Positions 1 to 64,000 of a DNA stretch of 64,000 nucleotides are shown here, one piece after another (the first letter of the stretch is position 1; each line of letters opens with the position of its first letter). The stretch is from Alphaproteobacteria bacterium (GTDB taxonomy: Bacteria; Pseudomonadota; Alphaproteobacteria; Micavibrionales; Micavibrionaceae): NCBI GenBank assembly GCA_029880245.1, contig JAOUOR010000003.1, forward strand, positions 824 to 64,823, read 5' to 3'. Under the pieces are notes generated by a model, which saw only the letters and a list, made by a program, of their open reading frames with translations, had not been told where the DNA came from and searched no databases. The position numbers and the translations under genes are program-made.

Positions 1-138
1 TTTATCTTTCCCAGATGCGCAAGGAAACAGATGACTATACGGAAGATAAATATATGCTTCCTTTTTCTATGACTACAAGCACTTATCCTAAGATTTTAGA
101 GAAATATATTAAGAGCACATTAAAAAATAGGATAAATC

Positions 139-321
139 ATGACTACGCTAAACCCTGATGACTTGATATATTCATATATTGTCGGAATTAAAGGAAGTAA
201 TAGCCTTTTGTTGATTGATGACAGTGTAAAGGATCTGACTCTTGATGAGATTAATAATCGTTTTGTTGTGACATATAGCTTTCTTCAAAGCGGATTAGAT
301 GTCGCGTCTCTAGGTTACTAA
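139..321 (+). CDS. small hypothetical protein, copy A1 of a triplicated small-protein family
   Basis: 60-aa ORF in the track. Its N-terminus (DDLIYSYIVGIKGSNSLLLIDD) aligns by eye with 663..773 (VEDLINNYNLTGEPSGTLIVPG) and 936..1139 (YLDLVYLLNGYNLIGNPQGVLTVPN). It shares VTYSF with 936..1139. The frame stays open past the TAA at 319-321 up to 426, and that extension carries DVPQDD, also present in 936..1139. Confidence 0.35.
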   Translation: MTTLNPDDLIYSYIVGIKGSNSLLLIDDSVKDLTLDEINNRFVVTYSFLQSGLDVASLGY

Positions 322-481
322 GGGGATAATAGCTTTGAACAGCAGAATTTTGTTAGTACAATTGACAACGCAGATATTGATGTTCCTCAGGATGACGGTG
401 TGAAATCAAGGTCAAGTTATTGTTAAATGCACATTATGGTTGTTATAACCATGGGCACATTTTGATTGAAAGGGGATTTCT

Positions 482-658
482 GTGAAGAAAAAGATATTGC
501 TGGGAATTGGAGTTTTTGTTGTTTTGATTGTTATTTGGAGAGTTAACGCAATGATAAACACCCCTGAACCAGCAGGCGCTGTCGGTGGCGTATACGATGT
601 AGAGACTAAAAAGTTTTATCATCCCAAAGAATTGCGAAAGAAAAACAAGAAAGAGTAA
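482..658 (+). CDS. small single-pass membrane protein, copy B1
   Basis: My own translation; the ORF is below the track's 60-aa cut-off. GTG start preceded by AAGGGGA. 58 aa: MKKKILLGIGVFVVLIVIWRV... then a charged tail ending KKNKKE. Same basic-N-terminus/one-helix/polar-tail layout as 770..943 and 1156..1437. Confidence 0.35.
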   Translation: MKKKILLGIGVFVVLIVIWRVNAMINTPEPAGAVGGVYDVETKKFYHPKELRKKNKKE

Positions 659-662
659 CACA

Positions 663-773
663 ATGACTGTATCATACACGGATGTAGAAGATTTAATTAA
701 TAATTATAACTTAACAGGCGAACCATCTGGGACGTTAATTGTTCCGGGCATAGTTTTGGATGAAAAGACATGA
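663..773 (+). CDS. small hypothetical protein, copy A2 (short)
   Basis: My own translation, 36 aa: MTVSYTDVEDLINNYNLTGEPSGTLIVPGIVLDEKT. Clear similarity to the N-terminus of 936..1139. Its TGA overlaps the ATG of the next ORF (ATGA at 770-773). Confidence 0.35.
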   Translation: MTVSYTDVEDLINNYNLTGEPSGTLIVPGIVLDEKT

Positions 774-943
774 GTAGAAAGATATTATTTAGTATTCTAG
801 GTACACTAATAGGGCTACTTGTATTGTGGTGGGTCCATTTAGTCATAACACCACCAATGCCGTCAAATTCAATGGACGGTAGAAAAAGTGCTAGTGAATG
901 GATGCAGACAATAGAGACACAGAGGAGAATGAACAATGAGTGA
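770..943 (+). CDS. small single-pass membrane protein, copy B2
   Basis: My own translation, 57 aa: MSRKILFSILGTLIGLLVLWWVHLVITPP... ATGA overlap with the upstream ORF and an 8-nt overlap with the 936 ORF suggest translational coupling. Confidence 0.35.
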   Translation: MSRKILFSILGTLIGLLVLWWVHLVITPPMPSNSMDGRKSASEWMQTIETQRRMNNE

Positions 944-1139
944 TTATTTAGATCTGGTATATTTATTAAACGGATATAATCTCATTGGGAATCCGCAAGG
1001 TGTTTTAACGGTTCCAAATCTTGATGTTCCTCAGGATGATGATGACAATCACATTGTGACCTATTCCTTTTTTAGGACAGCAGATGATATTATTTTCTTG
1101 CATATCGGTGCGACCCTTTCCTATAAAACAATTTCATAA
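936..1139 (+). CDS. small hypothetical protein, copy A3
   Basis: 67-aa ORF in the track. Contains both the NxYNLxGxPxGxLxVP block and the DVPQDD / VTYSF motifs seen in the other copies. Confidence 0.4.
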   Translation: MSDYLDLVYLLNGYNLIGNPQGVLTVPNLDVPQDDDDNHIVTYSFFRTADDIIFLHIGATLSYKTIS

Positions 1140-1155
1140 AGAAGGTTTAAGGTTA

Positions 1156-1437
1156 ATGAACGAAGAAAATAGGGAGACGTATACTAAGAATAATTCTCGC
1201 TTAGGTATTTTTGTGTTGTGGTTTTTGATTTTATTATTAATACTTTTGTTGTTTTTGCCGGTTAGACAGAAGGTTTGTGAATTAACAGGGATATGTTATT
1301 TCACTTGTGTTGAGTATTCGGGTGAACCTGTAAAGATAGAATTAAATAAGACTTTGACCTGTGAGGAGATGGAATTCATAAAGCAGCAAAAATTGCTTTA
1401 CAGACTTAAATCAACTTTTGGTTTGAGCAGCAACTAA
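1156..1437 (+). CDS. small single-pass membrane protein, copy B3 (longer C-terminal domain)
   Basis: Internal ATG of track ORF 1084..1437, preceded by AAGG. MNEENRETYTKNNSRLGIFVLWFLILLLILLLFLPV then a Cys-containing soluble tail. Confidence 0.4.
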   Translation: MNEENRETYTKNNSRLGIFVLWFLILLLILLLFLPVRQKVCELTGICYFTCVEYSGEPVKIELNKTLTCEEMEFIKQQKLLYRLKSTFGLSSN

Positions 1438-1533
1438 TGAATGGCTATTAAAGGATATGATGAACTCTGAAAGCAGGAATCATCATGCGGGGCATATCCA
1501 AGTGTCAGGCACAAAACATTTCTGAACATATTT

Positions 1534-2079
1534 CTACATCCATTTAGACGGGCCGCTCGGCGCGTTAAAATCCAGCGGATTGGCAAAATCTATGAGCGTA
1601 TTTTTACGGAGCTGAATATCTGCCCAGTTTTCGCATGAGCACTCAATTATGCTCATGCTGGCAGGAGGGTATCCTTCGCTCAGGCGTTGAATAGCGCTGT
1701 CTGCGCCGCCGCCGACAAGATCGGATGCTAGTCCGTAAATACTGGGGTTGTGGCCGATTATCATAATGTTTGAAATCGTATCGTCACAATTTTGCAAAAG
1801 GTCTAAGTAATCACCTGTTGCGCCGCTATAGAGAATTTCGGGGAATTGCAGTGCTTGGACGTTAAGTGCTTTATTAAGTTGTTCGAGTGTTTCCTGCGTG
1901 CGTTTTGCCGGAGAGCAGAAAATTTGGTCAGGTATATATCCTTTATCTTTTAGGAATATTCCGGCCTTGAGTGCATCATCTTTGCCCTTGGGACTTAATG
2001 GGCGGGATTTGTCATCTGCCGCAGAGGTAGCTTGGGCATGCCGTATCAGAAATAGTTTCTTTGCTTTATTTCCCGACAT
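1534..2079 (-). CDS. sixA: histidine phosphatase superfamily protein, SixA-like phosphohistidine phosphatase
   Basis: N-terminal LIRHAQA (RHG/RHA catalytic motif), SPAKRTQET, and IIGHNP near the C-terminal third. Size 181 aa. Lies 4 nt downstream of rnd on the same strand. Confidence 0.6.
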   Translation of the reverse strand: MSGNKAKKLFLIRHAQATSAADDKSRPLSPKGKDDALKAGIFLKDKGYIPDQIFCSPAKRTQETLEQLNKALNVQALQFPEILYSGATGDYLDLLQNCDDTISNIMIIGHNPSIYGLASDLVGGGADSAIQRLSEGYPPASMSIIECSCENWADIQLRKNTLIDFANPLDFNAPSGPSKWM

Positions 2080-2083
2080 TTCC

Positions 2084-3286
2084 TTAGCTTTCCTGCCCGT
2101 TTTTAATTCTGATTTTCGTGATTTGTCCTTTATTCAAGCCGATGGCTATTTTTCCGGCCTTTAGGTCAAGTGCGTCTTTCCCGAAAACATCATAACGCCA
2201 TCCTCTTAAAGCAGGAAGGTTTTTTGTCTCTCCGCGGGCGATTAGCTCCAGATCATCTGATGAGGCAATGAGTTTGGCGGCGACACCATGTTCGGCGCTT
2301 TGGATTTTTAGAAGCATCTTTAAGATATCCAATGTCGCTGATGCGCTGGATGATAGTTGTTTCTTGCGCTCAGGGGCTTGCGGCCAGTGTTCTTTGGGAG
2401 TGTCCAGTGCCGTTTTTACCAGCCCTATAATTGTCTCGCCTGTGTGACTACTCGCCATATCTTTCGAAATGTTTCTTATGCTCGAAAGTTTATCCTTATT
2501 ATTTGGTGCAGCTTGCGCTATGGCGGCCAGTGTTTCATCTTTCATTATCCAGTTTTTCGGGATATTTTTCCTTCGTGCCTGTTGCTCGCGCCATGCTGCA
2601 AGCTCTTTTAGGACAATGAGTGTTTTAGCATTCGGTGAGCGGAGTTTAACTTTTTTCCAGACTTCGTATGGATCATTGACGTATGTGGCCGGGTCGGAAA
2701 GAATTTCTTCTTCTTGTAAGAGCCAAGAAGTCCGGTTCTTTTTTTCAAGCTCATTGGCTAAATGATGATAGACATCTACAAGATGGGTGACATCACCTAA
2801 TGCATAGCTAAGCTGTTTATTGCTTAGAGGGCGCAAGGACCAATCTGTAAACTGGCTGCTTTTATCAATTTGTACACCTGTGACGTCTCGTACGATTTTT
2901 TCATAGCCTACAGAGTCACCAAATCCACAGACCATTGCAGCGATTTGTGTATCGAAGAAGGGTTGCGGCACAACGTCGCCTTGAATATAAAAAATTTCCA
3001 GATCCTGGCGGCCTGCATGAAAGACTTTCAGAACGTTTTCATTGGCTAACAGTTCATAGAGTGGTTTTAGATCAATGCCTTTTGCCAAAGGGTCTATGGT
3101 GACAGCATTTTTGTCAGGATCACTGAGTTGAACCAGACAGAGCTTCGGGTAATAGGTTTTTTCCCGTAAAAATTCTGTATCAATTGTTATAAAATTCTGG
3201 CTGGAAAGGCCTTTGCAAAGTTGCTTTAATTCCTGTGATGTTGAAATAATATTCATGTTATCCTTAATTACTTTAGGCTCTATCAT
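2084..3286 (-). CDS. rnd: ribonuclease D
   Basis: DEDD exonuclease motifs (ITIDTEFLRE, FHAGRQDLE, YALGDVTHL) followed by an HRDC-like region. 400 aa. The true start may be the internal MNIISTS. Confidence 0.85.
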   Translation of the reverse strand: MIEPKVIKDNMNIISTSQELKQLCKGLSSQNFITIDTEFLREKTYYPKLCLVQLSDPDKNAVTIDPLAKGIDLKPLYELLANENVLKVFHAGRQDLEIFYIQGDVVPQPFFDTQIAAMVCGFGDSVGYEKIVRDVTGVQIDKSSQFTDWSLRPLSNKQLSYALGDVTHLVDVYHHLANELEKKNRTSWLLQEEEILSDPATYVNDPYEVWKKVKLRSPNAKTLIVLKELAAWREQQARRKNIPKNWIMKDETLAAIAQAAPNNKDKLSSIRNISKDMASSHTGETIIGLVKTALDTPKEHWPQAPERKKQLSSSASATLDILKMLLKIQSAEHGVAAKLIASSDDLELIARGETKNLPALRGWRYDVFGKDALDLKAGKIAIGLNKGQITKIRIKNGQES

Positions 3287-3412
3287 ACAATATTAGTGAT
3301 CTTCGTCCAGAGCTTATCTTCCATAATTAAAGCTTAGTTGTGCTAAAAAAATACTTGGTCTTGGCATAGCTTTATGCTTAAACAGTGTTTCAAAACTAAA
3401 GGGTTAAAAGAC

Positions 3413-5212
3413 ATGCACAGATTTAGAACGCATAAATGTTCCGAGCTAAGGAAAGATCATATTGACCAAGAGGTTAAACTCTCTGGCTGGATAAACCGTA
3501 TTTATGATCTGGGCGGGGTGTTATTCGTTATTTTGCGCGATACATATGGTCTTACGCAATGTATTGTCGAGGAAAGCTCACCCTTGCTAGAGACAGCGAG
3601 TAAATGGCGCGTGGAAAGCGTGGTTACCATTACCGGTAAGGTTCGTGCGCGTTCAGCAGAGACGATTAATCCCAAAATGCCGACTGGAGAGATTGAGGTT
3701 TATATCGAAAGCGCGGAAGTGCAGTCATCGGCTGATGTTATTCCCTTTCAGGTCTATGAAGATGACGGGGCGGGTGAGGATATCCGTCTTCGATACCGTT
3801 ATCTGGATTTGCGCCGCGAGCAGATGCAAAAGAAAATCCGTCTTCGCAATAATGTAGTTGCAGCAATGAGACATAAAATGTGGGATCAGGGTTTTCAGGA
3901 ATTTCAGACGCCGATCCTGACGGCCAGCTCGCCGGAAGGAGCGCGGGATTATCTTGTGCCATCGCGCTTGCATCCGGGTAAGTTTTATGCGCTCCCGCAA
4001 GCGCCGCAGCAATTCAAGCAGCTTTTGATGATGTCGGGCTTTGATAAATATTTTCAGATTGCACCGTGTTTCCGGGACGAGGATGGACGTGCCGACCGTC
4101 TGGCAGAGTTCTATCAGCTTGATGTCGAGATGAGCTTTGTCACGCAGGAGGATGTGCATAATACCATCCAGCCTGTTATTCAGAGCATATTTGAAGATTT
4201 TTCTGACTTTACAGGCGAAAAGCGCGAAGTGATCTGGTGTGACTCATTGCCGTATAAAGAGGCGATGTTAAAATATGGAACAGACAAGCCGGATCTTCGT
4301 AATCCGCTTGAGATTGTGGATGTAACTGAAGTTTTTGCTCGCGATGATGTCGAGTTTAAAGCGTTTAAGGGTGTGATTGAGAAGGGCGGTGTAGTTCGTG
4401 CTATCCGTGCGCCTAAGGTTTCCGATCAACCACGCAGTTTCTTTGATAAGCTTAACTCTTGGGCGCAAGGCCAAGGTGCGCCGGGCTTGGGGTATGTGTT
4501 GTTTGCCGATGGTGAGGGCAAAGGTCCGATTGCCAAATTCATTCCCGAAGCAGCGCAGGAGGCTTTGAAAAACGCAGCAGGTCTTGAAGATGGCGATGCA
4601 ATCTTCTTTGTGTGTAACAAGGAACATGAAGCTGCTAAATTTGCCGGAGCGGCGCGCGATGCGATTTGTGATGCTATGGGTAATCGAGAGCAGGGCGTTT
4701 ATAAGCTCTGCTGGATTATTGATTTCCCGATGTATGAATTTGATGAGAAGACCCAGAGGATTGATTTTTCTCATAATCCGTTTTCGATGCCGCAGGGCGG
4801 GATGGCTGATCTGGAGGATAAAGACCCTCTTGATGTTTATGCGTGGCAATATGATTGCGTGTGTAACGGGTTTGAGCTGGCCTCGGGGGCGATCCGTAAT
4901 CACAAGCCCGAGATCATGGAAAAGGCATTTGGCATAGCCGGTTACAGCAAGGATGTTTTAGAGGCCGAGTTTGGTGGAATGCTCAATGCCATGCGCTATG
5001 GAGCGCCGCCTCATGGCGGGCTGGCTTTCGGGGTGGACCGGATTATTATGCTGCTGGCGGATGAGCCGAATTTGCGCGAAGTCTATGCCTTTGTCATGAA
5101 TGGTCAATATGAAGACCAGATGATGCAGGCCCCCAGCGAGATCGGGCATGAACAGCTTAAAGAGCTTCACCTGAAAGTGAATCTGCCGAAAAAGATGACA
5201 GATGCGGCTTAG
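3413..5212 (+). CDS. aspS: aspartate--tRNA ligase
   Basis: Class IIb aaRS motifs ([19 protein letters not shown]) and an N-terminal OB anticodon-binding domain. Start chosen at [13 protein letters not shown], which matches the usual AspRS N-terminus. The track ORF begins 13 codons earlier. Confidence 0.95.
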
Positions 5213-5240
5213 AGATGATATAGTATGTAAATTTTAGGTA

Positions 5241-5780
5241 ATGAGTAATGAGAGTTTTTTAATGTCAAAAAAAGATGAATATAATTTAATACAGAATGAT
5301 ATATTTCTATTCCGTCAGTATTTAAGAGGGTTAGTGGTTGCGCAATGTGATAATGTTCCTGATGCACTGTATATTGATCGTGATAAAGAAGAGATAATGA
5401 GGATAAGTCAAGAAATTGGTGAGCCTATTCTTTTTCGGATGGGAGATGATCTTGAGCAGCTTTATGTCCCTGATACAGAATTTACTCAGAAAATGTGTGA
5501 TGGTACGATACCGAAAGGAGGATCTTGGATGCCGGTTGTTTCAAGGAAGGCTGAAAAGCTGGTGAGCGAGGGAATGTTTGAAAGGGGGGCTCCATTGTTT
5601 TCAGGCGCTAATGCAACACAAGGCATAAAATATACACTAGATGTTGGTATGGGTGAGAATCTAGAAACTGCACAAGAGCATTTGAATGAGTTGGGCAATA
5701 TACGTGGCTTAGAAAAAATATCATTAGAAAAAAATGGCGGGATCATTGTTTATCCTGAGATCAATCATCCTGGATTGTGA
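5241..5780 (+). CDS. hypothetical protein
   Basis: 179-aa ORF with no competing ORF of similar quality. No motif recognised. Confidence 0.45.
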   Translation: MSNESFLMSKKDEYNLIQNDIFLFRQYLRGLVVAQCDNVPDALYIDRDKEEIMRISQEIGEPILFRMGDDLEQLYVPDTEFTQKMCDGTIPKGGSWMPVVSRKAEKLVSEGMFERGAPLFSGANATQGIKYTLDVGMGENLETAQEHLNELGNIRGLEKISLEKNGGIIVYPEINHPGL

Positions 5781-5831
5781 TAGCGGCAAGCACTCTTTTC
5801 AGATTTATGATTCTTATGCTATGAATTCCTT

Positions 5832-6269
5832 ATGCAAAAAATTCTTTTTGTAATCGCGGCATTTTTACTTATTAATTCTCCTGCCATAGCGGAGGAACAA
5901 AAGCCGCTTGATCCTGATCTGGTGCATGATGCTGTGCAATTGGCGGCGCAGGTCGATACCTATAATGTTTATTGTGAAAAGGAGTCGGCTCTTGCAGACG
6001 GGTTTATCGAAAGATTTGAAAAACGTGGCCTTACATTAGAACAGAAAGAAGAGCTTGTTTCTTTGCAAAAGAAGGTTAATGAAGCTTTGAGGGCTGATCT
6101 GGCAGAGCGTAAGCCCGATTGTAAGACATCTGATTTTTTGCTGGAGCGCCTGAAGGCTATGCGGGTTTTAAAGGCTGTGTCTTTTGCGCTGAACGGGGTT
6201 GACCCGTCGACTCTTCCCGATGCGGGGGCGAATGTACCGCTTGAAGAGCTATTAAAAGACCCTATTTGA
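5832..6269 (+). CDS. hypothetical secreted protein
   Basis: N-terminal signal peptide (MQKILFVIAAFLLINSPAIA|EE). 145 aa. Confidence 0.5.
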   Translation: MQKILFVIAAFLLINSPAIAEEQKPLDPDLVHDAVQLAAQVDTYNVYCEKESALADGFIERFEKRGLTLEQKEELVSLQKKVNEALRADLAERKPDCKTSDFLLERLKAMRVLKAVSFALNGVDPSTLPDAGANVPLEELLKDPI

Positions 6270-6864
6270 TTTTCAGTAAAGCCTCTTCTAACGTCTCACA
6301 ACGCGGGTCTCGGTCTAAACAGTAAATTGATGTGACCATCAGTTGATAATGAGTCATAGGCGGCTTTATTTTGGTAGATTCCGAGATGTCATAGATTGCA
6401 TTGGCGCATTCTGTCATAGCGCTTTTCATGGCATAGACGGGAACGTCTATTTGTAGGGCGGCAGTGGAAGCTGCGCAGTGTTCTTTTAAAAGCTCAATTT
6501 CGGGCTGAAAGCCGCCTTTATCCAGATCTTCGGCATATAATGAAGCCAGCGTTTTGTTAGAATGTGCCATTGATGTAAGGCAAGCCTTCGTTTCCCATGT
6601 TTTGGGGCAATTTAGAGACATGTCTTTCATATGAATTTGCAGAATTTTTGTTCTTTCATCCGTCGTTATGGGTGTTGAAGGGGGGGCCGGAGAAGGGGTA
6701 GGTGACGTCTTTTTCGAAGTAGTCTTGTTACTGTCGGCAGAGTGTGGCACAGGCTTGCTTGCAGAGTCTTGTGAGGGTTTGTTAAATATATCAATGCAAT
6801 AGGCAGGTGCAGCCGCTACCGTGCTTAGAAAGAATACAGAAAAAAGTAAAGTCACCACTTTCAT
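6262..6864 (-). CDS. hypothetical secreted protein with Pro/Thr/Ser-rich linker
   Basis: Signal peptide (MKVVTLLFSVFFLSTVAAAPA), a low-complexity TSKKTSPTPSPAPPSTP segment, and a Cys-containing C-terminal domain. Convergent 8-nt overlap with 5832..6269. Confidence 0.5.
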   Translation of the reverse strand: MKVVTLLFSVFFLSTVAAAPAYCIDIFNKPSQDSASKPVPHSADSNKTTSKKTSPTPSPAPPSTPITTDERTKILQIHMKDMSLNCPKTWETKACLTSMAHSNKTLASLYAEDLDKGGFQPEIELLKEHCAASTAALQIDVPVYAMKSAMTECANAIYDISESTKIKPPMTHYQLMVTSIYCLDRDPRCETLEEALLKIK

Positions 6865-7013
6865 TTTACGCCCCTTATTATTTCAATATTTTTTAAAATA
6901 CTATCGTGTTTATTGCTGCCATACAAACTAATATGTAATAAAATGATAAATTTTCATGCAAGGAATAAAATAACATTGACTTATTTTTTATCTCTATGTG
7001 ATAAGATGGCCTT

Positions 7014-7190
7014 ATGATCGAACATGTTGAAAATACTCAAAGTGAGCCATCTCCAAAAGGGTTTAAAGGGTTTTTGAAAAAATCTGGCAATAAGGCATTC
7101 TGGGTGTGGGTTGTTTATCAGGCGATTAAGGGGATTTTGACTACATCCTTGATATGGGTTCCAATGATTTATTTCTGGTGGACGCATTGA
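7014..7190 (+). CDS. small hypothetical membrane protein (58 aa)
   Basis: My own translation: MIEHVENTQSEPSPKGFKGFLKKSGNKAFWVWVVYQAIKGILTTSLIWVPMIYFWWTH. Below the track cut-off. A TTGACT-N18-GATAAG promoter-like sequence lies just upstream (6976..). It competes with antisense track ORF 6981..7280. Confidence 0.3.
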   Translation: MIEHVENTQSEPSPKGFKGFLKKSGNKAFWVWVVYQAIKGILTTSLIWVPMIYFWWTH

Positions 7191-7350
7191 CATCTTTTTC
7201 ATTTGACATTTTTGTCTGAAATCACTAAAACTGCGGCTATTCTCGGGAAAGAGAGAAGATATGCTTCTCCGTTGAGACATTCAAAGAATGTTTTCAAGCC
7301 TAATATGGCCTACCGGGACAATAACTGAAACAAAAAAAGGAACTATTGAT

Positions 7351-7968
7351 ATGAGTGGAAAACGCGTAGAATCCAAACATAAACTTGATCGCCGTATGGG
7401 CGCAAATATGTGGGGTCGTCCCAAATCTCCGTATAACAAACGCCAGACCGGACCTGGTATGCACGGCGCACGCCGCGGCAAGCCAACCGATTTCGGTACG
7501 CAGCTTATGGCTAAGCAGAAGCTTAAGGGGTATTACGGCTCTATCGGTGAGAAGCAATTCCGTCGTTATTTCAAGGAAGCTGATCGTCTGAAAGGTGACA
7601 CAGGCCAGAACTTGATTGGCCTGCTGGAGCGCCGCCTTGATGCTGTGATCTATCGCGCTTGCTTTGTGCCGACAGTTTTTGCGGCCCGTCAGTTCGTCAA
7701 TCACAAGCATGTAACCGTAAACGGCAAAGTCATAAACATCCCGTCTTATCAGGTGAAAGAGGGCGATGTCATCGAAATTAGAGAAAAATCACGTAATATT
7801 CCAATGGTTATCACAGCCGTTGATACTCAGGAACGCGAAGTGCCAGATTATATTGACGCGGATCACAAAGCCCGCAAGGCTACTTTCTTACGTATCCCAC
7901 GTCTGGAGGATGTCCCTTATCCGGTTCATATGGAACCAAATCTTATCGTGGAATTTTATTCACGTTAA
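7351..7968 (+). CDS. rpsD: 30S ribosomal protein S4
   Basis: [27 protein letters not shown]... is a typical alphaproteobacterial S4 N-terminus, and an S4 RNA-binding domain is present ([11 protein letters not shown]...). Start set at the ATG at 7351 rather than track start 7288. Confidence 0.95.
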
Positions 7969-7996
7969 TTGATTGTTCTATCTATAGAATTTTAAA

Positions 7997-8029
7997 AAGT
8001 CGCCTTAGTTTCTGGCGGCTTTTATTTTT
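7997..8029 (+). terminator. putative rho-independent terminator after rpsD
   Basis: Imperfect stem AAGTCGCC/GGCGGCTT followed by TTTATTTTT. The T-run overlaps the stop codon of the convergent trmJ-like gene. Confidence 0.4.
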
Positions 8030-8816
8030 CGCCGCGCTTCTTTTTATTTCCTCTGAGTGCCGAGAGTATGCCGTGTAGAATATTGAGTTCCCCTTGGGTG
8101 ATATCGGCGCGGGAGAAAATATTACGGACATTGCGCCTCATAATGGCTTCTGATCCTTCCGAGCGAAAGAAATGTGCGGCTTCCAACTCTGTTTCCAGCC
8201 TTTTGAAGAAGGCCTCTTTTTCCTTGAGCGGTGCAGGTGGCGGATTATTGTCATCATATGCAGTCATTGTTTCTTGTGTTTTGATCCATTCATAACCCAG
8301 CAGCAAAACCGATTGCGCCAGATTGAGCGAGGAAAAATCAGCCCTTGTAGGAATAGAGATGATTCCGTGACAAAGGGCTATTTCGTCATTGAGCAATCCT
8401 GAGCGCTCGCCGCCAAAGAGAATTCCTGTTTTCTGGTTCTGTGCTAGTCTCTGGCATAATTCCTCTACTGCCGATTCGGGGCTAAAGACCGATTTTATCA
8501 TATTTCTATCTCTGGACGTTGTGGCCAGAACATAGTGCAGGTCTGCTATGGATTCGGCAGTCGAATCATAAACCTTAACAGGCGGCATAATGTCTAATGC
8601 TCCGGCGGCATTGGCTGTTGCTTTTTCGTTTGGCCAGCCATCACGCGGGGCGATAAGGCGCAGATCGGTCAGGCCAAAATTCAGCATCGCACGAGCGGCA
8701 GCGCCGATATTTTCGCCCATTTGTGGGTGGGATAGAATGACAGAAAACACTTTAACTCTTTGTTCTTGTAATTTTATTTCAATTATACTGCGGATTTTTA
8801 CAGAAAAATAAGCCAA
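8022..8816 (-). CDS. trmJ: SpoU/TrmH-family RNA 2'-O-methyltransferase, TrmJ-like
   Basis: ENIGAAARAMLNFG near the N-terminus, FGGERSGL, and IPT....SLNLAQSV (SPOUT knot motifs). The start codon is uncertain; the track ORF probably carries an N-terminal over-extension. Confidence 0.7.
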   Translation of the reverse strand: MAYFSVKIRSIIEIKLQEQRVKVFSVILSHPQMGENIGAAARAMLNFGLTDLRLIAPRDGWPNEKATANAAGALDIMPPVKVYDSTAESIADLHYVLATTSRDRNMIKSVFSPESAVEELCQRLAQNQKTGILFGGERSGLLNDEIALCHGIISIPTRADFSSLNLAQSVLLLGYEWIKTQETMTAYDDNNPPPAPLKEKEAFFKRLETELEAAHFFRSEGSEAIMRRNVRNIFSRADITQGELNILHGILSALRGNKKKRGEK

Positions 8817-8891
8817 AACTTTACTTACGCGCGTTTTTCCGCTATAAGATTAGAACAATAATAAAAAAAATTACATGAAGGGGCAATTGAT

Positions 8892-9128
8892 ATGTTAATG
8901 AAAAGCGGCATGAAAGACGTTACCGAAGGTGAAAAGGACGTCTTTAATATAATCGAAGAATTTTCCGAACTTACACCAAGACGAAAAGTTCTCCTGTGTG
9001 ATCACTTGTTCACAGAAGGTCGTCAGGCCTTTTACAACACGGTAGAATTGCTCTGGCCTCAATCTTCTGGCGCAGATGCAAAACGCCTTGAGAAGTTTCT
9101 TTATTCATTGAAAAACAAGTCGCACTAA
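8892..9128 (+). CDS. hypothetical protein
   Basis: 78-aa ORF filling the gap between the trmJ-like gene and gltX. No motif recognised. Confidence 0.3.
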   Translation: MLMKSGMKDVTEGEKDVFNIIEEFSELTPRRKVLLCDHLFTEGRQAFYNTVELLWPQSSGADAKRLEKFLYSLKNKSH

Positions 9129-10472
9129 TTAAGCTGCTTCTTTGTAGCTCATTAGGCGTTCTTTGGCTTTTTCGGGGCCGATCAGTAGGAGGAGTTTATC
9201 AAGCTCCGGTCCGTGATCCATGCCTGTTAAAGCCTGCCGAAGCGGCATAAAAAGTTGCTTGCCCTTGCGGCCAGTTTTTTCCTTCACGGCATTGGTCCAG
9301 CCCATCCACGTATTCTCATCCCAAGGCGCAGGAGGCAGGAGTTCAAGCGCGTCTTTAATAAATTCCGGTTCCTCAATAACAGGGGTCACAGGGCCTTTGG
9401 CAACATTCCACCATTCACTGACATCTCTCAAGCGTTCCAGATTCGGGCGCACAGCTTTCCAGAAATCTTCGTCAAGATCGCCTAGTCCCATATTGGACAG
9501 GCGTACTTGCACATCCTCAAACGGAGTCTCATGCAGGATTTTCGAGTTCAAACGCAAAAGTTCTTCTGTGTCGAATTTTGGTGTGCCGCGGGAGAATTTA
9601 CTGATGTCAAAGCCAGCAATCACATCTTTCATGTCTGTGAAAACTTCGATGGGGTCGGATGTGCCAAGACGCGCAAGGAGACTGACTACGGCCATAGGCT
9701 CAAGCTCGTCTTCATCTCTGACATCTTTGATGCTAAGAGAACCAAGGCGTTTGGATAGTTTTCCTCCCTCCTTATCGGATAGTAAAGGCAAATGTGCAAA
9801 TTCCGGCGGCTTGGCTCCCAAAGCTTCAAACATCTGAATATGGCAAGCTGTGTTAGAGACATGATCCTCGCCGCGAATTACATGGGTGATACCGTATTCG
9901 ATATCATCAATCACCGAACATAAATGATAAAGCGGGCTACCATCCTCTCTAATGAGTACGGGATCAGAAAGGTCAGCGCCTTCAAACTTAACATCACCGC
10001 GCACCAGATCGTTCCATTCGATAGGGGCGTGCTCCAGCTTAAAACGCCAATGCGGCTGACGGCCTTCGGCTTCATATTTCACAATTTGTTCTTCTGTGAG
10101 ATTTAAAGACTCACGATCATAAATCGGGGGTAGTCCGCGTGAAAGCTGGCTCTTGCGCTTTAAGGCGAGTTCATCGGCGCTCTCGTAACAGGCATAAAGA
10201 CGGCCATCTTTCTTGAGTTGTTCTATTTTAGTTTCGTAAATATCAAGGCGGTCGCGCTGGCGGGCTTTTTCATCCCAATCCATGCCCATCCAGATCAGTC
10301 CGTCTTCGATTGCTAACTCATATTCGGTCTTGGAGCGCTCTTGGTCCGTATCATCTATGCGAAGCAAAAACTCAGCCTTATTGGCGCGGGCAAAAAGCCA
10401 CGTAATTAGGGCTGTGCGGGCATTGCCGATATGAAGGTAACCTGTAGGGGATGGCGCAAAGCGAACTTTCAT
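9129..10472 (-). CDS. gltX: glutamate--tRNA ligase
   Basis: HIGH-type motif (SPTGYLHIGNARTAL) and KMSKS-type motif (KLSKR). 447 aa. Confidence 0.95.
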   Translation of the reverse strand: MKVRFAPSPTGYLHIGNARTALITWLFARANKAEFLLRIDDTDQERSKTEYELAIEDGLIWMGMDWDEKARQRDRLDIYETKIEQLKKDGRLYACYESADELALKRKSQLSRGLPPIYDRESLNLTEEQIVKYEAEGRQPHWRFKLEHAPIEWNDLVRGDVKFEGADLSDPVLIREDGSPLYHLCSVIDDIEYGITHVIRGEDHVSNTACHIQMFEALGAKPPEFAHLPLLSDKEGGKLSKRLGSLSIKDVRDEDELEPMAVVSLLARLGTSDPIEVFTDMKDVIAGFDISKFSRGTPKFDTEELLRLNSKILHETPFEDVQVRLSNMGLGDLDEDFWKAVRPNLERLRDVSEWWNVAKGPVTPVIEEPEFIKDALELLPPAPWDENTWMGWTNAVKEKTGRKGKQLFMPLRQALTGMDHGPELDKLLLLIGPEKAKERLMSYKEAA

Positions 10473-10555
10473 TCTTTTTCTTTCATAATTCCAAACGTAC
10501 TTTGCTATAGCGCGTTAGACGCTGATTTTCAATGAAAACCTTTATCCTCTATAAT

Positions 10556-10634
10556 GTCATCCCCGCGAAGGCGGGGATCTGGTCATCATATAGCAAGATT
10601 TGTTTTCTGGATGCCCGAATAAATCGGGCATGAC
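10556..10634. repeat. 79-nt palindromic MITE-like element (intergenic copy)
   Basis: GTCATCCCCGCGAAGGCGGGGATC ... GATGCCCGAATAAATCGGGCATGAC. The termini are inverted (GTCATCCCC / GGGCATGAC) and each arm holds its own hairpin. The 5' arm resembles the element inside uvrA at 27197. Confidence 0.6.
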
Positions 10635-10647
10635 GATTTGGTGAAAA

Positions 10648-11424
10648 TTACTTCTTTTGATCTCGGATGAACACATAATTTTTCTCATCCGATAAATCAG
10701 CGGCGAAGGCATATCCGTCCATATTAAAATCTTTAAGCTTTTCCGGTGTTTCAATGCGGTTCTGGACTATATAGCGGGCCATAGCTCCTCGTGCACGTTT
10801 AGCGAACAGGCCGATGGTTTTTGGAACACCGTTTTTGATTTCCTTAAAATGGCAGGTGATAAAATTCCCTTCCAGTTTTTTGGGCTTAATGGCTTTGATA
10901 TATTCATTGGAGGCTAAACAGATCACAGTGCGGTCTTTATGGTCTTTCGTGGCTTTGTTACAGGATTCGGTTAGTATGTCACCCCAGAAATCATAGAGGT
11001 CTTCGCCGCGCGGATTGCCAAGCTTTGTCCCCATTTCCAGACGATAGGGCTGGATCAGGTCAAGCGGACGCAGCAGACCATACAGGCCGGATAAAAGACC
11101 AAGATGGTTTTGTGCAAAGTTCAGATCATTTTCATTTAAGCTATCGGCGTCAAGACCGATATAGGTGTCTCCGCGAAAAGCAAATATAGCGGGGCGCGCA
11201 TTGGCTGAGGTGAAAGGCGTAGAAAAGCTCTTGTAACGATCAAAATTTAGCTTTCCTAAATTATCTGATAGGCTCATCAGGCTTCGGATTTCGCTTTCAG
11301 ATTTCTCCTTTAAGATATCAACCAGTTTTTGCGATTCACCAAGAAGCTCTGGCTGGCTGTGTTTGCCGGCCAGCCATTCTGATACAAAATCCAATTTTTT
11401 TGCAGGTGATATTAAGGCCAGCAT
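10648..11424 (-). CDS. yaaA: peroxide stress protein YaaA (UPF0246/DUF328)
   Basis: N-terminal MLALISPAKKLDF and overall length of 258 aa are typical of the YaaA family. Confidence 0.75.
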   Translation of the reverse strand: MLALISPAKKLDFVSEWLAGKHSQPELLGESQKLVDILKEKSESEIRSLMSLSDNLGKLNFDRYKSFSTPFTSANARPAIFAFRGDTYIGLDADSLNENDLNFAQNHLGLLSGLYGLLRPLDLIQPYRLEMGTKLGNPRGEDLYDFWGDILTESCNKATKDHKDRTVICLASNEYIKAIKPKKLEGNFITCHFKEIKNGVPKTIGLFAKRARGAMARYIVQNRIETPEKLKDFNMDGYAFAADLSDEKNYVFIRDQKK

Positions 11425-13064
11425 TATGGCTCCTTAAGTGTGTTCGTATAAGCATTTGCAATCGGATAGCGGCGCTCTTTGGTAAAGGCACAAGTTGTAA
11501 TTTTTGTGCCCGGCGGAGATTGTCTGCGCTTATATTCCGAATTTTTGAGTAATGCGGCAATTTTTTGGACTATCTCAGGGTTTTTGTCACAGAGATCCTT
11601 TTTAGCAAAAAGTTCTTCATCTGTTATTTGTGACCAATCCAGATGCGCATATTCAACCAAAACCTGCAAAATTGTATCAAGCATATCATAAGGCGGCAGG
11701 CTGTCTTGGTCGGTTTGGTCCTTGCGTAGCTCTGCGGACGGGGCTTTGGTGAGGATGTTCTCTGGGATAACCTTACTTTGTGTATTACGCCATTTGGCTA
11801 GTCTATAAACATCGGTTTTATAAACGTCTTTAAGGGCGTTCCAGCCGCCGTTCATATCACCGTAAATTGTGGCATAGCCCACAGCCATCTCGGACTTATT
11901 GCCCGTGGTCAGGAGCATACTCCCCCTAGCATTGGATAGAGCCATCAGGATTAGGCCGCGCGTGCGTGATTGCATATTCTCATGAGCCAGATCTTTGAGA
12001 TCGGGAATTATTTTCTCGAAAGTTTTCACTGCGTCTTTGATTTCAATAATTTCATAAGATGTACCGAGACGCTTGGCACATTTCTTTGCATCGTCCAGAC
12101 TATCTTTGGAGGTAAATTTAGAAGGCAGCATTATACATTGCACATTTTCTTTGCCCAGAGCATCTACGGCAATGGCTGCGCTCAAGGCGCTGTCTATACC
12201 ACCGGAAAGGCCGAGAATAACACTCTTAAAGCCGCTTTTGCGGATATAGTCTTTCAGTCCGGTTTTAAGAGCTTCATAGATTAGCTTTAATTCATCTTCT
12301 TCAATTTTAATCGGAGCTTTGTGCTGAATTTCTGAAGTTTTTATATGCAGGATATGATCTTTGAAGGCAGGTGCTTGCTCGATTATATCGCCGAAACTGT
12401 TCATCACGAAGCTGCGCCCGTCAAAGGCAAGTTCGTCTTGTCCGCCAATCATGTTGAGATAAAGAAGCGGCGCTTTTGCCAGTTCAGTGGCCTTGCGGCA
12501 AACACGCAGGCGCTCGCTCATTTTGGTTTCATCAAACGGGCTACCGTTTATAGAGAGCATAAGATCAATCTTGTGTCTTCCAAAATGTGCCGGAATATTA
12601 TCAAACCAGATATCCCTGCAGATTAAAATGCCAAGCTTTAGTCCGCAAAATTCGATCGGGGAGGGAAGTGGTCCTGCTTCAAAAATGCGGTCTTCATCAT
12701 ATACGCCATAAGTCGGAAGCAGGTGCTTACTTTGGGTATGTTTGATTGTGCCGTTATCAATCAGGTAAACCGCATTATAGGTTTTCCCGTCTTTACGGTA
12801 AGGGGCAGGTATGAGGGCAGCACTTTTAAAGTTTTTGGACTTTTCCTGAAGGGATTTTATGGTGTCTTCAACATCACATAAGAATCCATAGTTCAGGATT
12901 AAATCTTCAGGCGGGTATCCGCTCAGAAAAAGCTCGGGAAAGACAACAAGATGGCTATTTGCATCGTTTTCCTTCCAGATTTTGATTATTTTTTTTGCAT
13001 TACCCTCAAGGTCGCCGACGACCGGATTAAGCTGTGCCAATGTTATGTTTAGGTTGGCACTCAA
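11424..13064 (-). CDS. nadE: glutamine-dependent NAD+ synthetase
   Basis: N-terminal CN-hydrolase (nitrilase-like) domain (FPELFLSGY, ICRDIW) plus a C-terminal NAD synthetase PP-loop (LGLSGGIDSA). 546 aa. Confidence 0.9.
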   Translation of the reverse strand: MSANLNITLAQLNPVVGDLEGNAKKIIKIWKENDANSHLVVFPELFLSGYPPEDLILNYGFLCDVEDTIKSLQEKSKNFKSAALIPAPYRKDGKTYNAVYLIDNGTIKHTQSKHLLPTYGVYDEDRIFEAGPLPSPIEFCGLKLGILICRDIWFDNIPAHFGRHKIDLMLSINGSPFDETKMSERLRVCRKATELAKAPLLYLNMIGGQDELAFDGRSFVMNSFGDIIEQAPAFKDHILHIKTSEIQHKAPIKIEEDELKLIYEALKTGLKDYIRKSGFKSVILGLSGGIDSALSAAIAVDALGKENVQCIMLPSKFTSKDSLDDAKKCAKRLGTSYEIIEIKDAVKTFEKIIPDLKDLAHENMQSRTRGLILMALSNARGSMLLTTGNKSEMAVGYATIYGDMNGGWNALKDVYKTDVYRLAKWRNTQSKVIPENILTKAPSAELRKDQTDQDSLPPYDMLDTILQVLVEYAHLDWSQITDEELFAKKDLCDKNPEIVQKIAALLKNSEYKRRQSPPGTKITTCAFTKERRYPIANAYTNTLKEP

Positions 13065-13069
13065 TGTGT

Positions 13070-14464
13070 TTACTCCGCTGATGTAAGAAAGCTCTCACGG
13101 GCGAAGGCCTCATCATTTCGCAAGGATCTTAGCTCATCAGAAATCAGAAAGGCCATTTCCAGAGCCTGATTGGCATTTAGCCTTGGATCACAATGTGTGT
13201 GATAACGGCTGGAAAGATCTTCATCACCAATTGATTCTGCACCGCCTACACATTCTGTGACATTTTGTCCGGTCATCTCAATATGAATACCTCCGGGATG
13301 TGTGCCTTCGTTTTTGTGGACAGCAAAAAAGCCTTTAACTTCGCCTAAAATATTGTCAAAGGGCCGTGTTTTATATCCGGAAGAAGATGTAATTGTGTTG
13401 CCGTGCATTGGATCGCAGGACCAAACAACATGTCGTCCCTCTGACTTAATGGCCCGTACAAGCGGTGTTAGTTTTTCAATAACATCTTTATGACCCATGC
13501 GCGAGATCAGGGTCAGGCGGCCCGGAATATTTTCAGGATTTAAGATATCCACAAGTTTCAAAAGCTCGTCAGTACTCATCGCAGGCGAGCATTTCAATCC
13601 AATCGGGTTTTTAATACCTCTGGCAAATTCAACTTGCGCATTTTCACTTTGATGGGTGCGCGCACCGATCCACAGCATATGGGCCGAGGTGTCATACCAG
13701 TCACCTGTCAGACTGTCTTCACGTGTCAGGGCTTCTTCATAGGGAAGAAGCAAGGCTTCGTGAGAAGTATAGAAGCTGGTTTCACGTAAGGATGGCACGT
13801 TATTGGCATTGATGCCGCAAGCATCCATAAAGCGTAGTGCATCTGTGATATGGCTTGCAAGCTGTTCGTAACGCTCACCCAAAGGACTATCAGTTACAAA
13901 TCCCAGATTCCATTTATGTACTTTGTTCAAATCGGCATAGCCACCTTGCGCAAAAGCTCTGAGCAGATTCAAAGTTGCTGAGGCTTGATGGTAGGCTTTA
14001 ACCATGCGTTGCGGATCAGGTGTGCGTGCGTCTTCTGCGAAATCCAAGGCATTGATAATATCGCCGCGATAGCTTGGCAAAGTTACATCATCCTGGGTTT
14101 CTGTATCGCTGGAACGTGGTTTGGCAAATTGTCCGGCAATGCGCCCGACTTTGACAATTGGCATAGAACCGGAATACGTCATTACTACGGCCATTTGTAA
14201 AATAACACGAAATGTATCACGGATTTTATTAGCATTAAATTCTGCAAAGCTCTCGGCGCAATCTCCGCCTTGCAGTAAAAATCCTTCACCTTTAGCCACT
14301 TTACCCAAAGATTTTTGTAAGGATCGGGCTTCACCTGCAAAAACAAGGGGCGGAAATTTTGCAATTTCATCTTCGGCAGCCTTCAGAGCAGCTTCATCCT
14401 TATAATCGGGCAGTTGAAGGGCCGGCTTATCTCTCCAGCTTTTTGGTGTCCATTTATGTGTCAT
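13070..14464 (-). CDS. class II 3-deoxy-7-phosphoheptulonate (DAHP) synthase
   Basis: 464 aa. N-terminal [27 protein letters not shown] and CDPMHGN are characteristic of plant-like class II DAHP synthases. Confidence 0.9.
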
Positions 14465-14625
14465 TTTTCTAATATACTTATGTTTGAAAGTTCATGCTTG
14501 CTTCAAAAGAAGAGTTATGCCTTAATCCGCAAAGAATGGCAATGATTAAGCATATTTCATTACAATTAAACGTGCTTGGAGTTGTCCTTGTAAAAGAAGG
14601 TATTAATTGGTAATAATATTACAAC

Positions 14626-15732
14626 ATGGCTGGTTCATTTATTTTAGACAGTATTAAAATTAGTGAAGCATTTCGTGTGCGCTTTTCTGATGTCCTTGAA
14701 AATGAGGTTGATTCTAGTGATTTGTGTTTTCCCAAAGAGGATATTCTGGCTAGGCATAATGAATTAACCTCTGGTCTGGAACAAAATCTGCAAAGAGCCG
14801 AGAACCGACTGGGTTATATTTTTGAAGAAGGTCTTGATCATGATACTGAAAACAACAAAACAATAGAAACTCTTGATTGTTTGAGTGATGAGCAGGGCGA
14901 TCCGGTTAGCTTATATTCGATGGCGTTATTCGCTACGCATAAATTTGGTGTTCCATTAGAGCAAGAGGAACTTATTTTTCCGTTATTGGCTGCTGCGGTT
15001 CTAGGTGAGATCGAACATGATTTACCCTATCACAATAATTTTCATTTTCGTAAAGTCATGCTGCACGCGATACGTTTAATAACTGTGCATAACAGGCTTT
15101 TTGAAAATAAAAAAAGAGAACTGGATGCTCAGAGTATATGCAAATTATTGACGGCGGCTCTTATCCATGATCTGGGGCATGACGGGAAGAATAACTATAT
15201 TGACGGTAATTATGAATTTGCCAGACTTGAACTTCGCTCTTTCGATTTGTTTTTACCGGTTTTAAATGCTCTGAGTGTGCCTAAGGAATTTATTTCTGAT
15301 GTGATGGTTATGCTGATAACAACGGATGTTTTGCCCTTCGGCCATCCGATGAGCCCGGCAAATCAGATGTCTGCGGCTTATGATTATCATTTCGGAATGA
15401 GCAGTGAGGACTTGCCTGAGTTGTCTTCGGAACTGGCTATATTGGAAGAACGGCAAGACTTAACCATAATGTGTATGATGTTACATGCTGCTGATCTTAT
15501 GAATTCTATGGGCTTAAGTTATGAAGTTACAAAATGCGAAAGTTTTGCCGTCAATAAGGAAATTGGTAAAGAGAAAACAACGCCCGATGATATCTGGTTG
15601 TTCTTGAATAAAATTTGTCAAAATCCATTGATGTTGGAGGCTGCACAAATTTTAGCAGAAAAGCCTATGCAGGAAATATATAGGCAAGTTCGGGATGATG
15701 TATCAGCTTCGGTGTCATCTATAAAATGTTAG
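14626..15732 (+). CDS. class I (eukaryote-type) 3',5'-cyclic-nucleotide phosphodiesterase-like HD-domain protein
   Basis: YHNNFHFRKVMLH (HNxxH), HDLGHDGKNNYI at nt 15166..15201 (fits H-D-[LIVMFY]-x-H-x-[AG]-x(2)-[NQ]-x-[LIVMFY]) and LHAADLMNS (compare the PDE motif hCADLSNP). 368 aa. Confidence 0.55.
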   Translation: MAGSFILDSIKISEAFRVRFSDVLENEVDSSDLCFPKEDILARHNELTSGLEQNLQRAENRLGYIFEEGLDHDTENNKTIETLDCLSDEQGDPVSLYSMALFATHKFGVPLEQEELIFPLLAAAVLGEIEHDLPYHNNFHFRKVMLHAIRLITVHNRLFENKKRELDAQSICKLLTAALIHDLGHDGKNNYIDGNYEFARLELRSFDLFLPVLNALSVPKEFISDVMVMLITTDVLPFGHPMSPANQMSAAYDYHFGMSSEDLPELSSELAILEERQDLTIMCMMLHAADLMNSMGLSYEVTKCESFAVNKEIGKEKTTPDDIWLFLNKICQNPLMLEAAQILAEKPMQEIYRQVRDDVSASVSSIKC

Positions 15733-15743
15733 TATTGTTGGGT

Positions 15744-16613
15744 TTATGATTTCCATCTACGGTGAAGCCACATCCATTGCTCCGGGTTTTCTGTGATCCA
15801 GCTTTCCAGTAGGCGATGTGCATCTTCTATAACATCTATGATTTCACGGGGATTACCTTTTTCATCAAACACCGGAATAGGGTCATAGATTTTGAGTTTT
15901 ACATGACATCCATCTTGCCTGATGTTGCGTACAGGCACTAAGGGGCATTTAAATCTCTGACATAACTTAACAAATATTGGGTTGGTCATGGCGGGCATCC
16001 CAAAAAATTCAGCTTCCAGCCCTTCATTATATTTCTGATCAATCAAAATACCGATCATATGATTTTCTTTCATGGCGCGCATGATATGGATGCCGCTTTC
16101 CTGAGATTTTTGATAGGCTTTTAGCTTACCATTTAATGTGCGGGCTTTTTCAAGCAGGCGTGCAGTCCATGGATTATTAGGAGCACGGTAGGTAATATCA
16201 ATGGGATTGTTTAGCTGTGTATAGGCAGCCATACAATTAACTTCCCAATTGGCCATATGTGGGCCTATAAAAATGGCGGGTTGTTTTCGAGTAAGAAGAT
16301 TTTCAAAGATTTCTGCGCCTTCAATGGTTGTATATTCACGGCTAATGGTTTCCAGATGTGGATATTCGGCGATAACACGGCCCAGATTTTCCCACATGCC
16401 GCGGATGATTTTTTTTTGCTCTTCTTTAGTTGTGTCCGGTAGAGCCATAGATAAATGGTGGTAAGCTTTGCGGCTGGCCGCAAGTTTCGGACCTATAGTA
16501 CCGCCAAGCCATCCGCCTATATTCGAGGCAGTTTGTGGGGGAAGAATTTTGAAAAAATAAAATAGCAGGCTGAGGCCGAAACCTTCTAATGTGTAGCGCA
16601 AGGATTTTATCAT
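15744..16613 (-). CDS. lpxL: lipid A biosynthesis lauroyl/late acyltransferase (LpxL/HtrB family)
   Basis: HMANWE (HX4D/E-type acyltransferase motif), 289 aa, last gene of the waaA-lpxK-lpxL run with 4-nt overlaps. Confidence 0.75.
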   Translation of the reverse strand: MIKSLRYTLEGFGLSLLFYFFKILPPQTASNIGGWLGGTIGPKLAASRKAYHHLSMALPDTTKEEQKKIIRGMWENLGRVIAEYPHLETISREYTTIEGAEIFENLLTRKQPAIFIGPHMANWEVNCMAAYTQLNNPIDITYRAPNNPWTARLLEKARTLNGKLKAYQKSQESGIHIMRAMKENHMIGILIDQKYNEGLEAEFFGMPAMTNPIFVKLCQRFKCPLVPVRNIRQDGCHVKLKIYDPIPVFDEKGNPREIIDVIEDAHRLLESWITENPEQWMWLHRRWKS

Positions 16614-17614
16614 TCCTCTGCTATCCCTGATAAAGCATTCTTGATGAATTCAGCCAGTTTTTCCTCATCATTCCATTCTATGGCAATAGGATATGCTGTT
16701 ATTTTTTTCTGATTTTTCTGTGACAGACGTAAATGATCTTTTTCTGTGGTTATAAGATCTGCATTATGTCTTGCAGCACGTTCATAAAGTGTATTTATGT
16801 CCTGATCGGAATAGGGGTGGTGATCTGGAAAGCTTTTAAAACCGCAGAGCTTAATATTATTTTTTTCTAACGTACGAAGGAATTTATCGGGATGACCAAT
16901 TCCTGCAAAACCGTAATAGGTCTTGGATGTGTTACCGGTAAATTTAGGCACAATTTTACCTTCGAAAACTGGCACATCAGAAGGAATTTTCTCTTTTATG
17001 CCTCTTTGGTCTTCACCAATAAAAAGAACGGCATTGGCACGTCTTAACCCTACATCCAGAGTTTCGCGTAAAGGGCCGGCAGGAATTAACTTGCCGTTTC
17101 CTAACCCTTGAGAGCCGTTAATAACCAAAAAAGTTAAATCCTTGTGCAGGGATAAGTTTTGCATGCCATCATCCATCAGAATTATGTCATGGCCCAGTTC
17201 TTGGGCGTATTCGCCCCCTTTATAGCGGATTCGGCTAATGATGGTCGGGCATTGTCTGGCCAGTAATAGCGGCTCGTCTCCTACTTCAAGGGCGTTGTTC
17301 TTCTGTGTATCAATTTTAAGAGGTCCTATTTCCATTCCGCCATAACCTCTGGACAAAAAACACGGATTTTTTGCCAGATTATGCTTTTCGATCAAGCGAT
17401 GAATAGATTGCAATGCAGGAGTTTTTCCACTTCCGCCTGCAATGATATTGCCAACACAAATCACTGGTATTTTAACGGAGCGTTTCTTGGTTGTTTTCAG
17501 ATTTATAAAATGGCCAAGTCCATATAGGGCACTAAAAGGATTTAGCATTTTTTCTAAAGCTGGCGTATCTTCCCGTTTGGTCCGGTACCAGAAGCTAGGG
17601 GCTCTGCGCATCAT
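16610..17614 (-). CDS. lpxK: tetraacyldisaccharide 4'-kinase
   Basis: P-loop VGNIIAGGSGKTP typical of LpxK. 334 aa. Overlaps waaA and lpxL by 4 nt each. Confidence 0.85.
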   Translation of the reverse strand: MMRRAPSFWYRTKREDTPALEKMLNPFSALYGLGHFINLKTTKKRSVKIPVICVGNIIAGGSGKTPALQSIHRLIEKHNLAKNPCFLSRGYGGMEIGPLKIDTQKNNALEVGDEPLLLARQCPTIISRIRYKGGEYAQELGHDIILMDDGMQNLSLHKDLTFLVINGSQGLGNGKLIPAGPLRETLDVGLRRANAVLFIGEDQRGIKEKIPSDVPVFEGKIVPKFTGNTSKTYYGFAGIGHPDKFLRTLEKNNIKLCGFKSFPDHHPYSDQDINTLYERAARHNADLITTEKDHLRLSQKNQKKITAYPIAIEWNDEEKLAEFIKNALSGIAEE

Positions 17615-18930
17615 AATTTTATTGTCCTGTTCGCCTTGCTTATTGGGCGTTTAGTATAAATACCTTCAATCTCGGGCCTTAATGTATCCAGAACACCTAA
17701 AGCTGTGCCCGATTTGTCTTTAGAAAAGTTATAAGCCGTATTTTTGAAATTTTCCACCTTTTCCGGTTCTTTCAGGAGTTCTTTTACAGCATTTGCAAGC
17801 AAAATTTCGGAGTTTACCTTCCATGCGGCGCTGTTTTGTTCCATTTCATCAAAAATTTCCTGCAAATTCTGTACATTTGGCCCATAAAGTACGGCACATT
17901 CCAGTTGCGCGGCTTCAATAGGGTTATGCCCTCCACCTCCATCATTGCTGAATGATCTGCCGATACAGGCAATATCAGCGAGACGGTAAAATAATCCTAA
18001 CTCGCCCAATGTATCGACTATATAGATATCTGTACGATCATAAGGAAGTTTTTTATCCTCTCCTCGCAGCAGAACATCCAGAGTGTAAGCCTTGCATTTT
18101 TCTTCTATTTCTTTACGGCGTTCAGGATGACGCGGCACGATGATGGTTAATAGCTCGGGAAAAGTTTTTTTGAGAATTTGATGGATACGGCAGGCCATTT
18201 CCTCTTCACCGTCATGGGTGCTGGCGAAAAGCCAGAATTTTCGACCATTAAGAGCAAGTTTAGTTTTAGTCAGGGAATCAGTGTCATAAGCCAGTGGTGC
18301 TGCGCTATACTTGATATTACCCGAAACCGAGACGTCTGAGGCTCCCAGCTTTTGGTAATATTGTGCATCGGCTTTGGTTTGGCACAGTATTTTTTTAAAG
18401 GTGGAAAGCATGTCTCTGGTTAAAGGCTTTAATAGTGCCCAGTTTCGGTAGGATTTAGGGGACATTCTTGCATTAATTAAAAATGCCGGAATATTCTTGC
18501 TTTTTATTACGGCCAGCATATTTGGCCAAAGTTCGGATTCCATCCAGAGGATCAGATCAGGGTTCCAGTGTTCTATGAATGTCTTGGTCCATATGGGGTG
18601 ATCAAAAGGGTAGTATTGATGAACGGTATTATCCGGCAAATCCTTGGTCATGATTTGCGCAGATGTTTTGGTTCCGGTTGTGACAAGGAAAAAAATATCC
18701 GGATATTCATATCTGATTTTATTTATTAGGATCAGGGCGGAACGTGCTTCACCAATACTGGCAGCATGGATCCATACTAGCGGTGCATCGGGCCGTTTTT
18801 CAGTTATAATAGCTTTTTTTTCAACGTATCGCTTTGGGTCTTCCTTGTTTTTATCCCGTCGTTTCTCCAGAAGTTTTTCTAGAAAGAATGAAGCGTTTTT
18901 TGTGATGTGATAATATAATTTGTACATCAA
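17611..18930 (-). CDS. waaA: 3-deoxy-D-manno-octulosonic acid (Kdo) transferase
   Basis: WIHAASIGEA motif near the N-terminus and a glycosyltransferase N/C domain layout. 439 aa. Confidence 0.9.
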   Translation of the reverse strand: MMYKLYYHITKNASFFLEKLLEKRRDKNKEDPKRYVEKKAIITEKRPDAPLVWIHAASIGEARSALILINKIRYEYPDIFFLVTTGTKTSAQIMTKDLPDNTVHQYYPFDHPIWTKTFIEHWNPDLILWMESELWPNMLAVIKSKNIPAFLINARMSPKSYRNWALLKPLTRDMLSTFKKILCQTKADAQYYQKLGASDVSVSGNIKYSAAPLAYDTDSLTKTKLALNGRKFWLFASTHDGEEEMACRIHQILKKTFPELLTIIVPRHPERRKEIEEKCKAYTLDVLLRGEDKKLPYDRTDIYIVDTLGELGLFYRLADIACIGRSFSNDGGGGHNPIEAAQLECAVLYGPNVQNLQEIFDEMEQNSAAWKVNSEILLANAVKELLKEPEKVENFKNTAYNFSKDKSGTALGVLDTLRPEIEGIYTKRPISKANRTIKL

Positions 18931-19001
18931 AAGCGTTTTTTACCTTCGTATATGGTGCGGAATTTTATGATATAGATGTTACTTTAACATGGGAAGAGCT
19001 T

Positions 19002-19349
19002 ATGGCTGAGAGTAAGGCTTCAAGGCACAGAAAAAAAGAAAAACCTAAAAAATCCCTCAATAGATTAGCGCGGCGCGGGATCATAAAACGTGCCATGGAT
19101 AATTTGCGTGCAACCCGTGAGAATTTATTGGAGCATAATCCAGATTTTTTTAGAGATATTCGCGCTAGGCTGGGGAGGAAAAATGTCATTTTTTTTGAAA
19201 GACCTGCACAAAAAGAGTTTGTCATTGTCGATGCAGAGAAAAACCGTGAGGCTGTTAAGAAATTTATGAATAATGTTCCCGAGGAAGAATCTGAGTTCAA
19301 AACCAAAGTCAAAGCGATTCTAGAGCAACAGGAAAACTCAATTCACTAA
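19002..19349 (+). CDS. hypothetical basic protein
   Basis: 115-aa ORF. The plus-strand reading looks more protein-like than the fully overlapping minus ORF 18965..19312 (Ser/Phe/Leu-rich). No motif recognised. Confidence 0.35.
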   Translation: MAESKASRHRKKEKPKKSLNRLARRGIIKRAMDNLRATRENLLEHNPDFFRDIRARLGRKNVIFFERPAQKEFVIVDAEKNREAVKKFMNNVPEEESEFKTKVKAILEQQENSIH

Positions 19350-19363
19350 AAATCTTTAAAAAC

Positions 19364-20248
19364 CTAGTTTGAGACACAATCATTAGTGGTTGGGTCGAAG
19401 CGACACCCCGGCTGCAGGCATATTTTTTCATCATAGTTATTAGGCTTGACCCCTGAACGATTTACGGTAATACCTGTCGGAATAGGGCTACCGGTACATC
19501 CGGCGTCTGGCACTGTTTGGGACAGATAAGTCTGGAGCGGGTCGTTCGTCCATGGACCGGTTGTAAGACCAACGGCAATATTGTCTCCCCATACTGTAGG
19601 TGTGATGCTCCCGCAAGCTGCCACTGGGAGTCTCCTTTTATCAGTTGAATCTGATTGATATTCAGCAAAAGTATAAAAGCCGTCAGTTGCGGAATTTGTT
19701 ACAAAATTAATACATTTTGCAGCTTGCCAGACACGGCCCATAATATCACAACTATAGGTTCCACCAAAAATACCGCCAGCTGGTGTGTGATCAATCCCGA
19801 TTGCAGCAGGATGCCCTCCTAGCAGGTCATATGTAAACCCTCCGGCATTTTCAAAATTGTTCATGATGTAAGCATTCACAGAGTTTTCAACTAAGGTTGT
19901 TAGTGCATTGTCCATGGCTGCTAAATTAAGGGGCGTGCCATATGAACCACTTTCACTGAGCATTTGAGCTGCGTGGTCTGCAAGTTCCCTCAGGAAGAGG
20001 TCGAAGCAAGTATATTCGAATACACTATCTGGTTTTAGGATAATATTTTGGTTTTGGGTAATTTCACGCTGTGCTTCCAGCCAGGCACGAGACGACAGAG
20101 TTTCGTAATACAAAGAGTCACAAGGCGTATCAGCAATAAGTGAAGCGGCCTGTGTTGTATTTGAGTGGATTACAAGCACTGAAAAGCATAGACAGCATAA
20201 GACGATTTTTAATGAAATAATATTTATGCCAAGTATTACGCTTTTCAT
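19364..20248 (-). CDS. secreted cysteine-rich protein, paralog 1
   Basis: Signal peptide ending TTQA|AS and 10 Cys in the mature part. Blocks shared with 20339..21697: RAWLEAQRE..IILKPDSVFEYTCF, NAYI, YSCDIMGRVWQAAKCINF, GCTGSPIPTGITV, ICLQPGCRFDP. Confidence 0.6.
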   Translation of the reverse strand: MKSVILGINIISLKIVLCCLCFSVLVIHSNTTQAASLIADTPCDSLYYETLSSRAWLEAQREITQNQNIILKPDSVFEYTCFDLFLRELADHAAQMLSESGSYGTPLNLAAMDNALTTLVENSVNAYIMNNFENAGGFTYDLLGGHPAAIGIDHTPAGGIFGGTYSCDIMGRVWQAAKCINFVTNSATDGFYTFAEYQSDSTDKRRLPVAACGSITPTVWGDNIAVGLTTGPWTNDPLQTYLSQTVPDAGCTGSPIPTGITVNRSGVKPNNYDEKICLQPGCRFDPTTNDCVSN

Positions 20249-20338
20249 TTTAGTCCCTTTCTAAACAGCTTTTCTATTTTAAACATAACTTTCTATCTTT
20301 CGCAAACTTAACTTCCTAAATCTAAATCTTATATTTCT

Positions 20339-21697
20339 CTATAACGGTTCACAGGTCCCTGAGCTTGATACTGTTGGCAAGGCTGTTGTTGTGTATGGCC
20401 ATGTAACAGGTACAGGGACATAATGGCAACCAGGGTTTACACAAACATGGTCATAGTGAAGATTTCTTTGTGTCTGGTACACGCGTATCCCTGAAGAAAG
20501 AACGGGTGCTCCTGTCGTATATGTTACAACAGGTACGCCTGTCGGGATAGGGGTAGAGCAACCGGAAGTAGGATGTCCTACGGCTTCGTTTGCATTAGTG
20601 TCACCAGGGGCATTTGTCGATGATGGTGATTTTATGATATCGAAATGGGTCTCCAGAATATCAAAACGTGCATAAGTATAACCACAATTATTCGAGACGT
20701 GAATTATGTCTTCCGTTATGTCGGTAGCAGGTGTTTGTGTATCGGTTAGGTCACATGGCTCGGTATAGTTAATAGGAAACGCTATGTTGACATCTGAGAC
20801 TGAAGCCATAGGCGAAACATTGCCTGCATTAAAAGATGTTACAGCAGAGCCGGGGTTGTCACTCAGATTTGTAGCAGCCGGTCCCGGAGCGCAAACAACA
20901 GGTAAGTTCCTTGGATCTGATTCTGCCAGTTGCTGGAAGGATCGGAATTGGTCCTCTTCTCCAAAATCAATACAATTTGCTTCATCCCAAACGGCTTGCA
21001 TATGTGCACAATTGTAAGGGTAATCCAGTGTGGTTACATCACTGTCAATTGTAGAAGATCCTCCGCGAAAATTATGATCAAAATTTCCATCATCCGGTGC
21101 GGCAGTGTGATTTATGTATGCATTTAAAGGTCCCAGAACAACGTTCGCTAATATATTATCCAGTTGAGTGGCGGGAAAGACAACAGAATAGGAAACACAT
21201 GGGGCGGTTGTACATGAATAGTCGCTAATATCGATGGTGCCATCTTCTGATGCAGTTAGAAGAGCAACGTTTCTATTTACAAAATCACCAGAAGTGCCGT
21301 CTTGGATGGCGCTGAATATCTCATCAGCTGTTTGTGCGGTTGTCTCTACTAAATCTTCAAAACAAGTATATTCCAAAACACTGTCTGGTTTTCTTATTAT
21401 CTGCCCGCTCATGATGACATCGCGATTAGCCTCGAGAAAAGCGCGGGCATGAATCTGGTTCATAAAATCACCATCGCAGGCGCCGCCTGTATGTCCTCCA
21501 GCTGTGAGGGGCCGTCCTGTTTTGGGTCCGTTAAAAGCTGAGCCAACATTAGAGGTCGTGTCAACAGTGATGTCATAGCCCGTGCATGGGATTCCCGGTG
21601 AACAAGCCGCCATAACCGGGAGAGCTGAAAGAATCAAACTTCCGGCTATTAAGCAAAAGAGACACAAGCTGTTAAATATATGCTGTCTAATACTCAT
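20339..21697 (-). CDS. secreted (possibly lipo-) cysteine-rich protein, paralog 2
   Basis: Signal peptide LSALPVMA|AC, a possible non-canonical lipobox. Shares the same conserved blocks (RAFLEANRD..IIRKPDSVLEYTCF, NAYI, YNCAHMQAVWDEANCIDF, GCSTPIPTGVPV, VCVNPGCHYVP) with a ~150-aa insertion relative to paralog 1. Confidence 0.6.
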   Translation of the reverse strand: MSIRQHIFNSLCLFCLIAGSLILSALPVMAACSPGIPCTGYDITVDTTSNVGSAFNGPKTGRPLTAGGHTGGACDGDFMNQIHARAFLEANRDVIMSGQIIRKPDSVLEYTCFEDLVETTAQTADEIFSAIQDGTSGDFVNRNVALLTASEDGTIDISDYSCTTAPCVSYSVVFPATQLDNILANVVLGPLNAYINHTAAPDDGNFDHNFRGGSSTIDSDVTTLDYPYNCAHMQAVWDEANCIDFGEEDQFRSFQQLAESDPRNLPVVCAPGPAATNLSDNPGSAVTSFNAGNVSPMASVSDVNIAFPINYTEPCDLTDTQTPATDITEDIIHVSNNCGYTYARFDILETHFDIIKSPSSTNAPGDTNANEAVGHPTSGCSTPIPTGVPVVTYTTGAPVLSSGIRVYQTQRNLHYDHVCVNPGCHYVPVPVTWPYTTTALPTVSSSGTCEPL

Positions 21698-21709
21698 TTT
21701 ATCCTGTTA

Positions 21710-22177
21710 TTAACCGCCGAAAGTACCTTCCCTAATGTAGGTTTTGTCATCGGGTGACCAAATATAGCGTTCATATTCATAGTCGTTCTTTTTACTTTGA
21801 AATGCAAGAATATCATAGATTCCTGCGTGTTTTTTTCCAGAAATCTGTATCTTTTTTGCGTTAAAAACAGAAATTTGAACTAATTTCTCTTCTTTTTCAC
21901 CTATGATTATGAATGTACAAAATTGTTCTGGCGGCACATCCAATACACAGTTTTTTTGCTTAAGGATGTATTCGTCATAATAATCATCATTCAGGTCAAT
22001 TCTGGCGATATCATATTTTTCTATATCTGATTGTAGGTGGGCACGTGTGAAGTGCGAGAGATTCAATTTTGTTGCTCCCGTTATTCTGTTATCAAAGACA
22101 AGGGGGGTGGCAGCATAGGAACATAATGGCAGAACCATGCCAAAAAATAATAATAGTGTAGCAACTGTTCTGCGCAT
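21710..22177 (-). CDS. hypothetical secreted protein
   Basis: Signal peptide (MRRTVATLLLFFGMVLPLCSYA|AT). Lies 12 nt upstream of, and is co-oriented with, the two Cys-rich paralogs. Confidence 0.5.
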   Translation of the reverse strand: MRRTVATLLLFFGMVLPLCSYAATPLVFDNRITGATKLNLSHFTRAHLQSDIEKYDIARIDLNDDYYDEYILKQKNCVLDVPPEQFCTFIIIGEKEEKLVQISVFNAKKIQISGKKHAGIYDILAFQSKKNDYEYERYIWSPDDKTYIREGTFGG

Positions 22178-22247
22178 AATTTCCCATTTATCCTGTTTTA
22201 CAGTCAGGGTTTGATTTTAGCAGATAAAGGTAGCTATACGCAAAAAG

Positions 22248-22472
22248 TTATGCCGCTTCGTCGAGGTCAATATCAAGGATGCACATATTCAAATCGTATG
22301 ATGTTTCGCCTTCCTCTGTAACCTTGTAGATTAATGCGACAAATTCTCCATCTACCATAACTTCGATAGAGTCCTCGGCTTTTTCGCGTTTTTTTACTGC
22401 AATACCGGAGCATTTGAATTTTTTCTCCAGATAGGTTTTTAGTTTTGACATTTCTTCCGGTGTAAAACTCAT
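22248..22472 (-). CDS. DUF3126-family small protein
   Basis: From the internal start: MSFTPEEMSKLKTYLEKKFKCSGIAVKKREKAEDSIEVMVDGEFVALIYKVTEEGETSYDLNMCILDIDLDE. This matches my recollection of the alphaproteobacterial DUF3126 pattern. The internal start removes the overlap of track ORF 22248..22571 with the olsA-like gene. Confidence 0.5.
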   Translation of the reverse strand: MSFTPEEMSKLKTYLEKKFKCSGIAVKKREKAEDSIEVMVDGEFVALIYKVTEEGETSYDLNMCILDIDLDEAA

Positions 22473-22500
22473 AATATTATTCCCTGTTGTTTTATGTGGC

Positions 22501-23271
22501 TCATTTTTCCAATCCTTTGGATACTGTTTCATGGCATGCTTTGGCAAGTGTTTTTCTGTCATTAAAGTCACTTGCTAATAATGGAGGATGGAAAGTGAGG
22601 TTAATCTCTGCACCTGTTGATTTGGCAAAATCCCATAAATGCTTGGCCAGAGATGTATCCATATTCAGATGCCAGGCATAAAGATCACGATCATCCTGTG
22701 TACGGATTTCATGTCCGTTTGCGGATACCATGCTTAAGGTGAAAGGCTGTAGTTTTATATCCTTGAGATTATCTTTGAAGAAAATCGCGAAAAGGCTGGA
22801 TTTAAAAGGTAAGACTTCTCTGCCATCTGTAGAAGTGCCTTCGGGAAAAATAATAAGGCTTTTCCCGTCATCAAGCATTGTTTCAAGTGCTTGTTTTCCC
22901 TTGGCGGCATTTTCTTTGGAACGGCTTATAAAGGCTGTTTGCTGAAGTTTTGATAAAAAGCCGAACACAGGCCAGTCTTCAACATCTTCTTTGGCTACGA
23001 ATGATGCATATTGCAGAATGCTGGCGATTACCGGAATATCAAGATAGGAGATATGGTTGCCAATATAGATAATCTGTCCGGATTTGTCGGGGCTGCCGGA
23101 TAGATTTATTTTGATTCTGAAAATTTTACAGACCCATCTGTGCCATATATATGTAAGGGCGTAGGATTTTTTCCCTTTTGTAAAAAATAAAATGGCAGAT
23201 TGTGGGGGAACTATCGCTACACACAAAAGGGTGAAAGCTAGAAATTTTAAACAGGCAATGGCGGTTCTCAT
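22501..23271 (-). CDS. olsA: PlsC-family acyltransferase, likely lyso-ornithine lipid O-acyltransferase OlsA
   Basis: Acyltransferase motifs NHISYLD and FPEGTST, with an N-terminal membrane helix. Lies immediately downstream of an OlsB-like GNAT gene (6-nt gap). Confidence 0.6.
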   Translation of the reverse strand: MRTAIACLKFLAFTLLCVAIVPPQSAILFFTKGKKSYALTYIWHRWVCKIFRIKINLSGSPDKSGQIIYIGNHISYLDIPVIASILQYASFVAKEDVEDWPVFGFLSKLQQTAFISRSKENAAKGKQALETMLDDGKSLIIFPEGTSTDGREVLPFKSSLFAIFFKDNLKDIKLQPFTLSMVSANGHEIRTQDDRDLYAWHLNMDTSLAKHLWDFAKSTGAEINLTFHPPLLASDFNDRKTLAKACHETVSKGLEK

Positions 23272-23277
23272 GATTTT

Positions 23278-24111
23278 TTACCCTTCAATGATTGCCCTTT
23301 GGCCGGGCATTGTTTTGCGGATTCGGCGCTCGTAATATTTGCGATATCGCTGGGTCATGAGTTTGGTTTGCACAACGATACAAACATCAACGGTGTTAAA
23401 TTGTTTGTCAATTACGGCGCCATTGCCGATCGTTGCCCCAAGGCGTAAATAGCCTTTTATTAAAGGAGGGAGGCTGCTGAATGCTTTTTTTTCGTCAATA
23501 TTTTCTTTTGGCACAATATTCATATTGATATAGCGCTCACGTGTGGCAACGGGGCTAATGTTCTCAGGTGCTGAGTGAAAATGATAGAGATATGAAAGCT
23601 GCTCTTTTAAAGAGTCTACATCAGTACCTGAAAAGCTGGCGCAGCCAAAAAGAATGTCAATATCATGATCTGTAATATAATCGGCAATGCCATGCCAGAG
23701 CATATTCAAAACAGGTTGGGTTCTGTATTCAGCCAATACACATGATCTACCAAGCTCAAGCAAAGATTCGTTGCTATCTATCAGGGCTTTAAGATCATAT
23801 TCATCTGCGGAATAGAATCTCCCGAATTTTTCAGCCTCAGCTTGCCGTAAAAGGCGGTACGTGCCAACGATTCTTTCTTGTCCGTTATCTTGTTTGTGGA
23901 TGACAATCAAGTGATCGGCGATGTCATCAAAATCGTCAAAATCTCTCTTTTCGGCGCGCATATTGTCATCGGGAATAGCACCATTTTCTTCGTAAAAAAC
24001 GGCATAACGCAAACGCTGGGCTTCAAGAACCTCTTCTTTCGTACGTGCGATTCGTACGGAAATTTTTTCGAGGTCTTCTTGTTTTATGGTGTCGACATTT
24101 GAAGATGCCAT
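23278..24111 (-). CDS. olsB: GNAT-family N-acyltransferase, likely ornithine N-acyltransferase OlsB
   Basis: RLRYAVFYEENGA...FDDFDD.ADHLIV pattern typical of hemolysin-like/OlsB acyltransferases. Paired with a PlsC-like gene as in olsBA operons. Confidence 0.6.
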   Translation of the reverse strand: MASSNVDTIKQEDLEKISVRIARTKEEVLEAQRLRYAVFYEENGAIPDDNMRAEKRDFDDFDDIADHLIVIHKQDNGQERIVGTYRLLRQAEAEKFGRFYSADEYDLKALIDSNESLLELGRSCVLAEYRTQPVLNMLWHGIADYITDHDIDILFGCASFSGTDVDSLKEQLSYLYHFHSAPENISPVATRERYINMNIVPKENIDEKKAFSSLPPLIKGYLRLGATIGNGAVIDKQFNTVDVCIVVQTKLMTQRYRKYYERRIRKTMPGQRAIIEG

Positions 24112-24265
24112 GAATTAAATAATCTTTCCTTGTGCGGCAAGCTCACCGAACGTTAAAGTCTTGAACTGTTCAAAAAACCGATTGTACCTAAATTTATATG
24201 ATGCTTGCGCTTCTTATCCTAAGCATTAAAAATAGAGGGTCAAGAAAATTCGTTTGGTAAAAATA

Positions 24266-24736
24266 ATGGATAATCAGATGGGATCAGTTTTATTTGTCTG
24301 TACAGGTAATATTTGTCGTTCTCCCACAGCCGAAGCGGTGTTTCGGCATTATAGTCAAAGTCAGGAGGGGGTCGCAGGGTTTGCGTGTGAATCCGCAGGA
24401 ACGCATGGCTATCATATTGGTGAGCCTCCTGATTCGAGGGCTGTTAAAATTGCTGCTGAGTATGGGATTGATATGTCTGATATGTTGGCGCGGGATGTTG
24501 TGGATTCCGATTTCAAGCGTTTTGACTATATTATTGCGATGGATCGCGGGCATTTAAAGTGGCTGGAGAGTAGGGCGAAAAACTCTAAAGCACTTATCAG
24601 GCTCTTACTTGATGATGTTTCTCAATATGGCACTCTGGATGTACCTGACCCCTATTATGGGGGCTTGGATGATTTCAGGAAAACATTTGGTTTAATTCAA
24701 GACGGTGTTCAGAATTTCCTGAAAAATATAGAGTAA
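24266..24736 (+). CDS. low-molecular-weight protein-tyrosine phosphatase
   Basis: P-loop VLFVCTGNICRSP (CX5R-S) and a C-terminal DPYYG motif. The track ORF starts 4 codons earlier at a TTG. Confidence 0.85.
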   Translation: MDNQMGSVLFVCTGNICRSPTAEAVFRHYSQSQEGVAGFACESAGTHGYHIGEPPDSRAVKIAAEYGIDMSDMLARDVVDSDFKRFDYIIAMDRGHLKWLESRAKNSKALIRLLLDDVSQYGTLDVPDPYYGGLDDFRKTFGLIQDGVQNFLKNIE

Positions 24737-24886
24737 AGAATATTTGTGGACACCCTCTCCCCATCCTGTGTGTGAGTGTGGGATTTTTGGAGAAAGGGTG
24801 CCCGCAATACTTAACGCGCATCAGTTATGGTGAAATATCACATCTTATGATTATGCTGTCAACGGGAAAAAACACATTTTCTAAGA

Positions 24887-25282
24887 TTATTTTTTAGAGC
24901 TAGAGGATTTGCGGCGTTTTTTCACAGCAGACAAGCTATCTTCCAGAGTAGAATAGGTGTTGTCCAACTCTTCCTGCAAGGCTTTGATTTCTTTGCGTAA
25001 GGATTTAATTTCCTTATAGCTGTCTTTTACAAGTGACGGGATCAGGTCGTGTATGCCAACCCCTAGGGCATCAGCTATTTTATGGATAGTATCAAGGCGC
25101 GGCGAGATTGATCGGTTTTGTAAAATATCCCGTATCGCCGTTTCACCCAGTCCTGCATCGAGAGATAATTTTTTTGCATTGGTTATCCCTTTTCGCATTT
25201 CCAGAAACAGTTTCAGGTTCTTTTTGAACTCATCTGAAAGGTCGTTACTTATATGCTTGTTCATGCATATATGATGAGACAT
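24887..25282 (-). CDS. XRE-family helix-turn-helix protein with C-terminal coiled coil
   Basis: HTH segment LSLDAGLGETAIRDILQNRSISPRLDTIHKIADALGV, then the heptad-like KEIKSLRKEIKALQEELD and a basic tail. Confidence 0.55.
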   Translation of the reverse strand: MSHHICMNKHISNDLSDEFKKNLKLFLEMRKGITNAKKLSLDAGLGETAIRDILQNRSISPRLDTIHKIADALGVGIHDLIPSLVKDSYKEIKSLRKEIKALQEELDNTYSTLEDSLSAVKKRRKSSSSKK

Positions 25283-25342
25283 TTTTGTTATTTTTAATAG
25301 AGGTGAAGTTTCACAATTGCCTTGCTGTCGCAGATACTTACA

Positions 25343-25588
25343 TTAAGAGAAAACAGTAGGCACAGGTGCGGCTGTAGCCATATTACCAAAGTATGTTGCC
25401 GCAGTACCTAGTTGAGTACTTGTCCACCCAGAAGCTGCTGAAAATGCATTTAATGAATTGCTCACAGATAAAGCAGCTATATTGCTAGCGCCAGCGACTG
25501 GAGCAGCAAGGGCCATGCCTGTTGATACGGTTACAGTACATAATGCAGCTAATGCAAATGCGCCCACTAGTAAACCTGTTTTTGTCAT
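25343..25588 (-). CDS. small Ala-rich secreted hypothetical protein
   Basis: 81 aa with a signal-peptide-like N-terminus (MTKTGLLVGAFALAALCTVTVSTGMALA|AP). No known motif. Confidence 0.35.
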   Translation of the reverse strand: MTKTGLLVGAFALAALCTVTVSTGMALAAPVAGASNIAALSVSNSLNAFSAASGWTSTQLGTAATYFGNMATAAPVPTVFS

Positions 25589-25623
25589 GGTCTTGCCTTT
25601 CGTAATTTATATTATGGCGAAAT

Positions 25624-28600
25624 CTACCATATAGTTCCGGTTTTGGCAAGTTTTTTGTAAAATAACTGTTCGGCAGCAGAAGGAATGGCTGATTTCTGAA
25701 CATTTTCAAGTATTTTCTTAAGGAATGTGCCTGTGTAACTTTTGGACTCATTGGCTATATCTTCCGGTGTTCCGGTGGCTATGACCTTACCTCCCTTATG
25801 TCCGCCTTCCGGTCCTATATCAATGATGTGATCGGCGGTTTTTATCACATCCAGATTATGTTCGATGATGATAACGCTGTTACCCTGGTCAACGAGTGTG
25901 TGCAGGACATGCAGGAGTTTTTTAACATCCTCAAAATGCAGACCTGTTGTTGGCTCATCAAGGATATAAAGCGTTTTTCCTGTAGAGCGTTTGGAAAGTT
26001 CCTTGGATAACTTGATTCTCTGTGCCTCTCCACCTGAAAGTGTGGTGGCTTGCTGTCCGACTTTGATATAGCCAAGCCCGACATCCTTGAGGGTTTCCAT
26101 CTTATCGCGCACAGATGGAATGGATTCAAAAAAAGCTGCGGCATCTTCAACAGTCATATCCAGTATATCCGCGATTGATTTGCCTTTGAATTTTACATCC
26201 AGTGTTTCACGGTTATAGCGTTTACCCTTGCATGTTTCGCACTCGACATAAACATCGGGCAGGAAGTGCATTTCGATCTTGATGACCCCGTCACCGGAAC
26301 AGTTTTCGCAGCGCCCGCCCTTGACGTTAAAGGAAAAACGTCCGGCCTTATAGCCGCGTGCTTTGGCTTCGGGCAGGCCTGCAAACCAGTCACGAATGGG
26401 TGAAAACGCGCCTGTATAGGTGGCCGGGTTAGAACGCGGTGTCCGGCCAATCGGGGATTGATTGATATCTATGATCTTGTCGATATGCTGCAAACCCTTA
26501 ATCTCATCATAGGGTAGGGGGCTTTGTTTACTGCCCATGATTTCTCTGCTGGCGGCGCGGTAAAGTGTGTCGAGCGTTAGGGTCGATTTCCCTGAGCCGG
26601 AAACGCCTGTGATGCAGGTCATGACGCCTAAAGGGATTTTTATATCCACATTTTTGAGATTATTCCCTCGTGCGCCCTTAATCTCTATGAATTGCCCTTT
26701 TTTGCCCTTGCGGCGTTTATGCGGGATTTCTATTTCCTTTTCCCCGCGCATATATTGCGCGGTGATGCTGTTCTCACATTTAAAGACTTCCGAGGGCGGG
26801 CCTTTGGCAATAATCTCTCCGCCATGTATACCGGCACCGGGACCAATATCGATCAGGAAGTCAGCGCTGCGAATAGCATCTTCATCATGCTCGACGACAA
26901 TCACCGTGTTGCCCAAATCTCGCAGGCGGTTCAGTGTTTCCAGTAGGCGGTTATTATCGCGCGGGTGAAGTCCGATGGACGGCTCATCAAGTACATAAAG
27001 CACACCTGTCAGGCCAGAGCCGATCTGTGAGGCTAGGCGGATGCGCTGTGATTCTCCCCCCGATAGCGTGCCGGAAGAGCGTGAAAGGCTTAGATACTCA
27101 AGTCCGACATTCATCAAAAACGTCAGGCGCTCATTGATTTCTTTGAGTATTTTATCTGCTATTTGGGATTGTTGCTTAGTCAATTTACTTTTTTGTGTCA
27201 TTCCGAGCGAAGTCGAGGAATCTTCACATGTAATGTTATGATCTAGAGATCCCTCCACGCAGCTGTCGCTTTGGTCGGGATGACATGTAAGTGCACTAAA
27301 CCATTTATAGGCATCCTGAATGCTGAGCGCGGAAATCTCTCCGATATGCTTTCCATCAATTTTCACGGCCAGAGATTGCGGTTTTAGGCGCATGCCTTCG
27401 CACGTATCGCAAGGGGCTGATTTCTGGAATTTCTGGAGTTTTTCACGCTGGGCATTGCTGTCAGTTTCGCGCAGGCGGCGAATGAGACTTGGGATGACAC
27501 CTTCATAGGGTTTATTGCTATGAAACGAGCTTTTGCCTTTGGTTTTGTAGGAAATCTTTATGGATTTCGTGCCAGAGCCATAAAGGATAATGTCCTTATG
27601 TTCCTCGCTCAAATTTTTCCACGGCGTATCAACATTAAATCCGTAAACATCGCCAAGTGCGGCAAGGCCTTGCAGATAAAAACTGGCGAAGCTGGTGGAC
27701 CAAGGTTCGATTGCATTTTGGGATAATGATTTGTTTTCATCAGGGACGATCAGAGTAATATCAAATTCATTGCGCTCACCAAGTCCGTCACAAGAGGGGC
27801 AGGCCCCGTGCGGCGAGTTAAAAGAAAACAGGCGCGGTTCGATTTCGGCTATTGTGAAGCCTGAAACCGGACAAGCAAATTTCTCACTGAAAAGAGTTTG
27901 CTCCCCTGTGCTTGCGTTTTCTGCAATAACCAGTCCGTCGGCAAGGCTAAGGGCGGTTTCCACTGAATCAGCCATGCGGGTTTGCAGGTCTTTGTCATTT
28001 TTGATCACAAGCCGATCAACGACGACTTCTATATCATGCTTGAGCTTTTTATCGAGTTTTGGCGTTTCCGTTATATCATAAAGCTCGCCATTGACTTTTA
28101 CGCGCTGAAAGCCTTTGGCCTGTAGCTCTTTAAACTCCTTTTTATACTCGCCTTTGCGTCCGCGGATTATGGGGGCAAGAAGATAAAGTTTGGTCCCTTC
28201 TTCCATATCGAGGATGCGGTCAACGATTTCGCTAACGGTTTGGCTTTTGATAGGTTTGCCCGTGGCCGGAGAATAAGGCACGCCGACACGCGCCCAAAGC
28301 AGGCGCATATAATCGTAAATCTCGGTCACGGTTCCAACGGTCGAGCGCGGGTTCTTGCTCGTGGTTTTTTGCTCGATAGAAATGGCTGGCGATAAACCTT
28401 CGATTGAATCCACATCGGGCTTTTGCATCATCTCAAGGAATTGACGGGCATAGGCCGAAAGGCTTTCGACATAGCGGCGCTGTCCCTCGGCATAGATCGT
28501 ATCGAAGGCCAGTGAAGATTTTCCAGAGCCGGACAACCCCGTAATAACGATCAACTGATCGCGGGGTATGTCGATATTGATGTTCTTTAAATTATGTTCC

Positions 28601-28632
28601 CGTGCACCGCGCACGCTTATGTTTTTGAGCAT
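25624..28632 (-). CDS. uvrA: excinuclease ABC subunit A, carrying an in-frame ~30-aa insertion
   Basis: Two ABC ATPase modules ([44 protein letters not shown]) and zinc-finger Cys clusters. 1002 aa. See the repeat at 27197..27284. Confidence 0.97.
27197..27284. repeat. ~88-nt palindromic MITE-like element inserted in frame within uvrA
   Basis: GTCATTCCGAGCGAAGTCGAGGAATCT ... AGATCCCTCCACGCAGC ... GGTCGGGATGAC. Nested imperfect inverted repeats. The 5' arm is similar to the element at 10556. In the uvrA frame it encodes ..[31 protein letters not shown].., which has no counterpart in the E. coli UvrA sequence as I recall it. Confidence 0.6.
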
Positions 28633-28673
28633 AGGCGGATCATATTGTTAATTCATAAGAAAATAAAGATGGT

Positions 28674-29441
28674 TTATGTTCGTTCTGGTCTTGGTGTACT
28701 GGAATTACCATAAATATTTTTGCCTATCTCGCGTTTTTGTATTTCTTTTTGAATATACATATCTCGATCGGCACGCTTTGCAGCGTCTATAAGGGAATCA
28801 TTTATTATCAGATTAGTAAGGCCTATTGTTACAACGAGAGGTATTCTTTCCCCTTCATGCTCAATGTGAGCATCTTTAAATTTTGTGTAGATGTGTTTGC
28901 GAATATCTCTAAAATCATGGCTTTCATCTTTATGTGATGCAATAATGGCAAATTCATCCCCACCTGTTCGGGCAAGAAAATCCGTGTCTCTTATGGAGCC
29001 ATTGATAATTTCTACAATTTTTTTAAGGGCTTTATCACCGACATCGTGGCCGTAATTATTATTAAAATCCCTAAAATTTTTAACATCAACGATAAAAAGT
29101 GCGGCAGAATCAATATCTTTCCGATTTAATCCGGCTATCGTTCGATCACCAACTTTTTCATAGGATCTTCTGTTTGCTATGCCTGTTAATGGATCAGTTC
29201 CCGCAATTTCTTCTTGGTGCAAGGCATATTTCATAGCGCTAATGAGAACAGGCAAAGTAAGAAGAATACTATTTACTGCCTGAGCATCTGCGCCGTTGGC
29301 TAGATCTTCCTGGACGTCCAGAAGACTTCGAATAAAAAACCGTTTTTCGGGGCCATGGATACCGCTTTTTTGCAATAGGGTAACAGACTCGGCAAACTGT
29401 TGCTTTAACGTTCGTTGATCTTCTTCATCCAGCTTACTCAT
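28674..29441 (-). CDS. GGDEF-domain diguanylate cyclase
   Basis: DPLTGIANRR ... GGDEFAI active-site motif, with an N-terminal ~80-aa uncharacterised helical region. 255 aa. Confidence 0.8.
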   Translation of the reverse strand: MSKLDEEDQRTLKQQFAESVTLLQKSGIHGPEKRFFIRSLLDVQEDLANGADAQAVNSILLTLPVLISAMKYALHQEEIAGTDPLTGIANRRSYEKVGDRTIAGLNRKDIDSAALFIVDVKNFRDFNNNYGHDVGDKALKKIVEIINGSIRDTDFLARTGGDEFAIIASHKDESHDFRDIRKHIYTKFKDAHIEHEGERIPLVVTIGLTNLIINDSLIDAAKRADRDMYIQKEIQKREIGKNIYGNSSTPRPERT

Positions 29442-29655
29442 GTACCACCCATATTATTTATTTTATTTGCTGTTAACTCTAATAAATACACCAAAACCGG
29501 ACATTTTGTAAAATAATTTCTGTATTTACGTTGTGTAGGGCTTTCTCGTCCACATATTCCCATAAAAATCAAAGATAAGGGCTTTAGAATCCCCGGCAGT
29601 AAGTCTATACTGCGATTCTGATTTTAAAATGTAATTTTAGTAGAAGGAAAATGTT

Positions 29656-30138
29656 GTGGCAGGCAGTGTAAATAAAGTCATTCTTATTGGTAATTTAGGG
29701 GCAGATCCAGATGTGCGTACGATGCAATCCGGTGATAAGGTTGTAAATCTGTCGGTTGCAACATCCGAGAGCTGGAAAGACAAGGTAACGGGTGAGCGTA
29801 AGGAAAAAACCGAATGGCACCGCGTTGTTATTTTTAATAAAGGACTGGTAACGGTTTGTGAAAATTATCTTCGCAAAGGCTCCAAGGTTTATATTGAAGG
29901 CCAGATTGAAACTCGCAGTTGGGAGCAGGACGGGCAAAAGAAATATACAACCGAGATTGTGCTTCGTCCGTTCAGAGGAGAGTTGACAATGCTTGATTCC
30001 CGCAGTGGCGGAGACGGTGGTTATGCTGGTGGCGGTCAGGGGCAATCTTATGGCGGAGAATCTGCTGCATCAAGTGGTGGCGGGATGTCCGAACCTGCGA
30101 TGGCTGGTGATATGATGGAAGATGAAATTCCGTTCTAA
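29656..30138 (+). CDS. ssb: single-stranded DNA-binding protein
   Basis: GTG start, OB-fold N-terminus ([17 protein letters not shown]), Gly-rich linker, and an acidic tip ending DEIPF. Confidence 0.95.
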
Positions 30139-30153
30139 GGAAGGGATTAAGTA

Positions 30154-30624
30154 ATGAATAAAACAATATTATATGTGGCTTTGGGCGTGTTTCTTCTCGG
30201 CGGGTCGTTTGCACAGGCGCAAGAGACTGAAAGTGTTTCAGGTAGTGCGGCGAGTGAAGCACTGTCAGAAGAGGAGATGGCCCGCAAAGTTCAACTGGCC
30301 GAGAAAATGCATGAAATTAATCCTGTTCAGGAGCAAGTCGATAGCGCTGTAAATTCTGTGGCAAGCCGTTTGCCTGAGATAGAGCGTCAGACATTCCTTA
30401 ATGCGATATATTCGACGATGAATTACAAGGCTATCGAACGTATTTCCGTAGATGCTATGGTCGAAGTTTATTCCGTGGCAGAACTTGAAGCAATGGTGGA
30501 GTATTACTCCAAACCAGAGGCTAAGAGTGCAGGGGATAAAATTCCCCAATGGGCCGGTAAGGTCCAGCCTGAAATTATGCGTATGATTGACAAGGCTATG
30601 ATTAAGGCGCGTACAGGGCAGTAA
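30154..30624 (+). CDS. DUF2059-like periplasmic protein
   Basis: Signal peptide (..GGSFAQA|QE). The C-terminal half (YSVAELEAMVEYYSKPEAKSAGDKIPQ) resembles the DUF2059 pattern from memory. Confidence 0.45.
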   Translation: MNKTILYVALGVFLLGGSFAQAQETESVSGSAASEALSEEEMARKVQLAEKMHEINPVQEQVDSAVNSVASRLPEIERQTFLNAIYSTMNYKAIERISVDAMVEVYSVAELEAMVEYYSKPEAKSAGDKIPQWAGKVQPEIMRMIDKAMIKARTGQ

Positions 30625-30650
30625 TAATATTAAAAACAAGGTTGACGTAA

Positions 30651-33437
30651 ATGAGCGATGATATAACGCCGGAAGAACCAGAGGGTACAAAAGTACCGAG
30701 CATCTATCTTGAAGAGGAAATGAAGCAATCCTATCTCGATTACGCGATGAGCGTGATTGTGAGTCGTGCTTTGCCGGATGTTCGTGATGGATTAAAACCT
30801 GTACACCGTCGGATTCTTTATGCAATGCGTGAGGGTGGCTATACGTCGGATAAACCTTATCGTAAATCTGCCAAGATCGTCGGGGATGTGATGGGTAAAT
30901 ATCACCCGCATGGTGATCAGGCTATTTATGACTCTCTTGTCCGCATGGCGCAGCCGTGGTCCCTTCGTTTGCCGTTAATTGACGGGCAAGGGAATTTTGG
31001 TTCGATGGATGGGGATTCTCCGGCGGCGATGCGTTACACGGAATCGCGTCTTGAAAAGGCGGCTGAGGCGATCCTTAAAGATATTGAGAAGGAAACTGTT
31101 GATTTTCGTCCCAATTATGATGAAAGCGAAAGCGAGCCTGTTGTGTTGCCTTCGCGTGTGCCGAACCTTTTGGTTAACGGGGCAGGCGGTATTGCTGTTG
31201 GTATGGCAACCAATATTCCGCCGCATAATCTGGGTGAAGTCATTGATGCCTGTATGGCGTATGTGGATAATCCCAATATCACGACCGAAGAGATCAACGA
31301 AATTATCCTTGGACCGGATTTCCCGACGGGTGGCTTGATTTTAGGGCGATCTGGTATTCGCTCGGCCTATCATACAGGGAATGGCTCGGTGGTGATGCGG
31401 GCCAAAACCTCGATCGAGGAGATTGGCAAGCGCGAGGCGATTATTGTTCATGAAGTGCCGTATCAAGTCAATAAAGGCAAATTGCTTGAACGTTTGGGTG
31501 AGGTGGGGCGCGAGAAAATTGTTGAAGACATCCATGAAGTGCGGGATGAATCTGACCGCGAGGGCGTGCGCGTTGTCATTGAGCTTAAGAATAATGCTAT
31601 TGCGGATGTTGTTCTAAATCAGCTCTTTAAATATACGGCTTTGCAGACGAATTTTGCTTGCAATATGGTTGCGCTTCATAATGGCAAGCCACAGATCATG
31701 CTTATTTTGGATATGATTAAGGCTTTTGTTAAATTCCGTGAGGAAGTGATTACACGCCGTACAATCTATGATCTGGGCAAGGCTCGTGACCGCGCGCATC
31801 TTTTGGCAGGGCAAGCTGTGGCTGTGGCCAATATTGATGAAGTGATTGCCATTATCCGTAATGCACCGGACCCTGCTGCTGCGCGAGACGGGTTATTGGG
31901 CCGGAGATGGCCTGCGCGTGATATCGCGCCTCTGATTGAGCTTATTGATGATCCGGAACATCTGATTGAGGATGACGGTACATATCAAATGAGTGAAGAG
32001 CAGGTTAAATCTATCTTGGATCTGCGCTTGCATCGTTTGACAGGGCTAGAACGAGAAAAAATTGGCAATGAGTTGAAAGAGATTGCTGCTCTTATCTCAG
32101 AGTTGCTGGAAATTCTGGGTAGCCGAGAGCGTATGTTGGAGGTGCTGGTCGAAGAGTTGCAGGATGTGAAGGAGCGTTTTAACACACCGCGCCGCACTGA
32201 GCTGGTAGAAGCCGAGTTCGAAGTTGATATGGAAGACCTTATTCAACGCGAGGATATGGTGGTTATGATTACGCATACGGGCTATGTGAAGCGTGTGCCT
32301 CTGGAGACCTACCGTGCGCAGCGCCGTGGTGGTAAGGGGCGCTCTGGTTTGTCTTTGAAGGATGAAGATTTTGTCTCTGATATGTTTGTGGCAAGCACTC
32401 ATACACCTATTTTGTTCTTCACCAGCCGCGGGATTGTTCACCGGATGAAAGTGTATCAATTGCCACTGGCTACGCCGCAGAGCCGTGGTAAAGCACTGGT
32501 CAATTTATTGCCACTTGAGAAAGATGAAAACGTCAGTGTTTATCTCCGTATGCCTGAAAATGAAGACTTATGGAACGAACTTGATTTGATGTTTGCAACC
32601 TCGCATGGGTCCGTACGCCGGAATAAGCTTTCAGATTTCAAAAATATTCGCTCTAACGGTCTGATTGCCATGAAACTTGGCAAGGGTGAAAGTCTCGTTT
32701 CGGTGAATATTTGCCGTGATGATGAGGATATCATTCTGGCTACGAAAAAGGGTAAAGCTATTCGTTTTCCTGTCAGTGATATTCGTGTCTTTTCCGGTCG
32801 TACCTCGACAGGTGTTCGCGGTGTTAAATTGAAGACAAAGGATGATGAGGTCATTTCTATGTCGGTTCTCAAGCATATTGATGTTACTCCGGAGGAGCGT
32901 GCCGCCTATATGAAGGCAGCCGGTCAGCTCATGGATGATGAGAGTGAGGGTGCTGCTGATGAGAACGCAAATGTAGCAGCAATTGATTTGCCACAGGAAA
33001 AATATATGGAATTGCTGGAAAACGAACAGTTTTTGCTTACTGTTTCTTCCAAAGGGTTCGGGAAAAGGACATCGGCCTATGAATATCGCGTTTCCGGACG
33101 AGGTGGTCAGGGTGTAACAAATATGGCGTTAACAGCTAAAAACGGGGGTGAGGTTGTGGCAACTTTCCCTGTGACGGATTCCCATCAGATCATGCTTGTG
33201 ACTGATCAGGGGCAACTTATCCGCACGTCGGTTGAAAATATCCGTATGACGGGACGTTCCGCCCAAGGCGTGACCATTTTCAAAGTCGGAAAGGGCGAAA
33301 AGGTTGTTTCTGTGGCGTGGCTGGTTCAGGATGAAGAAGACGAGGGCGAGAGCGAAATAGAAGACGGCGAGGATATCATTGAAGGAGATATTGCTGAGAA
33401 TTCGGTGGACGGAGATGAGGAAGACGAGGATATGTGA
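30651..33437 (+). CDS. gyrA: DNA gyrase subunit A
   Basis: [12 protein letters not shown], the AAMRYTE active-site Tyr motif, GyrA-box/beta-pinwheel repeats, and an acidic C-terminal tail. 928 aa. Confidence 0.97.
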
Positions 33438-33841
33438 GAATAAGTCTTTTTATGGTAGTGCTTATGTTTATTCCTGTTTCTGTTAATGCAGAAGGAAAAT
33501 GCAGGACAGGAGATCCTTATTCTTACGAAGCACCTCACGAGATGGAATCTTGCCCCGAGGATATTCAGATTTGGTTAGATCGTGCTAATGGTTGTCATTA
33601 CTATGGAAACGAGATTGAAGATATAGGTAATGATGATGCTGATCGTTCTTCTATTCTTGAATCCCATATGGAGGAATTGGATTGTGCCGTTATTTGGTGT
33701 GATTTTGATGATCTTTTTACCAAGTACGAAGGGGATATTATCTTTTCTGATGTTATTACCAGTTATGCGCAGAGTCTATATGGTGATAGTGAATTGCCTG
33801 TATGCGATAAAAGCTTAAAGAAAAAGGTTTCGGAAGAGTGA
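33434..33841 (+). CDS. hypothetical secreted Cys-containing protein
   Basis: GTG start overlapping the gyrA stop. Signal peptide [19 protein letters not shown]|EG. Its stop overlaps the coaD GTG start. Confidence 0.45.
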
Positions 33842-34347
33842 GCCAAGCAGGAAAATATCTCGTAGGAGTTTATCCGGGAACATTTGATCCGGTAACAAAG
33901 GGACATTTGCATCTCATACGGCGTGCAAGCCGTATGGTGGATCATTTGATCGTCGGCGTTGCTGATAGTCCGCGCAAGGGACCTCTCTTTACACAAAATG
34001 AGCGTCTGGAAATGCTTAAGACCGATATTCGGAATTTACCGGAGAAGGGCTGTGAGATAGAGGTGAAATCCTTTAGTACGTTGCTGGTCGAGTTTGCAAA
34101 AGAGATGAGTGCCACTTGTATATTCCGTGGTCTTCGCGCGGTTTCTGATTTCGAATACGAGTTTCAGATGACGGGGATGAATTCTAAACTTGACCCATCA
34201 ATCGAGACTGTTTTTTTAATGGCGGCGGATAAGTGGCAGTTTGTTTCTGCCTCATTTGTCAAAGAGGTCTCTAGTCATGGCGGGAATGTTGATGAGTTTG
34301 TTACGCCGCATGTTGCCAAGATTTTAAAGAAAAAATTTGCAAAATAG
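33838..34347 (+). CDS. coaD: pantetheine-phosphate adenylyltransferase
   Basis: GVYPGTFDPVTKGHL (T/HxGH nucleotidyltransferase motif). 169 aa. Confidence 0.9.
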   Translation: MSQAGKYLVGVYPGTFDPVTKGHLHLIRRASRMVDHLIVGVADSPRKGPLFTQNERLEMLKTDIRNLPEKGCEIEVKSFSTLLVEFAKEMSATCIFRGLRAVSDFEYEFQMTGMNSKLDPSIETVFLMAADKWQFVSASFVKEVSSHGGNVDEFVTPHVAKILKKKFAK

Positions 34348-34358
34348 GAAAGCAATGC

Positions 34359-34387
34359 TTGACGCACAGGTGCAAAATACATATTGT
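34359..34387 (+). promoter_or_regulatory. possible sigma70-like promoter upstream of tRNA-Lys
   Basis: TTGACG-N17-TATTGT, about 40 nt upstream of the tRNA 5' end. Confidence 0.25.
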
Positions 34388-34427
34388 GCGGCATTCCGAG
34401 CTTAAAATGCTCGTTTTATGTGGTTAA

Positions 34428-34503
34428 GATCGCTTAGCTCAGCCGGTAGAGCAACTGACTTTTAATCAGTAGGTCGAGGGTTCGAATCCCTCAGCGATCA
34501 CCA
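34428..34503 (+). tRNA. tRNA-Lys (anticodon UUU)
   Basis: Hand-folded cloverleaf: acceptor GATCGCT/AGCGATC, D-arm AGCTCAGCCGGTAGAGC, anticodon stem ACTGA/TCAGT with loop CTTTTAA, T-arm GAGGGTTCGAATCCCTC, encoded CCA. Confidence 0.9.
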
Positions 34504-34747
34504 TTTTCCACTGATCTGTCCAACTCGAAAAAATAATCCGTCTATAATACTTCCGCCTATAATACTTAAGTATTAACTCGGGTAAGTTTTCTTTGTCAGG
34601 CGTAAAATACATAAAATTTTAGATAAATTTTAATTAAATACAATTAAAAAGCTTTCAATAATTATGAAAATTTTAATTCTGATTATGTTTAAATAGTATT
34701 AGTAGAGCTGCACAAACGAAATATAAAAAAAAAGTGGAGAATGGGAT

Positions 34748-37126
34748 ATGAATAATCTATTCCTGGGAAGTAGTGCTGTTTTTGTAAATAATTCTTTGGG
34801 TAGTCAGTTAAAATCTAACGGGGCTGGCAAATCAGATGATGATCACGGCAATAACAGTTTCGGTCATTCAATAACAAGCAGCTTAAGCCAGTTTAGTTCT
34901 GGCCTTTATGGTTCTGGTGGAGGTTATTCTTCAACTGCAAAGTCTTCTTATATGAATCCGGTTCATAATTCGTCGACAACACCAACAGGCGTTGTATCAC
35001 AGACGACAAATATCGGGAATTTACTTCTTGTTACACAACAAACGTCAGTGCAAACACAATCTTTTGTCAATAATACTCAAAATCAGTCAAGTTTTACGAC
35101 GATTTCTTTGGATGCACAAAAATCCGATTTTGGTGGCAAGATGATGTCATTTTCCAAAAACGGTATTAGTATTTCTGTGGAAGATCCAGATCATACAGGC
35201 GGAAAAACACCCGGGACTATGACCTGGATTGATACGGGCAAGGGTGCCGCAGGATTTGGTGTGATTGGTAACGGTAATAAGCAGGCTGATACTGGTGCAG
35301 AGACTGTTAATGTCGAACTGGATGATGCGGCTGATAGTATAACTATTTCTCTGGTTGATCATGGTTCTAAGAATTCTGATGACAGCATAACTTTTAAAAT
35401 TTTTCAGGAAAGCGGCGATATAACAGAAGTCACATTAACGTTGGATAGTGATGCGCCGGACAAGGTAACTGATTTTACGTTTGATGCCTCTGATTATGGC
35501 GATGGTTCACAGATTACTGAAGTCGAGTTTTACTCCAGCAGTAATCTGGGTGGAGGTCATGGTGAAGCAAGTTTTCTTATAGGAGGGATAGAGACAACGA
35601 TTGGAACAGCTACTCCGCCTCCACCACCTCCGCCACCTCCGACAACAGATGATCCAGTGTTTATCGTTGGACATAATGTTGATGATGTAGAAGGCTCACA
35701 AGTCAGCTTTATTGTCAGTGATGGTGTTATAGGCGATGATTTCGGTGTTATTCAGGGTGGTAACGGTGATGATATCCTTGTCGGTGATGTCGGTGGTGCG
35801 TATACAGTTGCATCGCCTCAGGTAGATTTAAACGTGGTTTTGATGCTTGATATATCAGGATCAATGTATTCTACTATGGCTGATGGGCGTACACGTCTTG
35901 ATCATTTGACTGATGCGGTTGAGAATTTGCTTGCCGATTTCAATGCTTATGATAATGGCGATATCATGGTTCATCTTGTGCCGTTTGATACAACAGCTTG
36001 GGGTATGCAAACCTACACAGTAACTGATGATGCGGATTATGCTCAAGCTATTAGTCATCTTGATTCTTTAACGCCTGGTGGTGTAACAAATTATGAATCA
36101 GCCTTGAAAGCCGGTATTGACTGGTTACAAAGTGGCGAGCCTATCAATGGTGCCATTACAACGGCTTATTTTGTTAGTGATGGCTATCCGAATTACGCTA
36201 TTGATGATGACACAGGTAGCTGGACGTATTCATATTATTCCGGTCTAACAGCTATGGAAGAAATTCAGGGGCTGGATGGCTCAAATGAGATAGCAGAGTT
36301 ACAGGCCCTAACTGATGAAGTTATTGGTGTCGGTATTAATATCGGTAGCTCTATAAGTAATCTTGATCTGATTGATTCCGATGGGTCAGCACTTAATGTT
36401 ATAAGCTCAGACCAATTATCTCAGGCTTTTGCAGATTCCAATCCGCTTAATAAACTCGACCCAATTGGCGATGATGTTATAAATGGCGGTGCAGGAAATG
36501 ATATTATTTTCGGAGATGCTCTTTATACCGATAATCTGGCTATAGCACATAATCTGGGCACAGAAGCCGGACTTGGATGGGAAGTTTTTGCTATGCTGGA
36601 GAGCGGTGCCAGCGCTATCAATCCGGATTGGACCCGTGCCGATACATTATCTTATTTGTTTAATAACCGTGAAGAAATGATGCTGGAAAGCATTGATCAA
36701 GAAGGTGAAGTGCGTGTCATCGGTAATGATATCATTGATGGTGGAGATGGTAATGATATTATCTTCGGACAGGAAGGTGACGACATTATTTCAGGCGGGG
36801 AAGGCGGCCTTGATGTTATCTATGGTGGTGGTGGTGCTGATGTGTTTCTGTTCAACAGTATTCAGGACAGTCTGGATATCGTGAGAGATTTTAGCATTGA
36901 AGAGGGTGATGCGGTTGATTTCTCATCACTATTGAGTGGTTTTGATCCTCTTCAAGATGCCATTAATGACTTTGTATTCCTGAACGAAATAATTGGCAAC
37001 ACAATACTATCCGTGGATGTGACCGGTAGTGGAGACATATCTAAAGCTGTTGATATGGTTATTATTGAAAATATAACAAATATTGATTTGTCACAGTGGG
37101 TAGCCGATGGAACGCTCATCGTTTAA
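34748..37126 (+). CDS. RTX-repeat / von Willebrand factor A domain protein, probable type I secretion substrate
   Basis: VWA MIDAS motif (VVLMLDISGSMYS), a PPPPPPPPP linker, nonapeptide Ca-binding repeats (GGAGNDIIFGD, GGDGNDIIFGQEGDDIISGG, GGGGADVF), and a C-terminal T1SS-target-like tail (DFSSLL...NTILSVDVTGSGD). No N-terminal signal peptide. Confidence 0.8.
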   Translation: MNNLFLGSSAVFVNNSLGSQLKSNGAGKSDDDHGNNSFGHSITSSLSQFSSGLYGSGGGYSSTAKSSYMNPVHNSSTTPTGVVSQTTNIGNLLLVTQQTSVQTQSFVNNTQNQSSFTTISLDAQKSDFGGKMMSFSKNGISISVEDPDHTGGKTPGTMTWIDTGKGAAGFGVIGNGNKQADTGAETVNVELDDAADSITISLVDHGSKNSDDSITFKIFQESGDITEVTLTLDSDAPDKVTDFTFDASDYGDGSQITEVEFYSSSNLGGGHGEASFLIGGIETTIGTATPPPPPPPPPTTDDPVFIVGHNVDDVEGSQVSFIVSDGVIGDDFGVIQGGNGDDILVGDVGGAYTVASPQVDLNVVLMLDISGSMYSTMADGRTRLDHLTDAVENLLADFNAYDNGDIMVHLVPFDTTAWGMQTYTVTDDADYAQAISHLDSLTPGGVTNYESALKAGIDWLQSGEPINGAITTAYFVSDGYPNYAIDDDTGSWTYSYYSGLTAMEEIQGLDGSNEIAELQALTDEVIGVGINIGSSISNLDLIDSDGSALNVISSDQLSQAFADSNPLNKLDPIGDDVINGGAGNDIIFGDALYTDNLAIAHNLGTEAGLGWEVFAMLESGASAINPDWTRADTLSYLFNNREEMMLESIDQEGEVRVIGNDIIDGGDGNDIIFGQEGDDIISGGEGGLDVIYGGGGADVFLFNSIQDSLDIVRDFSIEEGDAVDFSSLLSGFDPLQDAINDFVFLNEIIGNTILSVDVTGSGDISKAVDMVIIENITNIDLSQWVADGTLIV

Positions 37127-37163
37127 ATAACCCTTGAAGTTTACTTTTTCGCAAGAAAAAGAC

Positions 37164-37208
37164 AAGGCCTTGATCGCGTGCAGCTAACAGATCAAGGCTT
37201 TGTTTTTG
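37164..37208 (+). terminator. rho-independent terminator after the RTX gene
   Basis: 9-bp perfect stem GCCTTGATC/GATCAAGGC (37067-series numbering: 37167-37175 / 37190-37198), 14-nt loop, followed by TTTGTTTTT. Confidence 0.55.
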
Positions 37209-37287
37209 CATGGTCACAAACAAAATGCCACAGTTTTATCCGTGGATGAATGCAGTACCTTTAATTGCTTAGGTGGGGATATGTAAT

Positions 37288-37320
37288 AACTGGCGCACCT
37301 CGAAGGTGAAACTTCGAACG
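37288..37320 (-). other. candidate oriT (hairpin plus MOBQ-like nick-region core)
   Basis: The minus strand reads CACCTTCGAGGTGCGCCAGTT: a 5-bp hairpin CACCT/AGGTG immediately followed by/overlapping GTGCGCC. This resembles the RSF1010/R1162-type nic region (..AAGTGCGCCCT) as I recall it. It lies ~90 nt upstream of the mobC-like gene. Confidence 0.4.
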
Positions 37321-37405
37321 CTCTATTCGATGAATTAGCAGACTGGGAGCATCAACTCAAGCATATAGAGGTTGATACAGCTACAACACCTAAATTTGAG
37401 GAGCC

Positions 37406-37852
37406 ATGCCCATGATTGGTTCTTCAACTATAAAAACAGATATAAAGCTAAAGAGAGATTTCAACGCAGCTTGCACAGCCAAGCCTAAAAAGAGCAAGAA
37501 GGACAAGCGCCCTGCTCCCCTGTCTATAAGGCTGTCGAAAGAGCAACGCGCGCGGCTTGAAGAAATGGCCGCCGGGCAAAGCCTGAATTCCTATGTGAAG
37601 ACAGTGCTGTTTCAGGGAGAGAAGAAGCGTATTGCACAACCTATAAAAGATCATGAAAAACTGGCGCTGGCTTTGGGGTTACTTGGTAAGATGGGCACTC
37701 TAAGCACACTCGAAAGCCTTCTGGAAGCCTCAGAAAAAGAGCAAGTTTATATGCCTACTCTTTTGCAGGGTGACATTGCCCAATGCTGCGTGGATATTCG
37801 CTTGATCCGCTGTTACCTGATTAAGGCACTTGGTATAAAAGCAGAAGGATAG
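37406..37852 (+). CDS. MobC-like ribbon-helix-helix relaxosome accessory protein
   Basis: KDKRPAPLSIRLSKEQRARLEEMAAGQSLNSYVKTVLF is the typical MobC/RHH signature. Lies directly upstream (5-nt gap) of the relaxase. Confidence 0.6.
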   Translation: MPMIGSSTIKTDIKLKRDFNAACTAKPKKSKKDKRPAPLSIRLSKEQRARLEEMAAGQSLNSYVKTVLFQGEKKRIAQPIKDHEKLALALGLLGKMGTLSTLESLLEASEKEQVYMPTLLQGDIAQCCVDIRLIRCYLIKALGIKAEG

Positions 37853-37856
37853 AACT

Positions 37857-39158
37857 ATGATCCTTGTCGGTAATCAGCGTGGTGGTGCAAAGAATTTAGC
37901 GCTTCATCTTCTGAAAGAAGAAAATGAAAGAGTGGAATTGCATGAGCTAAAAGGCTTCTGTTCGGATAATCTTATCGGCGCTCTGAATGAGAGCTATGCC
38001 ATAAGCCGGGCTACAAAATGTAAGCAACATCTTTTCTCCCTGTCTTTGAACCCTCCACCGCAGGAACAGGTTTCTACAGAAGATTTTGAACACGCTATTA
38101 ACCGCGTAGAAGAAAAACTCGGCCTAGCTGGACAGCCCCGCGCTATTGTCTTTCATACCAAGGAAAACCGGACTCACTGCCATGCTGTTTGGTCGAGAAT
38201 TAATCTTGAAGAAATGAAGGCCGTCCAGCTTTCCTTCAGCAAACAGAAAATGCAAGAAGTCTCACGCGAACTATACCTAGAGCATGGCTGGCAAATGCCG
38301 CGTGGGCTAGTGAACACCAAAGAAACTGATCCGCGTAATTTCACACTTGCAGAATGGCAGCAAGCCAAACGTCTTGGAAAAGATGCACGAGAGATTAAAG
38401 GGCAGTTTCAGGATGCGTGGGCAATATCAGATAGCAAAGCCGCTTTCTCTCATGCTTTGGAAGAAAGAGGCTATAAACTAGCGCGGGGTGATCGGCGTGG
38501 ATTTGTTGCGGTAGATCATAAAGGTGAAGTTTACCCTGTCTCAAGATGGGCTGGCGTGAAAACCAAGCAGGTCAAAGACCGTTTGGGTGATATTCAGGAG
38601 TTGCCCTCAGTAGCAGACGCCAGAACACAGTTTGCGCAAGAAATGATGCAAAAGATTCAAGAATTCCAAAAGCAGGTTGAGAAAGAAAAGAAAGAAAAAG
38701 CCCGTAAATCTGAGGAAGAACAGCAAAGGCTGGCCGTGCAGCGACAAGCAAAACAGGAGGAGCTAAAGAAACAGCAATTAGAGCGCCAACAGGAAGAAAC
38801 AGAGCAAAGAAAAGCCCGTTTAAGAAAGGGCTTTCTGGGCTTGTGGGATCGTATTCGTGGAGAAAATAAACGTATAGAAAAGCAAAACAGGATGGAAGCT
38901 CTAGAGAAACTCGCCCGCGAGAGGCTGGAAAAAGAAACCCTCCTCCAATATCAACTTACTGAGCAAAAACGCCAGCAAGAAGTGCAGCAACGTGTACAGC
39001 AAAAACTTGATAAGGAAAAACAGGAATTACAGCAAGACACAGAACACTTCCAACAAATGAAATCCCTTTCCGAAGAAGAACAACGCAAAGCCTTCATGGA
39101 AAAAAGACGATCATATGCTCGAAAAGACCGCATAAGAGGGCCGACGATAGAAAGGTAG
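37857..39158 (+). CDS. relaxase/mobilization nuclease (MobA/VirD2 family, MOBQ-like) with Q/E/K-rich coiled-coil tail
   Basis: N-terminal GGAKNLALHLLK...VELHELKGF (catalytic-Tyr-region-like) and the histidine-triad-like FHTKENRTHCHAVWSRI. The C-terminal ~170 aa is low-complexity EKQ-rich. Confidence 0.8.
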   Translation: MILVGNQRGGAKNLALHLLKEENERVELHELKGFCSDNLIGALNESYAISRATKCKQHLFSLSLNPPPQEQVSTEDFEHAINRVEEKLGLAGQPRAIVFHTKENRTHCHAVWSRINLEEMKAVQLSFSKQKMQEVSRELYLEHGWQMPRGLVNTKETDPRNFTLAEWQQAKRLGKDAREIKGQFQDAWAISDSKAAFSHALEERGYKLARGDRRGFVAVDHKGEVYPVSRWAGVKTKQVKDRLGDIQELPSVADARTQFAQEMMQKIQEFQKQVEKEKKEKARKSEEEQQRLAVQRQAKQEELKKQQLERQQEETEQRKARLRKGFLGLWDRIRGENKRIEKQNRMEALEKLARERLEKETLLQYQLTEQKRQQEVQQRVQQKLDKEKQELQQDTEHFQQMKSLSEEEQRKAFMEKRRSYARKDRIRGPTIER

Positions 39159-39178
39159 TAACAGATATATATTTTTTC

Positions 39179-39874
39179 TTATATATTATCCATGCCATAG
39201 CCATTTATCTGGCAGTAATCATATAAGCGCTTCCCTTTTTCATTTATGAAATGCTCATCTGTGACAATCAGATTAATTATTCTGTCTAACCTAAAATTAC
39301 GGAAATCATCACGTTTCTCACACCATGCCAGTAAGAGCCATACAGGATTAAAGAACACTAAGCATAGCGGCCTAACACAACGTTCCGTCTCCTGACCATT
39401 TGCATCTTCATAAGAAAAAAGAAGCTTGTTTTTGCTACGGATTGCTCGGCGAAGTGCTGTAAAATCAATATTAATTTCAACTTTTTCTTTAGAAGAAAAT
39501 GAAAATAAAAATGTTTCTGATATTTCTTGCTGTAAACTTTCTGGTAAAACGCTCGTTAGCTTATCAATTGCTTGGCTGGCAGATTTTGCCAGCTCTTCAT
39601 CTCCCCAGCTTTTCACCATCTGGGCACCAAGCATAAGAGCATCTAGCTCTTCCAACCCGAACATGAGAGGTTGAACCATGTGATCCCGGCTTAGTACATA
39701 GCCCATTCCAGCTTCACCTATAATAGGTACACCTGATACATTCAAATCAGCTATATCTCTGTATATTGTACGAGTGCTCACCTCTAACACATCTGCCAGA
39801 GTTTCTGCTGTAACCACCTGACGGCGTGCCTTTAAGTATTCTACAATTCTAAATAATCTATCTGCCCTGCGCAT
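39179..39874 (-). CDS. YafY-family transcriptional regulator (HTH + WYL domain)
   Basis: MRRADRLFRIVEYLKARRQVVTAETLADVLEVSTRTIYRDIADL (HTH_11-type) followed by a WYL-like domain (LLFSYEDANGQETERCVRPL..FFNPVWLLLAWC). 231 aa. Confidence 0.75.
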   Translation of the reverse strand: MRRADRLFRIVEYLKARRQVVTAETLADVLEVSTRTIYRDIADLNVSGVPIIGEAGMGYVLSRDHMVQPLMFGLEELDALMLGAQMVKSWGDEELAKSASQAIDKLTSVLPESLQQEISETFLFSFSSKEKVEINIDFTALRRAIRSKNKLLFSYEDANGQETERCVRPLCLVFFNPVWLLLAWCEKRDDFRNFRLDRIINLIVTDEHFINEKGKRLYDYCQINGYGMDNI

Positions 39875-39910
39875 AATTTCCTTTATTTTTTATTTTCTTC
39901 TATCATACTG

Positions 39911-39947
39911 ACACACTACTGACAACACGCTGTCAGTAGTAGTGTGT
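39911..39947. promoter_or_regulatory. inverted repeat / candidate operator in the divergent yafY-like / VOC promoter region
   Basis: ACACACTACTGACA-N6-TGTCAGTAGTAGTGTGT. The heptamer ACTGACA occurs twice direct and once inverted. Confidence 0.35.
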
Positions 39948-40011
39948 AAAATACAAAAATCAGCAGCAACCAAGCTGAATTTTTATTAATTGTTATTTTT
40001 GGAGAATATTT

Positions 40012-40464
40012 ATGAGCAAAATACCTGAAGGATATACGTCCATTACACCCTATATTACATTTGATGATACAGCAGGGGCGATTGAATTATACAAAAAAGC
40101 TCTGGGCGCAGAAGTTATTATGAGCATGCCTGCACCTGACGGCAAGATAATGCACGCTGAAATTAAAGTGGGAAATGCGCGTATCATGGTTGGGAGTCCA
40201 TGCCCGGAAAATGGTGGGAAATCAGCAAAAACGCTGGGTGGCTCTCCAGTATCATTTTATGTGTATGTCGAAGATGTACAGGCAGCTTTTGATAAAGCCA
40301 AAGGTGAAGGTATGACCGAGAAGAAAGCACCAGAGGATATGTTCTGGGGTGATCGCATGGGTACAGTTTCTGATCCGTTTGGTATCGACTGGACAATCGC
40401 AGAGCATGTGCGTGATGTGTCGCCGGAGGAAATTGAAGAAGCTATGAAAAAGATGGCTTGCTAG
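40012..40464 (+). CDS. VOC (glyoxalase/bleomycin-resistance fold) family protein, PhnB-like
   Basis: ITPYITFDD.AGAIELYKKALGAE...MHAEIKVGNARIMV...GDRMGTVSDPFGIDWTI is a typical PhnB-like VOC pattern. 150 aa. Confidence 0.7.
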   Translation: MSKIPEGYTSITPYITFDDTAGAIELYKKALGAEVIMSMPAPDGKIMHAEIKVGNARIMVGSPCPENGGKSAKTLGGSPVSFYVYVEDVQAAFDKAKGEGMTEKKAPEDMFWGDRMGTVSDPFGIDWTIAEHVRDVSPEEIEEAMKKMAC

Positions 40465-40472
40465 ATTGAATT

Positions 40473-40802
40473 ATGCCATTTGATGAAGGATTGGCAGAAC
40501 GGTTGGGGGAGATTATACCCAATCGTTCTGACCTTAAAGAGACGAGAATGTTCGGTGGGTTTGGCTATTTGCTAGACGGTAAGATGTGCGTTGGCATTCA
40601 TAAAGATACGCTGATTATCCGTGTAGGAGTTGAGAACGCCGAACAAATATTGCAAGAGCCAAATGTACGTCCTATGGACTTTACAGGTAAAGTTATGAAA
40701 GGTTGGGCAACAATAGAGCCAGAAGCACTGGAAGAAGATTCTGACTTACAACGCTATTGCCAGTTAGCAATTGATTTCGTTGAAACATTGCCGAAGAAAT
40801 AA
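40473..40802 (+). CDS. TfoX N-terminal domain family protein
   Basis: LAERLGEI......ETRMFGGFGYLLDGKMCVGI pattern. 109 aa. Confidence 0.65.
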   Translation: MPFDEGLAERLGEIIPNRSDLKETRMFGGFGYLLDGKMCVGIHKDTLIIRVGVENAEQILQEPNVRPMDFTGKVMKGWATIEPEALEEDSDLQRYCQLAIDFVETLPKK

Positions 40803-41000
40803 AAGTGGGTTGCTCATGCAACATTGCCTCATGGAAAACAGGGGGTGTGCAAACGGAAGGAAAAATCGATAAGGTCGGTGCGGGCGCAAAGCATATGAGC
40901 CTTGGCTTTGTCCATTTTTTCTGAAATGCGCCGAGGGCGCAGCCCTAAGCTAATCTCACATTAGCTCACATAGGAAATCGGATAAAATGAGGCATTATCG

Positions 41001-41080
41001 GGTATTTATAGGTATATTTTTGGGTATTTTAAAGATTTAGCTTGATATATGGATATTTATGGGTATATTTATGGGTATGG
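41001..41080. repeat. phased GG(T)ATWTTT direct repeats upstream of / overlapping the Fic start
   Basis: GGTAT-type units start at 41001, 41011, 41023, (41051 GGATAT), 41062 and 41074, spaced 10-12 bp apart. They are preceded by the perfect palindrome AGCTAAT-N5-ATTAGCT at 40948..40966. Confidence 0.5.
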
Positions 41081-42129
41081 CTATAAATACTAAATCTTTA
41101 GAAATTACCCCTGAAATCCTGTCTCTTATTGCAGAACTGGATGAATTTAAGGGCGCATGGCAGGCGCTTGGAACATTAGCGCCTGAACGTCTTTCCGCTT
41201 TGCGCAGAGTAGCAACTATAGAAAGCATCGGCTCTTCTACACGTATTGAAGGTAGTAAACTTTCTGATAAGGAAGTTGCAGCCCTTCTTTCAAACCTTGA
41301 AATCAAAAAGTTTGAGACTCGTGATGAACAAGAAGTGGCGGGCTATGCCGAAGTCATGGAAACAGTCTTTGCACATGCAGATTCCATTACCCTAACAGAA
41401 AATCATATTAAGCAACTTCATCGTGACTTACTGGTTTACAGCACTAAGGATGAACGACATCGTGGTTCTTATAAGACCAATACAAACCATGTAAGCGCCT
41501 TTGATGAAGACGGAAATGAAATTGGTATAGTCTTTGAAACCGCTACACCATTTGAAACACCGCGCCTAATGACAGAACTGGTAGAATGGACAAACCTGTC
41601 TTTTGATGATCGTACACTTCACCCATTACTTACAATTGCTATTTTCATTGTTGTATTTTTGGAAATTCACCCCTTTCAGGATGGCAACGGCAGGCTTTCA
41701 CGTGTTCTAACCACCCTGTTATTACTGCGTAGTGGCTATAACCATGTCCCCTATAGCTCGCTTGAAAGTGTCATCGAGCAAACGAAAGAAGCATACTATA
41801 TTGCCCTACGCAAAACCCAAGGCACCATTCGCACGGATGAACCAGAATGGAATGCTTGGGTAGTGTATTTTCTGAAAGCCCTAAAAAAGCAAAAAGAGCG
41901 GTTAGAAAAGAAAATTGAGCGCGAACGGATTGTCATAGGCACATTGCCAGAACTCTCTGTAAAAATCCTTGAATTAGCCAAAGAACATGGTCGTCTTACC
42001 ATCGGTCAGATTGTTGATCTGACCGATGCAAACAGGAATACGGTAAAGAAACATCTGCAAACACTAGTATCAGCAAACCACTTAAAACAATACGGTACTG
42101 GTAAAGGTACATGGTATGAGCGGGTTTAA
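41059..42129 (+). CDS. Fic-family protein (class II, intramolecular inhibitory motif) with C-terminal winged-helix domain
   Basis: Fic motif HPFQDGNGRLSR (nt 41668..41703). The N-terminal STRIEG fits the (S/T)xxxE(G/N) inhibitory helix motif. C-terminal HTH-like LTIGQIVDLTDANRNTVKKHLQTLVSANHL. The true start may be ATG 41071 or 41077. Confidence 0.85.
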   Translation: MGIFMGMAINTKSLEITPEILSLIAELDEFKGAWQALGTLAPERLSALRRVATIESIGSSTRIEGSKLSDKEVAALLSNLEIKKFETRDEQEVAGYAEVMETVFAHADSITLTENHIKQLHRDLLVYSTKDERHRGSYKTNTNHVSAFDEDGNEIGIVFETATPFETPRLMTELVEWTNLSFDDRTLHPLLTIAIFIVVFLEIHPFQDGNGRLSRVLTTLLLLRSGYNHVPYSSLESVIEQTKEAYYIALRKTQGTIRTDEPEWNAWVVYFLKALKKQKERLEKKIERERIVIGTLPELSVKILELAKEHGRLTIGQIVDLTDANRNTVKKHLQTLVSANHLKQYGTGKGTWYERV

Positions 42130-42151
42130 ATGTAATGGGGGTAAATAATTA

Positions 42152-44785
42152 ATGAAAACAGAATCAGTTCATAAAGAGCCAAACACTTATACAGTAAATA
42201 TTCCTGTTCAAAAAATTCTAAAAACTTCCCATGAAGTTATGCCGTACCTTGAGCATATTATACAGATTGGAGACAATAACCGTACAATTTTTGGCTTTTT
42301 GCCTAGAGACGCATATAAACAGAAAATAGAGCAAGAAAAATTATGGGTTTCTACAGATGATGCTGGCAACTACCTTGGTCACTTAATGTATGGAGGTAAA
42401 TATAGTGAAATAAGAATTTATCAAATTTATTCTTCTCCAGAAAATCGAACGCAAGGCGTTGCCTCTTCTCTTATTCAAGAAATCGTCAAATATGGTGAGC
42501 AGGTATCATGCTTAAACCTTAGAGCCGATGTAGCCAGCGATCTCACTGCGGCAATGCGTTTTTATCAAGGGCAAGGTTTCTATGCACTAAAACCTAGAGA
42601 TAAACAAAATACAACTGGCAGAGAAGTTTTAATTTTCTACAAAAGACTTGCAACACCCAGCTTGCTGCCACCTGAAAACTTAGACTTGGATGTGATTTCA
42701 AATAAAACAAACGACATCACTGAAAGCTATGTAATTGACCTAAATATTTTTCTTTCTTTAACAAAAAATCGTACAGAAAAAGAACTGATCACAAATATTA
42801 TGAAAGCAGCATTGTCAGGTGAATTTACATTATTTGTAACGCCTGAATTTAAAGAAGAACTTTTGCGGAATAAAAGAAACGAAGACGCTCTACTAGACCT
42901 TGCTGAAAGCACTCTGCCTGTCTTACCTTCTATACTAGATAATGAACTTGTTCCATTAGAAAAAGAAATCCACGAAATTGTTTTTCCAAACAGAACAAGT
43001 ACTCGCAAAAAATCTTCTAATGATGCGTCTGATATACGGCACTTAGCTTACTGTGTAAAACATAAAAAGTCTGCTTTTCTGACCGAAGAAAAATCCATAT
43101 TAAACGCTAAGAGGCAGTTACATGAGAAGTACAGTTTAATGGTGCTTTCTCCTGCCGATTTTAAGATAGAGTATCTAGGAACCATTGAAAACCCTGCACT
43201 CTCTGTCCCACTACAAAATGAGAATAACCGAATACAATTGCTGGATAATCCAAGTTATTCTGATATAGACGATTTCTTAGGAAGCCTAGAAAACAATCAC
43301 GAAAACATCGAAACTTTCTTCAAGAAAGATGTTGCCAGAGGAGTAAATGAAAAACGAGTGGCCTTGGTCAATGACTCGATATTTGCAGCTTATAAGGCAC
43401 AAACAAAAGGTAATAAGCATGATCTCATAGAGGGAATGCTCATAACAGATAGCACAGAATTTAAAAGTAGAGATGCTGTTTTAGAACATTTATTAGAGTG
43501 TTTTTTGAGGCTTGTGACACACTCACAGGCTAAAAAAATAACTTTATATATAATGCAAGACGCTTTTGATCTAGAAAATCTATGTCTAAAGCGTGGGTTT
43601 CAGAGAGCCGGAGAAACAGGAAATGGTTTGACGAAATTGATCAAAGCTTCGGCTCCCCAATTAATAACAAAAGGCAATTGGAAAGATTTTAGAAATTCTT
43701 TTTACGATCAAACAGGTATCTCTTTTCCTGCACTTATTCCTAATTTTTCTATTAAGAGCCAAGGTGACGCATATATCCATGCCGTAAAAAATGAACGTGG
43801 GCACGAACTTCCATTATACAAATTGGAATCGTTTATTTCCCCCTCTGTGGTTCTCTTACCGGAGAGAAATGCCGTTCTAATTTCAATTCGTCCTGCATTT
43901 GCTTCTGACTTGTTGTCACGTGATGATAGTATGTTGCCGTTTCCAACGCGTGAAGAAGCGCTGATTAGGACAGAAAAAGTTTACTATAAAACTCCTTCTC
44001 ATAAGAACTTTTTCAGAAAAGGAATGCCTGTAGTATTCTATGAGTCAAAAAGTGGACGAGGGGTTATAGGCAGTGCTCGCATTGTATCAACAGAAATTTG
44101 TAGCGTAGATACAGCCCTGAAAACATATAGAAAGTATGGGGTGCTGACAAAACAAGAGCTTGACGGATATTCAGATAAGAGTGGGAATGTACAAGTTATT
44201 ATATTTGATAATTTTATAGAGTTTCCAAACCCTCTAACTTTAAAAGAATTAAAGAATCTAGGATGTGCAAAAGCCAATATGGTAGGCCCCGAAAAACTAT
44301 CTTTCGATCAACTATATAACATACTCCATTTGGGTACGAGCATGCCTGTGAAGGATGTGATTATATCTATACAACCTAATTATGTTGCAAAAATTCTCAG
44401 TGGAAAGAAAACTATAGAACTCAGGAAGAAACCATTTCCAGCAAATGGAGGCGTTCGCATTTGGATTTATACTACTAAACCTAGTAGTTCTATTGAAGCA
44501 ACAGCCTATGTCACCGAATATGAGAAAGACACACCTGAAAACATATGGAAGAAATATAGAAATAAATGTGGCATCTCAAAGAAAGATTTTGATGAGTATT
44601 ATAATGGGTGCAAAGAAGCATACGCATTAACCTTATCAAACGCCAAGAAACTAAGCAGAAAAATTAAATTGACAGAATTAAAAGAGTTAAATGAAGGCTT
44701 CACGCCACCACAATACTTCCGATATTTGAAGCACAATTCTAGCCTCTGCAACCAATTGCTAGATTGTTTGCCTGATAAAAAATAG
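42152..44785 (+). CDS. 877-aa multidomain protein: GNAT - PIN-like - GNAT-like - ASCH-like - ASCH (domain calls by eye)
   Basis: GGGGG Shine-Dalgarno 9 nt upstream and a 22-nt gap after Fic. aa ~85-165: GNAT motif A (IYSSPENRTQGVASSLIQEIVKYG..FYQGQGF). aa ~190-337: PIN-like acidic pattern (SYVIDLNIF; TPEFKEEL; DASDIRHLAYCVKHKKSAFLTEEKS). aa ~355-490: second GNAT-like fold (..LENLCLKRGFQRAG). aa ~573-705: ASCH-like (AVLISIRPAFASDLL .. GMPVVFYESKSGRGVIGSARIV). aa ~735-860: canonical ASCH (VIISIQPNYVAKILSGKKTIELRKK .. VRIWIYTTKP..IEATAYV). Confidence 0.6.
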   Translation: MKTESVHKEPNTYTVNIPVQKILKTSHEVMPYLEHIIQIGDNNRTIFGFLPRDAYKQKIEQEKLWVSTDDAGNYLGHLMYGGKYSEIRIYQIYSSPENRTQGVASSLIQEIVKYGEQVSCLNLRADVASDLTAAMRFYQGQGFYALKPRDKQNTTGREVLIFYKRLATPSLLPPENLDLDVISNKTNDITESYVIDLNIFLSLTKNRTEKELITNIMKAALSGEFTLFVTPEFKEELLRNKRNEDALLDLAESTLPVLPSILDNELVPLEKEIHEIVFPNRTSTRKKSSNDASDIRHLAYCVKHKKSAFLTEEKSILNAKRQLHEKYSLMVLSPADFKIEYLGTIENPALSVPLQNENNRIQLLDNPSYSDIDDFLGSLENNHENIETFFKKDVARGVNEKRVALVNDSIFAAYKAQTKGNKHDLIEGMLITDSTEFKSRDAVLEHLLECFLRLVTHSQAKKITLYIMQDAFDLENLCLKRGFQRAGETGNGLTKLIKASAPQLITKGNWKDFRNSFYDQTGISFPALIPNFSIKSQGDAYIHAVKNERGHELPLYKLESFISPSVVLLPERNAVLISIRPAFASDLLSRDDSMLPFPTREEALIRTEKVYYKTPSHKNFFRKGMPVVFYESKSGRGVIGSARIVSTEICSVDTALKTYRKYGVLTKQELDGYSDKSGNVQVIIFDNFIEFPNPLTLKELKNLGCAKANMVGPEKLSFDQLYNILHLGTSMPVKDVIISIQPNYVAKILSGKKTIELRKKPFPANGGVRIWIYTTKPSSSIEATAYVTEYEKDTPENIWKKYRNKCGISKKDFDEYYNGCKEAYALTLSNAKKLSRKIKLTELKELNEGFTPPQYFRYLKHNSSLCNQLLDCLPDKK

Positions 44786-44962
44786 TATACATATCGTCAA
44801 AAGCCGAAAGGGATGCAACGGGAAACGCGCAGCGGGTTTCCCTTGCCGAACAAGCGGAGCGTAGTGAGCCAAGATGCGTTGGTTGGTAGTACCAACGCAC
44901 ATCTTGCGTAAGTCCTTAAAATAAAAATATGACCCTCAAAGTTAAAATAGAAGGTTCATATA

Positions 44963-45388
44963 TTGCTAATCAGAGCGCAAAGCAAACGCCTACCCCTTTT
45001 CAGGCAACATCTAATTACCTCAATTGAATCAAAGGATTATCAGTTAAGTTTGCATAATATTCTTGTAAAACAGTATGTTATTCAGATGAATGATAGCCTT
45101 ACAAAAAAATGGAAAACAACCACCCGACCAGATGGCCCTACCGGATATAAACGGAAGGGAACTTTCCGTGATATTTCACTTTCCTACTATCTCCCTGAAT
45201 ATGTAGATGATTTTGATTCTATATGTATAAGCAAAGGAGTAAAACGAAGTGAACTCATGAAAATTATGGACGATAATAATATCGTTAAACCCTTAGATGC
45301 TAAATCATTTTTAGATTCAAAAGATCTGGAGCAAAGTCCGGGTGCAAAAAAATGGATTGAAACATTTTGTTCAATCGACCCTAAATAA
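44963..45388 (+). CDS. hypothetical protein with RHH (CopG/Arc)-like C-terminal half
   Basis: TTG start with AGAAGG 8 nt upstream; alternative ATG at 45086. KRKGTFRDISLSYYLPEYVDDFDSICISKGVKRSELMKIMDD fits a strand-helix-helix pattern. The call is tentative. Confidence 0.35.
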   Translation: MLIRAQSKRLPLFRQHLITSIESKDYQLSLHNILVKQYVIQMNDSLTKKWKTTTRPDGPTGYKRKGTFRDISLSYYLPEYVDDFDSICISKGVKRSELMKIMDDNNIVKPLDAKSFLDSKDLEQSPGAKKWIETFCSIDPK

Positions 45389-46184
45389 ATTCATCCCCCA
45401 TAGCTTTTATTGCTCTATCTACAATATCGTCAAAACATGCATACCAGACGCGAATAAAATCAGCACGATTTAGACCAATTCTATCTACCCTGTGACTACC
45501 AAAATGATATATTGCCCTAATAAGGCTAATCGTTAATGCGTAATCAAAATGTGACCTAAGGCTTCTATTTGTTAATCTGTGATTAGCAAAATAAAATTTT
45601 AAGTCCCAATATATGCTCGGAATACTGGTAAAATGAAACATGACTGTTTCATGCAGATTTCCTTGAAATTTGCAAAATCTGCATTCGTTTTTTTTATTTA
45701 AATAATTTCCAGTATCAGTAAAACTCCGATGTACTGGCAGTATAAAAGACCTGCCTTCTTCAAACATTTCTATTATTTTTAGTTCTTCAGATACATATTC
45801 CCTCGGCTTTTTACCAAACCTGCATAATGTTAAACATTCCAGCAAAGTTTCCAGACTGATTCCTTCTGGCCGCTGTTCATACTTTATATCAGGATCAAGT
45901 AACTCTATTGTCTGGAACATAGATACATATATTTTCATATAATGAACTTCTGCACCTTCTAAGAGACGGTACAAAAATTTTCTATAGTCATATTTGTAAG
46001 GAAGTTGACTTCTGATTTTTGCTATATTTCTGTTCACTGTCTGGGGTGGTAAATTAGTTAATTCAGAAATTTGTTTAGTGTTATGACCTGCAAGCGATAA
46101 ATACATCATCTCCCTATACAAGGAACTATCTTCCAAACGAGCATTTTTAAAGGCTAGATTCTTTGGTTTATATTTTCGAACCAT
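45381..46184 (-). CDS. hypothetical protein with N-terminal HTH (sigma-70 region 4 / LuxR-like) segment
   Basis: YLSLAGHNTKQISELTNLPPQTVNRNIAKIRSQL looks like a 3-helix HTH. The remaining ~200 aa is unrecognised (contains CRFCKF). Convergent 8-nt overlap with 44963..45388. Very AT-rich. Confidence 0.45.
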   Translation of the reverse strand: MVRKYKPKNLAFKNARLEDSSLYREMMYLSLAGHNTKQISELTNLPPQTVNRNIAKIRSQLPYKYDYRKFLYRLLEGAEVHYMKIYVSMFQTIELLDPDIKYEQRPEGISLETLLECLTLCRFGKKPREYVSEELKIIEMFEEGRSFILPVHRSFTDTGNYLNKKNECRFCKFQGNLHETVMFHFTSIPSIYWDLKFYFANHRLTNRSLRSHFDYALTISLIRAIYHFGSHRVDRIGLNRADFIRVWYACFDDIVDRAIKAMGDEFI

Positions 46185-46405
46185 AGGGCAAAGGTAAAAT
46201 AGCGTTCTTAAGCGTTATTAATGCGGGGCACATAACGTGATTAAGAAATATAATACTTTTAATTAATATGTAAATAGGCTGTATTAAAAACGTCATCGGG
46301 AAATACAGAAATTCCTATAATTCAGTTGGATATAGCTTTCTGAGAACCCCTTAGCTTTGCCCGGATTTAGACAGTATTTGAAACATAAGAAAAGGAGAAT
46401 GTCAT

Positions 46406-46906
46406 ATGAATAAAAACAATAATACACGATGCACAAACTGCCTTTTATCAAGCTCATGCATGTATACCCGTTCTTGTCTGGTAACGGATGCAGAACTAAA
46501 GAACCCTGAATTTGTAAGGGATGTGCGGAATTTTGCCTGTGCTATGGGGCTACAGCCTTCGGACTGGAAGCCTTTTCTTACGGATGAGCTTGAAGCCTAT
46601 CCCGGTAAGATCATTAATCGGCATTACCAAGAGGTTGAGCTTAATCTTGAACTGTTTGAACTGGATGATGAAACTATTCTTCATTCAGATAGTAAGACAC
46701 TAGCAAATGCCAACGATAATGTTTGCGAATGGTTTGAGACTTGGTGCTGCACGCCCTGCCCGGACGGTAAACGCTCCCGCCTTAATGAGGAAACAAAAGA
46801 AAAATTCCGCATTGTGGCTACAATATTAAGGGCACGTAATCCCGGTGCAGCGCAATTCTGGGGGCTGAAAGGCAAGGCCGCAAACGACAATAATCCGCAG
46901 GACTAA
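46406..46906 (+). CDS. hypothetical Cys-rich protein
   Basis: 166-aa ORF with a GGAG Shine-Dalgarno (AAAAGGAGAATGTCATATG). N-terminal CxxC-like cluster (CTNCLLSSSCMYTRSC) and C-terminal WCCTPCP. Confidence 0.5.
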   Translation: MNKNNNTRCTNCLLSSSCMYTRSCLVTDAELKNPEFVRDVRNFACAMGLQPSDWKPFLTDELEAYPGKIINRHYQEVELNLELFELDDETILHSDSKTLANANDNVCEWFETWCCTPCPDGKRSRLNEETKEKFRIVATILRARNPGAAQFWGLKGKAANDNNPQD

Positions 46907-46924
46907 TCATCATTTTTTTCATTC

Positions 46925-46958
46925 AAAAAGTGGCTCCGAAACGTGAGCCACTTTTTTT
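46925..46958 (+). terminator. rho-independent terminator
   Basis: Perfect stem GTGGCTC/GAGCCAC (46930-46936 / 46945-46951), 8-nt loop, then T7. The A-run upstream makes it potentially bidirectional. Confidence 0.65.
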
Positions 46959-47042
46959 ATTGCCCTTATCCCCCTGAGCCGGGTCTGCACTGCCTTACTA
47001 TGAAAACCTGAGAGCAACGCAAACCAAAAGGAGGAACGCCTT

Positions 47043-47339
47043 ATGTCAGGTTTACAAAAGCACAAGCAGGCCGGACAGTCCATTTTCATGAGTTCCATGA
47101 CAGGACTGGCCAATACTCTGGCAGTCGTGGCCACGTTCTTGGGAACAGGACCATTTTATTCTGCCAGTAAGGATTGGGTGCGTGATTTTGCCCTTTCCCA
47201 GTACGGCCCTGCCAGTGCTGATTTCGTAACGATGATATGGGGCGTTATTTGCGCGTGCCTCATTTTTTTCACTGCAAGAGCTTCAATCTCGACAGCGCTC
47301 ATGTTTGGCGCCGTGGCAGTGATGGTTCGTTTCTTATAA
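47043..47339 (+). CDS. small multi-pass membrane protein
   Basis: 98 aa with AGGAGG Shine-Dalgarno. About three hydrophobic helices (LANTLAVVATFLGTGPF, FVTMIWGVICACLIFFTA, ISTALMFGAVAVMVRFL). Confidence 0.5.
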   Translation: MSGLQKHKQAGQSIFMSSMTGLANTLAVVATFLGTGPFYSASKDWVRDFALSQYGPASADFVTMIWGVICACLIFFTARASISTALMFGAVAVMVRFL

Positions 47340-47361
47340 TTTAATTTGAAGGAGTATTCCT

Positions 47362-47514
47362 ATGTCTAAAAAACAATATGAGAAAATCGGTGGCGGTAGC
47401 TATGGTGTTTACAAGGAAAAGAAAAATTCTTTCCTCAAAGATATTGGCGAATTTCTAGCCGGATGCGTCTTTATTTTTGTCATTCTGGCCATAATTGGCG
47501 CCTTCATAAACTAA
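47362..47514 (+). CDS. small single-pass membrane protein (50 aa)
   Basis: My own translation: MSKKQYEKIGGGSYGVYKEKKNSFLKDIGEFLAGCVFIFVILAIIGAFIN, with GGAG 7 nt upstream. Below the track cut-off. Confidence 0.35.
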   Translation: MSKKQYEKIGGGSYGVYKEKKNSFLKDIGEFLAGCVFIFVILAIIGAFIN

Positions 47515-47531
47515 CATTCATTCTACTACAG

Positions 47532-47570
47532 AAAATGCCGGGAAGCCTCACACACTTCCCGGCATTTTCT
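47532..47570 (+). terminator. hairpin/terminator immediately upstream of the coupling-protein gene
   Basis: 11-bp stem ATGCCGGGAAG/CTTCCCGGCAT (47535-47545 / 47555-47565) followed by TTTTCTT. Confidence 0.5.
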
Positions 47571-47584
47571 TATGAGATTCCCTT

Positions 47585-49051
47585 ATGATTGATAATGAGA
47601 ATAACCGTTTTGGCTCGGCCAGCTTTGCCAGCGAACAGGATGTTCGCAAAGCAGGTATGTTTGACCAACATTCCAACTCCCTGCTGATTGGCTTCTATGG
47701 CCATAGGCCAGTCTGGTATTCCGGCATGGGCGGGTTACTGCTAGTGGCCGGAGCACGTGGCGGCAAGCTGCGTGATGTTCTCGCCTACAACATCTGTCGG
47801 GGGATTTGCCTGTCTTCTATGGTCATTCTGGACATGAAGGGGGAACTGGCCGTAATCTCCCAAGGGCAAGAACTTGACGGCAAAATCCCTATATACTGGA
47901 ATCCGTGCGGACTCCACGGTATGCCACAGCACCGGATCAACCCGGTTGATTATATCCGCATTGATAGCCCATCCCTTGTTTCCGATACAAAAGTCTTTTG
48001 CGAGAACAAGATTGCTGTTTCGGGCAGTCCTAATGCCGATTACTTTGAACGAAGAGCACAAGAGTTTCTCGAAGCTATGACCCTCACGCTTGCAGAGAAG
48101 AACGGAACGCTGACCCTGCCGGATTTATATCGTGTCATAAATTTAATACCCGGCGGGACGGATGAATGGCTCAACTTCGCCTATGATATGTCACGTAGCT
48201 GCTTCCCGGTAGCTATGCGTATAGAAGAAGAAATTGCATCCTCCCGTAATAATCCAACCAACGGGTTTCAGGGAATTTTAGGGGAACTCTTCAAAGGCTT
48301 TGCCTGTTTGAGCGACCCACAATTACTTTCCTCAGTTTCCCCGCCATATGACTTTTCATTTTCTCAGCCTTGTGAAGGTGATCAGAAGTATCAGGCTTAC
48401 TTCATGCCTAGGGCAGAATTTGTTGAAAGCTGGTCTCCTGTCCTCAAGGATTTATTTGTCGCGGCCATGATCTATAAATCCAGAAAGCCCCAAGCGCCGC
48501 AGCAAACATGGGTGATTGATGAAGCGGCCCAACTCAATAAATTCCCGCTCATTGTAAAACTCTACACTTACGGAGCCGGGATAGGTATTCGTCCGTGGGC
48601 AGTGTTTCAGTCCACCAAACAAATGAAGTCATTAGGACACGAGGCAGATAATATCATTACCTCCAGTGCAGCACTACGCAGTTATTTCGCTGTTAGAGAT
48701 ATAGAAACGGCAAGTAGCGTTTCACGGATGATTGGCGCACAAACACTTGTCTATGAAGACGAACACGCCCATGCACGGGCGCGTCATGCTAAACGGCAAG
48801 CTGTACAGGCCTTTCTCTCTGGTGATGATCCACTAAGTGCAGGGCTAAATTACGCCCATCACGCCCGCGAAGCCGAAACACCACATATGCAGCACCGCCA
48901 GCTTCGTAACCCCGATGAAGTGCTGAATACTCCGGCGGACAAACAATATATATTTGCTGACGGTCTGCCGGGAGTCTTATACGGAGATCGTAAACCTTAC
49001 TACCAGCAGCGCTTCATGAAAGGCCGCTATTCTGATAATCCATATTATTAA
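47585..49051 (+). CDS. type IV coupling protein (VirD4/TraG family) lacking the usual N-terminal transmembrane region
   Basis: RFGSASFASEQDVRKAGMF (compare the GSARWA..AGL motif), the P-loop-like LLVAGARGGK, and the Walker B-like WVIDEAAQL. 488 aa and starts directly with the soluble domain. Confidence 0.8.
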   Translation: MIDNENNRFGSASFASEQDVRKAGMFDQHSNSLLIGFYGHRPVWYSGMGGLLLVAGARGGKLRDVLAYNICRGICLSSMVILDMKGELAVISQGQELDGKIPIYWNPCGLHGMPQHRINPVDYIRIDSPSLVSDTKVFCENKIAVSGSPNADYFERRAQEFLEAMTLTLAEKNGTLTLPDLYRVINLIPGGTDEWLNFAYDMSRSCFPVAMRIEEEIASSRNNPTNGFQGILGELFKGFACLSDPQLLSSVSPPYDFSFSQPCEGDQKYQAYFMPRAEFVESWSPVLKDLFVAAMIYKSRKPQAPQQTWVIDEAAQLNKFPLIVKLYTYGAGIGIRPWAVFQSTKQMKSLGHEADNIITSSAALRSYFAVRDIETASSVSRMIGAQTLVYEDEHAHARARHAKRQAVQAFLSGDDPLSAGLNYAHHAREAETPHMQHRQLRNPDEVLNTPADKQYIFADGLPGVLYGDRKPYYQQRFMKGRYSDNPYY

Positions 49052-49392
49052 TTTGAGGTAGCCAGTAATTCCAATATCTGAGCAGATAATTCTCTAATTT
49101 TTTCCATCTCAGGATCATTGATAATTTCTATTGGATATTTATCAACGGTATCTATTTTTTTAATTTGCTTATCCAGTTTCTTAAATTTTAGACAAACTTC
49201 TTTTGGAAAAAATTCTTCCAGTTTGTTTTTCTCCATATAATAATCTAAGGCAGAGTCATCGAAAACATAACATATTGCTTCATCAAAACTGTGTATCTCA
49301 TCTTTTGAGCCATCTGTCCACAGCACGGCCTGACTATCCTTGTCCAAAGATAATTCCTTTAAACCGTCTAATAAAATTTCTTTTTCTACCAT
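49048..49392 (-). CDS. hypothetical acidic protein
   Basis: 114-aa AT-rich ORF, convergent with and overlapping the coupling-protein stop by 4 nt. No motif recognised. Confidence 0.4.
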   Translation of the reverse strand: MVEKEILLDGLKELSLDKDSQAVLWTDGSKDEIHSFDEAICYVFDDSALDYYMEKNKLEEFFPKEVCLKFKKLDKQIKKIDTVDKYPIEIINDPEMEKIRELSAQILELLATSN

Positions 49393-49524
49393 TAAAAATC
49401 TCCTATCTATCCCAACCTGACCCTTACTATATAATATCTAGCATATTTTCAATATTTATCCCCCTGAGCTGCTTTCATCTCCCTGTAAAATGGTACTACC
49501 ACCACCAACCAAAGGAGATAATCC

Positions 49525-49815
49525 ATGACCAGCAAAACCCCACAAGAAACCTTACGTGATGCCAACCTTAAAGCCAGTATATGGCGCAATGAAAGTGAGC
49601 AAGGTTCTTACTTCACTACTACACTTGCTCGTACCTATAAGGATGAGCAAGGAAATTACCGCGATACAAACAGCTTCGGACAGAATGATTTGCTGCGTCT
49701 CGCAGAACTTTCACGCAGCGCATACAACCGCGTCAATGAGATCAAACGTGAAGAATTCCGTGATAAGCGGCAAGCACCATCAAGGGGCAGAAATTCCCAT
49801 GAGCGAAACCGATAA
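49525..49815 (+). CDS. hypothetical protein (conjugative-element-associated, by context)
   Basis: 96 aa with a GGAG Shine-Dalgarno. TLRDANLKASIWRNESEQGSYFTTTLARTYKDEQGNYRDTNSF. I vaguely recall similar small proteins in alphaproteobacterial ICEs but cannot name the family. Confidence 0.45.
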   Translation: MTSKTPQETLRDANLKASIWRNESEQGSYFTTTLARTYKDEQGNYRDTNSFGQNDLLRLAELSRSAYNRVNEIKREEFRDKRQAPSRGRNSHERNR

Positions 49816-49832
49816 TTTTTTACGCGCACCCC

Positions 49833-49861
49833 TTGACTCACATGCGGACTCACAATAACAA
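49833..49861 (+). promoter_or_regulatory. possible promoter for the 49936 ORF / recombinase operon
   Basis: TTGACT-N17-TAACAA(T). The spacer contains a direct repeat GACTCACA-N4-GACTCACA. Confidence 0.3.
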
Positions 49862-49935
49862 TGTTCCCTCTTTGTTCTCATTAACAGGAAAAAGGATGCG
49901 TATGGATAAACACTAAAATTATAAGGAAAAGCGGT

Positions 49936-50298
49936 ATGAACAATAAAAAACGGCCAGATACAATAGAGGATAAATTACCGAGGAGAAAACCCGGACAAAA
50001 GCGCCTGCCACTTCCAACACTGACGCTTGATATTGAGCGCTATGAGGAATATCTCGAAGATTGCGATATGACCGAAGCGCAGCAGGAAGAATTCCTGCAA
50101 ACCCTTTGGGATATTATCGTGTGCTTCGTTGACATGGGCTTTGGCATTGAGCCAACCCAAGCGGCCTGTGGAGAACTCATCAAAAAGAGCGCGCATGATC
50201 CCTCAAATGAGCTAGACTCTAAGGGTCAATCACTCACAGAAGGTTTTAGAAAAGTTGCTGCATCTAAAGATGCGCAGCAGGAAGGAGTCACATCATGA
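49936..50298 (+). CDS. hypothetical protein translationally coupled to the serine recombinase
   Basis: 120 aa. Its TGA overlaps the recombinase ATG (ATGA at 50295-50298). By position only, it is a possible recombination accessory/directionality factor. Confidence 0.45.
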   Translation: MNNKKRPDTIEDKLPRRKPGQKRLPLPTLTLDIERYEEYLEDCDMTEAQQEEFLQTLWDIIVCFVDMGFGIEPTQAACGELIKKSAHDPSNELDSKGQSLTEGFRKVAASKDAQQEGVTS

Positions 50299-51857
50299 TG
50301 GAATTTGAAACCCAGCACCATAATTTTACCAACGCTGTTATTTATACGAGAGTGTCATCCAAGAAACAGGTTAAGTCCGGTGACGGCCTCAGATCACAAG
50401 AAACCCGCTGTCTTTCTTACGCCGGGTACAAAGGCTATGCAGTGGTTAAAACTTTCTCCGATGATCTTTCCGGGAGTTCTGCCCAGCGCCCCGGTTTGAA
50501 TGACATGCTCAAATTCCTGAAGAAGAACAGGAAAGACGGCTATGTTATCCTTATTGACGACATTAGCCGCATAGCCCGGAACATCCGTACCCACCTAGAT
50601 TTGCGCGATATTATAAATGAAATTGGCGCGGTGCTGGAAAGCCCCTCAATTGAATTTAAGAATGATCCTGATAGTCTATTTTTCGAGAACATGCAGGCGG
50701 TGAATGCTGATTTCTTCCGCCGTAAGAATGCACAGCAAACAAGAAACCGGAGAATAGCCCGGCTCTCAAATGGCTATTGGTGCTTTCAAAAACCTGCTGG
50801 CTATAAGCATGAAACCGTTAAAGGGCATGGGAAGCTGCTTGTTCGTGACGATCCGCTGGCCAGTATAATTCAGGAAGGTCTTGAAGGGTTTGCCAGCGGC
50901 AGGTTCCAGACACAGGCAGAACTGACACGTTTCTTTCAGGAGTTTCCTGAATTCCCTAAAGACCGCTATGGCAACGTTCGTGACCAGCGCGTGAATGAGA
51001 TAATAAACAGGGTTATTTATGCTGGTTATATTGAGGTTCCCAAATATAATATTCCCTTGCAAAAAGCCAAGCATGAAGCCCTGATCAGCTTTGAAACCTT
51101 CCAGAAAAATCAGGAGCGCCTGAAAGAGAATGCCAAAGTGCCTGCCCGTAAGAACCTCAAAGTTGATTTCCCATTGCGTGGGGCGGTTGTTTGTAAATGC
51201 GGAACACCATTCACCGCCTGCTGGTCGAAGGGAAAGAATAAAAAATATCCTTACTACCTGTGCCACAATCGTGACTGTGACCTGCACAGGAAATCCGTGC
51301 CCCGTGATCAGATGCAAAGTGAATTTGAGGAGTTACTCAAAGAACTCCGTCCTTCTGCCTCCATGTTCAATACAATGAGAGCCATGTTCAAAGATATTTG
51401 GGAATACCGCCTGAATAATACAAAGCTCTTGGCCAAGTCCGCTGAAAAAGAACTGGTCAACATTGAGCGTAAGACGGAGCAATTACTGGATCGCCTTGTT
51501 GAAACAAACAGCATGGCGGCAATTTCTGCGTATGAAGGTAAGATCGAAAAACTGGAAAAGGAGAAGATTGTTTTGAGAGAAAAAATAGAAAATTGCGGGA
51601 AACCGTGCCATGCCTTTGAGGAAATGTTCGAACACGCCCTTACATTCCTGTCAAACCCCTATAAATTATGGGTTTCTGACAATCTGACCTTGCGCCGTTT
51701 AGTGCTCAAACTGGCCTTTTCTGACAGGCTCACATACATCAAAAATCAAGGGTTTCGAACACCGGATTTAGCCTTTCCTTTCAAGGCATTAGAGGGTCTG
51801 AAATACGGTAAAAATAGTATGGCGCGCCCGAGAGGATTCGAACCCCTGACCTCCTGA
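50295..51857 (+). CDS. large serine recombinase (resolvase/invertase N-domain + recombinase domain + zinc-ribbon-like + coiled coil)
   Basis: AVIYTRVSSKKQ (catalytic Ser), DDISRIAR, the Cys cluster CKCG..C....C.NRDC, and a C-terminal coiled coil. The last 12 residues (MARPRGFEPLTS) and the stop codon are encoded by the 3' part of the tRNA-Arg gene on the opposite strand. Confidence 0.9.
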   Translation: MMEFETQHHNFTNAVIYTRVSSKKQVKSGDGLRSQETRCLSYAGYKGYAVVKTFSDDLSGSSAQRPGLNDMLKFLKKNRKDGYVILIDDISRIARNIRTHLDLRDIINEIGAVLESPSIEFKNDPDSLFFENMQAVNADFFRRKNAQQTRNRRIARLSNGYWCFQKPAGYKHETVKGHGKLLVRDDPLASIIQEGLEGFASGRFQTQAELTRFFQEFPEFPKDRYGNVRDQRVNEIINRVIYAGYIEVPKYNIPLQKAKHEALISFETFQKNQERLKENAKVPARKNLKVDFPLRGAVVCKCGTPFTACWSKGKNKKYPYYLCHNRDCDLHRKSVPRDQMQSEFEELLKELRPSASMFNTMRAMFKDIWEYRLNNTKLLAKSAEKELVNIERKTEQLLDRLVETNSMAAISAYEGKIEKLEKEKIVLREKIENCGKPCHAFEEMFEHALTFLSNPYKLWVSDNLTLRRLVLKLAFSDRLTYIKNQGFRTPDLAFPFKALEGLKYGKNSMARPRGFEPLTS

Positions 51858-51896
51858 TCCGTAGTCAGGCGCTCTATCCAGCTGAGCTACGGGCGC
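51820..51896 (-). tRNA. tRNA-Arg (anticodon ACG)
   Basis: The reverse complement folds by hand: acceptor GCGCCCG/CGGGCGC, D-arm GCTCAGCTGGATAGAGC, anticodon stem CCTGA/TCAGG with loop CTACGGA, T-arm AGGGGTTCGAATCCTCT (one G-U), discriminator G, encoded CCA. Confidence 0.9.
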
Positions 51897-51986
51897 ATAT
51901 TTGAACTTCAAGGTGAGCGGAACATACGTGATCAAACCGCCTTTTTCAAGAGAAAACTGCACTTTGGCCGGTAATCCCGTATAGAT

Positions 51987-52016
51987 TTGACAGAAGAGGA
52001 CGAATTGCTCTAAAAT
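51987..52016 (+). promoter_or_regulatory. possible sigma70-like promoter for 52045 ORF
   Basis: TTGACA-N18-TAAAAT, ending 29 nt upstream of the ATG. Confidence 0.35.
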
Positions 52017-52044
52017 TGTAGCGATAAAGCGGGATATATAAGTA

Positions 52045-53754
52045 ATGCGTGATAAAACATCCAAAAAGCCGGAAAGCCCTAATATTTATGTTATGGGCCT
52101 TACTGTTCGGGGAGATACCGAAGAGCGCAGCTATGAATTCTGTTCAGCACATGAAGGGATGTTTAGTGCACTGAAAAATTTTATTTATGACTTGCATCAA
52201 AACGATATTCTTCTACCTAAAGACATCTTTTTATCTATTCTTGACGATATGGAGTGTTTTGTTTTTGATCCTGAAACACAGGACAAAAAAGAACTTAAAT
52301 TCGAAATTATATCCAAAGGTACTGAAAAGCGCCATATTTCTATTGAAGAGAGTATAGAAAGGCTTAGTGAAGAGTTAGCTAAAAGCGAGCGAAAACTATC
52401 TAAGGAAACTGTAGATTCACTAGAAGAATATCTGACCCACAATTTAAAAGATGAATTCAAGGCTTCCACGATAGAAGAAGCTAGGGGTAAAGCCACAAAG
52501 CCGGAGGAAGAGGAAAAACCGAAAAAACAAGAAAAGGCAGCTCTTGAAATCGGTAAGCATATTAAGGGAAAAGACGCACACAAGCTTTTGAAGCGTGCCA
52601 TGATGCATTACTGGAAAGATGTTGGATCGAGCCTTAAGGCAGGTACTTATGAATTCGCTTCCAATTTACCCACGTTTTATTTGGCTGCGACAGAACCTAA
52701 TGGACAAATAATGACTTCAGCAGCAGGTGGGGGGGCACTTACATTAAGTTTTATGGGCGAGGCCGGTATGGATTTTTACCGCTTTTTGCGTTGTGCCCGC
52801 TTGGAAATGAAGTTGCAGGATAACACAGAAGAAATGGGGCAAGAAAAGGCACTCAAGACGCTGGAAAATGACATGCATAAGGAGGGGCTGCTCTTTGAAA
52901 ATATACCCGAATATAATCTGGATGATTTTCCTAAAAAAAGATTCAATCAAATTATAGAATCTATACGAATTTTTCAAAAGCAGGGGCATTTTAAAAAACG
53001 GGTCGAAGATGTTGGGAATTATCTCAGAAACTTCAGCAAGAAAGATGCTAGAAAAATTGCGGAAAATTGTGTTTCTGCAGCTCACATTCTTGCCTTTGGC
53101 ACGGCAAATGCTGCGGGCAAGATAATCGGAGATTCGATTACAAACTGGGCCAAACCCAGTTATTGGAAAAATATTGCTGTAGGAGCTTTTAGGATACCCC
53201 AGTCACTTTATACCTATAAGCTAGGAAAAAACGAATTAAGGCATGTCAATAAACAAAAACCACATTTTACCGAAATCACTAAGGGTAAACATAGAGATTC
53301 CCTGATTGCGAAATCGGACCCTGAATTTACGGAGGAACTTAGAAAATCCAGAAGATCAGTTAAACAGGAAATTTCCAATTCAAAATATGATACTTTTCGT
53401 TACGGTCTTGAAACTGCCTTTATCGGTGGACATATAGTAGAAGTATCACATGATTTTAATCCCGATGAACTTTCCAGAGCTGGTGAAGCTCTTATGAATA
53501 TGGATTTTGCTGCGATCGAAGGAGGCGAAGTTTTTACGAGCAATAATATTAAACTTCTTGTAAGTTTGGGATCTATATCCCTTGCTTTGGAACCATGGTC
53601 CCATTTGGGCAAAAATCTTGATACAGTGTACAAAAAAATAACAGGTGCTCGTAGTAAACAAACTACTCAGTACGACCGATACCTCAAATTAATGGATTCG
53701 ATAGAAGAAAAACAAAATAATCCTAAAGCCTCATCTGTAGAGCCAAGCCTCTAA
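52045..53754 (+). CDS. large hypothetical protein (569 aa), no recognisable domain
   Basis: Long uninterrupted ORF with a charged coiled-coil-like segment (EEARGKATKPEEEEKPKKQEKA). No signal peptide or motif recognised. Directly flanks tRNA-Arg. Confidence 0.55.
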   Translation: MRDKTSKKPESPNIYVMGLTVRGDTEERSYEFCSAHEGMFSALKNFIYDLHQNDILLPKDIFLSILDDMECFVFDPETQDKKELKFEIISKGTEKRHISIEESIERLSEELAKSERKLSKETVDSLEEYLTHNLKDEFKASTIEEARGKATKPEEEEKPKKQEKAALEIGKHIKGKDAHKLLKRAMMHYWKDVGSSLKAGTYEFASNLPTFYLAATEPNGQIMTSAAGGGALTLSFMGEAGMDFYRFLRCARLEMKLQDNTEEMGQEKALKTLENDMHKEGLLFENIPEYNLDDFPKKRFNQIIESIRIFQKQGHFKKRVEDVGNYLRNFSKKDARKIAENCVSAAHILAFGTANAAGKIIGDSITNWAKPSYWKNIAVGAFRIPQSLYTYKLGKNELRHVNKQKPHFTEITKGKHRDSLIAKSDPEFTEELRKSRRSVKQEISNSKYDTFRYGLETAFIGGHIVEVSHDFNPDELSRAGEALMNMDFAAIEGGEVFTSNNIKLLVSLGSISLALEPWSHLGKNLDTVYKKITGARSKQTTQYDRYLKLMDSIEEKQNNPKASSVEPSL

Positions 53755-53797
53755 TTTAACCTATACCCTCCCCATAATATGCTCTATAAAAGAGCGC

Positions 53798-54598
53798 ATG
53801 AAAATCAAAGAGCAATACACAATTGACGACCTGATCGAGGTGATGGCCGCTTTGCGCAATCCTGATGGCGGTTGTCCATGGGATCTGGAGCAAGATTTCA
53901 AAAGCATTGCCCCCTATACGTTGGAAGAAGCCTATGAAGTTGCCGATGCGATTGATAGAGGCAATATGGATGACCTTCGGGAAGAGCTAGGGGACTTGCT
54001 TTTTCAACCTATCTATCACGCGCAAATGGCCAGTGAAGAGGGAGCCTTTGACATTCATGATGTTATCCATGATGTCACGCATAAGATGATATCCCGCCAT
54101 CCTCATGTGTTTGGGGAAGAAGATGCCCGGAGCGCAAGCGATGTTAACGCCATATGGGACAAACAAAAAAAGGCCGAAAAGAAAACCGATGCTAGTGCTC
54201 TGGATGGGGTGGCATCTGCTCTACCTTCTCTTTTGAGGGCGCAAAAGCTCCAGAAAAAAGCCGCCAAAATTGGTTTTGAGTGGACGGAGATAGAAGATAT
54301 CTTTGCCAAATTAGAGGAAGAATTGGCGGAGCTAAAAGAGGCCTGCGCCAAGCAGGATCAGGATCATATGCAAGAAGAGCTTGGTGATGTTTTATTTGTT
54401 GTCGCTAATATTGGCAGAATTTTAGGTTTGAACGCCGAGGAGTCCTTGCGGCGCTGTAACAATAAATTTATTCGTCGCTTTCAAGGCATGGAAACAGACT
54501 TGAAAGCCAGCGAGAAAACCTTTAACGATCTAACATTAGATGAAATGCTTGAACTATGGGACAAGCAGAAAAAGAAGAAAATTTCAGATGCCGCTTAA
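53798..54598 (+). CDS. mazG: nucleoside triphosphate pyrophosphohydrolase MazG
   Basis: Two MazG EEXXE/D repeats (LEEAYEVADAI..EELGDLLF and EEELAELKEA..EELGDVLF). 266 aa. Confidence 0.9.
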   Translation: MKIKEQYTIDDLIEVMAALRNPDGGCPWDLEQDFKSIAPYTLEEAYEVADAIDRGNMDDLREELGDLLFQPIYHAQMASEEGAFDIHDVIHDVTHKMISRHPHVFGEEDARSASDVNAIWDKQKKAEKKTDASALDGVASALPSLLRAQKLQKKAAKIGFEWTEIEDIFAKLEEELAELKEACAKQDQDHMQEELGDVLFVVANIGRILGLNAEESLRRCNNKFIRRFQGMETDLKASEKTFNDLTLDEMLELWDKQKKKKISDAA

Positions 54599-55334
54599 AT
54601 TACCTAAAATCATAGGCCATCGAGGGTGCGCTGCTTATGCGCCGGAAAATACGCTGGAAGGCATTCACATGGCTGCCGATATGGGCGTTGAATGGGTCGA
54701 ATTTGATGTCAAGCTAACCAAGGATGAAGTGCCGATACTCTTTCATGATAGCACGCTGGACCGTACAACCAGCGGCACCGGAAATGTTGCTGATCGCACT
54801 TATAAAGAGATTATGGAGCTTGATTGTGGCAGTTGGTTCGGAGAGAGCTTTATCGGCATTCAAATCCCGACATTAGAGCAAGCCATTGATGTTTTGATCG
54901 AAAGAGGTTTGGGCTTAAATCTCGAAATTAAACCCTGTCCGGGCCGTGAAAAAGAAACGGCGGAAATTGCTCTGGATTTGCTTTCAACGATTTGGGATGA
55001 TCATGATCGTCTTTTAATCTCTTCTTTACAGCCTGTCAGTCTCGAGGTTGCCTGTGATATGGCTGCGGACTGGCATCGCGGGTTATTGCTGCCAGAGGAA
55101 TGGCCGGAAAACTGGGCAGAGCTTGTGGATTACTTGCAGGTATCAACCGTCAATGTAAACGCAAATAATGTTACGCGTGATCAAATCGAGAGTATTATAG
55201 ATAAAGAAAAGCAGATTCTGGCCTATACAGTTAATAATCCGGATCAGGCGCGCCTGCTTCAGAGCTGGGGTGTAGATGGGTTCTTTAGTGACTGTCCCGA
55301 TGTTCTGGAAGAGGGCATTTTCTCGGTACATTAG
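54588..55334 (+). CDS. ugpQ: glycerophosphodiester phosphodiesterase
   Basis: IIGHRGCAAYAPENTLEG and EFDVKLTKD motifs (GDPD family). Start set at MPLKLPKII, overlapping the mazG stop. The track ORF starts 16 codons earlier. Confidence 0.8.
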   Translation: MPLKLPKIIGHRGCAAYAPENTLEGIHMAADMGVEWVEFDVKLTKDEVPILFHDSTLDRTTSGTGNVADRTYKEIMELDCGSWFGESFIGIQIPTLEQAIDVLIERGLGLNLEIKPCPGREKETAEIALDLLSTIWDDHDRLLISSLQPVSLEVACDMAADWHRGLLLPEEWPENWAELVDYLQVSTVNVNANNVTRDQIESIIDKEKQILAYTVNNPDQARLLQSWGVDGFFSDCPDVLEEGIFSVH

Positions 55335-55358
55335 AAATTTCTTATCAGGATAAAGCTT

Positions 55359-56753
55359 TCACTCGGCTGGAACATGAGTTCTCTTTTTTGCAATTTTGGA
55401 CGCTCCGAAAATAATAAATCCTACAGCCATGCCGGGGATAATATCCATCAGCTCTTTGCTCCATCCTAAACCATAGCGCCAGAACAGGGCTGTGGTCAGG
55501 CCGGCGAGCATCATGGTTAGGGCTGTTTTTTGTGAAATAATTTGGCCAAATAGCTGTACGAGGATAAGAGGCACGAGGGCCGAGCCTAGGCAGTTCCACG
55601 CCACTATCACAAGTTTGAGAACACCGCGATCGGCAACCATCGCAATGCTGATGGTGACTATAATGACGAAGACTGTGCCAAATCTTGCGAGCATGTATGA
55701 ATCCCTCCATTTCGGGATGATATGTTGCGTCAGGGCGGAAGAGGCTGATAGGAGCAGAGAGTCTGCAGTCGACATTGTTGCTGAGAATAATCCGGCGAGC
55801 AAAAATCCGACAAAAACAGGGGAAAGTAAATCTTCCCATAGGGCGGGGATAGAAAGCTCGGGGTCGAAATTTTCTCCACTAGGGATCATGACGCGGGCGA
55901 TCATTCCGCTTGTGCAGGCCAGCATTAAAACAATCCAGCGCCAAAGGAAGTAAATACGGCGGGCAGTGATGATGTCTCTCTCGTTGCGGGCAACCATGTG
56001 ACGAACCATAAGCTGTGGCTGTCCGAGGATGGCTACGCCAAAGGCAAACCAGCCGATAAAGACCGGAATAAATATAAATTGAAACGGGTCTGTCAGATTT
56101 TGATCAAGGGTTGTAAGCGTCTGCCACATCGTTCCAAATCCTCCGATTTCCTGAAGGCCTGCAACAATAAGGACAATCAAAGAGATCAAAATCATGAGGG
56201 ATTGAACGGCGTCTGTCCAGATTGAAGCGCGTATCCCGCCCGACCAGCAATAGGCCAAAAGCACAAGCGCGCCTATTACGACAAAATAGTTAAAGTTCCA
56301 TCCGAACAGGGCTTGTCCGATTTTCCCTCCTGTGACAAGCTGCGCCGAACAATACGTGCCCAGAAAAATAATGGTCAGAATTGCGGCTATCAACGTGACA
56401 TAAGGATGATCTTTCGGGCCAAGTTTTCCAATAAGGGAAGGGTAAGTATGGGCTTTTCTTTCTTGGGCCTTGCTTCTGATTTTATCGCCTGCGATGCGCC
56501 AGCCAACATAATCTCCGATGGTCAGAGCGGCAACCGAAACAACAGCAAGCAAGCCGGATTTGTAAGCCAGCCCCGCAAAGCCGATAAAGGTTGCGCCGCT
56601 GGATATTGTGGCTCCGAAAGAAAGGGCGACCAGCCATGCCGGAATGTTACGGCTGGCAAGGAAATAATCCTCAATTGTGTTTTTGCGCCACAGGGAAGAG
56701 GCCATGCCAATCCCTGTAAACAAACAAAAAAAGAATAGAAAACTGACGAGCAT
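55359..56753 (-). CDS. sodium:solute symporter family (SSF) transporter
   Basis: 464 aa with ~12 hydrophobic helices and an N-terminal pattern typical of PutP/PanF-like SSF proteins (DYFLASRNIPAW..ATISSGATFIG). Substrate unknown. Confidence 0.8.
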   Translation of the reverse strand: MLVSFLFFFCLFTGIGMASSLWRKNTIEDYFLASRNIPAWLVALSFGATISSGATFIGFAGLAYKSGLLAVVSVAALTIGDYVGWRIAGDKIRSKAQERKAHTYPSLIGKLGPKDHPYVTLIAAILTIIFLGTYCSAQLVTGGKIGQALFGWNFNYFVVIGALVLLAYCWSGGIRASIWTDAVQSLMILISLIVLIVAGLQEIGGFGTMWQTLTTLDQNLTDPFQFIFIPVFIGWFAFGVAILGQPQLMVRHMVARNERDIITARRIYFLWRWIVLMLACTSGMIARVMIPSGENFDPELSIPALWEDLLSPVFVGFLLAGLFSATMSTADSLLLSASSALTQHIIPKWRDSYMLARFGTVFVIIVTISIAMVADRGVLKLVIVAWNCLGSALVPLILVQLFGQIISQKTALTMMLAGLTTALFWRYGLGWSKELMDIIPGMAVGFIIFGASKIAKKRTHVPAE

Positions 56754-56873
56754 CTCTATAGAGCCTTGAATGCGTGTATAAAGAAATCACAAATACCAAA
56801 TATAAAAGGATAAATCCAGTGAGATAAGGGTTTTGATTGGCGCGACTCGAAAAGGGTTGATATTCTTATATCC

Positions 56874-57146
56874 ATGAATGATGCAGAAGTTATGGAAGTC
56901 GCACAGCAGGCTATATTGATTACGGTGCAAGTCAGTTTGCCGGTTTTACTGGTTGGATTGGTTGTTGGTGTGGCGATTGCGCTTGTGCAGGCTTTGACAC
57001 AAGTTCAGGAAATGACGTTGGTCTTTGTGCCGAAAATCGTGGCGATTTTTATGGCGATGTTTTTCTTTCTGCCTGCCATGATGCGCACTTTGGTGGTCTT
57101 TATGGAAGCCCTTGCCGAGCGGATTATCACTGGTGGCGGCGGATAG
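56874..57146 (+). CDS. fliQ: flagellar export apparatus protein FliQ
   Basis: 90 aa with two TM helices. A typical FliQ sequence (..PVLLVGLVVGVAIALVQALTQVQEMTL.FVPKI). Confidence 0.9.
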   Translation: MNDAEVMEVAQQAILITVQVSLPVLLVGLVVGVAIALVQALTQVQEMTLVFVPKIVAIFMAMFFFLPAMMRTLVVFMEALAERIITGGGG

Positions 57147-57160
57147 GGTAAAGGTGAGCT

Positions 57161-57937
57161 ATGCAAAGCGCACTCGAAACTTTCCTTAGTGGTATGGCTT
57201 TGGCCTATATGTTGACTTTTGCGCGCATTGGTACGGCGGCGATGATTATGCCCGGGATTGGCGATAGCTTTGTACCCGAGCGCATCAGGCTGCACTTATC
57301 CTTGGGACTTTCTCTGGTTATGTTTCCGATTGTCTGGCAGTACTTACCTGATCCTGCTCCGGCAGGGGTGTCTCTCATGGCTTTGGTGGCGATGGAGGTT
57401 ATTATAGGCCTGATGATTGGTACTGTTGCACGGATTTTTATGACGGCACTGGATACGGCAGGCATGGCAATATCTATGCAATCCGGTCTTGCCAATGCGC
57501 AAGTCTTTAATCCGTCACTGGCGCAGCAAGGCTCTATTATCGGGGCGTTTTTATCGGTCACAGGTGTTGTGCTTTTGTTTTCTTTGAATATGCATCATTT
57601 GTTGATTATGGGCGTCGTGGATAGTTATAATAAATTTCCAATGGGTGAGCTTCCTGATACAGGCGGCATGGCAGAGGTGATTGCCATGTCTGTTGCGGCG
57701 GCGTTTTCGATCGGGATGCAGCTTGCCGCACCGTTTCTTGTGATGACACTTTTGATGTACGTCGGAATGGGCGTTCTTTCACGATTGATGCCACAAGTGC
57801 AGGTATTTTTGCTTGTAATTCCCTTGCAGATTTTATTATCGGTAATGCTTTTGGGTATTGTGATGCTGACGCTGTTTTATCACTGGGCAGGCTGGTTCGA
57901 GGAATCTTTTGTGTTCTTTATCTCGATGGGGCAATAA
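57161..57937 (+). CDS. fliR: flagellar export apparatus protein FliR
   Basis: 258-aa polytopic membrane protein between fliQ and flhB, with an FliR-like pattern (FARIGTAAMIMPGIG). Confidence 0.85.
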   Translation: MQSALETFLSGMALAYMLTFARIGTAAMIMPGIGDSFVPERIRLHLSLGLSLVMFPIVWQYLPDPAPAGVSLMALVAMEVIIGLMIGTVARIFMTALDTAGMAISMQSGLANAQVFNPSLAQQGSIIGAFLSVTGVVLLFSLNMHHLLIMGVVDSYNKFPMGELPDTGGMAEVIAMSVAAAFSIGMQLAAPFLVMTLLMYVGMGVLSRLMPQVQVFLLVIPLQILLSVMLLGIVMLTLFYHWAGWFEESFVFFISMGQ

Positions 57938-57946
57938 GAGGAAATT

Positions 57947-59023
57947 ATGGCCGAAGAAGACCAGACCGACGATAGTCAGAAGACCGAAGACCCCACCCCC
58001 AAGAAGCTTGAGGAAGCGAGGAAGAAGGGGCAGGTAGCGCTGTCGCGTGAGGTGAATAACTGGGTAATGCTTATGGCTGGGACCCTTATTATTGCTGTGT
58101 TTTCAAGCCAGATGTTTTTAAGTCTGGGTGGCATGATGCAATCTATGATAGAGCAATCTTATATGTTACCCGGAGCGCCCGGTGGTATTGGAAAGGTTCT
58201 CAGCGGAACGTTGTTTCAGGTGATGTTTATAATGGCACTGCCGATTATTATTTTAATTCTGGCTGCTTTTTTTGCGCCCTTCCTTCAGGTTGGACCTTTA
58301 TTTGCGCCCGAAGCTGTCAAACCTGATTTGAGTAAAATTTCACTTTCCAAAGGTATGCAGCGCCTGTTTTCGATGCGCTCGCTCATGGAGTTTGCCAAGG
58401 GTCTGTTCAAAATCGGCGCGATTGGGCTCGTGGGGTTTATCATCCTTTACCCTTATTTTGATAAATTCGAGCATATGATTGATATGTCGATGGGTGGCGT
58501 TTTAGTTGAACTGAGAATTCTGGTTGTCAAATTGATGGTAGGCGTTCTGGTTGCTTTGATGATTATTGCGGTGGCAGACCTTGTCTATCAGCACTACGAA
58601 TATAACAAGAAAATGCGCATGAGCCGTCAGGAAATCAAGGATGAATACAAGCAATCGGAAGGCGATCCGCAAGTGCGGGCAAAACTGCGACAGCTTCGGG
58701 CGGAGCGTTCTCGGCAGCGTATGATGCAGGCCGTTCCTGGTGCTGATGTGGTTATCACAAACCCGACCCACTATTCCATTGCCCTGAAATATGATCCTGA
58801 TGAAATGCCTGCGCCTGTGGTTGTTGCCAAAGGGATTGATGATATTGCTTTGCGTATCAGAGAAGTGGCCAAAGAAAATGATATCATCCTTTATGAGAAC
58901 AAACCATTGGCTCGCGTTTTGTATGACACGGTAGAAATTGACGAGACGATCCCGATCGAGCACTTTAAGGCCGTAGCCGAAATTATTTCCTATGTTTTCA
59001 AATTGAAAGGTAAGTTAAACTAG
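57947..59023 (+). CDS. flhB: flagellar export apparatus switch protein FlhB
   Basis: N-terminal EDPTPKKLEEARKKGQVA.SRE, four TM helices, and the autocleavage motif NPTH (VITNPTHYSIAL). Confidence 0.9.
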   Translation: MAEEDQTDDSQKTEDPTPKKLEEARKKGQVALSREVNNWVMLMAGTLIIAVFSSQMFLSLGGMMQSMIEQSYMLPGAPGGIGKVLSGTLFQVMFIMALPIIILILAAFFAPFLQVGPLFAPEAVKPDLSKISLSKGMQRLFSMRSLMEFAKGLFKIGAIGLVGFIILYPYFDKFEHMIDMSMGGVLVELRILVVKLMVGVLVALMIIAVADLVYQHYEYNKKMRMSRQEIKDEYKQSEGDPQVRAKLRQLRAERSRQRMMQAVPGADVVITNPTHYSIALKYDPDEMPAPVVVAKGIDDIALRIREVAKENDIILYENKPLARVLYDTVEIDETIPIEHFKAVAEIISYVFKLKGKLN

Positions 59024-59027
59024 TTTT

Positions 59028-59999
59028 ATGGATGATGGCATTATACATGGCTGTTCAATTGAGGGAGATGGCTCAGGTCAAAATCTTGAAGGTAAAGCAT
59101 TATCTGCATTGATCAAAGATGACAAGCTGGCTTGGGTGCATCTTGATGCTAATGATCCTGCGACCGAAATCTGGCTGAAAAGGGAGTTATCCTATCTGGA
59201 TGACATTATCATTGATGCTTTGCTGGAAGATGAAACACGTCCGCGTATTTTGGAATTCGGGGAAGGCGTGTTGATGATTTTGCGCGGTGTTAATTTGAAT
59301 GAAAACGCGCAGCCTGAAGATATGATTTCGATCCGTTTATGGATTGATAAGCATCGGATTATAAGTATTCAGCGTCGTAAGCTTAAAGCTGTGGGGGATA
59401 TTCAGGCTCTCTTGATGGAAGGCAAGGGAGCAAAAAATTCTGGAGATTTTGTAGTTATGTTGCTGGAGCATTTGTTTGATCGTATGGAACCTGTTTTTCT
59501 GGGGCTAGATGAAGTGCTGGATGATATCGAAGAAGACATGGTTGATGGAACGGCGCATGACCAGCGTTATGTGATTGCCAATATTCGAAAACAAGCCATA
59601 GTTTTCAAGCGTTATATTACCCCGCAGCGTGACGTAATTGCTCAACTTCGCCGTGACGAACTGGAATGGCTGGATGATATGCATAAAAGGAAATTACAGG
59701 AAATTCTGGATATGATTATTCGCTATATTGAAGATCTGGATATGTTGCGGGAGCGTGCCCAGATTATCAAGGATGAGATTTCCAACATCTATGCGGACCG
59801 GATGAACCGGAATATGTATGTGCTGTCAGTAATTGCTGCAATCTTCCTGCCTTTAGGGTTTTTAACCGGATTACTGGGTATAAATGTCGGTGGTATTCCA
59901 GGGGCAAATAATCCAGCGGCATTCCTGATTTTCTGCGGGATATTGGTCGCTTTGGTTATAGGGCAGATTGCTCTGTTTAAAAAGATGAAGTGGTTTTAA
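59028..59999 (+). CDS. zntB: CorA-superfamily zinc transporter ZntB-like
   Basis: Two C-terminal TM helices with LTGLLGINVGGIPG (the ZntB-type GxN motif). 323 aa. Confidence 0.75.
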   Translation: MDDGIIHGCSIEGDGSGQNLEGKALSALIKDDKLAWVHLDANDPATEIWLKRELSYLDDIIIDALLEDETRPRILEFGEGVLMILRGVNLNENAQPEDMISIRLWIDKHRIISIQRRKLKAVGDIQALLMEGKGAKNSGDFVVMLLEHLFDRMEPVFLGLDEVLDDIEEDMVDGTAHDQRYVIANIRKQAIVFKRYITPQRDVIAQLRRDELEWLDDMHKRKLQEILDMIIRYIEDLDMLRERAQIIKDEISNIYADRMNRNMYVLSVIAAIFLPLGFLTGLLGINVGGIPGANNPAAFLIFCGILVALVIGQIALFKKMKWF

Positions 60000-60256
60000 G
60001 TATCAAATTCCTTCAACTCTTTAAGCTCTTTGCGCAGATTAGCTTTGCGAAGGCGTTTCTTGAGTATGCGTTCTTCGCGGTCACCGCCTTTATAAATCGT
60101 AATAAGGGATAAAATTGCGGGAACAGCCAGTAATAGTGCAAAGTGACGACCGCTACCATAGGGTTGTGCGAACACAAAAAGAGCAAATAAGAGTAATCCA
60201 ATATTTGCCAGAATAGTTAAATAGTAAAAAATGCAGGTTTTCATAGCGTGTCCCAA
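59996..60256 (-). CDS. small hypothetical membrane protein
   Basis: 86 aa with two hydrophobic helices and a basic tail. Convergent 4-nt overlap with the zntB-like stop. Confidence 0.4.
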   Translation of the reverse strand: MGHAMKTCIFYYLTILANIGLLLFALFVFAQPYGSGRHFALLLAVPAILSLITIYKGGDREERILKKRLRKANLRKELKELKEFDT

Positions 60257-60307
60257 ATCTAATTGTTATAAGTGATGCTATCATATTCTTTCTAAGAGGA
60301 CCAGATT

Positions 60308-62002
60308 ATGAAACGTTCCATATTTTTCTTTACACTTTCCCTGATTTTTATACCTGTAACGGCAGCATTCGCCGAGGATATTATTGTTGATAGCAAAATT
60401 ATTGCAGCAACAGTCTATAATGATCGCGCAGCTGTGAAGCGAGAAGGTAAAGTCAAAATTCCGAGCGGGGCACATAATATTGTCTTTAAGGGTATTCCGG
60501 TGAGTATCTATCCCGATTCTTTGAGGGCGGAAGGTTCAAGTGTTGCCAATGTGGTTTTTGGCGCAGTTTCTCATAAAAGAGAGAGTTTCGAGGATTATGT
60601 TGTTCCCCGTGAGAAAGAATTAAACGATAAACTAAAGACTTTGCAAGATAAGCGCCGTCTTGAATATGCCGAAAAACAGGCTCTGGCATCAGGGAAAACG
60701 TTTCTTGATAATCTGGCCAAACAGGCCTCTTTGAGGGAGAACGAAGAAATAGCCAAAATGGAGCTCAATACGGAGAGTTGGAGCGGGGCGGTGGATGTTA
60801 TTTTCACGAAAATTGCAGAGAATTTGAAGGCTGATATCGCGCAGGATATTAAAATCCGTGACATTGATGATGAAATTAACAAGATCAATAATGAACTCCG
60901 TGAGCTTCGTACAGGACAAAAACAAAGTTTCGAGGTGACTCTTCCCTTTGAATCCGATAAGGCTGCCGAGCTTACGGTTAGTCTTATTTATCAAATCCCG
61001 AGTGTAAGCTGGCAGCCTGTCTATGATGCACGTCTTGATGTAAAAAGCGGGAAGTTGAATCTTGTGCAATATGGTTCTGTAGGGCAACTCACAGGTGAAG
61101 ACTGGGAAGATGTGGCCTTGACATTATCAACGGCTCGTCCAAGTCGAGGTGCAGGATTGCCAGATTTAGAGCCACAATGGGTTTCACTATATGAGAATAT
61201 GCCTATGAAGGGTAGAGGTTATGGAGACGCAACACCTGCGTACATTATGGCAGTTGAAGAAAAGAATGAAGATTCTTTGGAAAGAGCTATAACCATGGGC
61301 AGTTCGGCAATACCTGTTCCGGAGGCGCCTAAGGCAAAAGAGGCGAGTTTTCAATCTGCACAGATTGATACGGGTGGATTTGTCTCTGAATATAAGATCA
61401 CAGGGCCAAGTACTGTGAAAGCTGATGGCACGAAAGCCAAATTACTGGTCGGCAGCTTTGAAGTTGATAATAAACTCCAGATTCAGATTAAGCCAAAATT
61501 TGGTACAGATGCTTATCTTGTGGCCATGGCAACCCTAAAGGGTGAAGCGCCGATCTTGCCGGGGCAGGTTAATTTGTTCCGTGACGGGGCCTATATCGGG
61601 CAGAGCTACACCAAAATGCTGCGCCCCGGTGATGAAACCAATCTGGCCTTCGGGATTGACGATAATGTTGTCGTAACGCGTAATACACTTAAGGATGAGA
61701 GAAGCGAAGCCGGTTTGATTTCCAAGGAAAGCCAAATTACGCGCAGCTTTGTCACCGAGATTAAAAATCTACACAAAGAACCTGTCGAGATTGCTTTGCT
61801 TGATAACGTCCCCGTTTCCAAGGATGAGCGCATTCGTGTGGAGGTCCTGAAGGATGAAACGACGCAGGGTTATCAATCCGATGTGGATGATAAAAAAGGT
61901 GTTTTGCAATGGGTCAAGAAATACAAGCCTTCGGAAGAGATTAAAATTAATCTGGGGTGGCGTGTGAGCTGGCCAAAAGATCAAAATATATCAGGGCTGT
62001 AG
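60308..62002 (+). CDS. DUF4139/DUF4140 (MuiA-like) domain protein, secreted
   Basis: Signal peptide (..IPVTAAFA|ED). N-terminal IIAATVYNDRAAVKREGKV, a central coiled coil and a C-terminal beta-rich region, as in the mucoidy-inhibitor-A-like family (from memory). Confidence 0.6.
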   Translation: MKRSIFFFTLSLIFIPVTAAFAEDIIVDSKIIAATVYNDRAAVKREGKVKIPSGAHNIVFKGIPVSIYPDSLRAEGSSVANVVFGAVSHKRESFEDYVVPREKELNDKLKTLQDKRRLEYAEKQALASGKTFLDNLAKQASLRENEEIAKMELNTESWSGAVDVIFTKIAENLKADIAQDIKIRDIDDEINKINNELRELRTGQKQSFEVTLPFESDKAAELTVSLIYQIPSVSWQPVYDARLDVKSGKLNLVQYGSVGQLTGEDWEDVALTLSTARPSRGAGLPDLEPQWVSLYENMPMKGRGYGDATPAYIMAVEEKNEDSLERAITMGSSAIPVPEAPKAKEASFQSAQIDTGGFVSEYKITGPSTVKADGTKAKLLVGSFEVDNKLQIQIKPKFGTDAYLVAMATLKGEAPILPGQVNLFRDGAYIGQSYTKMLRPGDETNLAFGIDDNVVVTRNTLKDERSEAGLISKESQITRSFVTEIKNLHKEPVEIALLDNVPVSKDERIRVEVLKDETTQGYQSDVDDKKGVLQWVKKYKPSEEIKINLGWRVSWPKDQNISGL

Positions 62003-62065
62003 AGCTTGTTTGTTCGTGTATCGGGGCTTGTCGGGATTGTCCGTATGTGAGATGATCCTATAGTC

Positions 62066-64000
62066 ATGAAAATAGATTACACCAACTTTATTCTGAAACA
62101 TCATAAAACGCCATCTTCCCGTCATAAACCGGATGAAAATCGCAAGGCGTTAAACCTTGCTATGGTGTTTTCTATATTGGCTTTGTACTTTGTTGTGATG
62201 GTCTATGTTGTCCACATTGCGCATGTGGATTCAACCACAATTATCATTTCCATTTTAGTTTTTTTTACGGCGACTCTTGTCGCGTTTGCTGCGAAACGTT
62301 ATCAGACCTTGCAGGTTTCACAGGAAGACGAGCTTATATTGCTTAAGGAGGTTTTGGAAGGTAGCCGCGGCGGGCGTTTGATTACAAGCGACTCTGATCA
62401 GACATTATATTATAACCAAAATTTTGTTGAGCATGTCGGAGCGGAAGCAAATTTCAATGCTTTACTTACGATGTTTGAAGGCAATGAAGAAGCCAAAGCT
62501 TTGTTCAATACGTTATCGGATCAGGCGCATAGAGGGCTAACTGATTCTATTGAGTTGTATTGTGATAAAGAAAAAAAAGAAGGGTGGTATCAGGTTTCGG
62601 CCCAACCTGTGACAGGGCACCCCGGTTATATTCACTGGAGAATTGATGATATTACGCAAAGGCGCATGGCTAATCGGGCCGCTGAAGAAGAGCGCGAGAA
62701 GCTGACTGATTTTATCGATAATGCGCCTGTTGGCTTTTTTTCTGTAGATGAGAAGGGCCGTTTTGTTTTTGCCAATGCGACTTTAGCGCGGTGGTTGAGT
62801 GAGGATTTAACGGTTCTATTAAATTCCGGCAAGCTGCATACTTATATTGAAAACCCTCCGGAAAGAGCTGCGCCCTATGATATTATAGATGGCGGCGGTG
62901 GCAAGCAAATTACCGAGCTGACTATGAAGGGGCAGGGCGGAAAGACGTTTTTGGCTTCGATCAATCAAGGTGTCGTATTTGACCGAGATGGGCATGTACG
63001 GACAAGGGGGGTTGTGCATGATCTGACTTCGGAGCGAGAGATGCACAAAGCCTTGCAGGCATCAGAAGATCGATTCAGACGATTTTATGATGAGGCTCCA
63101 TTGGGAATTGTTCTGGTTAATCAGGATGGCTTGATCGAGGATTGCAATAGTGAATTTGCCCGTATGATGGGGCAGAGCACAGATGAGCTTTTAAAAAAGC
63201 ACTTTAAGTTATTGATTGATGATAGTGCCCGTGATGCGGTCATTGATGCTATGAAAGCCATGCAGCAGGGCGAGCAGATGGAAGAAGCTCTGGAAGTTCC
63301 TTTGAACGGGAAAAACCGCAAGGTCACAGCGCAGCTCCACGCACGGCGTTTCAAGGGTAGTGAAAGTATCGTACTGCACTTCATAGATATTACAGACAAA
63401 AAATCACTGGAAGAACAGTTTGTACAGTCCCAGAAAATGCAGGCTGTGGGGCAACTGGCCGGCGGGATTGCACATGACTTTAATAATTTGCTGACCGCGA
63501 TTATCGGATTTTGTGATTTGCTCTTGCTGCGACATAAGCCAGGCGATTCTTCCTTTGGCGATATTATGCAGATCAAGCAAAACTCCAATCGTGCCGCTAA
63601 TCTCGTGCGGCAGCTTCTGGCTTTTTCGCGGCAGCAGACCTTGCGCCAGCGTGTCCATGATATCACAGATATTCTGACCGAGCTTTCTCATCTTTTGCGC
63701 CGTTTAATTGGATCAAATATAGAGTTGGAAATTGTACACGGTTCCGATCTGGGGCTTGTCAAGGTTGATGAAGGACAAATGGAGCAAGTGCTGATTAATC
63801 TGGCGGTTAATGCCCGTGATGCGATGGAAGGGCTTGGCGGGAATGGAAAATTGGTTATCAGCACGAAAAACTATACCAATAAGAAGAAGCGTAAGATCAA
63901 TAACGAGGATATGCCTCCGGGGCATTGGGTTTTGATTGAAGTGGAGGATAATGGTTGCGGTATTTCGGAAGAAAATATGGGCCGCATTCTGGAGCCGTTT
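62066..64000 (+). CDS. cckA: cell-cycle histidine kinase CckA-like (5' partial, runs off the window)
   Basis: I translated the frame by hand from ATG 62066 with no stop to 64000; it is absent from the track because it has no stop. Two N-terminal TM helices, PAS regions (FIDNAPVGFFSVDEKGRFVFANATLARWL; FYDEAPLGIVLVNQDGLI), the H-box QSQKMQAVGQLAGGIAHDFNNLLTAI, and the N-box INLAVNARDAM. Confidence 0.75.
   Translation, partial: MKIDYTNFILKHHKTPSSRHKPDENRKALNLAMVFSILALYFVVMVYVVHIAHVDSTTIIISILVFFTATLVAFAAKRYQTLQVSQEDELILLKEVLEGSRGGRLITSDSDQTLYYNQNFVEHVGAEANFNALLTMFEGNEEAKALFNTLSDQAHRGLTDSIELYCDKEKKEGWYQVSAQPVTGHPGYIHWRIDDITQRRMANRAAEEEREKLTDFIDNAPVGFFSVDEKGRFVFANATLARWLSEDLTVLLNSGKLHTYIENPPERAAPYDIIDGGGGKQITELTMKGQGGKTFLASINQGVVFDRDGHVRTRGVVHDLTSEREMHKALQASEDRFRRFYDEAPLGIVLVNQDGLIEDCNSEFARMMGQSTDELLKKHFKLLIDDSARDAVIDAMKAMQQGEQMEEALEVPLNGKNRKVTAQLHARRFKGSESIVLHFIDITDKKSLEEQFVQSQKMQAVGQLAGGIAHDFNNLLTAIIGFCDLLLLRHKPGDSSFGDIMQIKQNSNRAANLVRQLLAFSRQQTLRQRVHDITDILTELSHLLRRLIGSNIELEIVHGSDLGLVKVDEGQMEQVLINLAVNARDAMEGLGGNGKLVISTKNYTNKKKRKINNEDMPPGHWVLIEVEDNGCGISEENMGRILEPF

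Follow-up and report, generated by a model that had tools for sequence, protein, structure and literature searches.

Proteins of the (PIN)-GNAT-EVE type whose operons also encode an ASCH partner have been treated in Iyer et al. 2013 (NAR 41:7635) and in Bell et al. 2020 (BMC Biol 18:159; PMC7641849), and PADLOC-DB v2 lists the combination as candidate system PDC-M11 (Payne et al. 2024, bioRxiv). ZmASCH, an ASCH protein of Zymomonas mobilis (PDB 5GUQ, 5GUS, 5Y6B, and 5Y6C; Kim et al. 2017), binds single-stranded RNA and single-stranded DNA and weakly cleaves single-stranded RNA; its Tyr47 is essential (PMC5615036). SoFic is an anti-phage system made up of one gene (Millman et al. 2022), with Shewanella structures 3EQX and 3ZCN, and the downstream partner gene of EcSoFic (Wu et al. 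2025) encodes a 47-aa antitoxin, AS1 (PMC12249575).

The window, which is the whole 64,000-nt stretch of DNA that was analyzed, contains a Fic gene followed by a gene for an 877-aa protein. A sequence-only reading of the window had proposed that these two genes formed an undescribed toxin/defense module. The results presented here indicated that the two genes of a catalogued defense candidate (PIN-GNAT-EVE plus ASCH, PDC-M11) are joined into one chain in the 877-aa protein, which represents a divergent branch of that candidate. We consider it very probable that the protein is such a fused PDC-M11-like variant and is independent of the Fic gene.

Locus and carrier element

Both genes were located in an integrative mobilizable element with the following features.

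37406..51896, no strand assigned: integrative mobilizable element (approximate extent), which holds the Fic and 877-aa genes
37406-37852: NikA-like gene
37857-39158: relaxase, MobA/VirD2
39179-39874, - strand: WYL regulator
Between the WYL regulator and the T4CP, in this order: VOC, TfoX_N, Fic, the 877-aa gene, and three orphan ORFs
42130..42151, + strand: 22-nt spacer with a G-rich, Shine-Dalgarno-like GGGGG at 42137-42141
47585-49051: T4CP, VirD4-type coupling protein
50295-51857: large serine recombinase, abutting tRNA-Arg
51820-51896, - strand: tRNA-Arg at the recombinase end of the element

The NikA-like gene, the relaxase, the T4CP, and the serine recombinase at tRNA-Arg bore out the earlier view that the two genes were mobile-element cargo. 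The element lacked mating-pair genes, it was flanked by housekeeping genes, and no direct repeats of 12 nt or more were found at its presumed ends. Both ORFs (41059..42129, 356 aa, and 42152..44785, 877 aa, both on the + strand) were as the sequence-only reading described them, and so were the 22-nt gap and the GGGGG, which was 10 nt upstream of the ATG of the 877-aa gene. Because the gap was only 22 nt and no terminator-like site was found on the + strand between the two genes, they probably share one transcript here. Given this probable co-transcription, there may be functional cross-talk between the two genes that is local to this locus. The GC content was 41.6% for the Fic gene versus 36.1% for the 877-aa gene, which placed them 5.5 points apart.

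The Fic gene

41059..42129, + strand: Fic-wHTH gene, 356 aa, SoFic-type class II Fic AMPylase (Pfam PF02661, PADLOC SoFic)
41236..41253, + strand: STRIEG, an (S/T)xxxE(G/N) auto-inhibitory helix motif, Fic aa 60-65 (position confirmed)
41668..41703, + strand: active-site motif HPFQDGNGRLSR, aa 204-215, with His204 (position exact)
41947..42120, + strand: C-terminal winged helix-turn-helix, aa ~297-354 (several HTH families, SoFic-like_C)

The Fic domain was identified with Pfam PF02661 (1.6e-17), and the PADLOC SoFic model matched the protein at 4.5e-50 over aa 20-350. The match to PDB 8uqu was 1.5e-34 and that to the SoFic structures was 3e-10. In the case of the C-terminal winged helix-turn-helix, several HTH families matched at 4e-4 to 1e-2, and SoFic-like_C matched weakly. 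The (S/T)xxxE(G/N) inhibitory motif is known for class II Fic proteins; this segment, the Fic motif, and the C-terminal HTH had all been recognized earlier, and all three were confirmed. Since a length of 350 aa is found in some close homologs, it is uncertain which ATG (41059, 41071, or 41077) is the start codon.

As in the SoFic anti-phage system, a class II Fic domain was combined with an N-terminal (S/T)xxxE(G/N) helix, an HxFx(D/E)GNGRxxR motif, and a C-terminal winged helix-turn-helix. In contrast to SoFic, the protein scored 78 bits against the 550-bit cut-off of the NCBIfam SoFic equivalog model, only its C-terminal half matched Shewanella SoFic (3e-10), and the locus had no room for a small downstream gene like that of AS1 in EcSoFic. 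At least 8,000 Fic homologs were found, many with 77 to 92% identity, and the protein is a member of a distinct, highly conserved family, which is very common and moves with mobile elements.

Domains of the 877-aa protein

42152..44785, + strand: five-domain gene, 877 aa, a one-chain fusion of a two-gene operon (A, GNAT-PIN-GNAT*-PUA; B, ASCH)
42203..42667, + strand: domain 1, N-terminal GNAT, aa 18-172 (Acetyltransf_1, Foldseek)
42713..43177, + strand: domain 2, PIN nuclease, aa 188-342, with acidic residues D196, E232, D294, and E313 (PIN_3)
43205..43657, + strand: domain 3, degenerate GNAT fold, aa 352-502 (AlphaFold model, Foldseek, hhalign)
43658..44344, + strand: domain 4, ASCH-like PUA fold, aa 503-731, at the "EVE" position of PIN-GNAT-EVE proteins
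44348..44782, + strand: domain 5, ASCH, aa 733-877, equivalent to PDC-M11B and a separate gene in most relatives

Pfam, PADLOC, an AlphaFold model, Foldseek, and profile comparisons agreed on this order of domains, and the profile and structure searches upheld the GNAT, PIN, and ASCH assignments of the sequence-only reading. In domain 1, Acetyltransf_1 matched aa 57-143 (Pfam, 1e-8), as it did in all 67 of the 67 family members, and Foldseek returned Ard1, RimI, and Naa at TM 0.74 to 0.85. The acetyl-CoA motif A was intact (R99-x-x-G102-x-A104; RTQGVASSL at aa 99-107); R99 and G102 did not vary within the fused clade and were kept at 88% and 76%, respectively, in the short form. Aminoacyl-tRNA acetylation of the TacT/AtaT type, which had been suggested, found no backing here: the closest GNATs were Ard1, RimI, YpeA, and generic ones, and neither TacT nor AtaT was among the best 60 sequence or best 50 structural matches of this domain.

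In domain 2, PIN_3 matched aa 193-313 at 5e-6 with a score that just reached the Pfam gathering cut-off, and scans of 67 or more members gave 69 PIN_3 or PIN matches (54 plus 15). Residues D196, N198, E232, E236, D294, H297, and T311 were 100% conserved in 144 short-form representatives. The motifs VIDLNIF (aa 194-200), EFKEE (aa 232-236), DIRHLAY (aa 294-300), and FLTEEKS (aa 309-315) were at their exact positions and the acidic set was intact; however, the aspartate that had been numbered 195 was D196.

Domain 3 had the complete GNAT strand and helix order in the AlphaFold model, its matches to GNAT structures were weak (Foldseek E of about 1e-4, TM 0.5 to 0.6), and it was in register with domain 1 (hhalign P = 5e-4). 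It was without the R/Q-x-x-G-x-G/A loop and was poorly conserved across the family. The loss of the acetyl-CoA loop from the internal GNAT, together with its retention in the added N-terminal GNAT, is a new observation of this study.

The conserved residues of domain 4 were Y611, F629, Y630, S632, and R643. DUF365 (PUA clan) matched aa 625-676 (Pfam, 1.6e-7), PDC-M11A matched aa 567-728 (PADLOC, 1.7e-14), 2kku matched at 1e-3, and the top structural match was ZmASCH (Foldseek, TM 0.72 to 0.78). Domain 4 was also homologous to domain 5 (hhalign 85%, E = 7e-6), with Y630 aligned to Y773. Domain 5 contained the motif ISIQPNYVAKILSGKKTIELRKK at aa 738-760 and was matched by ASCH at aa 739-794 (Pfam, 2.4e-4) and by PDC-M11B (PADLOC, 6e-37).

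The description of the last module as a clear ASCH domain was borne out by ZmASCH, which matched domain 5 at E = 5e-20 with 31% identity and a TM of 0.87 to 0.92 (the upper value was reached with aa 733-862). The terminal ASCH domain kept the GKKT(I/V)E(L/F)R motif. Tyr47 of ZmASCH aligned with the invariant Y773 and with Y630, and the tyrosine required by ZmASCH for nucleic-acid binding is thus present in domains 4 and 5 alike. In contrast, ZmASCH is a free-standing protein of 149 aa rather than a fused domain, and of the three functional residues of ZmASCH, the terminal ASCH domain kept Tyr47 alone, with Lys53 and Ser128 replaced by Ser and Tyr, respectively. The base-pocket residue Trp15 was replaced by Gln741.

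A two-gene family and its fused clade

A profile search of 1.84 billion representatives yielded 477 matches at E <= 1e-30. Among the best 150, about 145 were ~725-aa proteins that covered profile positions 4-716, and fused forms of ~860 aa made up only about 5 clusters. The linkage of the two genes was obligate: the ASCH gene was directly downstream of gene A in each of the 74 metagenome loci that could be evaluated, and at loci L012, L018, and L019 the separate ASCH ORF overlapped or abutted the gene A stop codon (ATGCCTGA, ATGAATGA). Across the family, the PIN residues were fully conserved and motif A of the first GNAT was largely conserved, whereas the middle domain was not. On the shared body region, the fused forms made up one clade (34/34). 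Two findings are new here: GNAT-PIN-GNAT*-PUA proteins of ~725 aa form a large family, always with a translationally coupled ASCH gene downstream, and the 877-aa protein belongs to a rare clade in which gene A and the ASCH gene are fused.

The architecture had been regarded as undescribed, but it proved to be a divergent branch of (PIN)-GNAT-EVE plus ASCH that matches the PDC-M11A and PDC-M11B models. PDC-M11A models matched 60 of the 67 family members (PADLOC, best 1e-15), and because these matches were weak (1e-10 to 1e-15), the kinship to PDC-M11 is distant. The PIN, PUA, and ASCH profiles of the family also detected a Methylobacterium PIN-GNAT-EVE/HTH-ASCH operon and a Pseudomonas GNAT-EVE/ASCH operon. 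The present family and the (PIN)-GNAT-EVE group both have a PIN domain, a GNAT fold, and a C-terminal PUA-superfamily domain in this order, an obligatory ASCH protein, and sites beside or inside RM and other defense loci, and the PDC-M11A matches fell on the PIN and PUA parts. Unlike the classical proteins, the family here has an additional N-terminal GNAT of ~170 aa with an intact acetyl-CoA motif; an internal GNAT that lacks the glycine loop, which the classical proteins keep, and is undetectable by sequence; and a PUA domain that is ASCH-like and not clearly EVE. In addition, an AAA_17-type ATPase gene is absent, and ASCH is located downstream or, in the fused clade, in the same chain.

Fused homologs adjoined RM genes (type IIG, MmeI-like, and type III-like) and were also found near Shedu SduA_C, SIR2, reverse transcriptase, and UvrD helicase genes, as well as near integrases, ArdC, and Prim-Pol; one was located among housekeeping genes near dnaA. 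The expectation that homologs occur in defense or mobile contexts held for the fused form. For the two-gene form, recognized defense genes were a minority of the immediate neighbors, and because most of these neighbors were housekeeping or unannotated genes, the defense association of the family is suggestive.

Alternative explanations

The explanation that we favor, with moderate confidence, is that two independent defense-type cargo genes adjoin in a mobilizable element and that the 877-aa gene is a complete fused system. It is reasonable to propose that the domain set would combine an acetyl-writer, a modified-base reader, and a nuclease.

PIN_3 and VapC-like PIN domains are overwhelmingly RNases, and PIN-fold nucleases are also able to act on DNA. 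The first of these facts argues against a DNA-modification-dependent restriction-like system, a rather unlikely alternative in which the PUA-fold domains would read modified phage bases, a role played by EVE or SRA domains in type IV enzymes, and the PIN or GNAT domain would act on DNA. This alternative would fit the position of homologs beside RM systems, the HTH-ASCH fusions in classical operons, the common use of PUA-superfamily domains as modification sensors in type IV restriction enzymes (PMC7641849, PMC7897488), and the proposal of DNA base acetylation (Iyer 2013, as cited in PMC7641849). However, ZmASCH, the closest solved ASCH protein, cuts single-stranded RNA only (PMC5615036). Both PUA-fold domains are also of the ASCH type rather than EVE or SRA, and an EVE match was obtained in only 3 of the 67 family members.

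YqfB is an ASCH amidohydrolase that acts on N4-acetylcytidine. By analogy, gene A (GNAT/PIN) could encode a toxin and the small ASCH gene an antitoxin, perhaps one that reverses N-acetylation, but we consider such a pair improbable. In its favor, the two genes are translationally coupled in an operon that is strictly conserved, GNAT and PIN are the classical toxin folds of TacT/AtaT and VapC (the PIN domain even has the same set of conserved acidic residues), and these operons were given a TA-like class by Bell 2020 (PMC7641849). However, the supposed toxin and antitoxin are stably fused throughout an entire clade, which does not fit a labile antitoxin, and ASCH is therefore better viewed as an integral subunit. 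Moreover, ASCH is downstream of gene A, whereas type II antitoxin genes are usually first; the 877-aa gene has no cognate small antitoxin gene upstream; and, unlike TacT, AtaT, and VapC, the GNAT and PIN domains here belong to a chain of five domains that includes nucleic-acid reader modules. A further difference is the ZmASCH-type GKKTIELR motif, whose Glu we take to occupy the position of the catalytic Thr of YqfB.

The proposal that Fic and the 877-aa protein form one module, for example with Fic as sensor or regulator and the large protein as effector or antidote, is highly improbable, and as a conserved system it is largely refuted. The shared strand, the short gap without a terminator-like site, the toxin-type nature of both enzymes, and the EcSoFic precedent of a downstream antitoxin (PMC12249575) are consistent with it. 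However, Fic genes were found in 0 of 12 other fused-form contexts and 0 of 80 two-gene loci, and none was present across 99 homolog loci, so Fic is not a conserved neighbor. Close Fic relatives (87 to 91% identity) had other neighbors, and one with 91% identity was in a related mobile element, a decayed member of the family of this element, without the large gene. The genes that abut homologs of the large gene on the upstream side varied (MmeI-type RM, UvrD, T5orf172, and SIR2), the Fic family is far larger than that of the large protein (at least 8,000 versus about 30 members), and the GC gap noted above also argues against a module.

A housekeeping RNA-modification or -processing enzyme without a conflict role (e.g., a tRNA/rRNA acetyltransferase with an RNA-binding PUA module) is scarcely credible, even though PUA and ASCH are typical for RNA-modification enzymes, the first GNAT is similar to RimI and Nat-type enzymes, and some loci have housekeeping surroundings, because the fused form was limited to 4 of about 185,000 species genomes and scattered across phyla, the gene is low in GC and within a mobile element, defense and mobile neighbors recur, and the PIN nuclease site is fully conserved, which is unusual in modification enzymes.

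Proposed function

Under the favored explanation of two independent cargo genes, the Fic gene would encode a SoFic-type, self-inhibited AMPylase with a winged helix-turn-helix tail, and the 877-aa protein would be a complete system in one chain, derived by fusion of the strictly conserved two-gene operon. The substrate, trigger, and defense phenotype of this protein are points that we infer rather than observe. Domains 4 and 5 would be readers of single-stranded or modified nucleic acid, most likely RNA such as tRNA, and the PIN domain, as an Mg-dependent nuclease effector, would cut the substrate that they bind; the assignment of RNA as the PIN substrate is tentative. The N-terminal GNAT would supply an acetyl-CoA-dependent activity, replacing the one lost in the internal GNAT, and its role might be to mark the substrate or to act as a gate on the nuclease. 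As a result, growth would be arrested or an invading phage or plasmid would be restricted. A conflict or defense function for the 877-aa protein is fairly probable, and it is most likely a self-contained conflict effector, carried as cargo of a mobilizable element, that would act against nucleic acid, probably RNA.

Domain organization of the 877-aa protein

An earlier sequence-only reading placed a Fic gene and a gene for an 877-aa protein on a common strand, and the coordinates it gave were exact:

41059-42129, + strand, Fic gene, 356 aa
42152-44785, + strand, gene for the 877-aa protein

The 22-nt gap between the two genes was present, as was the GGGGG sequence within it, which was located 10 nt upstream of the ATG of the 877-aa gene. 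The peptide motifs that had been quoted were all in the right positions, except that the PIN aspartate was D196 rather than D195. About 17 N-terminal residues of the 877-aa ORF were missing in most homologues and were disordered in the AlphaFold2 model; position 42152 is the likely start, because the next in-frame start (codon 30) would cut off conserved residues. The Fic gene had three candidate starts (41059, 41071, and 41077), since some near-identical homologues were 350 aa long. Among the promoter-like sites of this region, the best one (TTGATA-16-TATATT, 10 of 12 matches, positions 41042-41069) overlapped the first Fic ATG, which suggested that the real start was 41071 or 41077, in agreement with the 350-aa homologues. 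The counts in our promoter and terminator scans were not above those of shuffled sequence, and operon structure was therefore inferred from spacing alone. No terminator-like site was located between the Fic gene and the 877-aa gene, and the two were probably cotranscribed.

The 877-aa protein had been read as a GNAT-PIN-GNAT-ASCH-ASCH chain, and this reading was correct according to Pfam, an AlphaFold2 model, structure matches, and profile comparisons. Specifically, Pfam identified a GNAT domain (aa 57-143, 1e-8), a PIN_3 domain (aa 193-313, 5e-6, at the gathering score), a DUF365 domain of the PUA clan (aa 625-676, 1.6e-7), and an ASCH domain (aa 739-794), which corresponded to domains 1, 2, 4, and 5, respectively. 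The AlphaFold2 model, which was generated with 30 homologues as input (pLDDT 80, pTM 0.69), contained five compact domains at aa 18-172, 188-342, 352-502, 503-731, and 733-877. The nearest structures to domain 1 (GNAT1) were Ard1, RimI, and Naa-type acetyltransferases. A TacT/AtaT-like identity for GNAT1 was rejected because TacT and AtaT were not among the top sequence or structural matches. Domain 5 matched ZmASCH, an ASCH protein of Zymomonas, by sequence (5e-20) and by structure (TM 0.87-0.92).

Domains 3 and 4 were modelled apart as residues 345-731 (pLDDT 77). ZmASCH was the best match to the PUA-fold half of this model (TM 0.72-0.78), and the other half had weak matches to GNAT structures (E about 1e-4, TM 0.5-0.6). 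In profile comparisons, domain 3 aligned in register with domain 1 (P = 5e-4), and domain 4 was homologous to domain 5 (85%, E = 7e-6), with Y630 opposite Y773. Both tyrosines were equivalents of ZmASCH Tyr47, a residue required for nucleic-acid binding; ZmASCH binds ssRNA and ssDNA but cleaves only ssRNA. Assigning domain 4 to Pfam EVE was also considered and rejected, as the EVE model matched only 3 of 67 family members and the structure favoured ASCH.

The protein family and the fusion of two genes

Approximately 30 full-length relatives were obtained in a word-indexed search; they were 848-900 aa long with 45-58% identity, and the named ones were from Alphaproteobacteria. When 1.84 billion representatives were searched exhaustively with a profile, 477 proteins (clusters) matched at E <= 1e-30. 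Approximately 145 of the top 150 matches were proteins of ~725 aa that covered profile positions 4-716, which correspond to domains 1 to 4, and lacked the terminal ASCH domain. Fused forms of ~860 aa accounted for only about 5 clusters. The 680-aa relative P0034 seemed to lack GNAT1, but it was not accepted as a distinct architecture because it starts within the first PIN strand (MDLNIF); it was 88% identical to a full-length family member, and its start was probably miscalled. As for phage-encoded counterparts of the full architecture, a search of BFVD yielded single-domain matches only.

Residue conservation was assessed in 144 representatives of the short form. PIN residues D196, N198, E232, E236, D294, H297, and T311 were kept in 100% of these proteins, and residues Y611, F629, Y630, S632, and R643 in the PUA pocket were kept in more than 94%. 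Motif A of GNAT1 was mostly retained (Q91 in 98%, R99 in 88%, and G102 in 76%). Domain 3 was barely conserved and had no R/Q-x-x-G-x-G/A loop.

As a Rosetta-stone fusion, the 877-aa protein joins in one chain the products of a strictly conserved operon of two genes, in which gene A encodes domains 1 to 4 and gene B encodes the ASCH protein. Three findings led to this conclusion. First, in three distant relatives (loci L012, L018, and L019) the ASCH domain was encoded by its own ORF, which overlapped or abutted the stop codon of a ~715-aa gene; the junctions were ATGCCTGA, ATGAATGA, or a TAA followed one base on by a TTG start. Second, an ASCH ORF was directly downstream of the short form in 74 of the 74 metagenome loci that had enough downstream sequence (80 loci in total). 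Third, all 34 fused sequences grouped in one clade of a neighbor-joining tree built on the shared body, with no short form within that clade and with P0037 weakly placed. The A-B linkage is thus obligatory, and the two genes are translationally coupled. The loci were found by searching genomes with alignment A1 and metagenomes with a tight subset, A4. About 185,000 species-level genomes yielded six loci, four fused and two with two genes, which came from Nitrospinales, Hyphomicrobiales, Hyphomicrobium, another alphaproteobacterium, Thermoanaerobaculia, and an unclassified member of Pseudomonadota. The fused form is rare, and its distribution is patchy.

A distinct branch of the (PIN)-GNAT-EVE + ASCH class

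The architecture had been called undescribed, a claim that did not hold: the parent class is known as (PIN)-GNAT-EVE + ASCH and as the PADLOC candidate defence system PDC-M11. Comparative genomics has drawn attention to operons of this type since 2013. Nearly all of them include an ASCH gene, and an AAA_17 ATPase gene is often present; they associate with restriction-modification (RM) and other defence loci, and none had been characterized experimentally (PMC7641849). Our literature searches found no later experimental work on the class. The PDC systems, 145 untested candidates in all, were discovered within BREX, DISARM, and type I RM loci. The PDC-M11B model matched domain 5 (6e-37), and the PDC-M11A model matched the PIN-to-middle part and the PUA domain (1e-10 to 1e-14), with model positions 4-198 on aa 194-406 and positions 323-492 on aa 567-728. 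PDC-M11A also matched 60 of 67 diverse family members.

Like the classical proteins, the 877-aa protein has a PIN nuclease domain followed by a GNAT fold, but another GNAT precedes the PIN domain. A PUA-fold domain (aa 503-731) occupies the place of EVE and is nearer to ASCH/DUF365 than to Pfam EVE. The second PUA-like domain is the ASCH domain, which is a separate downstream gene in the two-gene form and is fused in the clade of the 877-aa protein. The internal GNATs of the classical proteins keep an acetyl-CoA glycine loop (KRGVKLGELL, HGTKLGERFL), which the family described here has lost (KSRDAVLEHLL at this place); judging from this loss and the poor conservation of the domain, domain 3 probably lacks catalytic competence. 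In addition, no AAA_17-type ATPase was located beside the 877-aa gene or recurred as a neighbour of its homologues, and the RM genes that adjoined homologues were type IIG, MmeI-like, and type III-like rather than type I. The ATPase and the type I RM embedding are frequent, but not obligatory, features of the classical operons.

Two classical plasmid operons were used for comparison. The Methylobacterium operon encodes an HTH-ASCH protein, a 511-aa PIN-GNAT-EVE protein, and an AAA ATPase, and the Pseudomonas operon encodes a P-loop ATPase, a GNAT-EVE protein, an ASCH protein, and a separate small GNAT. The PIN, PUA, and ASCH profiles of our family detected both operons, and the GNAT1 and middle-domain profiles had no match in either. 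The small GNAT of the Pseudomonas operon (L105:4377-7009; Pseudomonas sp. CIP-10 plasmid NZ_CP087161.1) is 198 aa long with a canonical QGSGAG; it parallels, in trans, the N-terminal GNAT of our family, and no kinship between the two was detectable. Given the added, intact N-terminal GNAT, the decayed internal GNAT, the ASCH-like reader, the lack of an ATPase, and, in the clade of the 877-aa protein, the fused ASCH, the family is a distinct branch of the class. What is new in this family is the addition of the N-terminal GNAT, the decay of the internal GNAT, and the fusion of ASCH; the parent class was known in silico.

The Fic gene is an accidental neighbour

The Fic gene and the 877-aa gene had been proposed to form one module. 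This proposal failed, as no Fic gene was present in the 12 other fused-form contexts or in the 80 two-gene loci, and close relatives of the Fic protein occurred without an 877-aa homologue. The Fic family is very large and highly conserved: it gave at least 8,000 matches at E <= 1e-30, and over 100 clusters, spread over several phyla, had 77-92% identity. The GC content of the Fic gene (41.6%) was at the level of the surrounding mobile element and that of the 877-aa gene was 36.1%. Moreover, the genes upstream of 877-aa homologues varied (MmeI-type RM, UvrD, T5orf172, and SIR2). On these grounds, the adjacency of the two genes is local and accidental.

A related element of the same family, decayed and without an 877-aa homologue, contained a Fic copy with 91% identity (L100:6058-9126, Hyphomicrobiales MAG JACKKO010000001.1). 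This copy was flanked by a NikA homologue (6e-38) and by one relaxase and two serine-recombinase fragments; elements of this family thus appear to have carried Fic for a long time. A Fic copy with 87% identity adjoined ArdA.

The Fic protein carries the active-site motif HPFQDGNGRLSR (aa 204-215) and the inhibitory sequence STRIEG (aa 60-65). It resembles SoFic in its Pfam Fic fold, its HxFx(D/E)GNGRxxR motif, its N-terminal (S/T)xxxE(G/N) inhibitory helix, and its wHTH tail, and it matched the PADLOC SoFic model (4.5e-50 over aa 20-350). However, it scored 78 bits against the NCBIfam SoFic equivalog model, which has a 550-bit cutoff. These matches indicated that the protein belongs to the SoFic architecture class and is not an orthologue. 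SoFic-type proteins are single-gene abortive-infection AMPylases (PMC12249575), a phenotype documented in other members only. A gene for a 792-aa VWA/RTX-repeat protein (34748-37126) was located between tRNA-Lys and the element, and a large RTX/cadherin-repeat protein followed an 87%-identical Fic homologue at L101:8323-11463. This may be a coincidence or a recurrent association.

The mobile element and the neighbourhoods of homologues

The two genes had been described as cargo of a mobile element, and the gene content bore this out:

37406-51896 (approximate, ~14.5 kb), integrative mobilizable element, assigned by gene content

The element encodes a NikA-like protein, a MobA/VirD2 relaxase, a VirD4-type coupling protein of only 488 aa, and a large serine recombinase; the ~14.5 kb contained no mating-pair genes, and this combination matches an integrative mobilizable element. 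The recombinase gene and tRNA-Arg(ACG) are on opposite strands, and the last ~38 nt of the former overlapped the 3' end of the latter. The element is set among housekeeping genes: uvrA, gyrA, and tRNA-Lys are on its left side, and mazG, GDPD, and a symporter gene are on its right. No direct repeat of at least 12 nt was found between 33.4-41.1 kb and 51.7-52.1 kb, which is not unexpected for a serine recombinase. Just upstream of the Fic gene (39179-40802), an HTH-WYL regulator gene on the minus strand was divergent from VOC/glyoxalase and TfoX_N genes; regulators of the WYL type frequently govern cargo linked to defence or to mobile elements. Downstream of the 877-aa gene, the region at 44963-46906 had the lowest GC content in the window (33.5% at 45-46 kb). 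It contained orphan ORFs of 141 aa, 267 aa (minus strand, with a weak sigma-70 region-4-like HTH), and 166 aa, and these had no Pfam family and no homologue in any locus retrieved.

Homologues of the 877-aa protein adjoined type IIG, MmeI-like, and type III-like RM genes, Shedu SduA_C, SIR2, and reverse transcriptase genes, as well as genes for UvrD helicases, HNH_5, integrases, ArdC, and Prim-Pol. One homologue was located among housekeeping genes. In the two-gene family, the four nearest genes included some defence genes (MzaA, IetA, HmaC, methyltransferases, and HNH_5) and integrases, but most were unrelated. The defence association of the family is thus suggestive.

Loci L012 and L015 carried relatives of the element's genes. 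In L012 (5542-7984), genes for an adenosine deaminase, a Ham1-like ITPase, and SIR2_2 were upstream of the two-gene relative P0032, with SIR2_2 ending 16 nt before the P0032 gene. Downstream were NikA-like, relaxase, and serine-recombinase genes, which made this another mobilizable element with a GNAT-PIN/ASCH module. We found no conserved third gene. Of 66 loci, about 8 had an HNH_5 endonuclease gene (~270-300 aa) directly beside the module, and these included fused as well as two-gene forms (L007:10557-11453, L019:6083-6898, and ~6 of 53 dereplicated metagenome loci, such as L021:8670-9479 and L024:8666-9475); this gene may be an optional accessory of the module or a neighbour independent of it. 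UvrD was found in one sub-lineage. Genes for a ~205-230-aa protein and a ~710-aa UvrD-type helicase were upstream of the fused homologues P0017 and P0020 (L008:1324-4148 and L009:5170-7994) and ended 3-6 nt before the fused gene. This link may reflect shared ancestry rather than independent association, because P0017 and P0020 are closely related.

A proposed mechanism and its alternatives

We tentatively suggest that the 877-aa protein may be an autonomous immune effector, in which the two ASCH readers capture one particular, perhaps modified, RNA, the PIN domain cleaves it, and the newly acquired N-terminal GNAT functionally replaces the decayed internal GNAT. The two ASCH-type readers would bind single-stranded or modified nucleic acid, possibly tRNA. 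RNA is the most plausible ligand, since ZmASCH cleaves only ssRNA and PIN_3/VapC-type PINs are RNases. The PIN domain would cut the substrate held by the readers, and GNAT1 would supply the acetyl-CoA-dependent step that the internal GNAT has lost, either by acetylating the substrate or by gating the nuclease in response to acetyl-CoA.

A modification-dependent, restriction-like enzyme that acts on DNA is an unlikely alternative. We consider it improbable that the proteins form a toxin-antitoxin pair with ASCH as the antidote. Type II toxins such as TacT/AtaT and VapC have a single domain, unlike the five-domain protein described here, and the upstream gene is a 356-aa Fic gene in the window and varies elsewhere, rather than being a small antitoxin gene. 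The natural A-B fusion argues that ASCH is a stoichiometric subunit and not a labile antitoxin or a mere transcription regulator. A housekeeping RNA-modification enzyme is very improbable, and so is a joint action of the Fic and 877-aa proteins, given that Fic is absent from the other loci examined.

Our results bear on the whole class in several ways. The 477 clusters (E <= 1e-30) make up a previously unseparated branch in which GNAT1 is predicted to be active and the internal GNAT dead, which predicts the acetyltransferase site that matters. The Fic gene should be kept out of models of the GNAT-PIN/ASCH system, and a false lead is thereby avoided. The natural fusion into a single chain speaks for a 1:1 complex rather than for ASCH as an antitoxin, and it means that a construct with one gene suffices for phage challenge, toxicity assays, and biochemistry. 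With the strict linkage of the two genes, the replacement of one GNAT by another, and the single-chain form, the question of mechanism becomes directly testable. If the proposal is true, the compact single-chain form would be the easiest route to the mechanism of the whole (PIN)-GNAT-EVE/PDC-M11 class.
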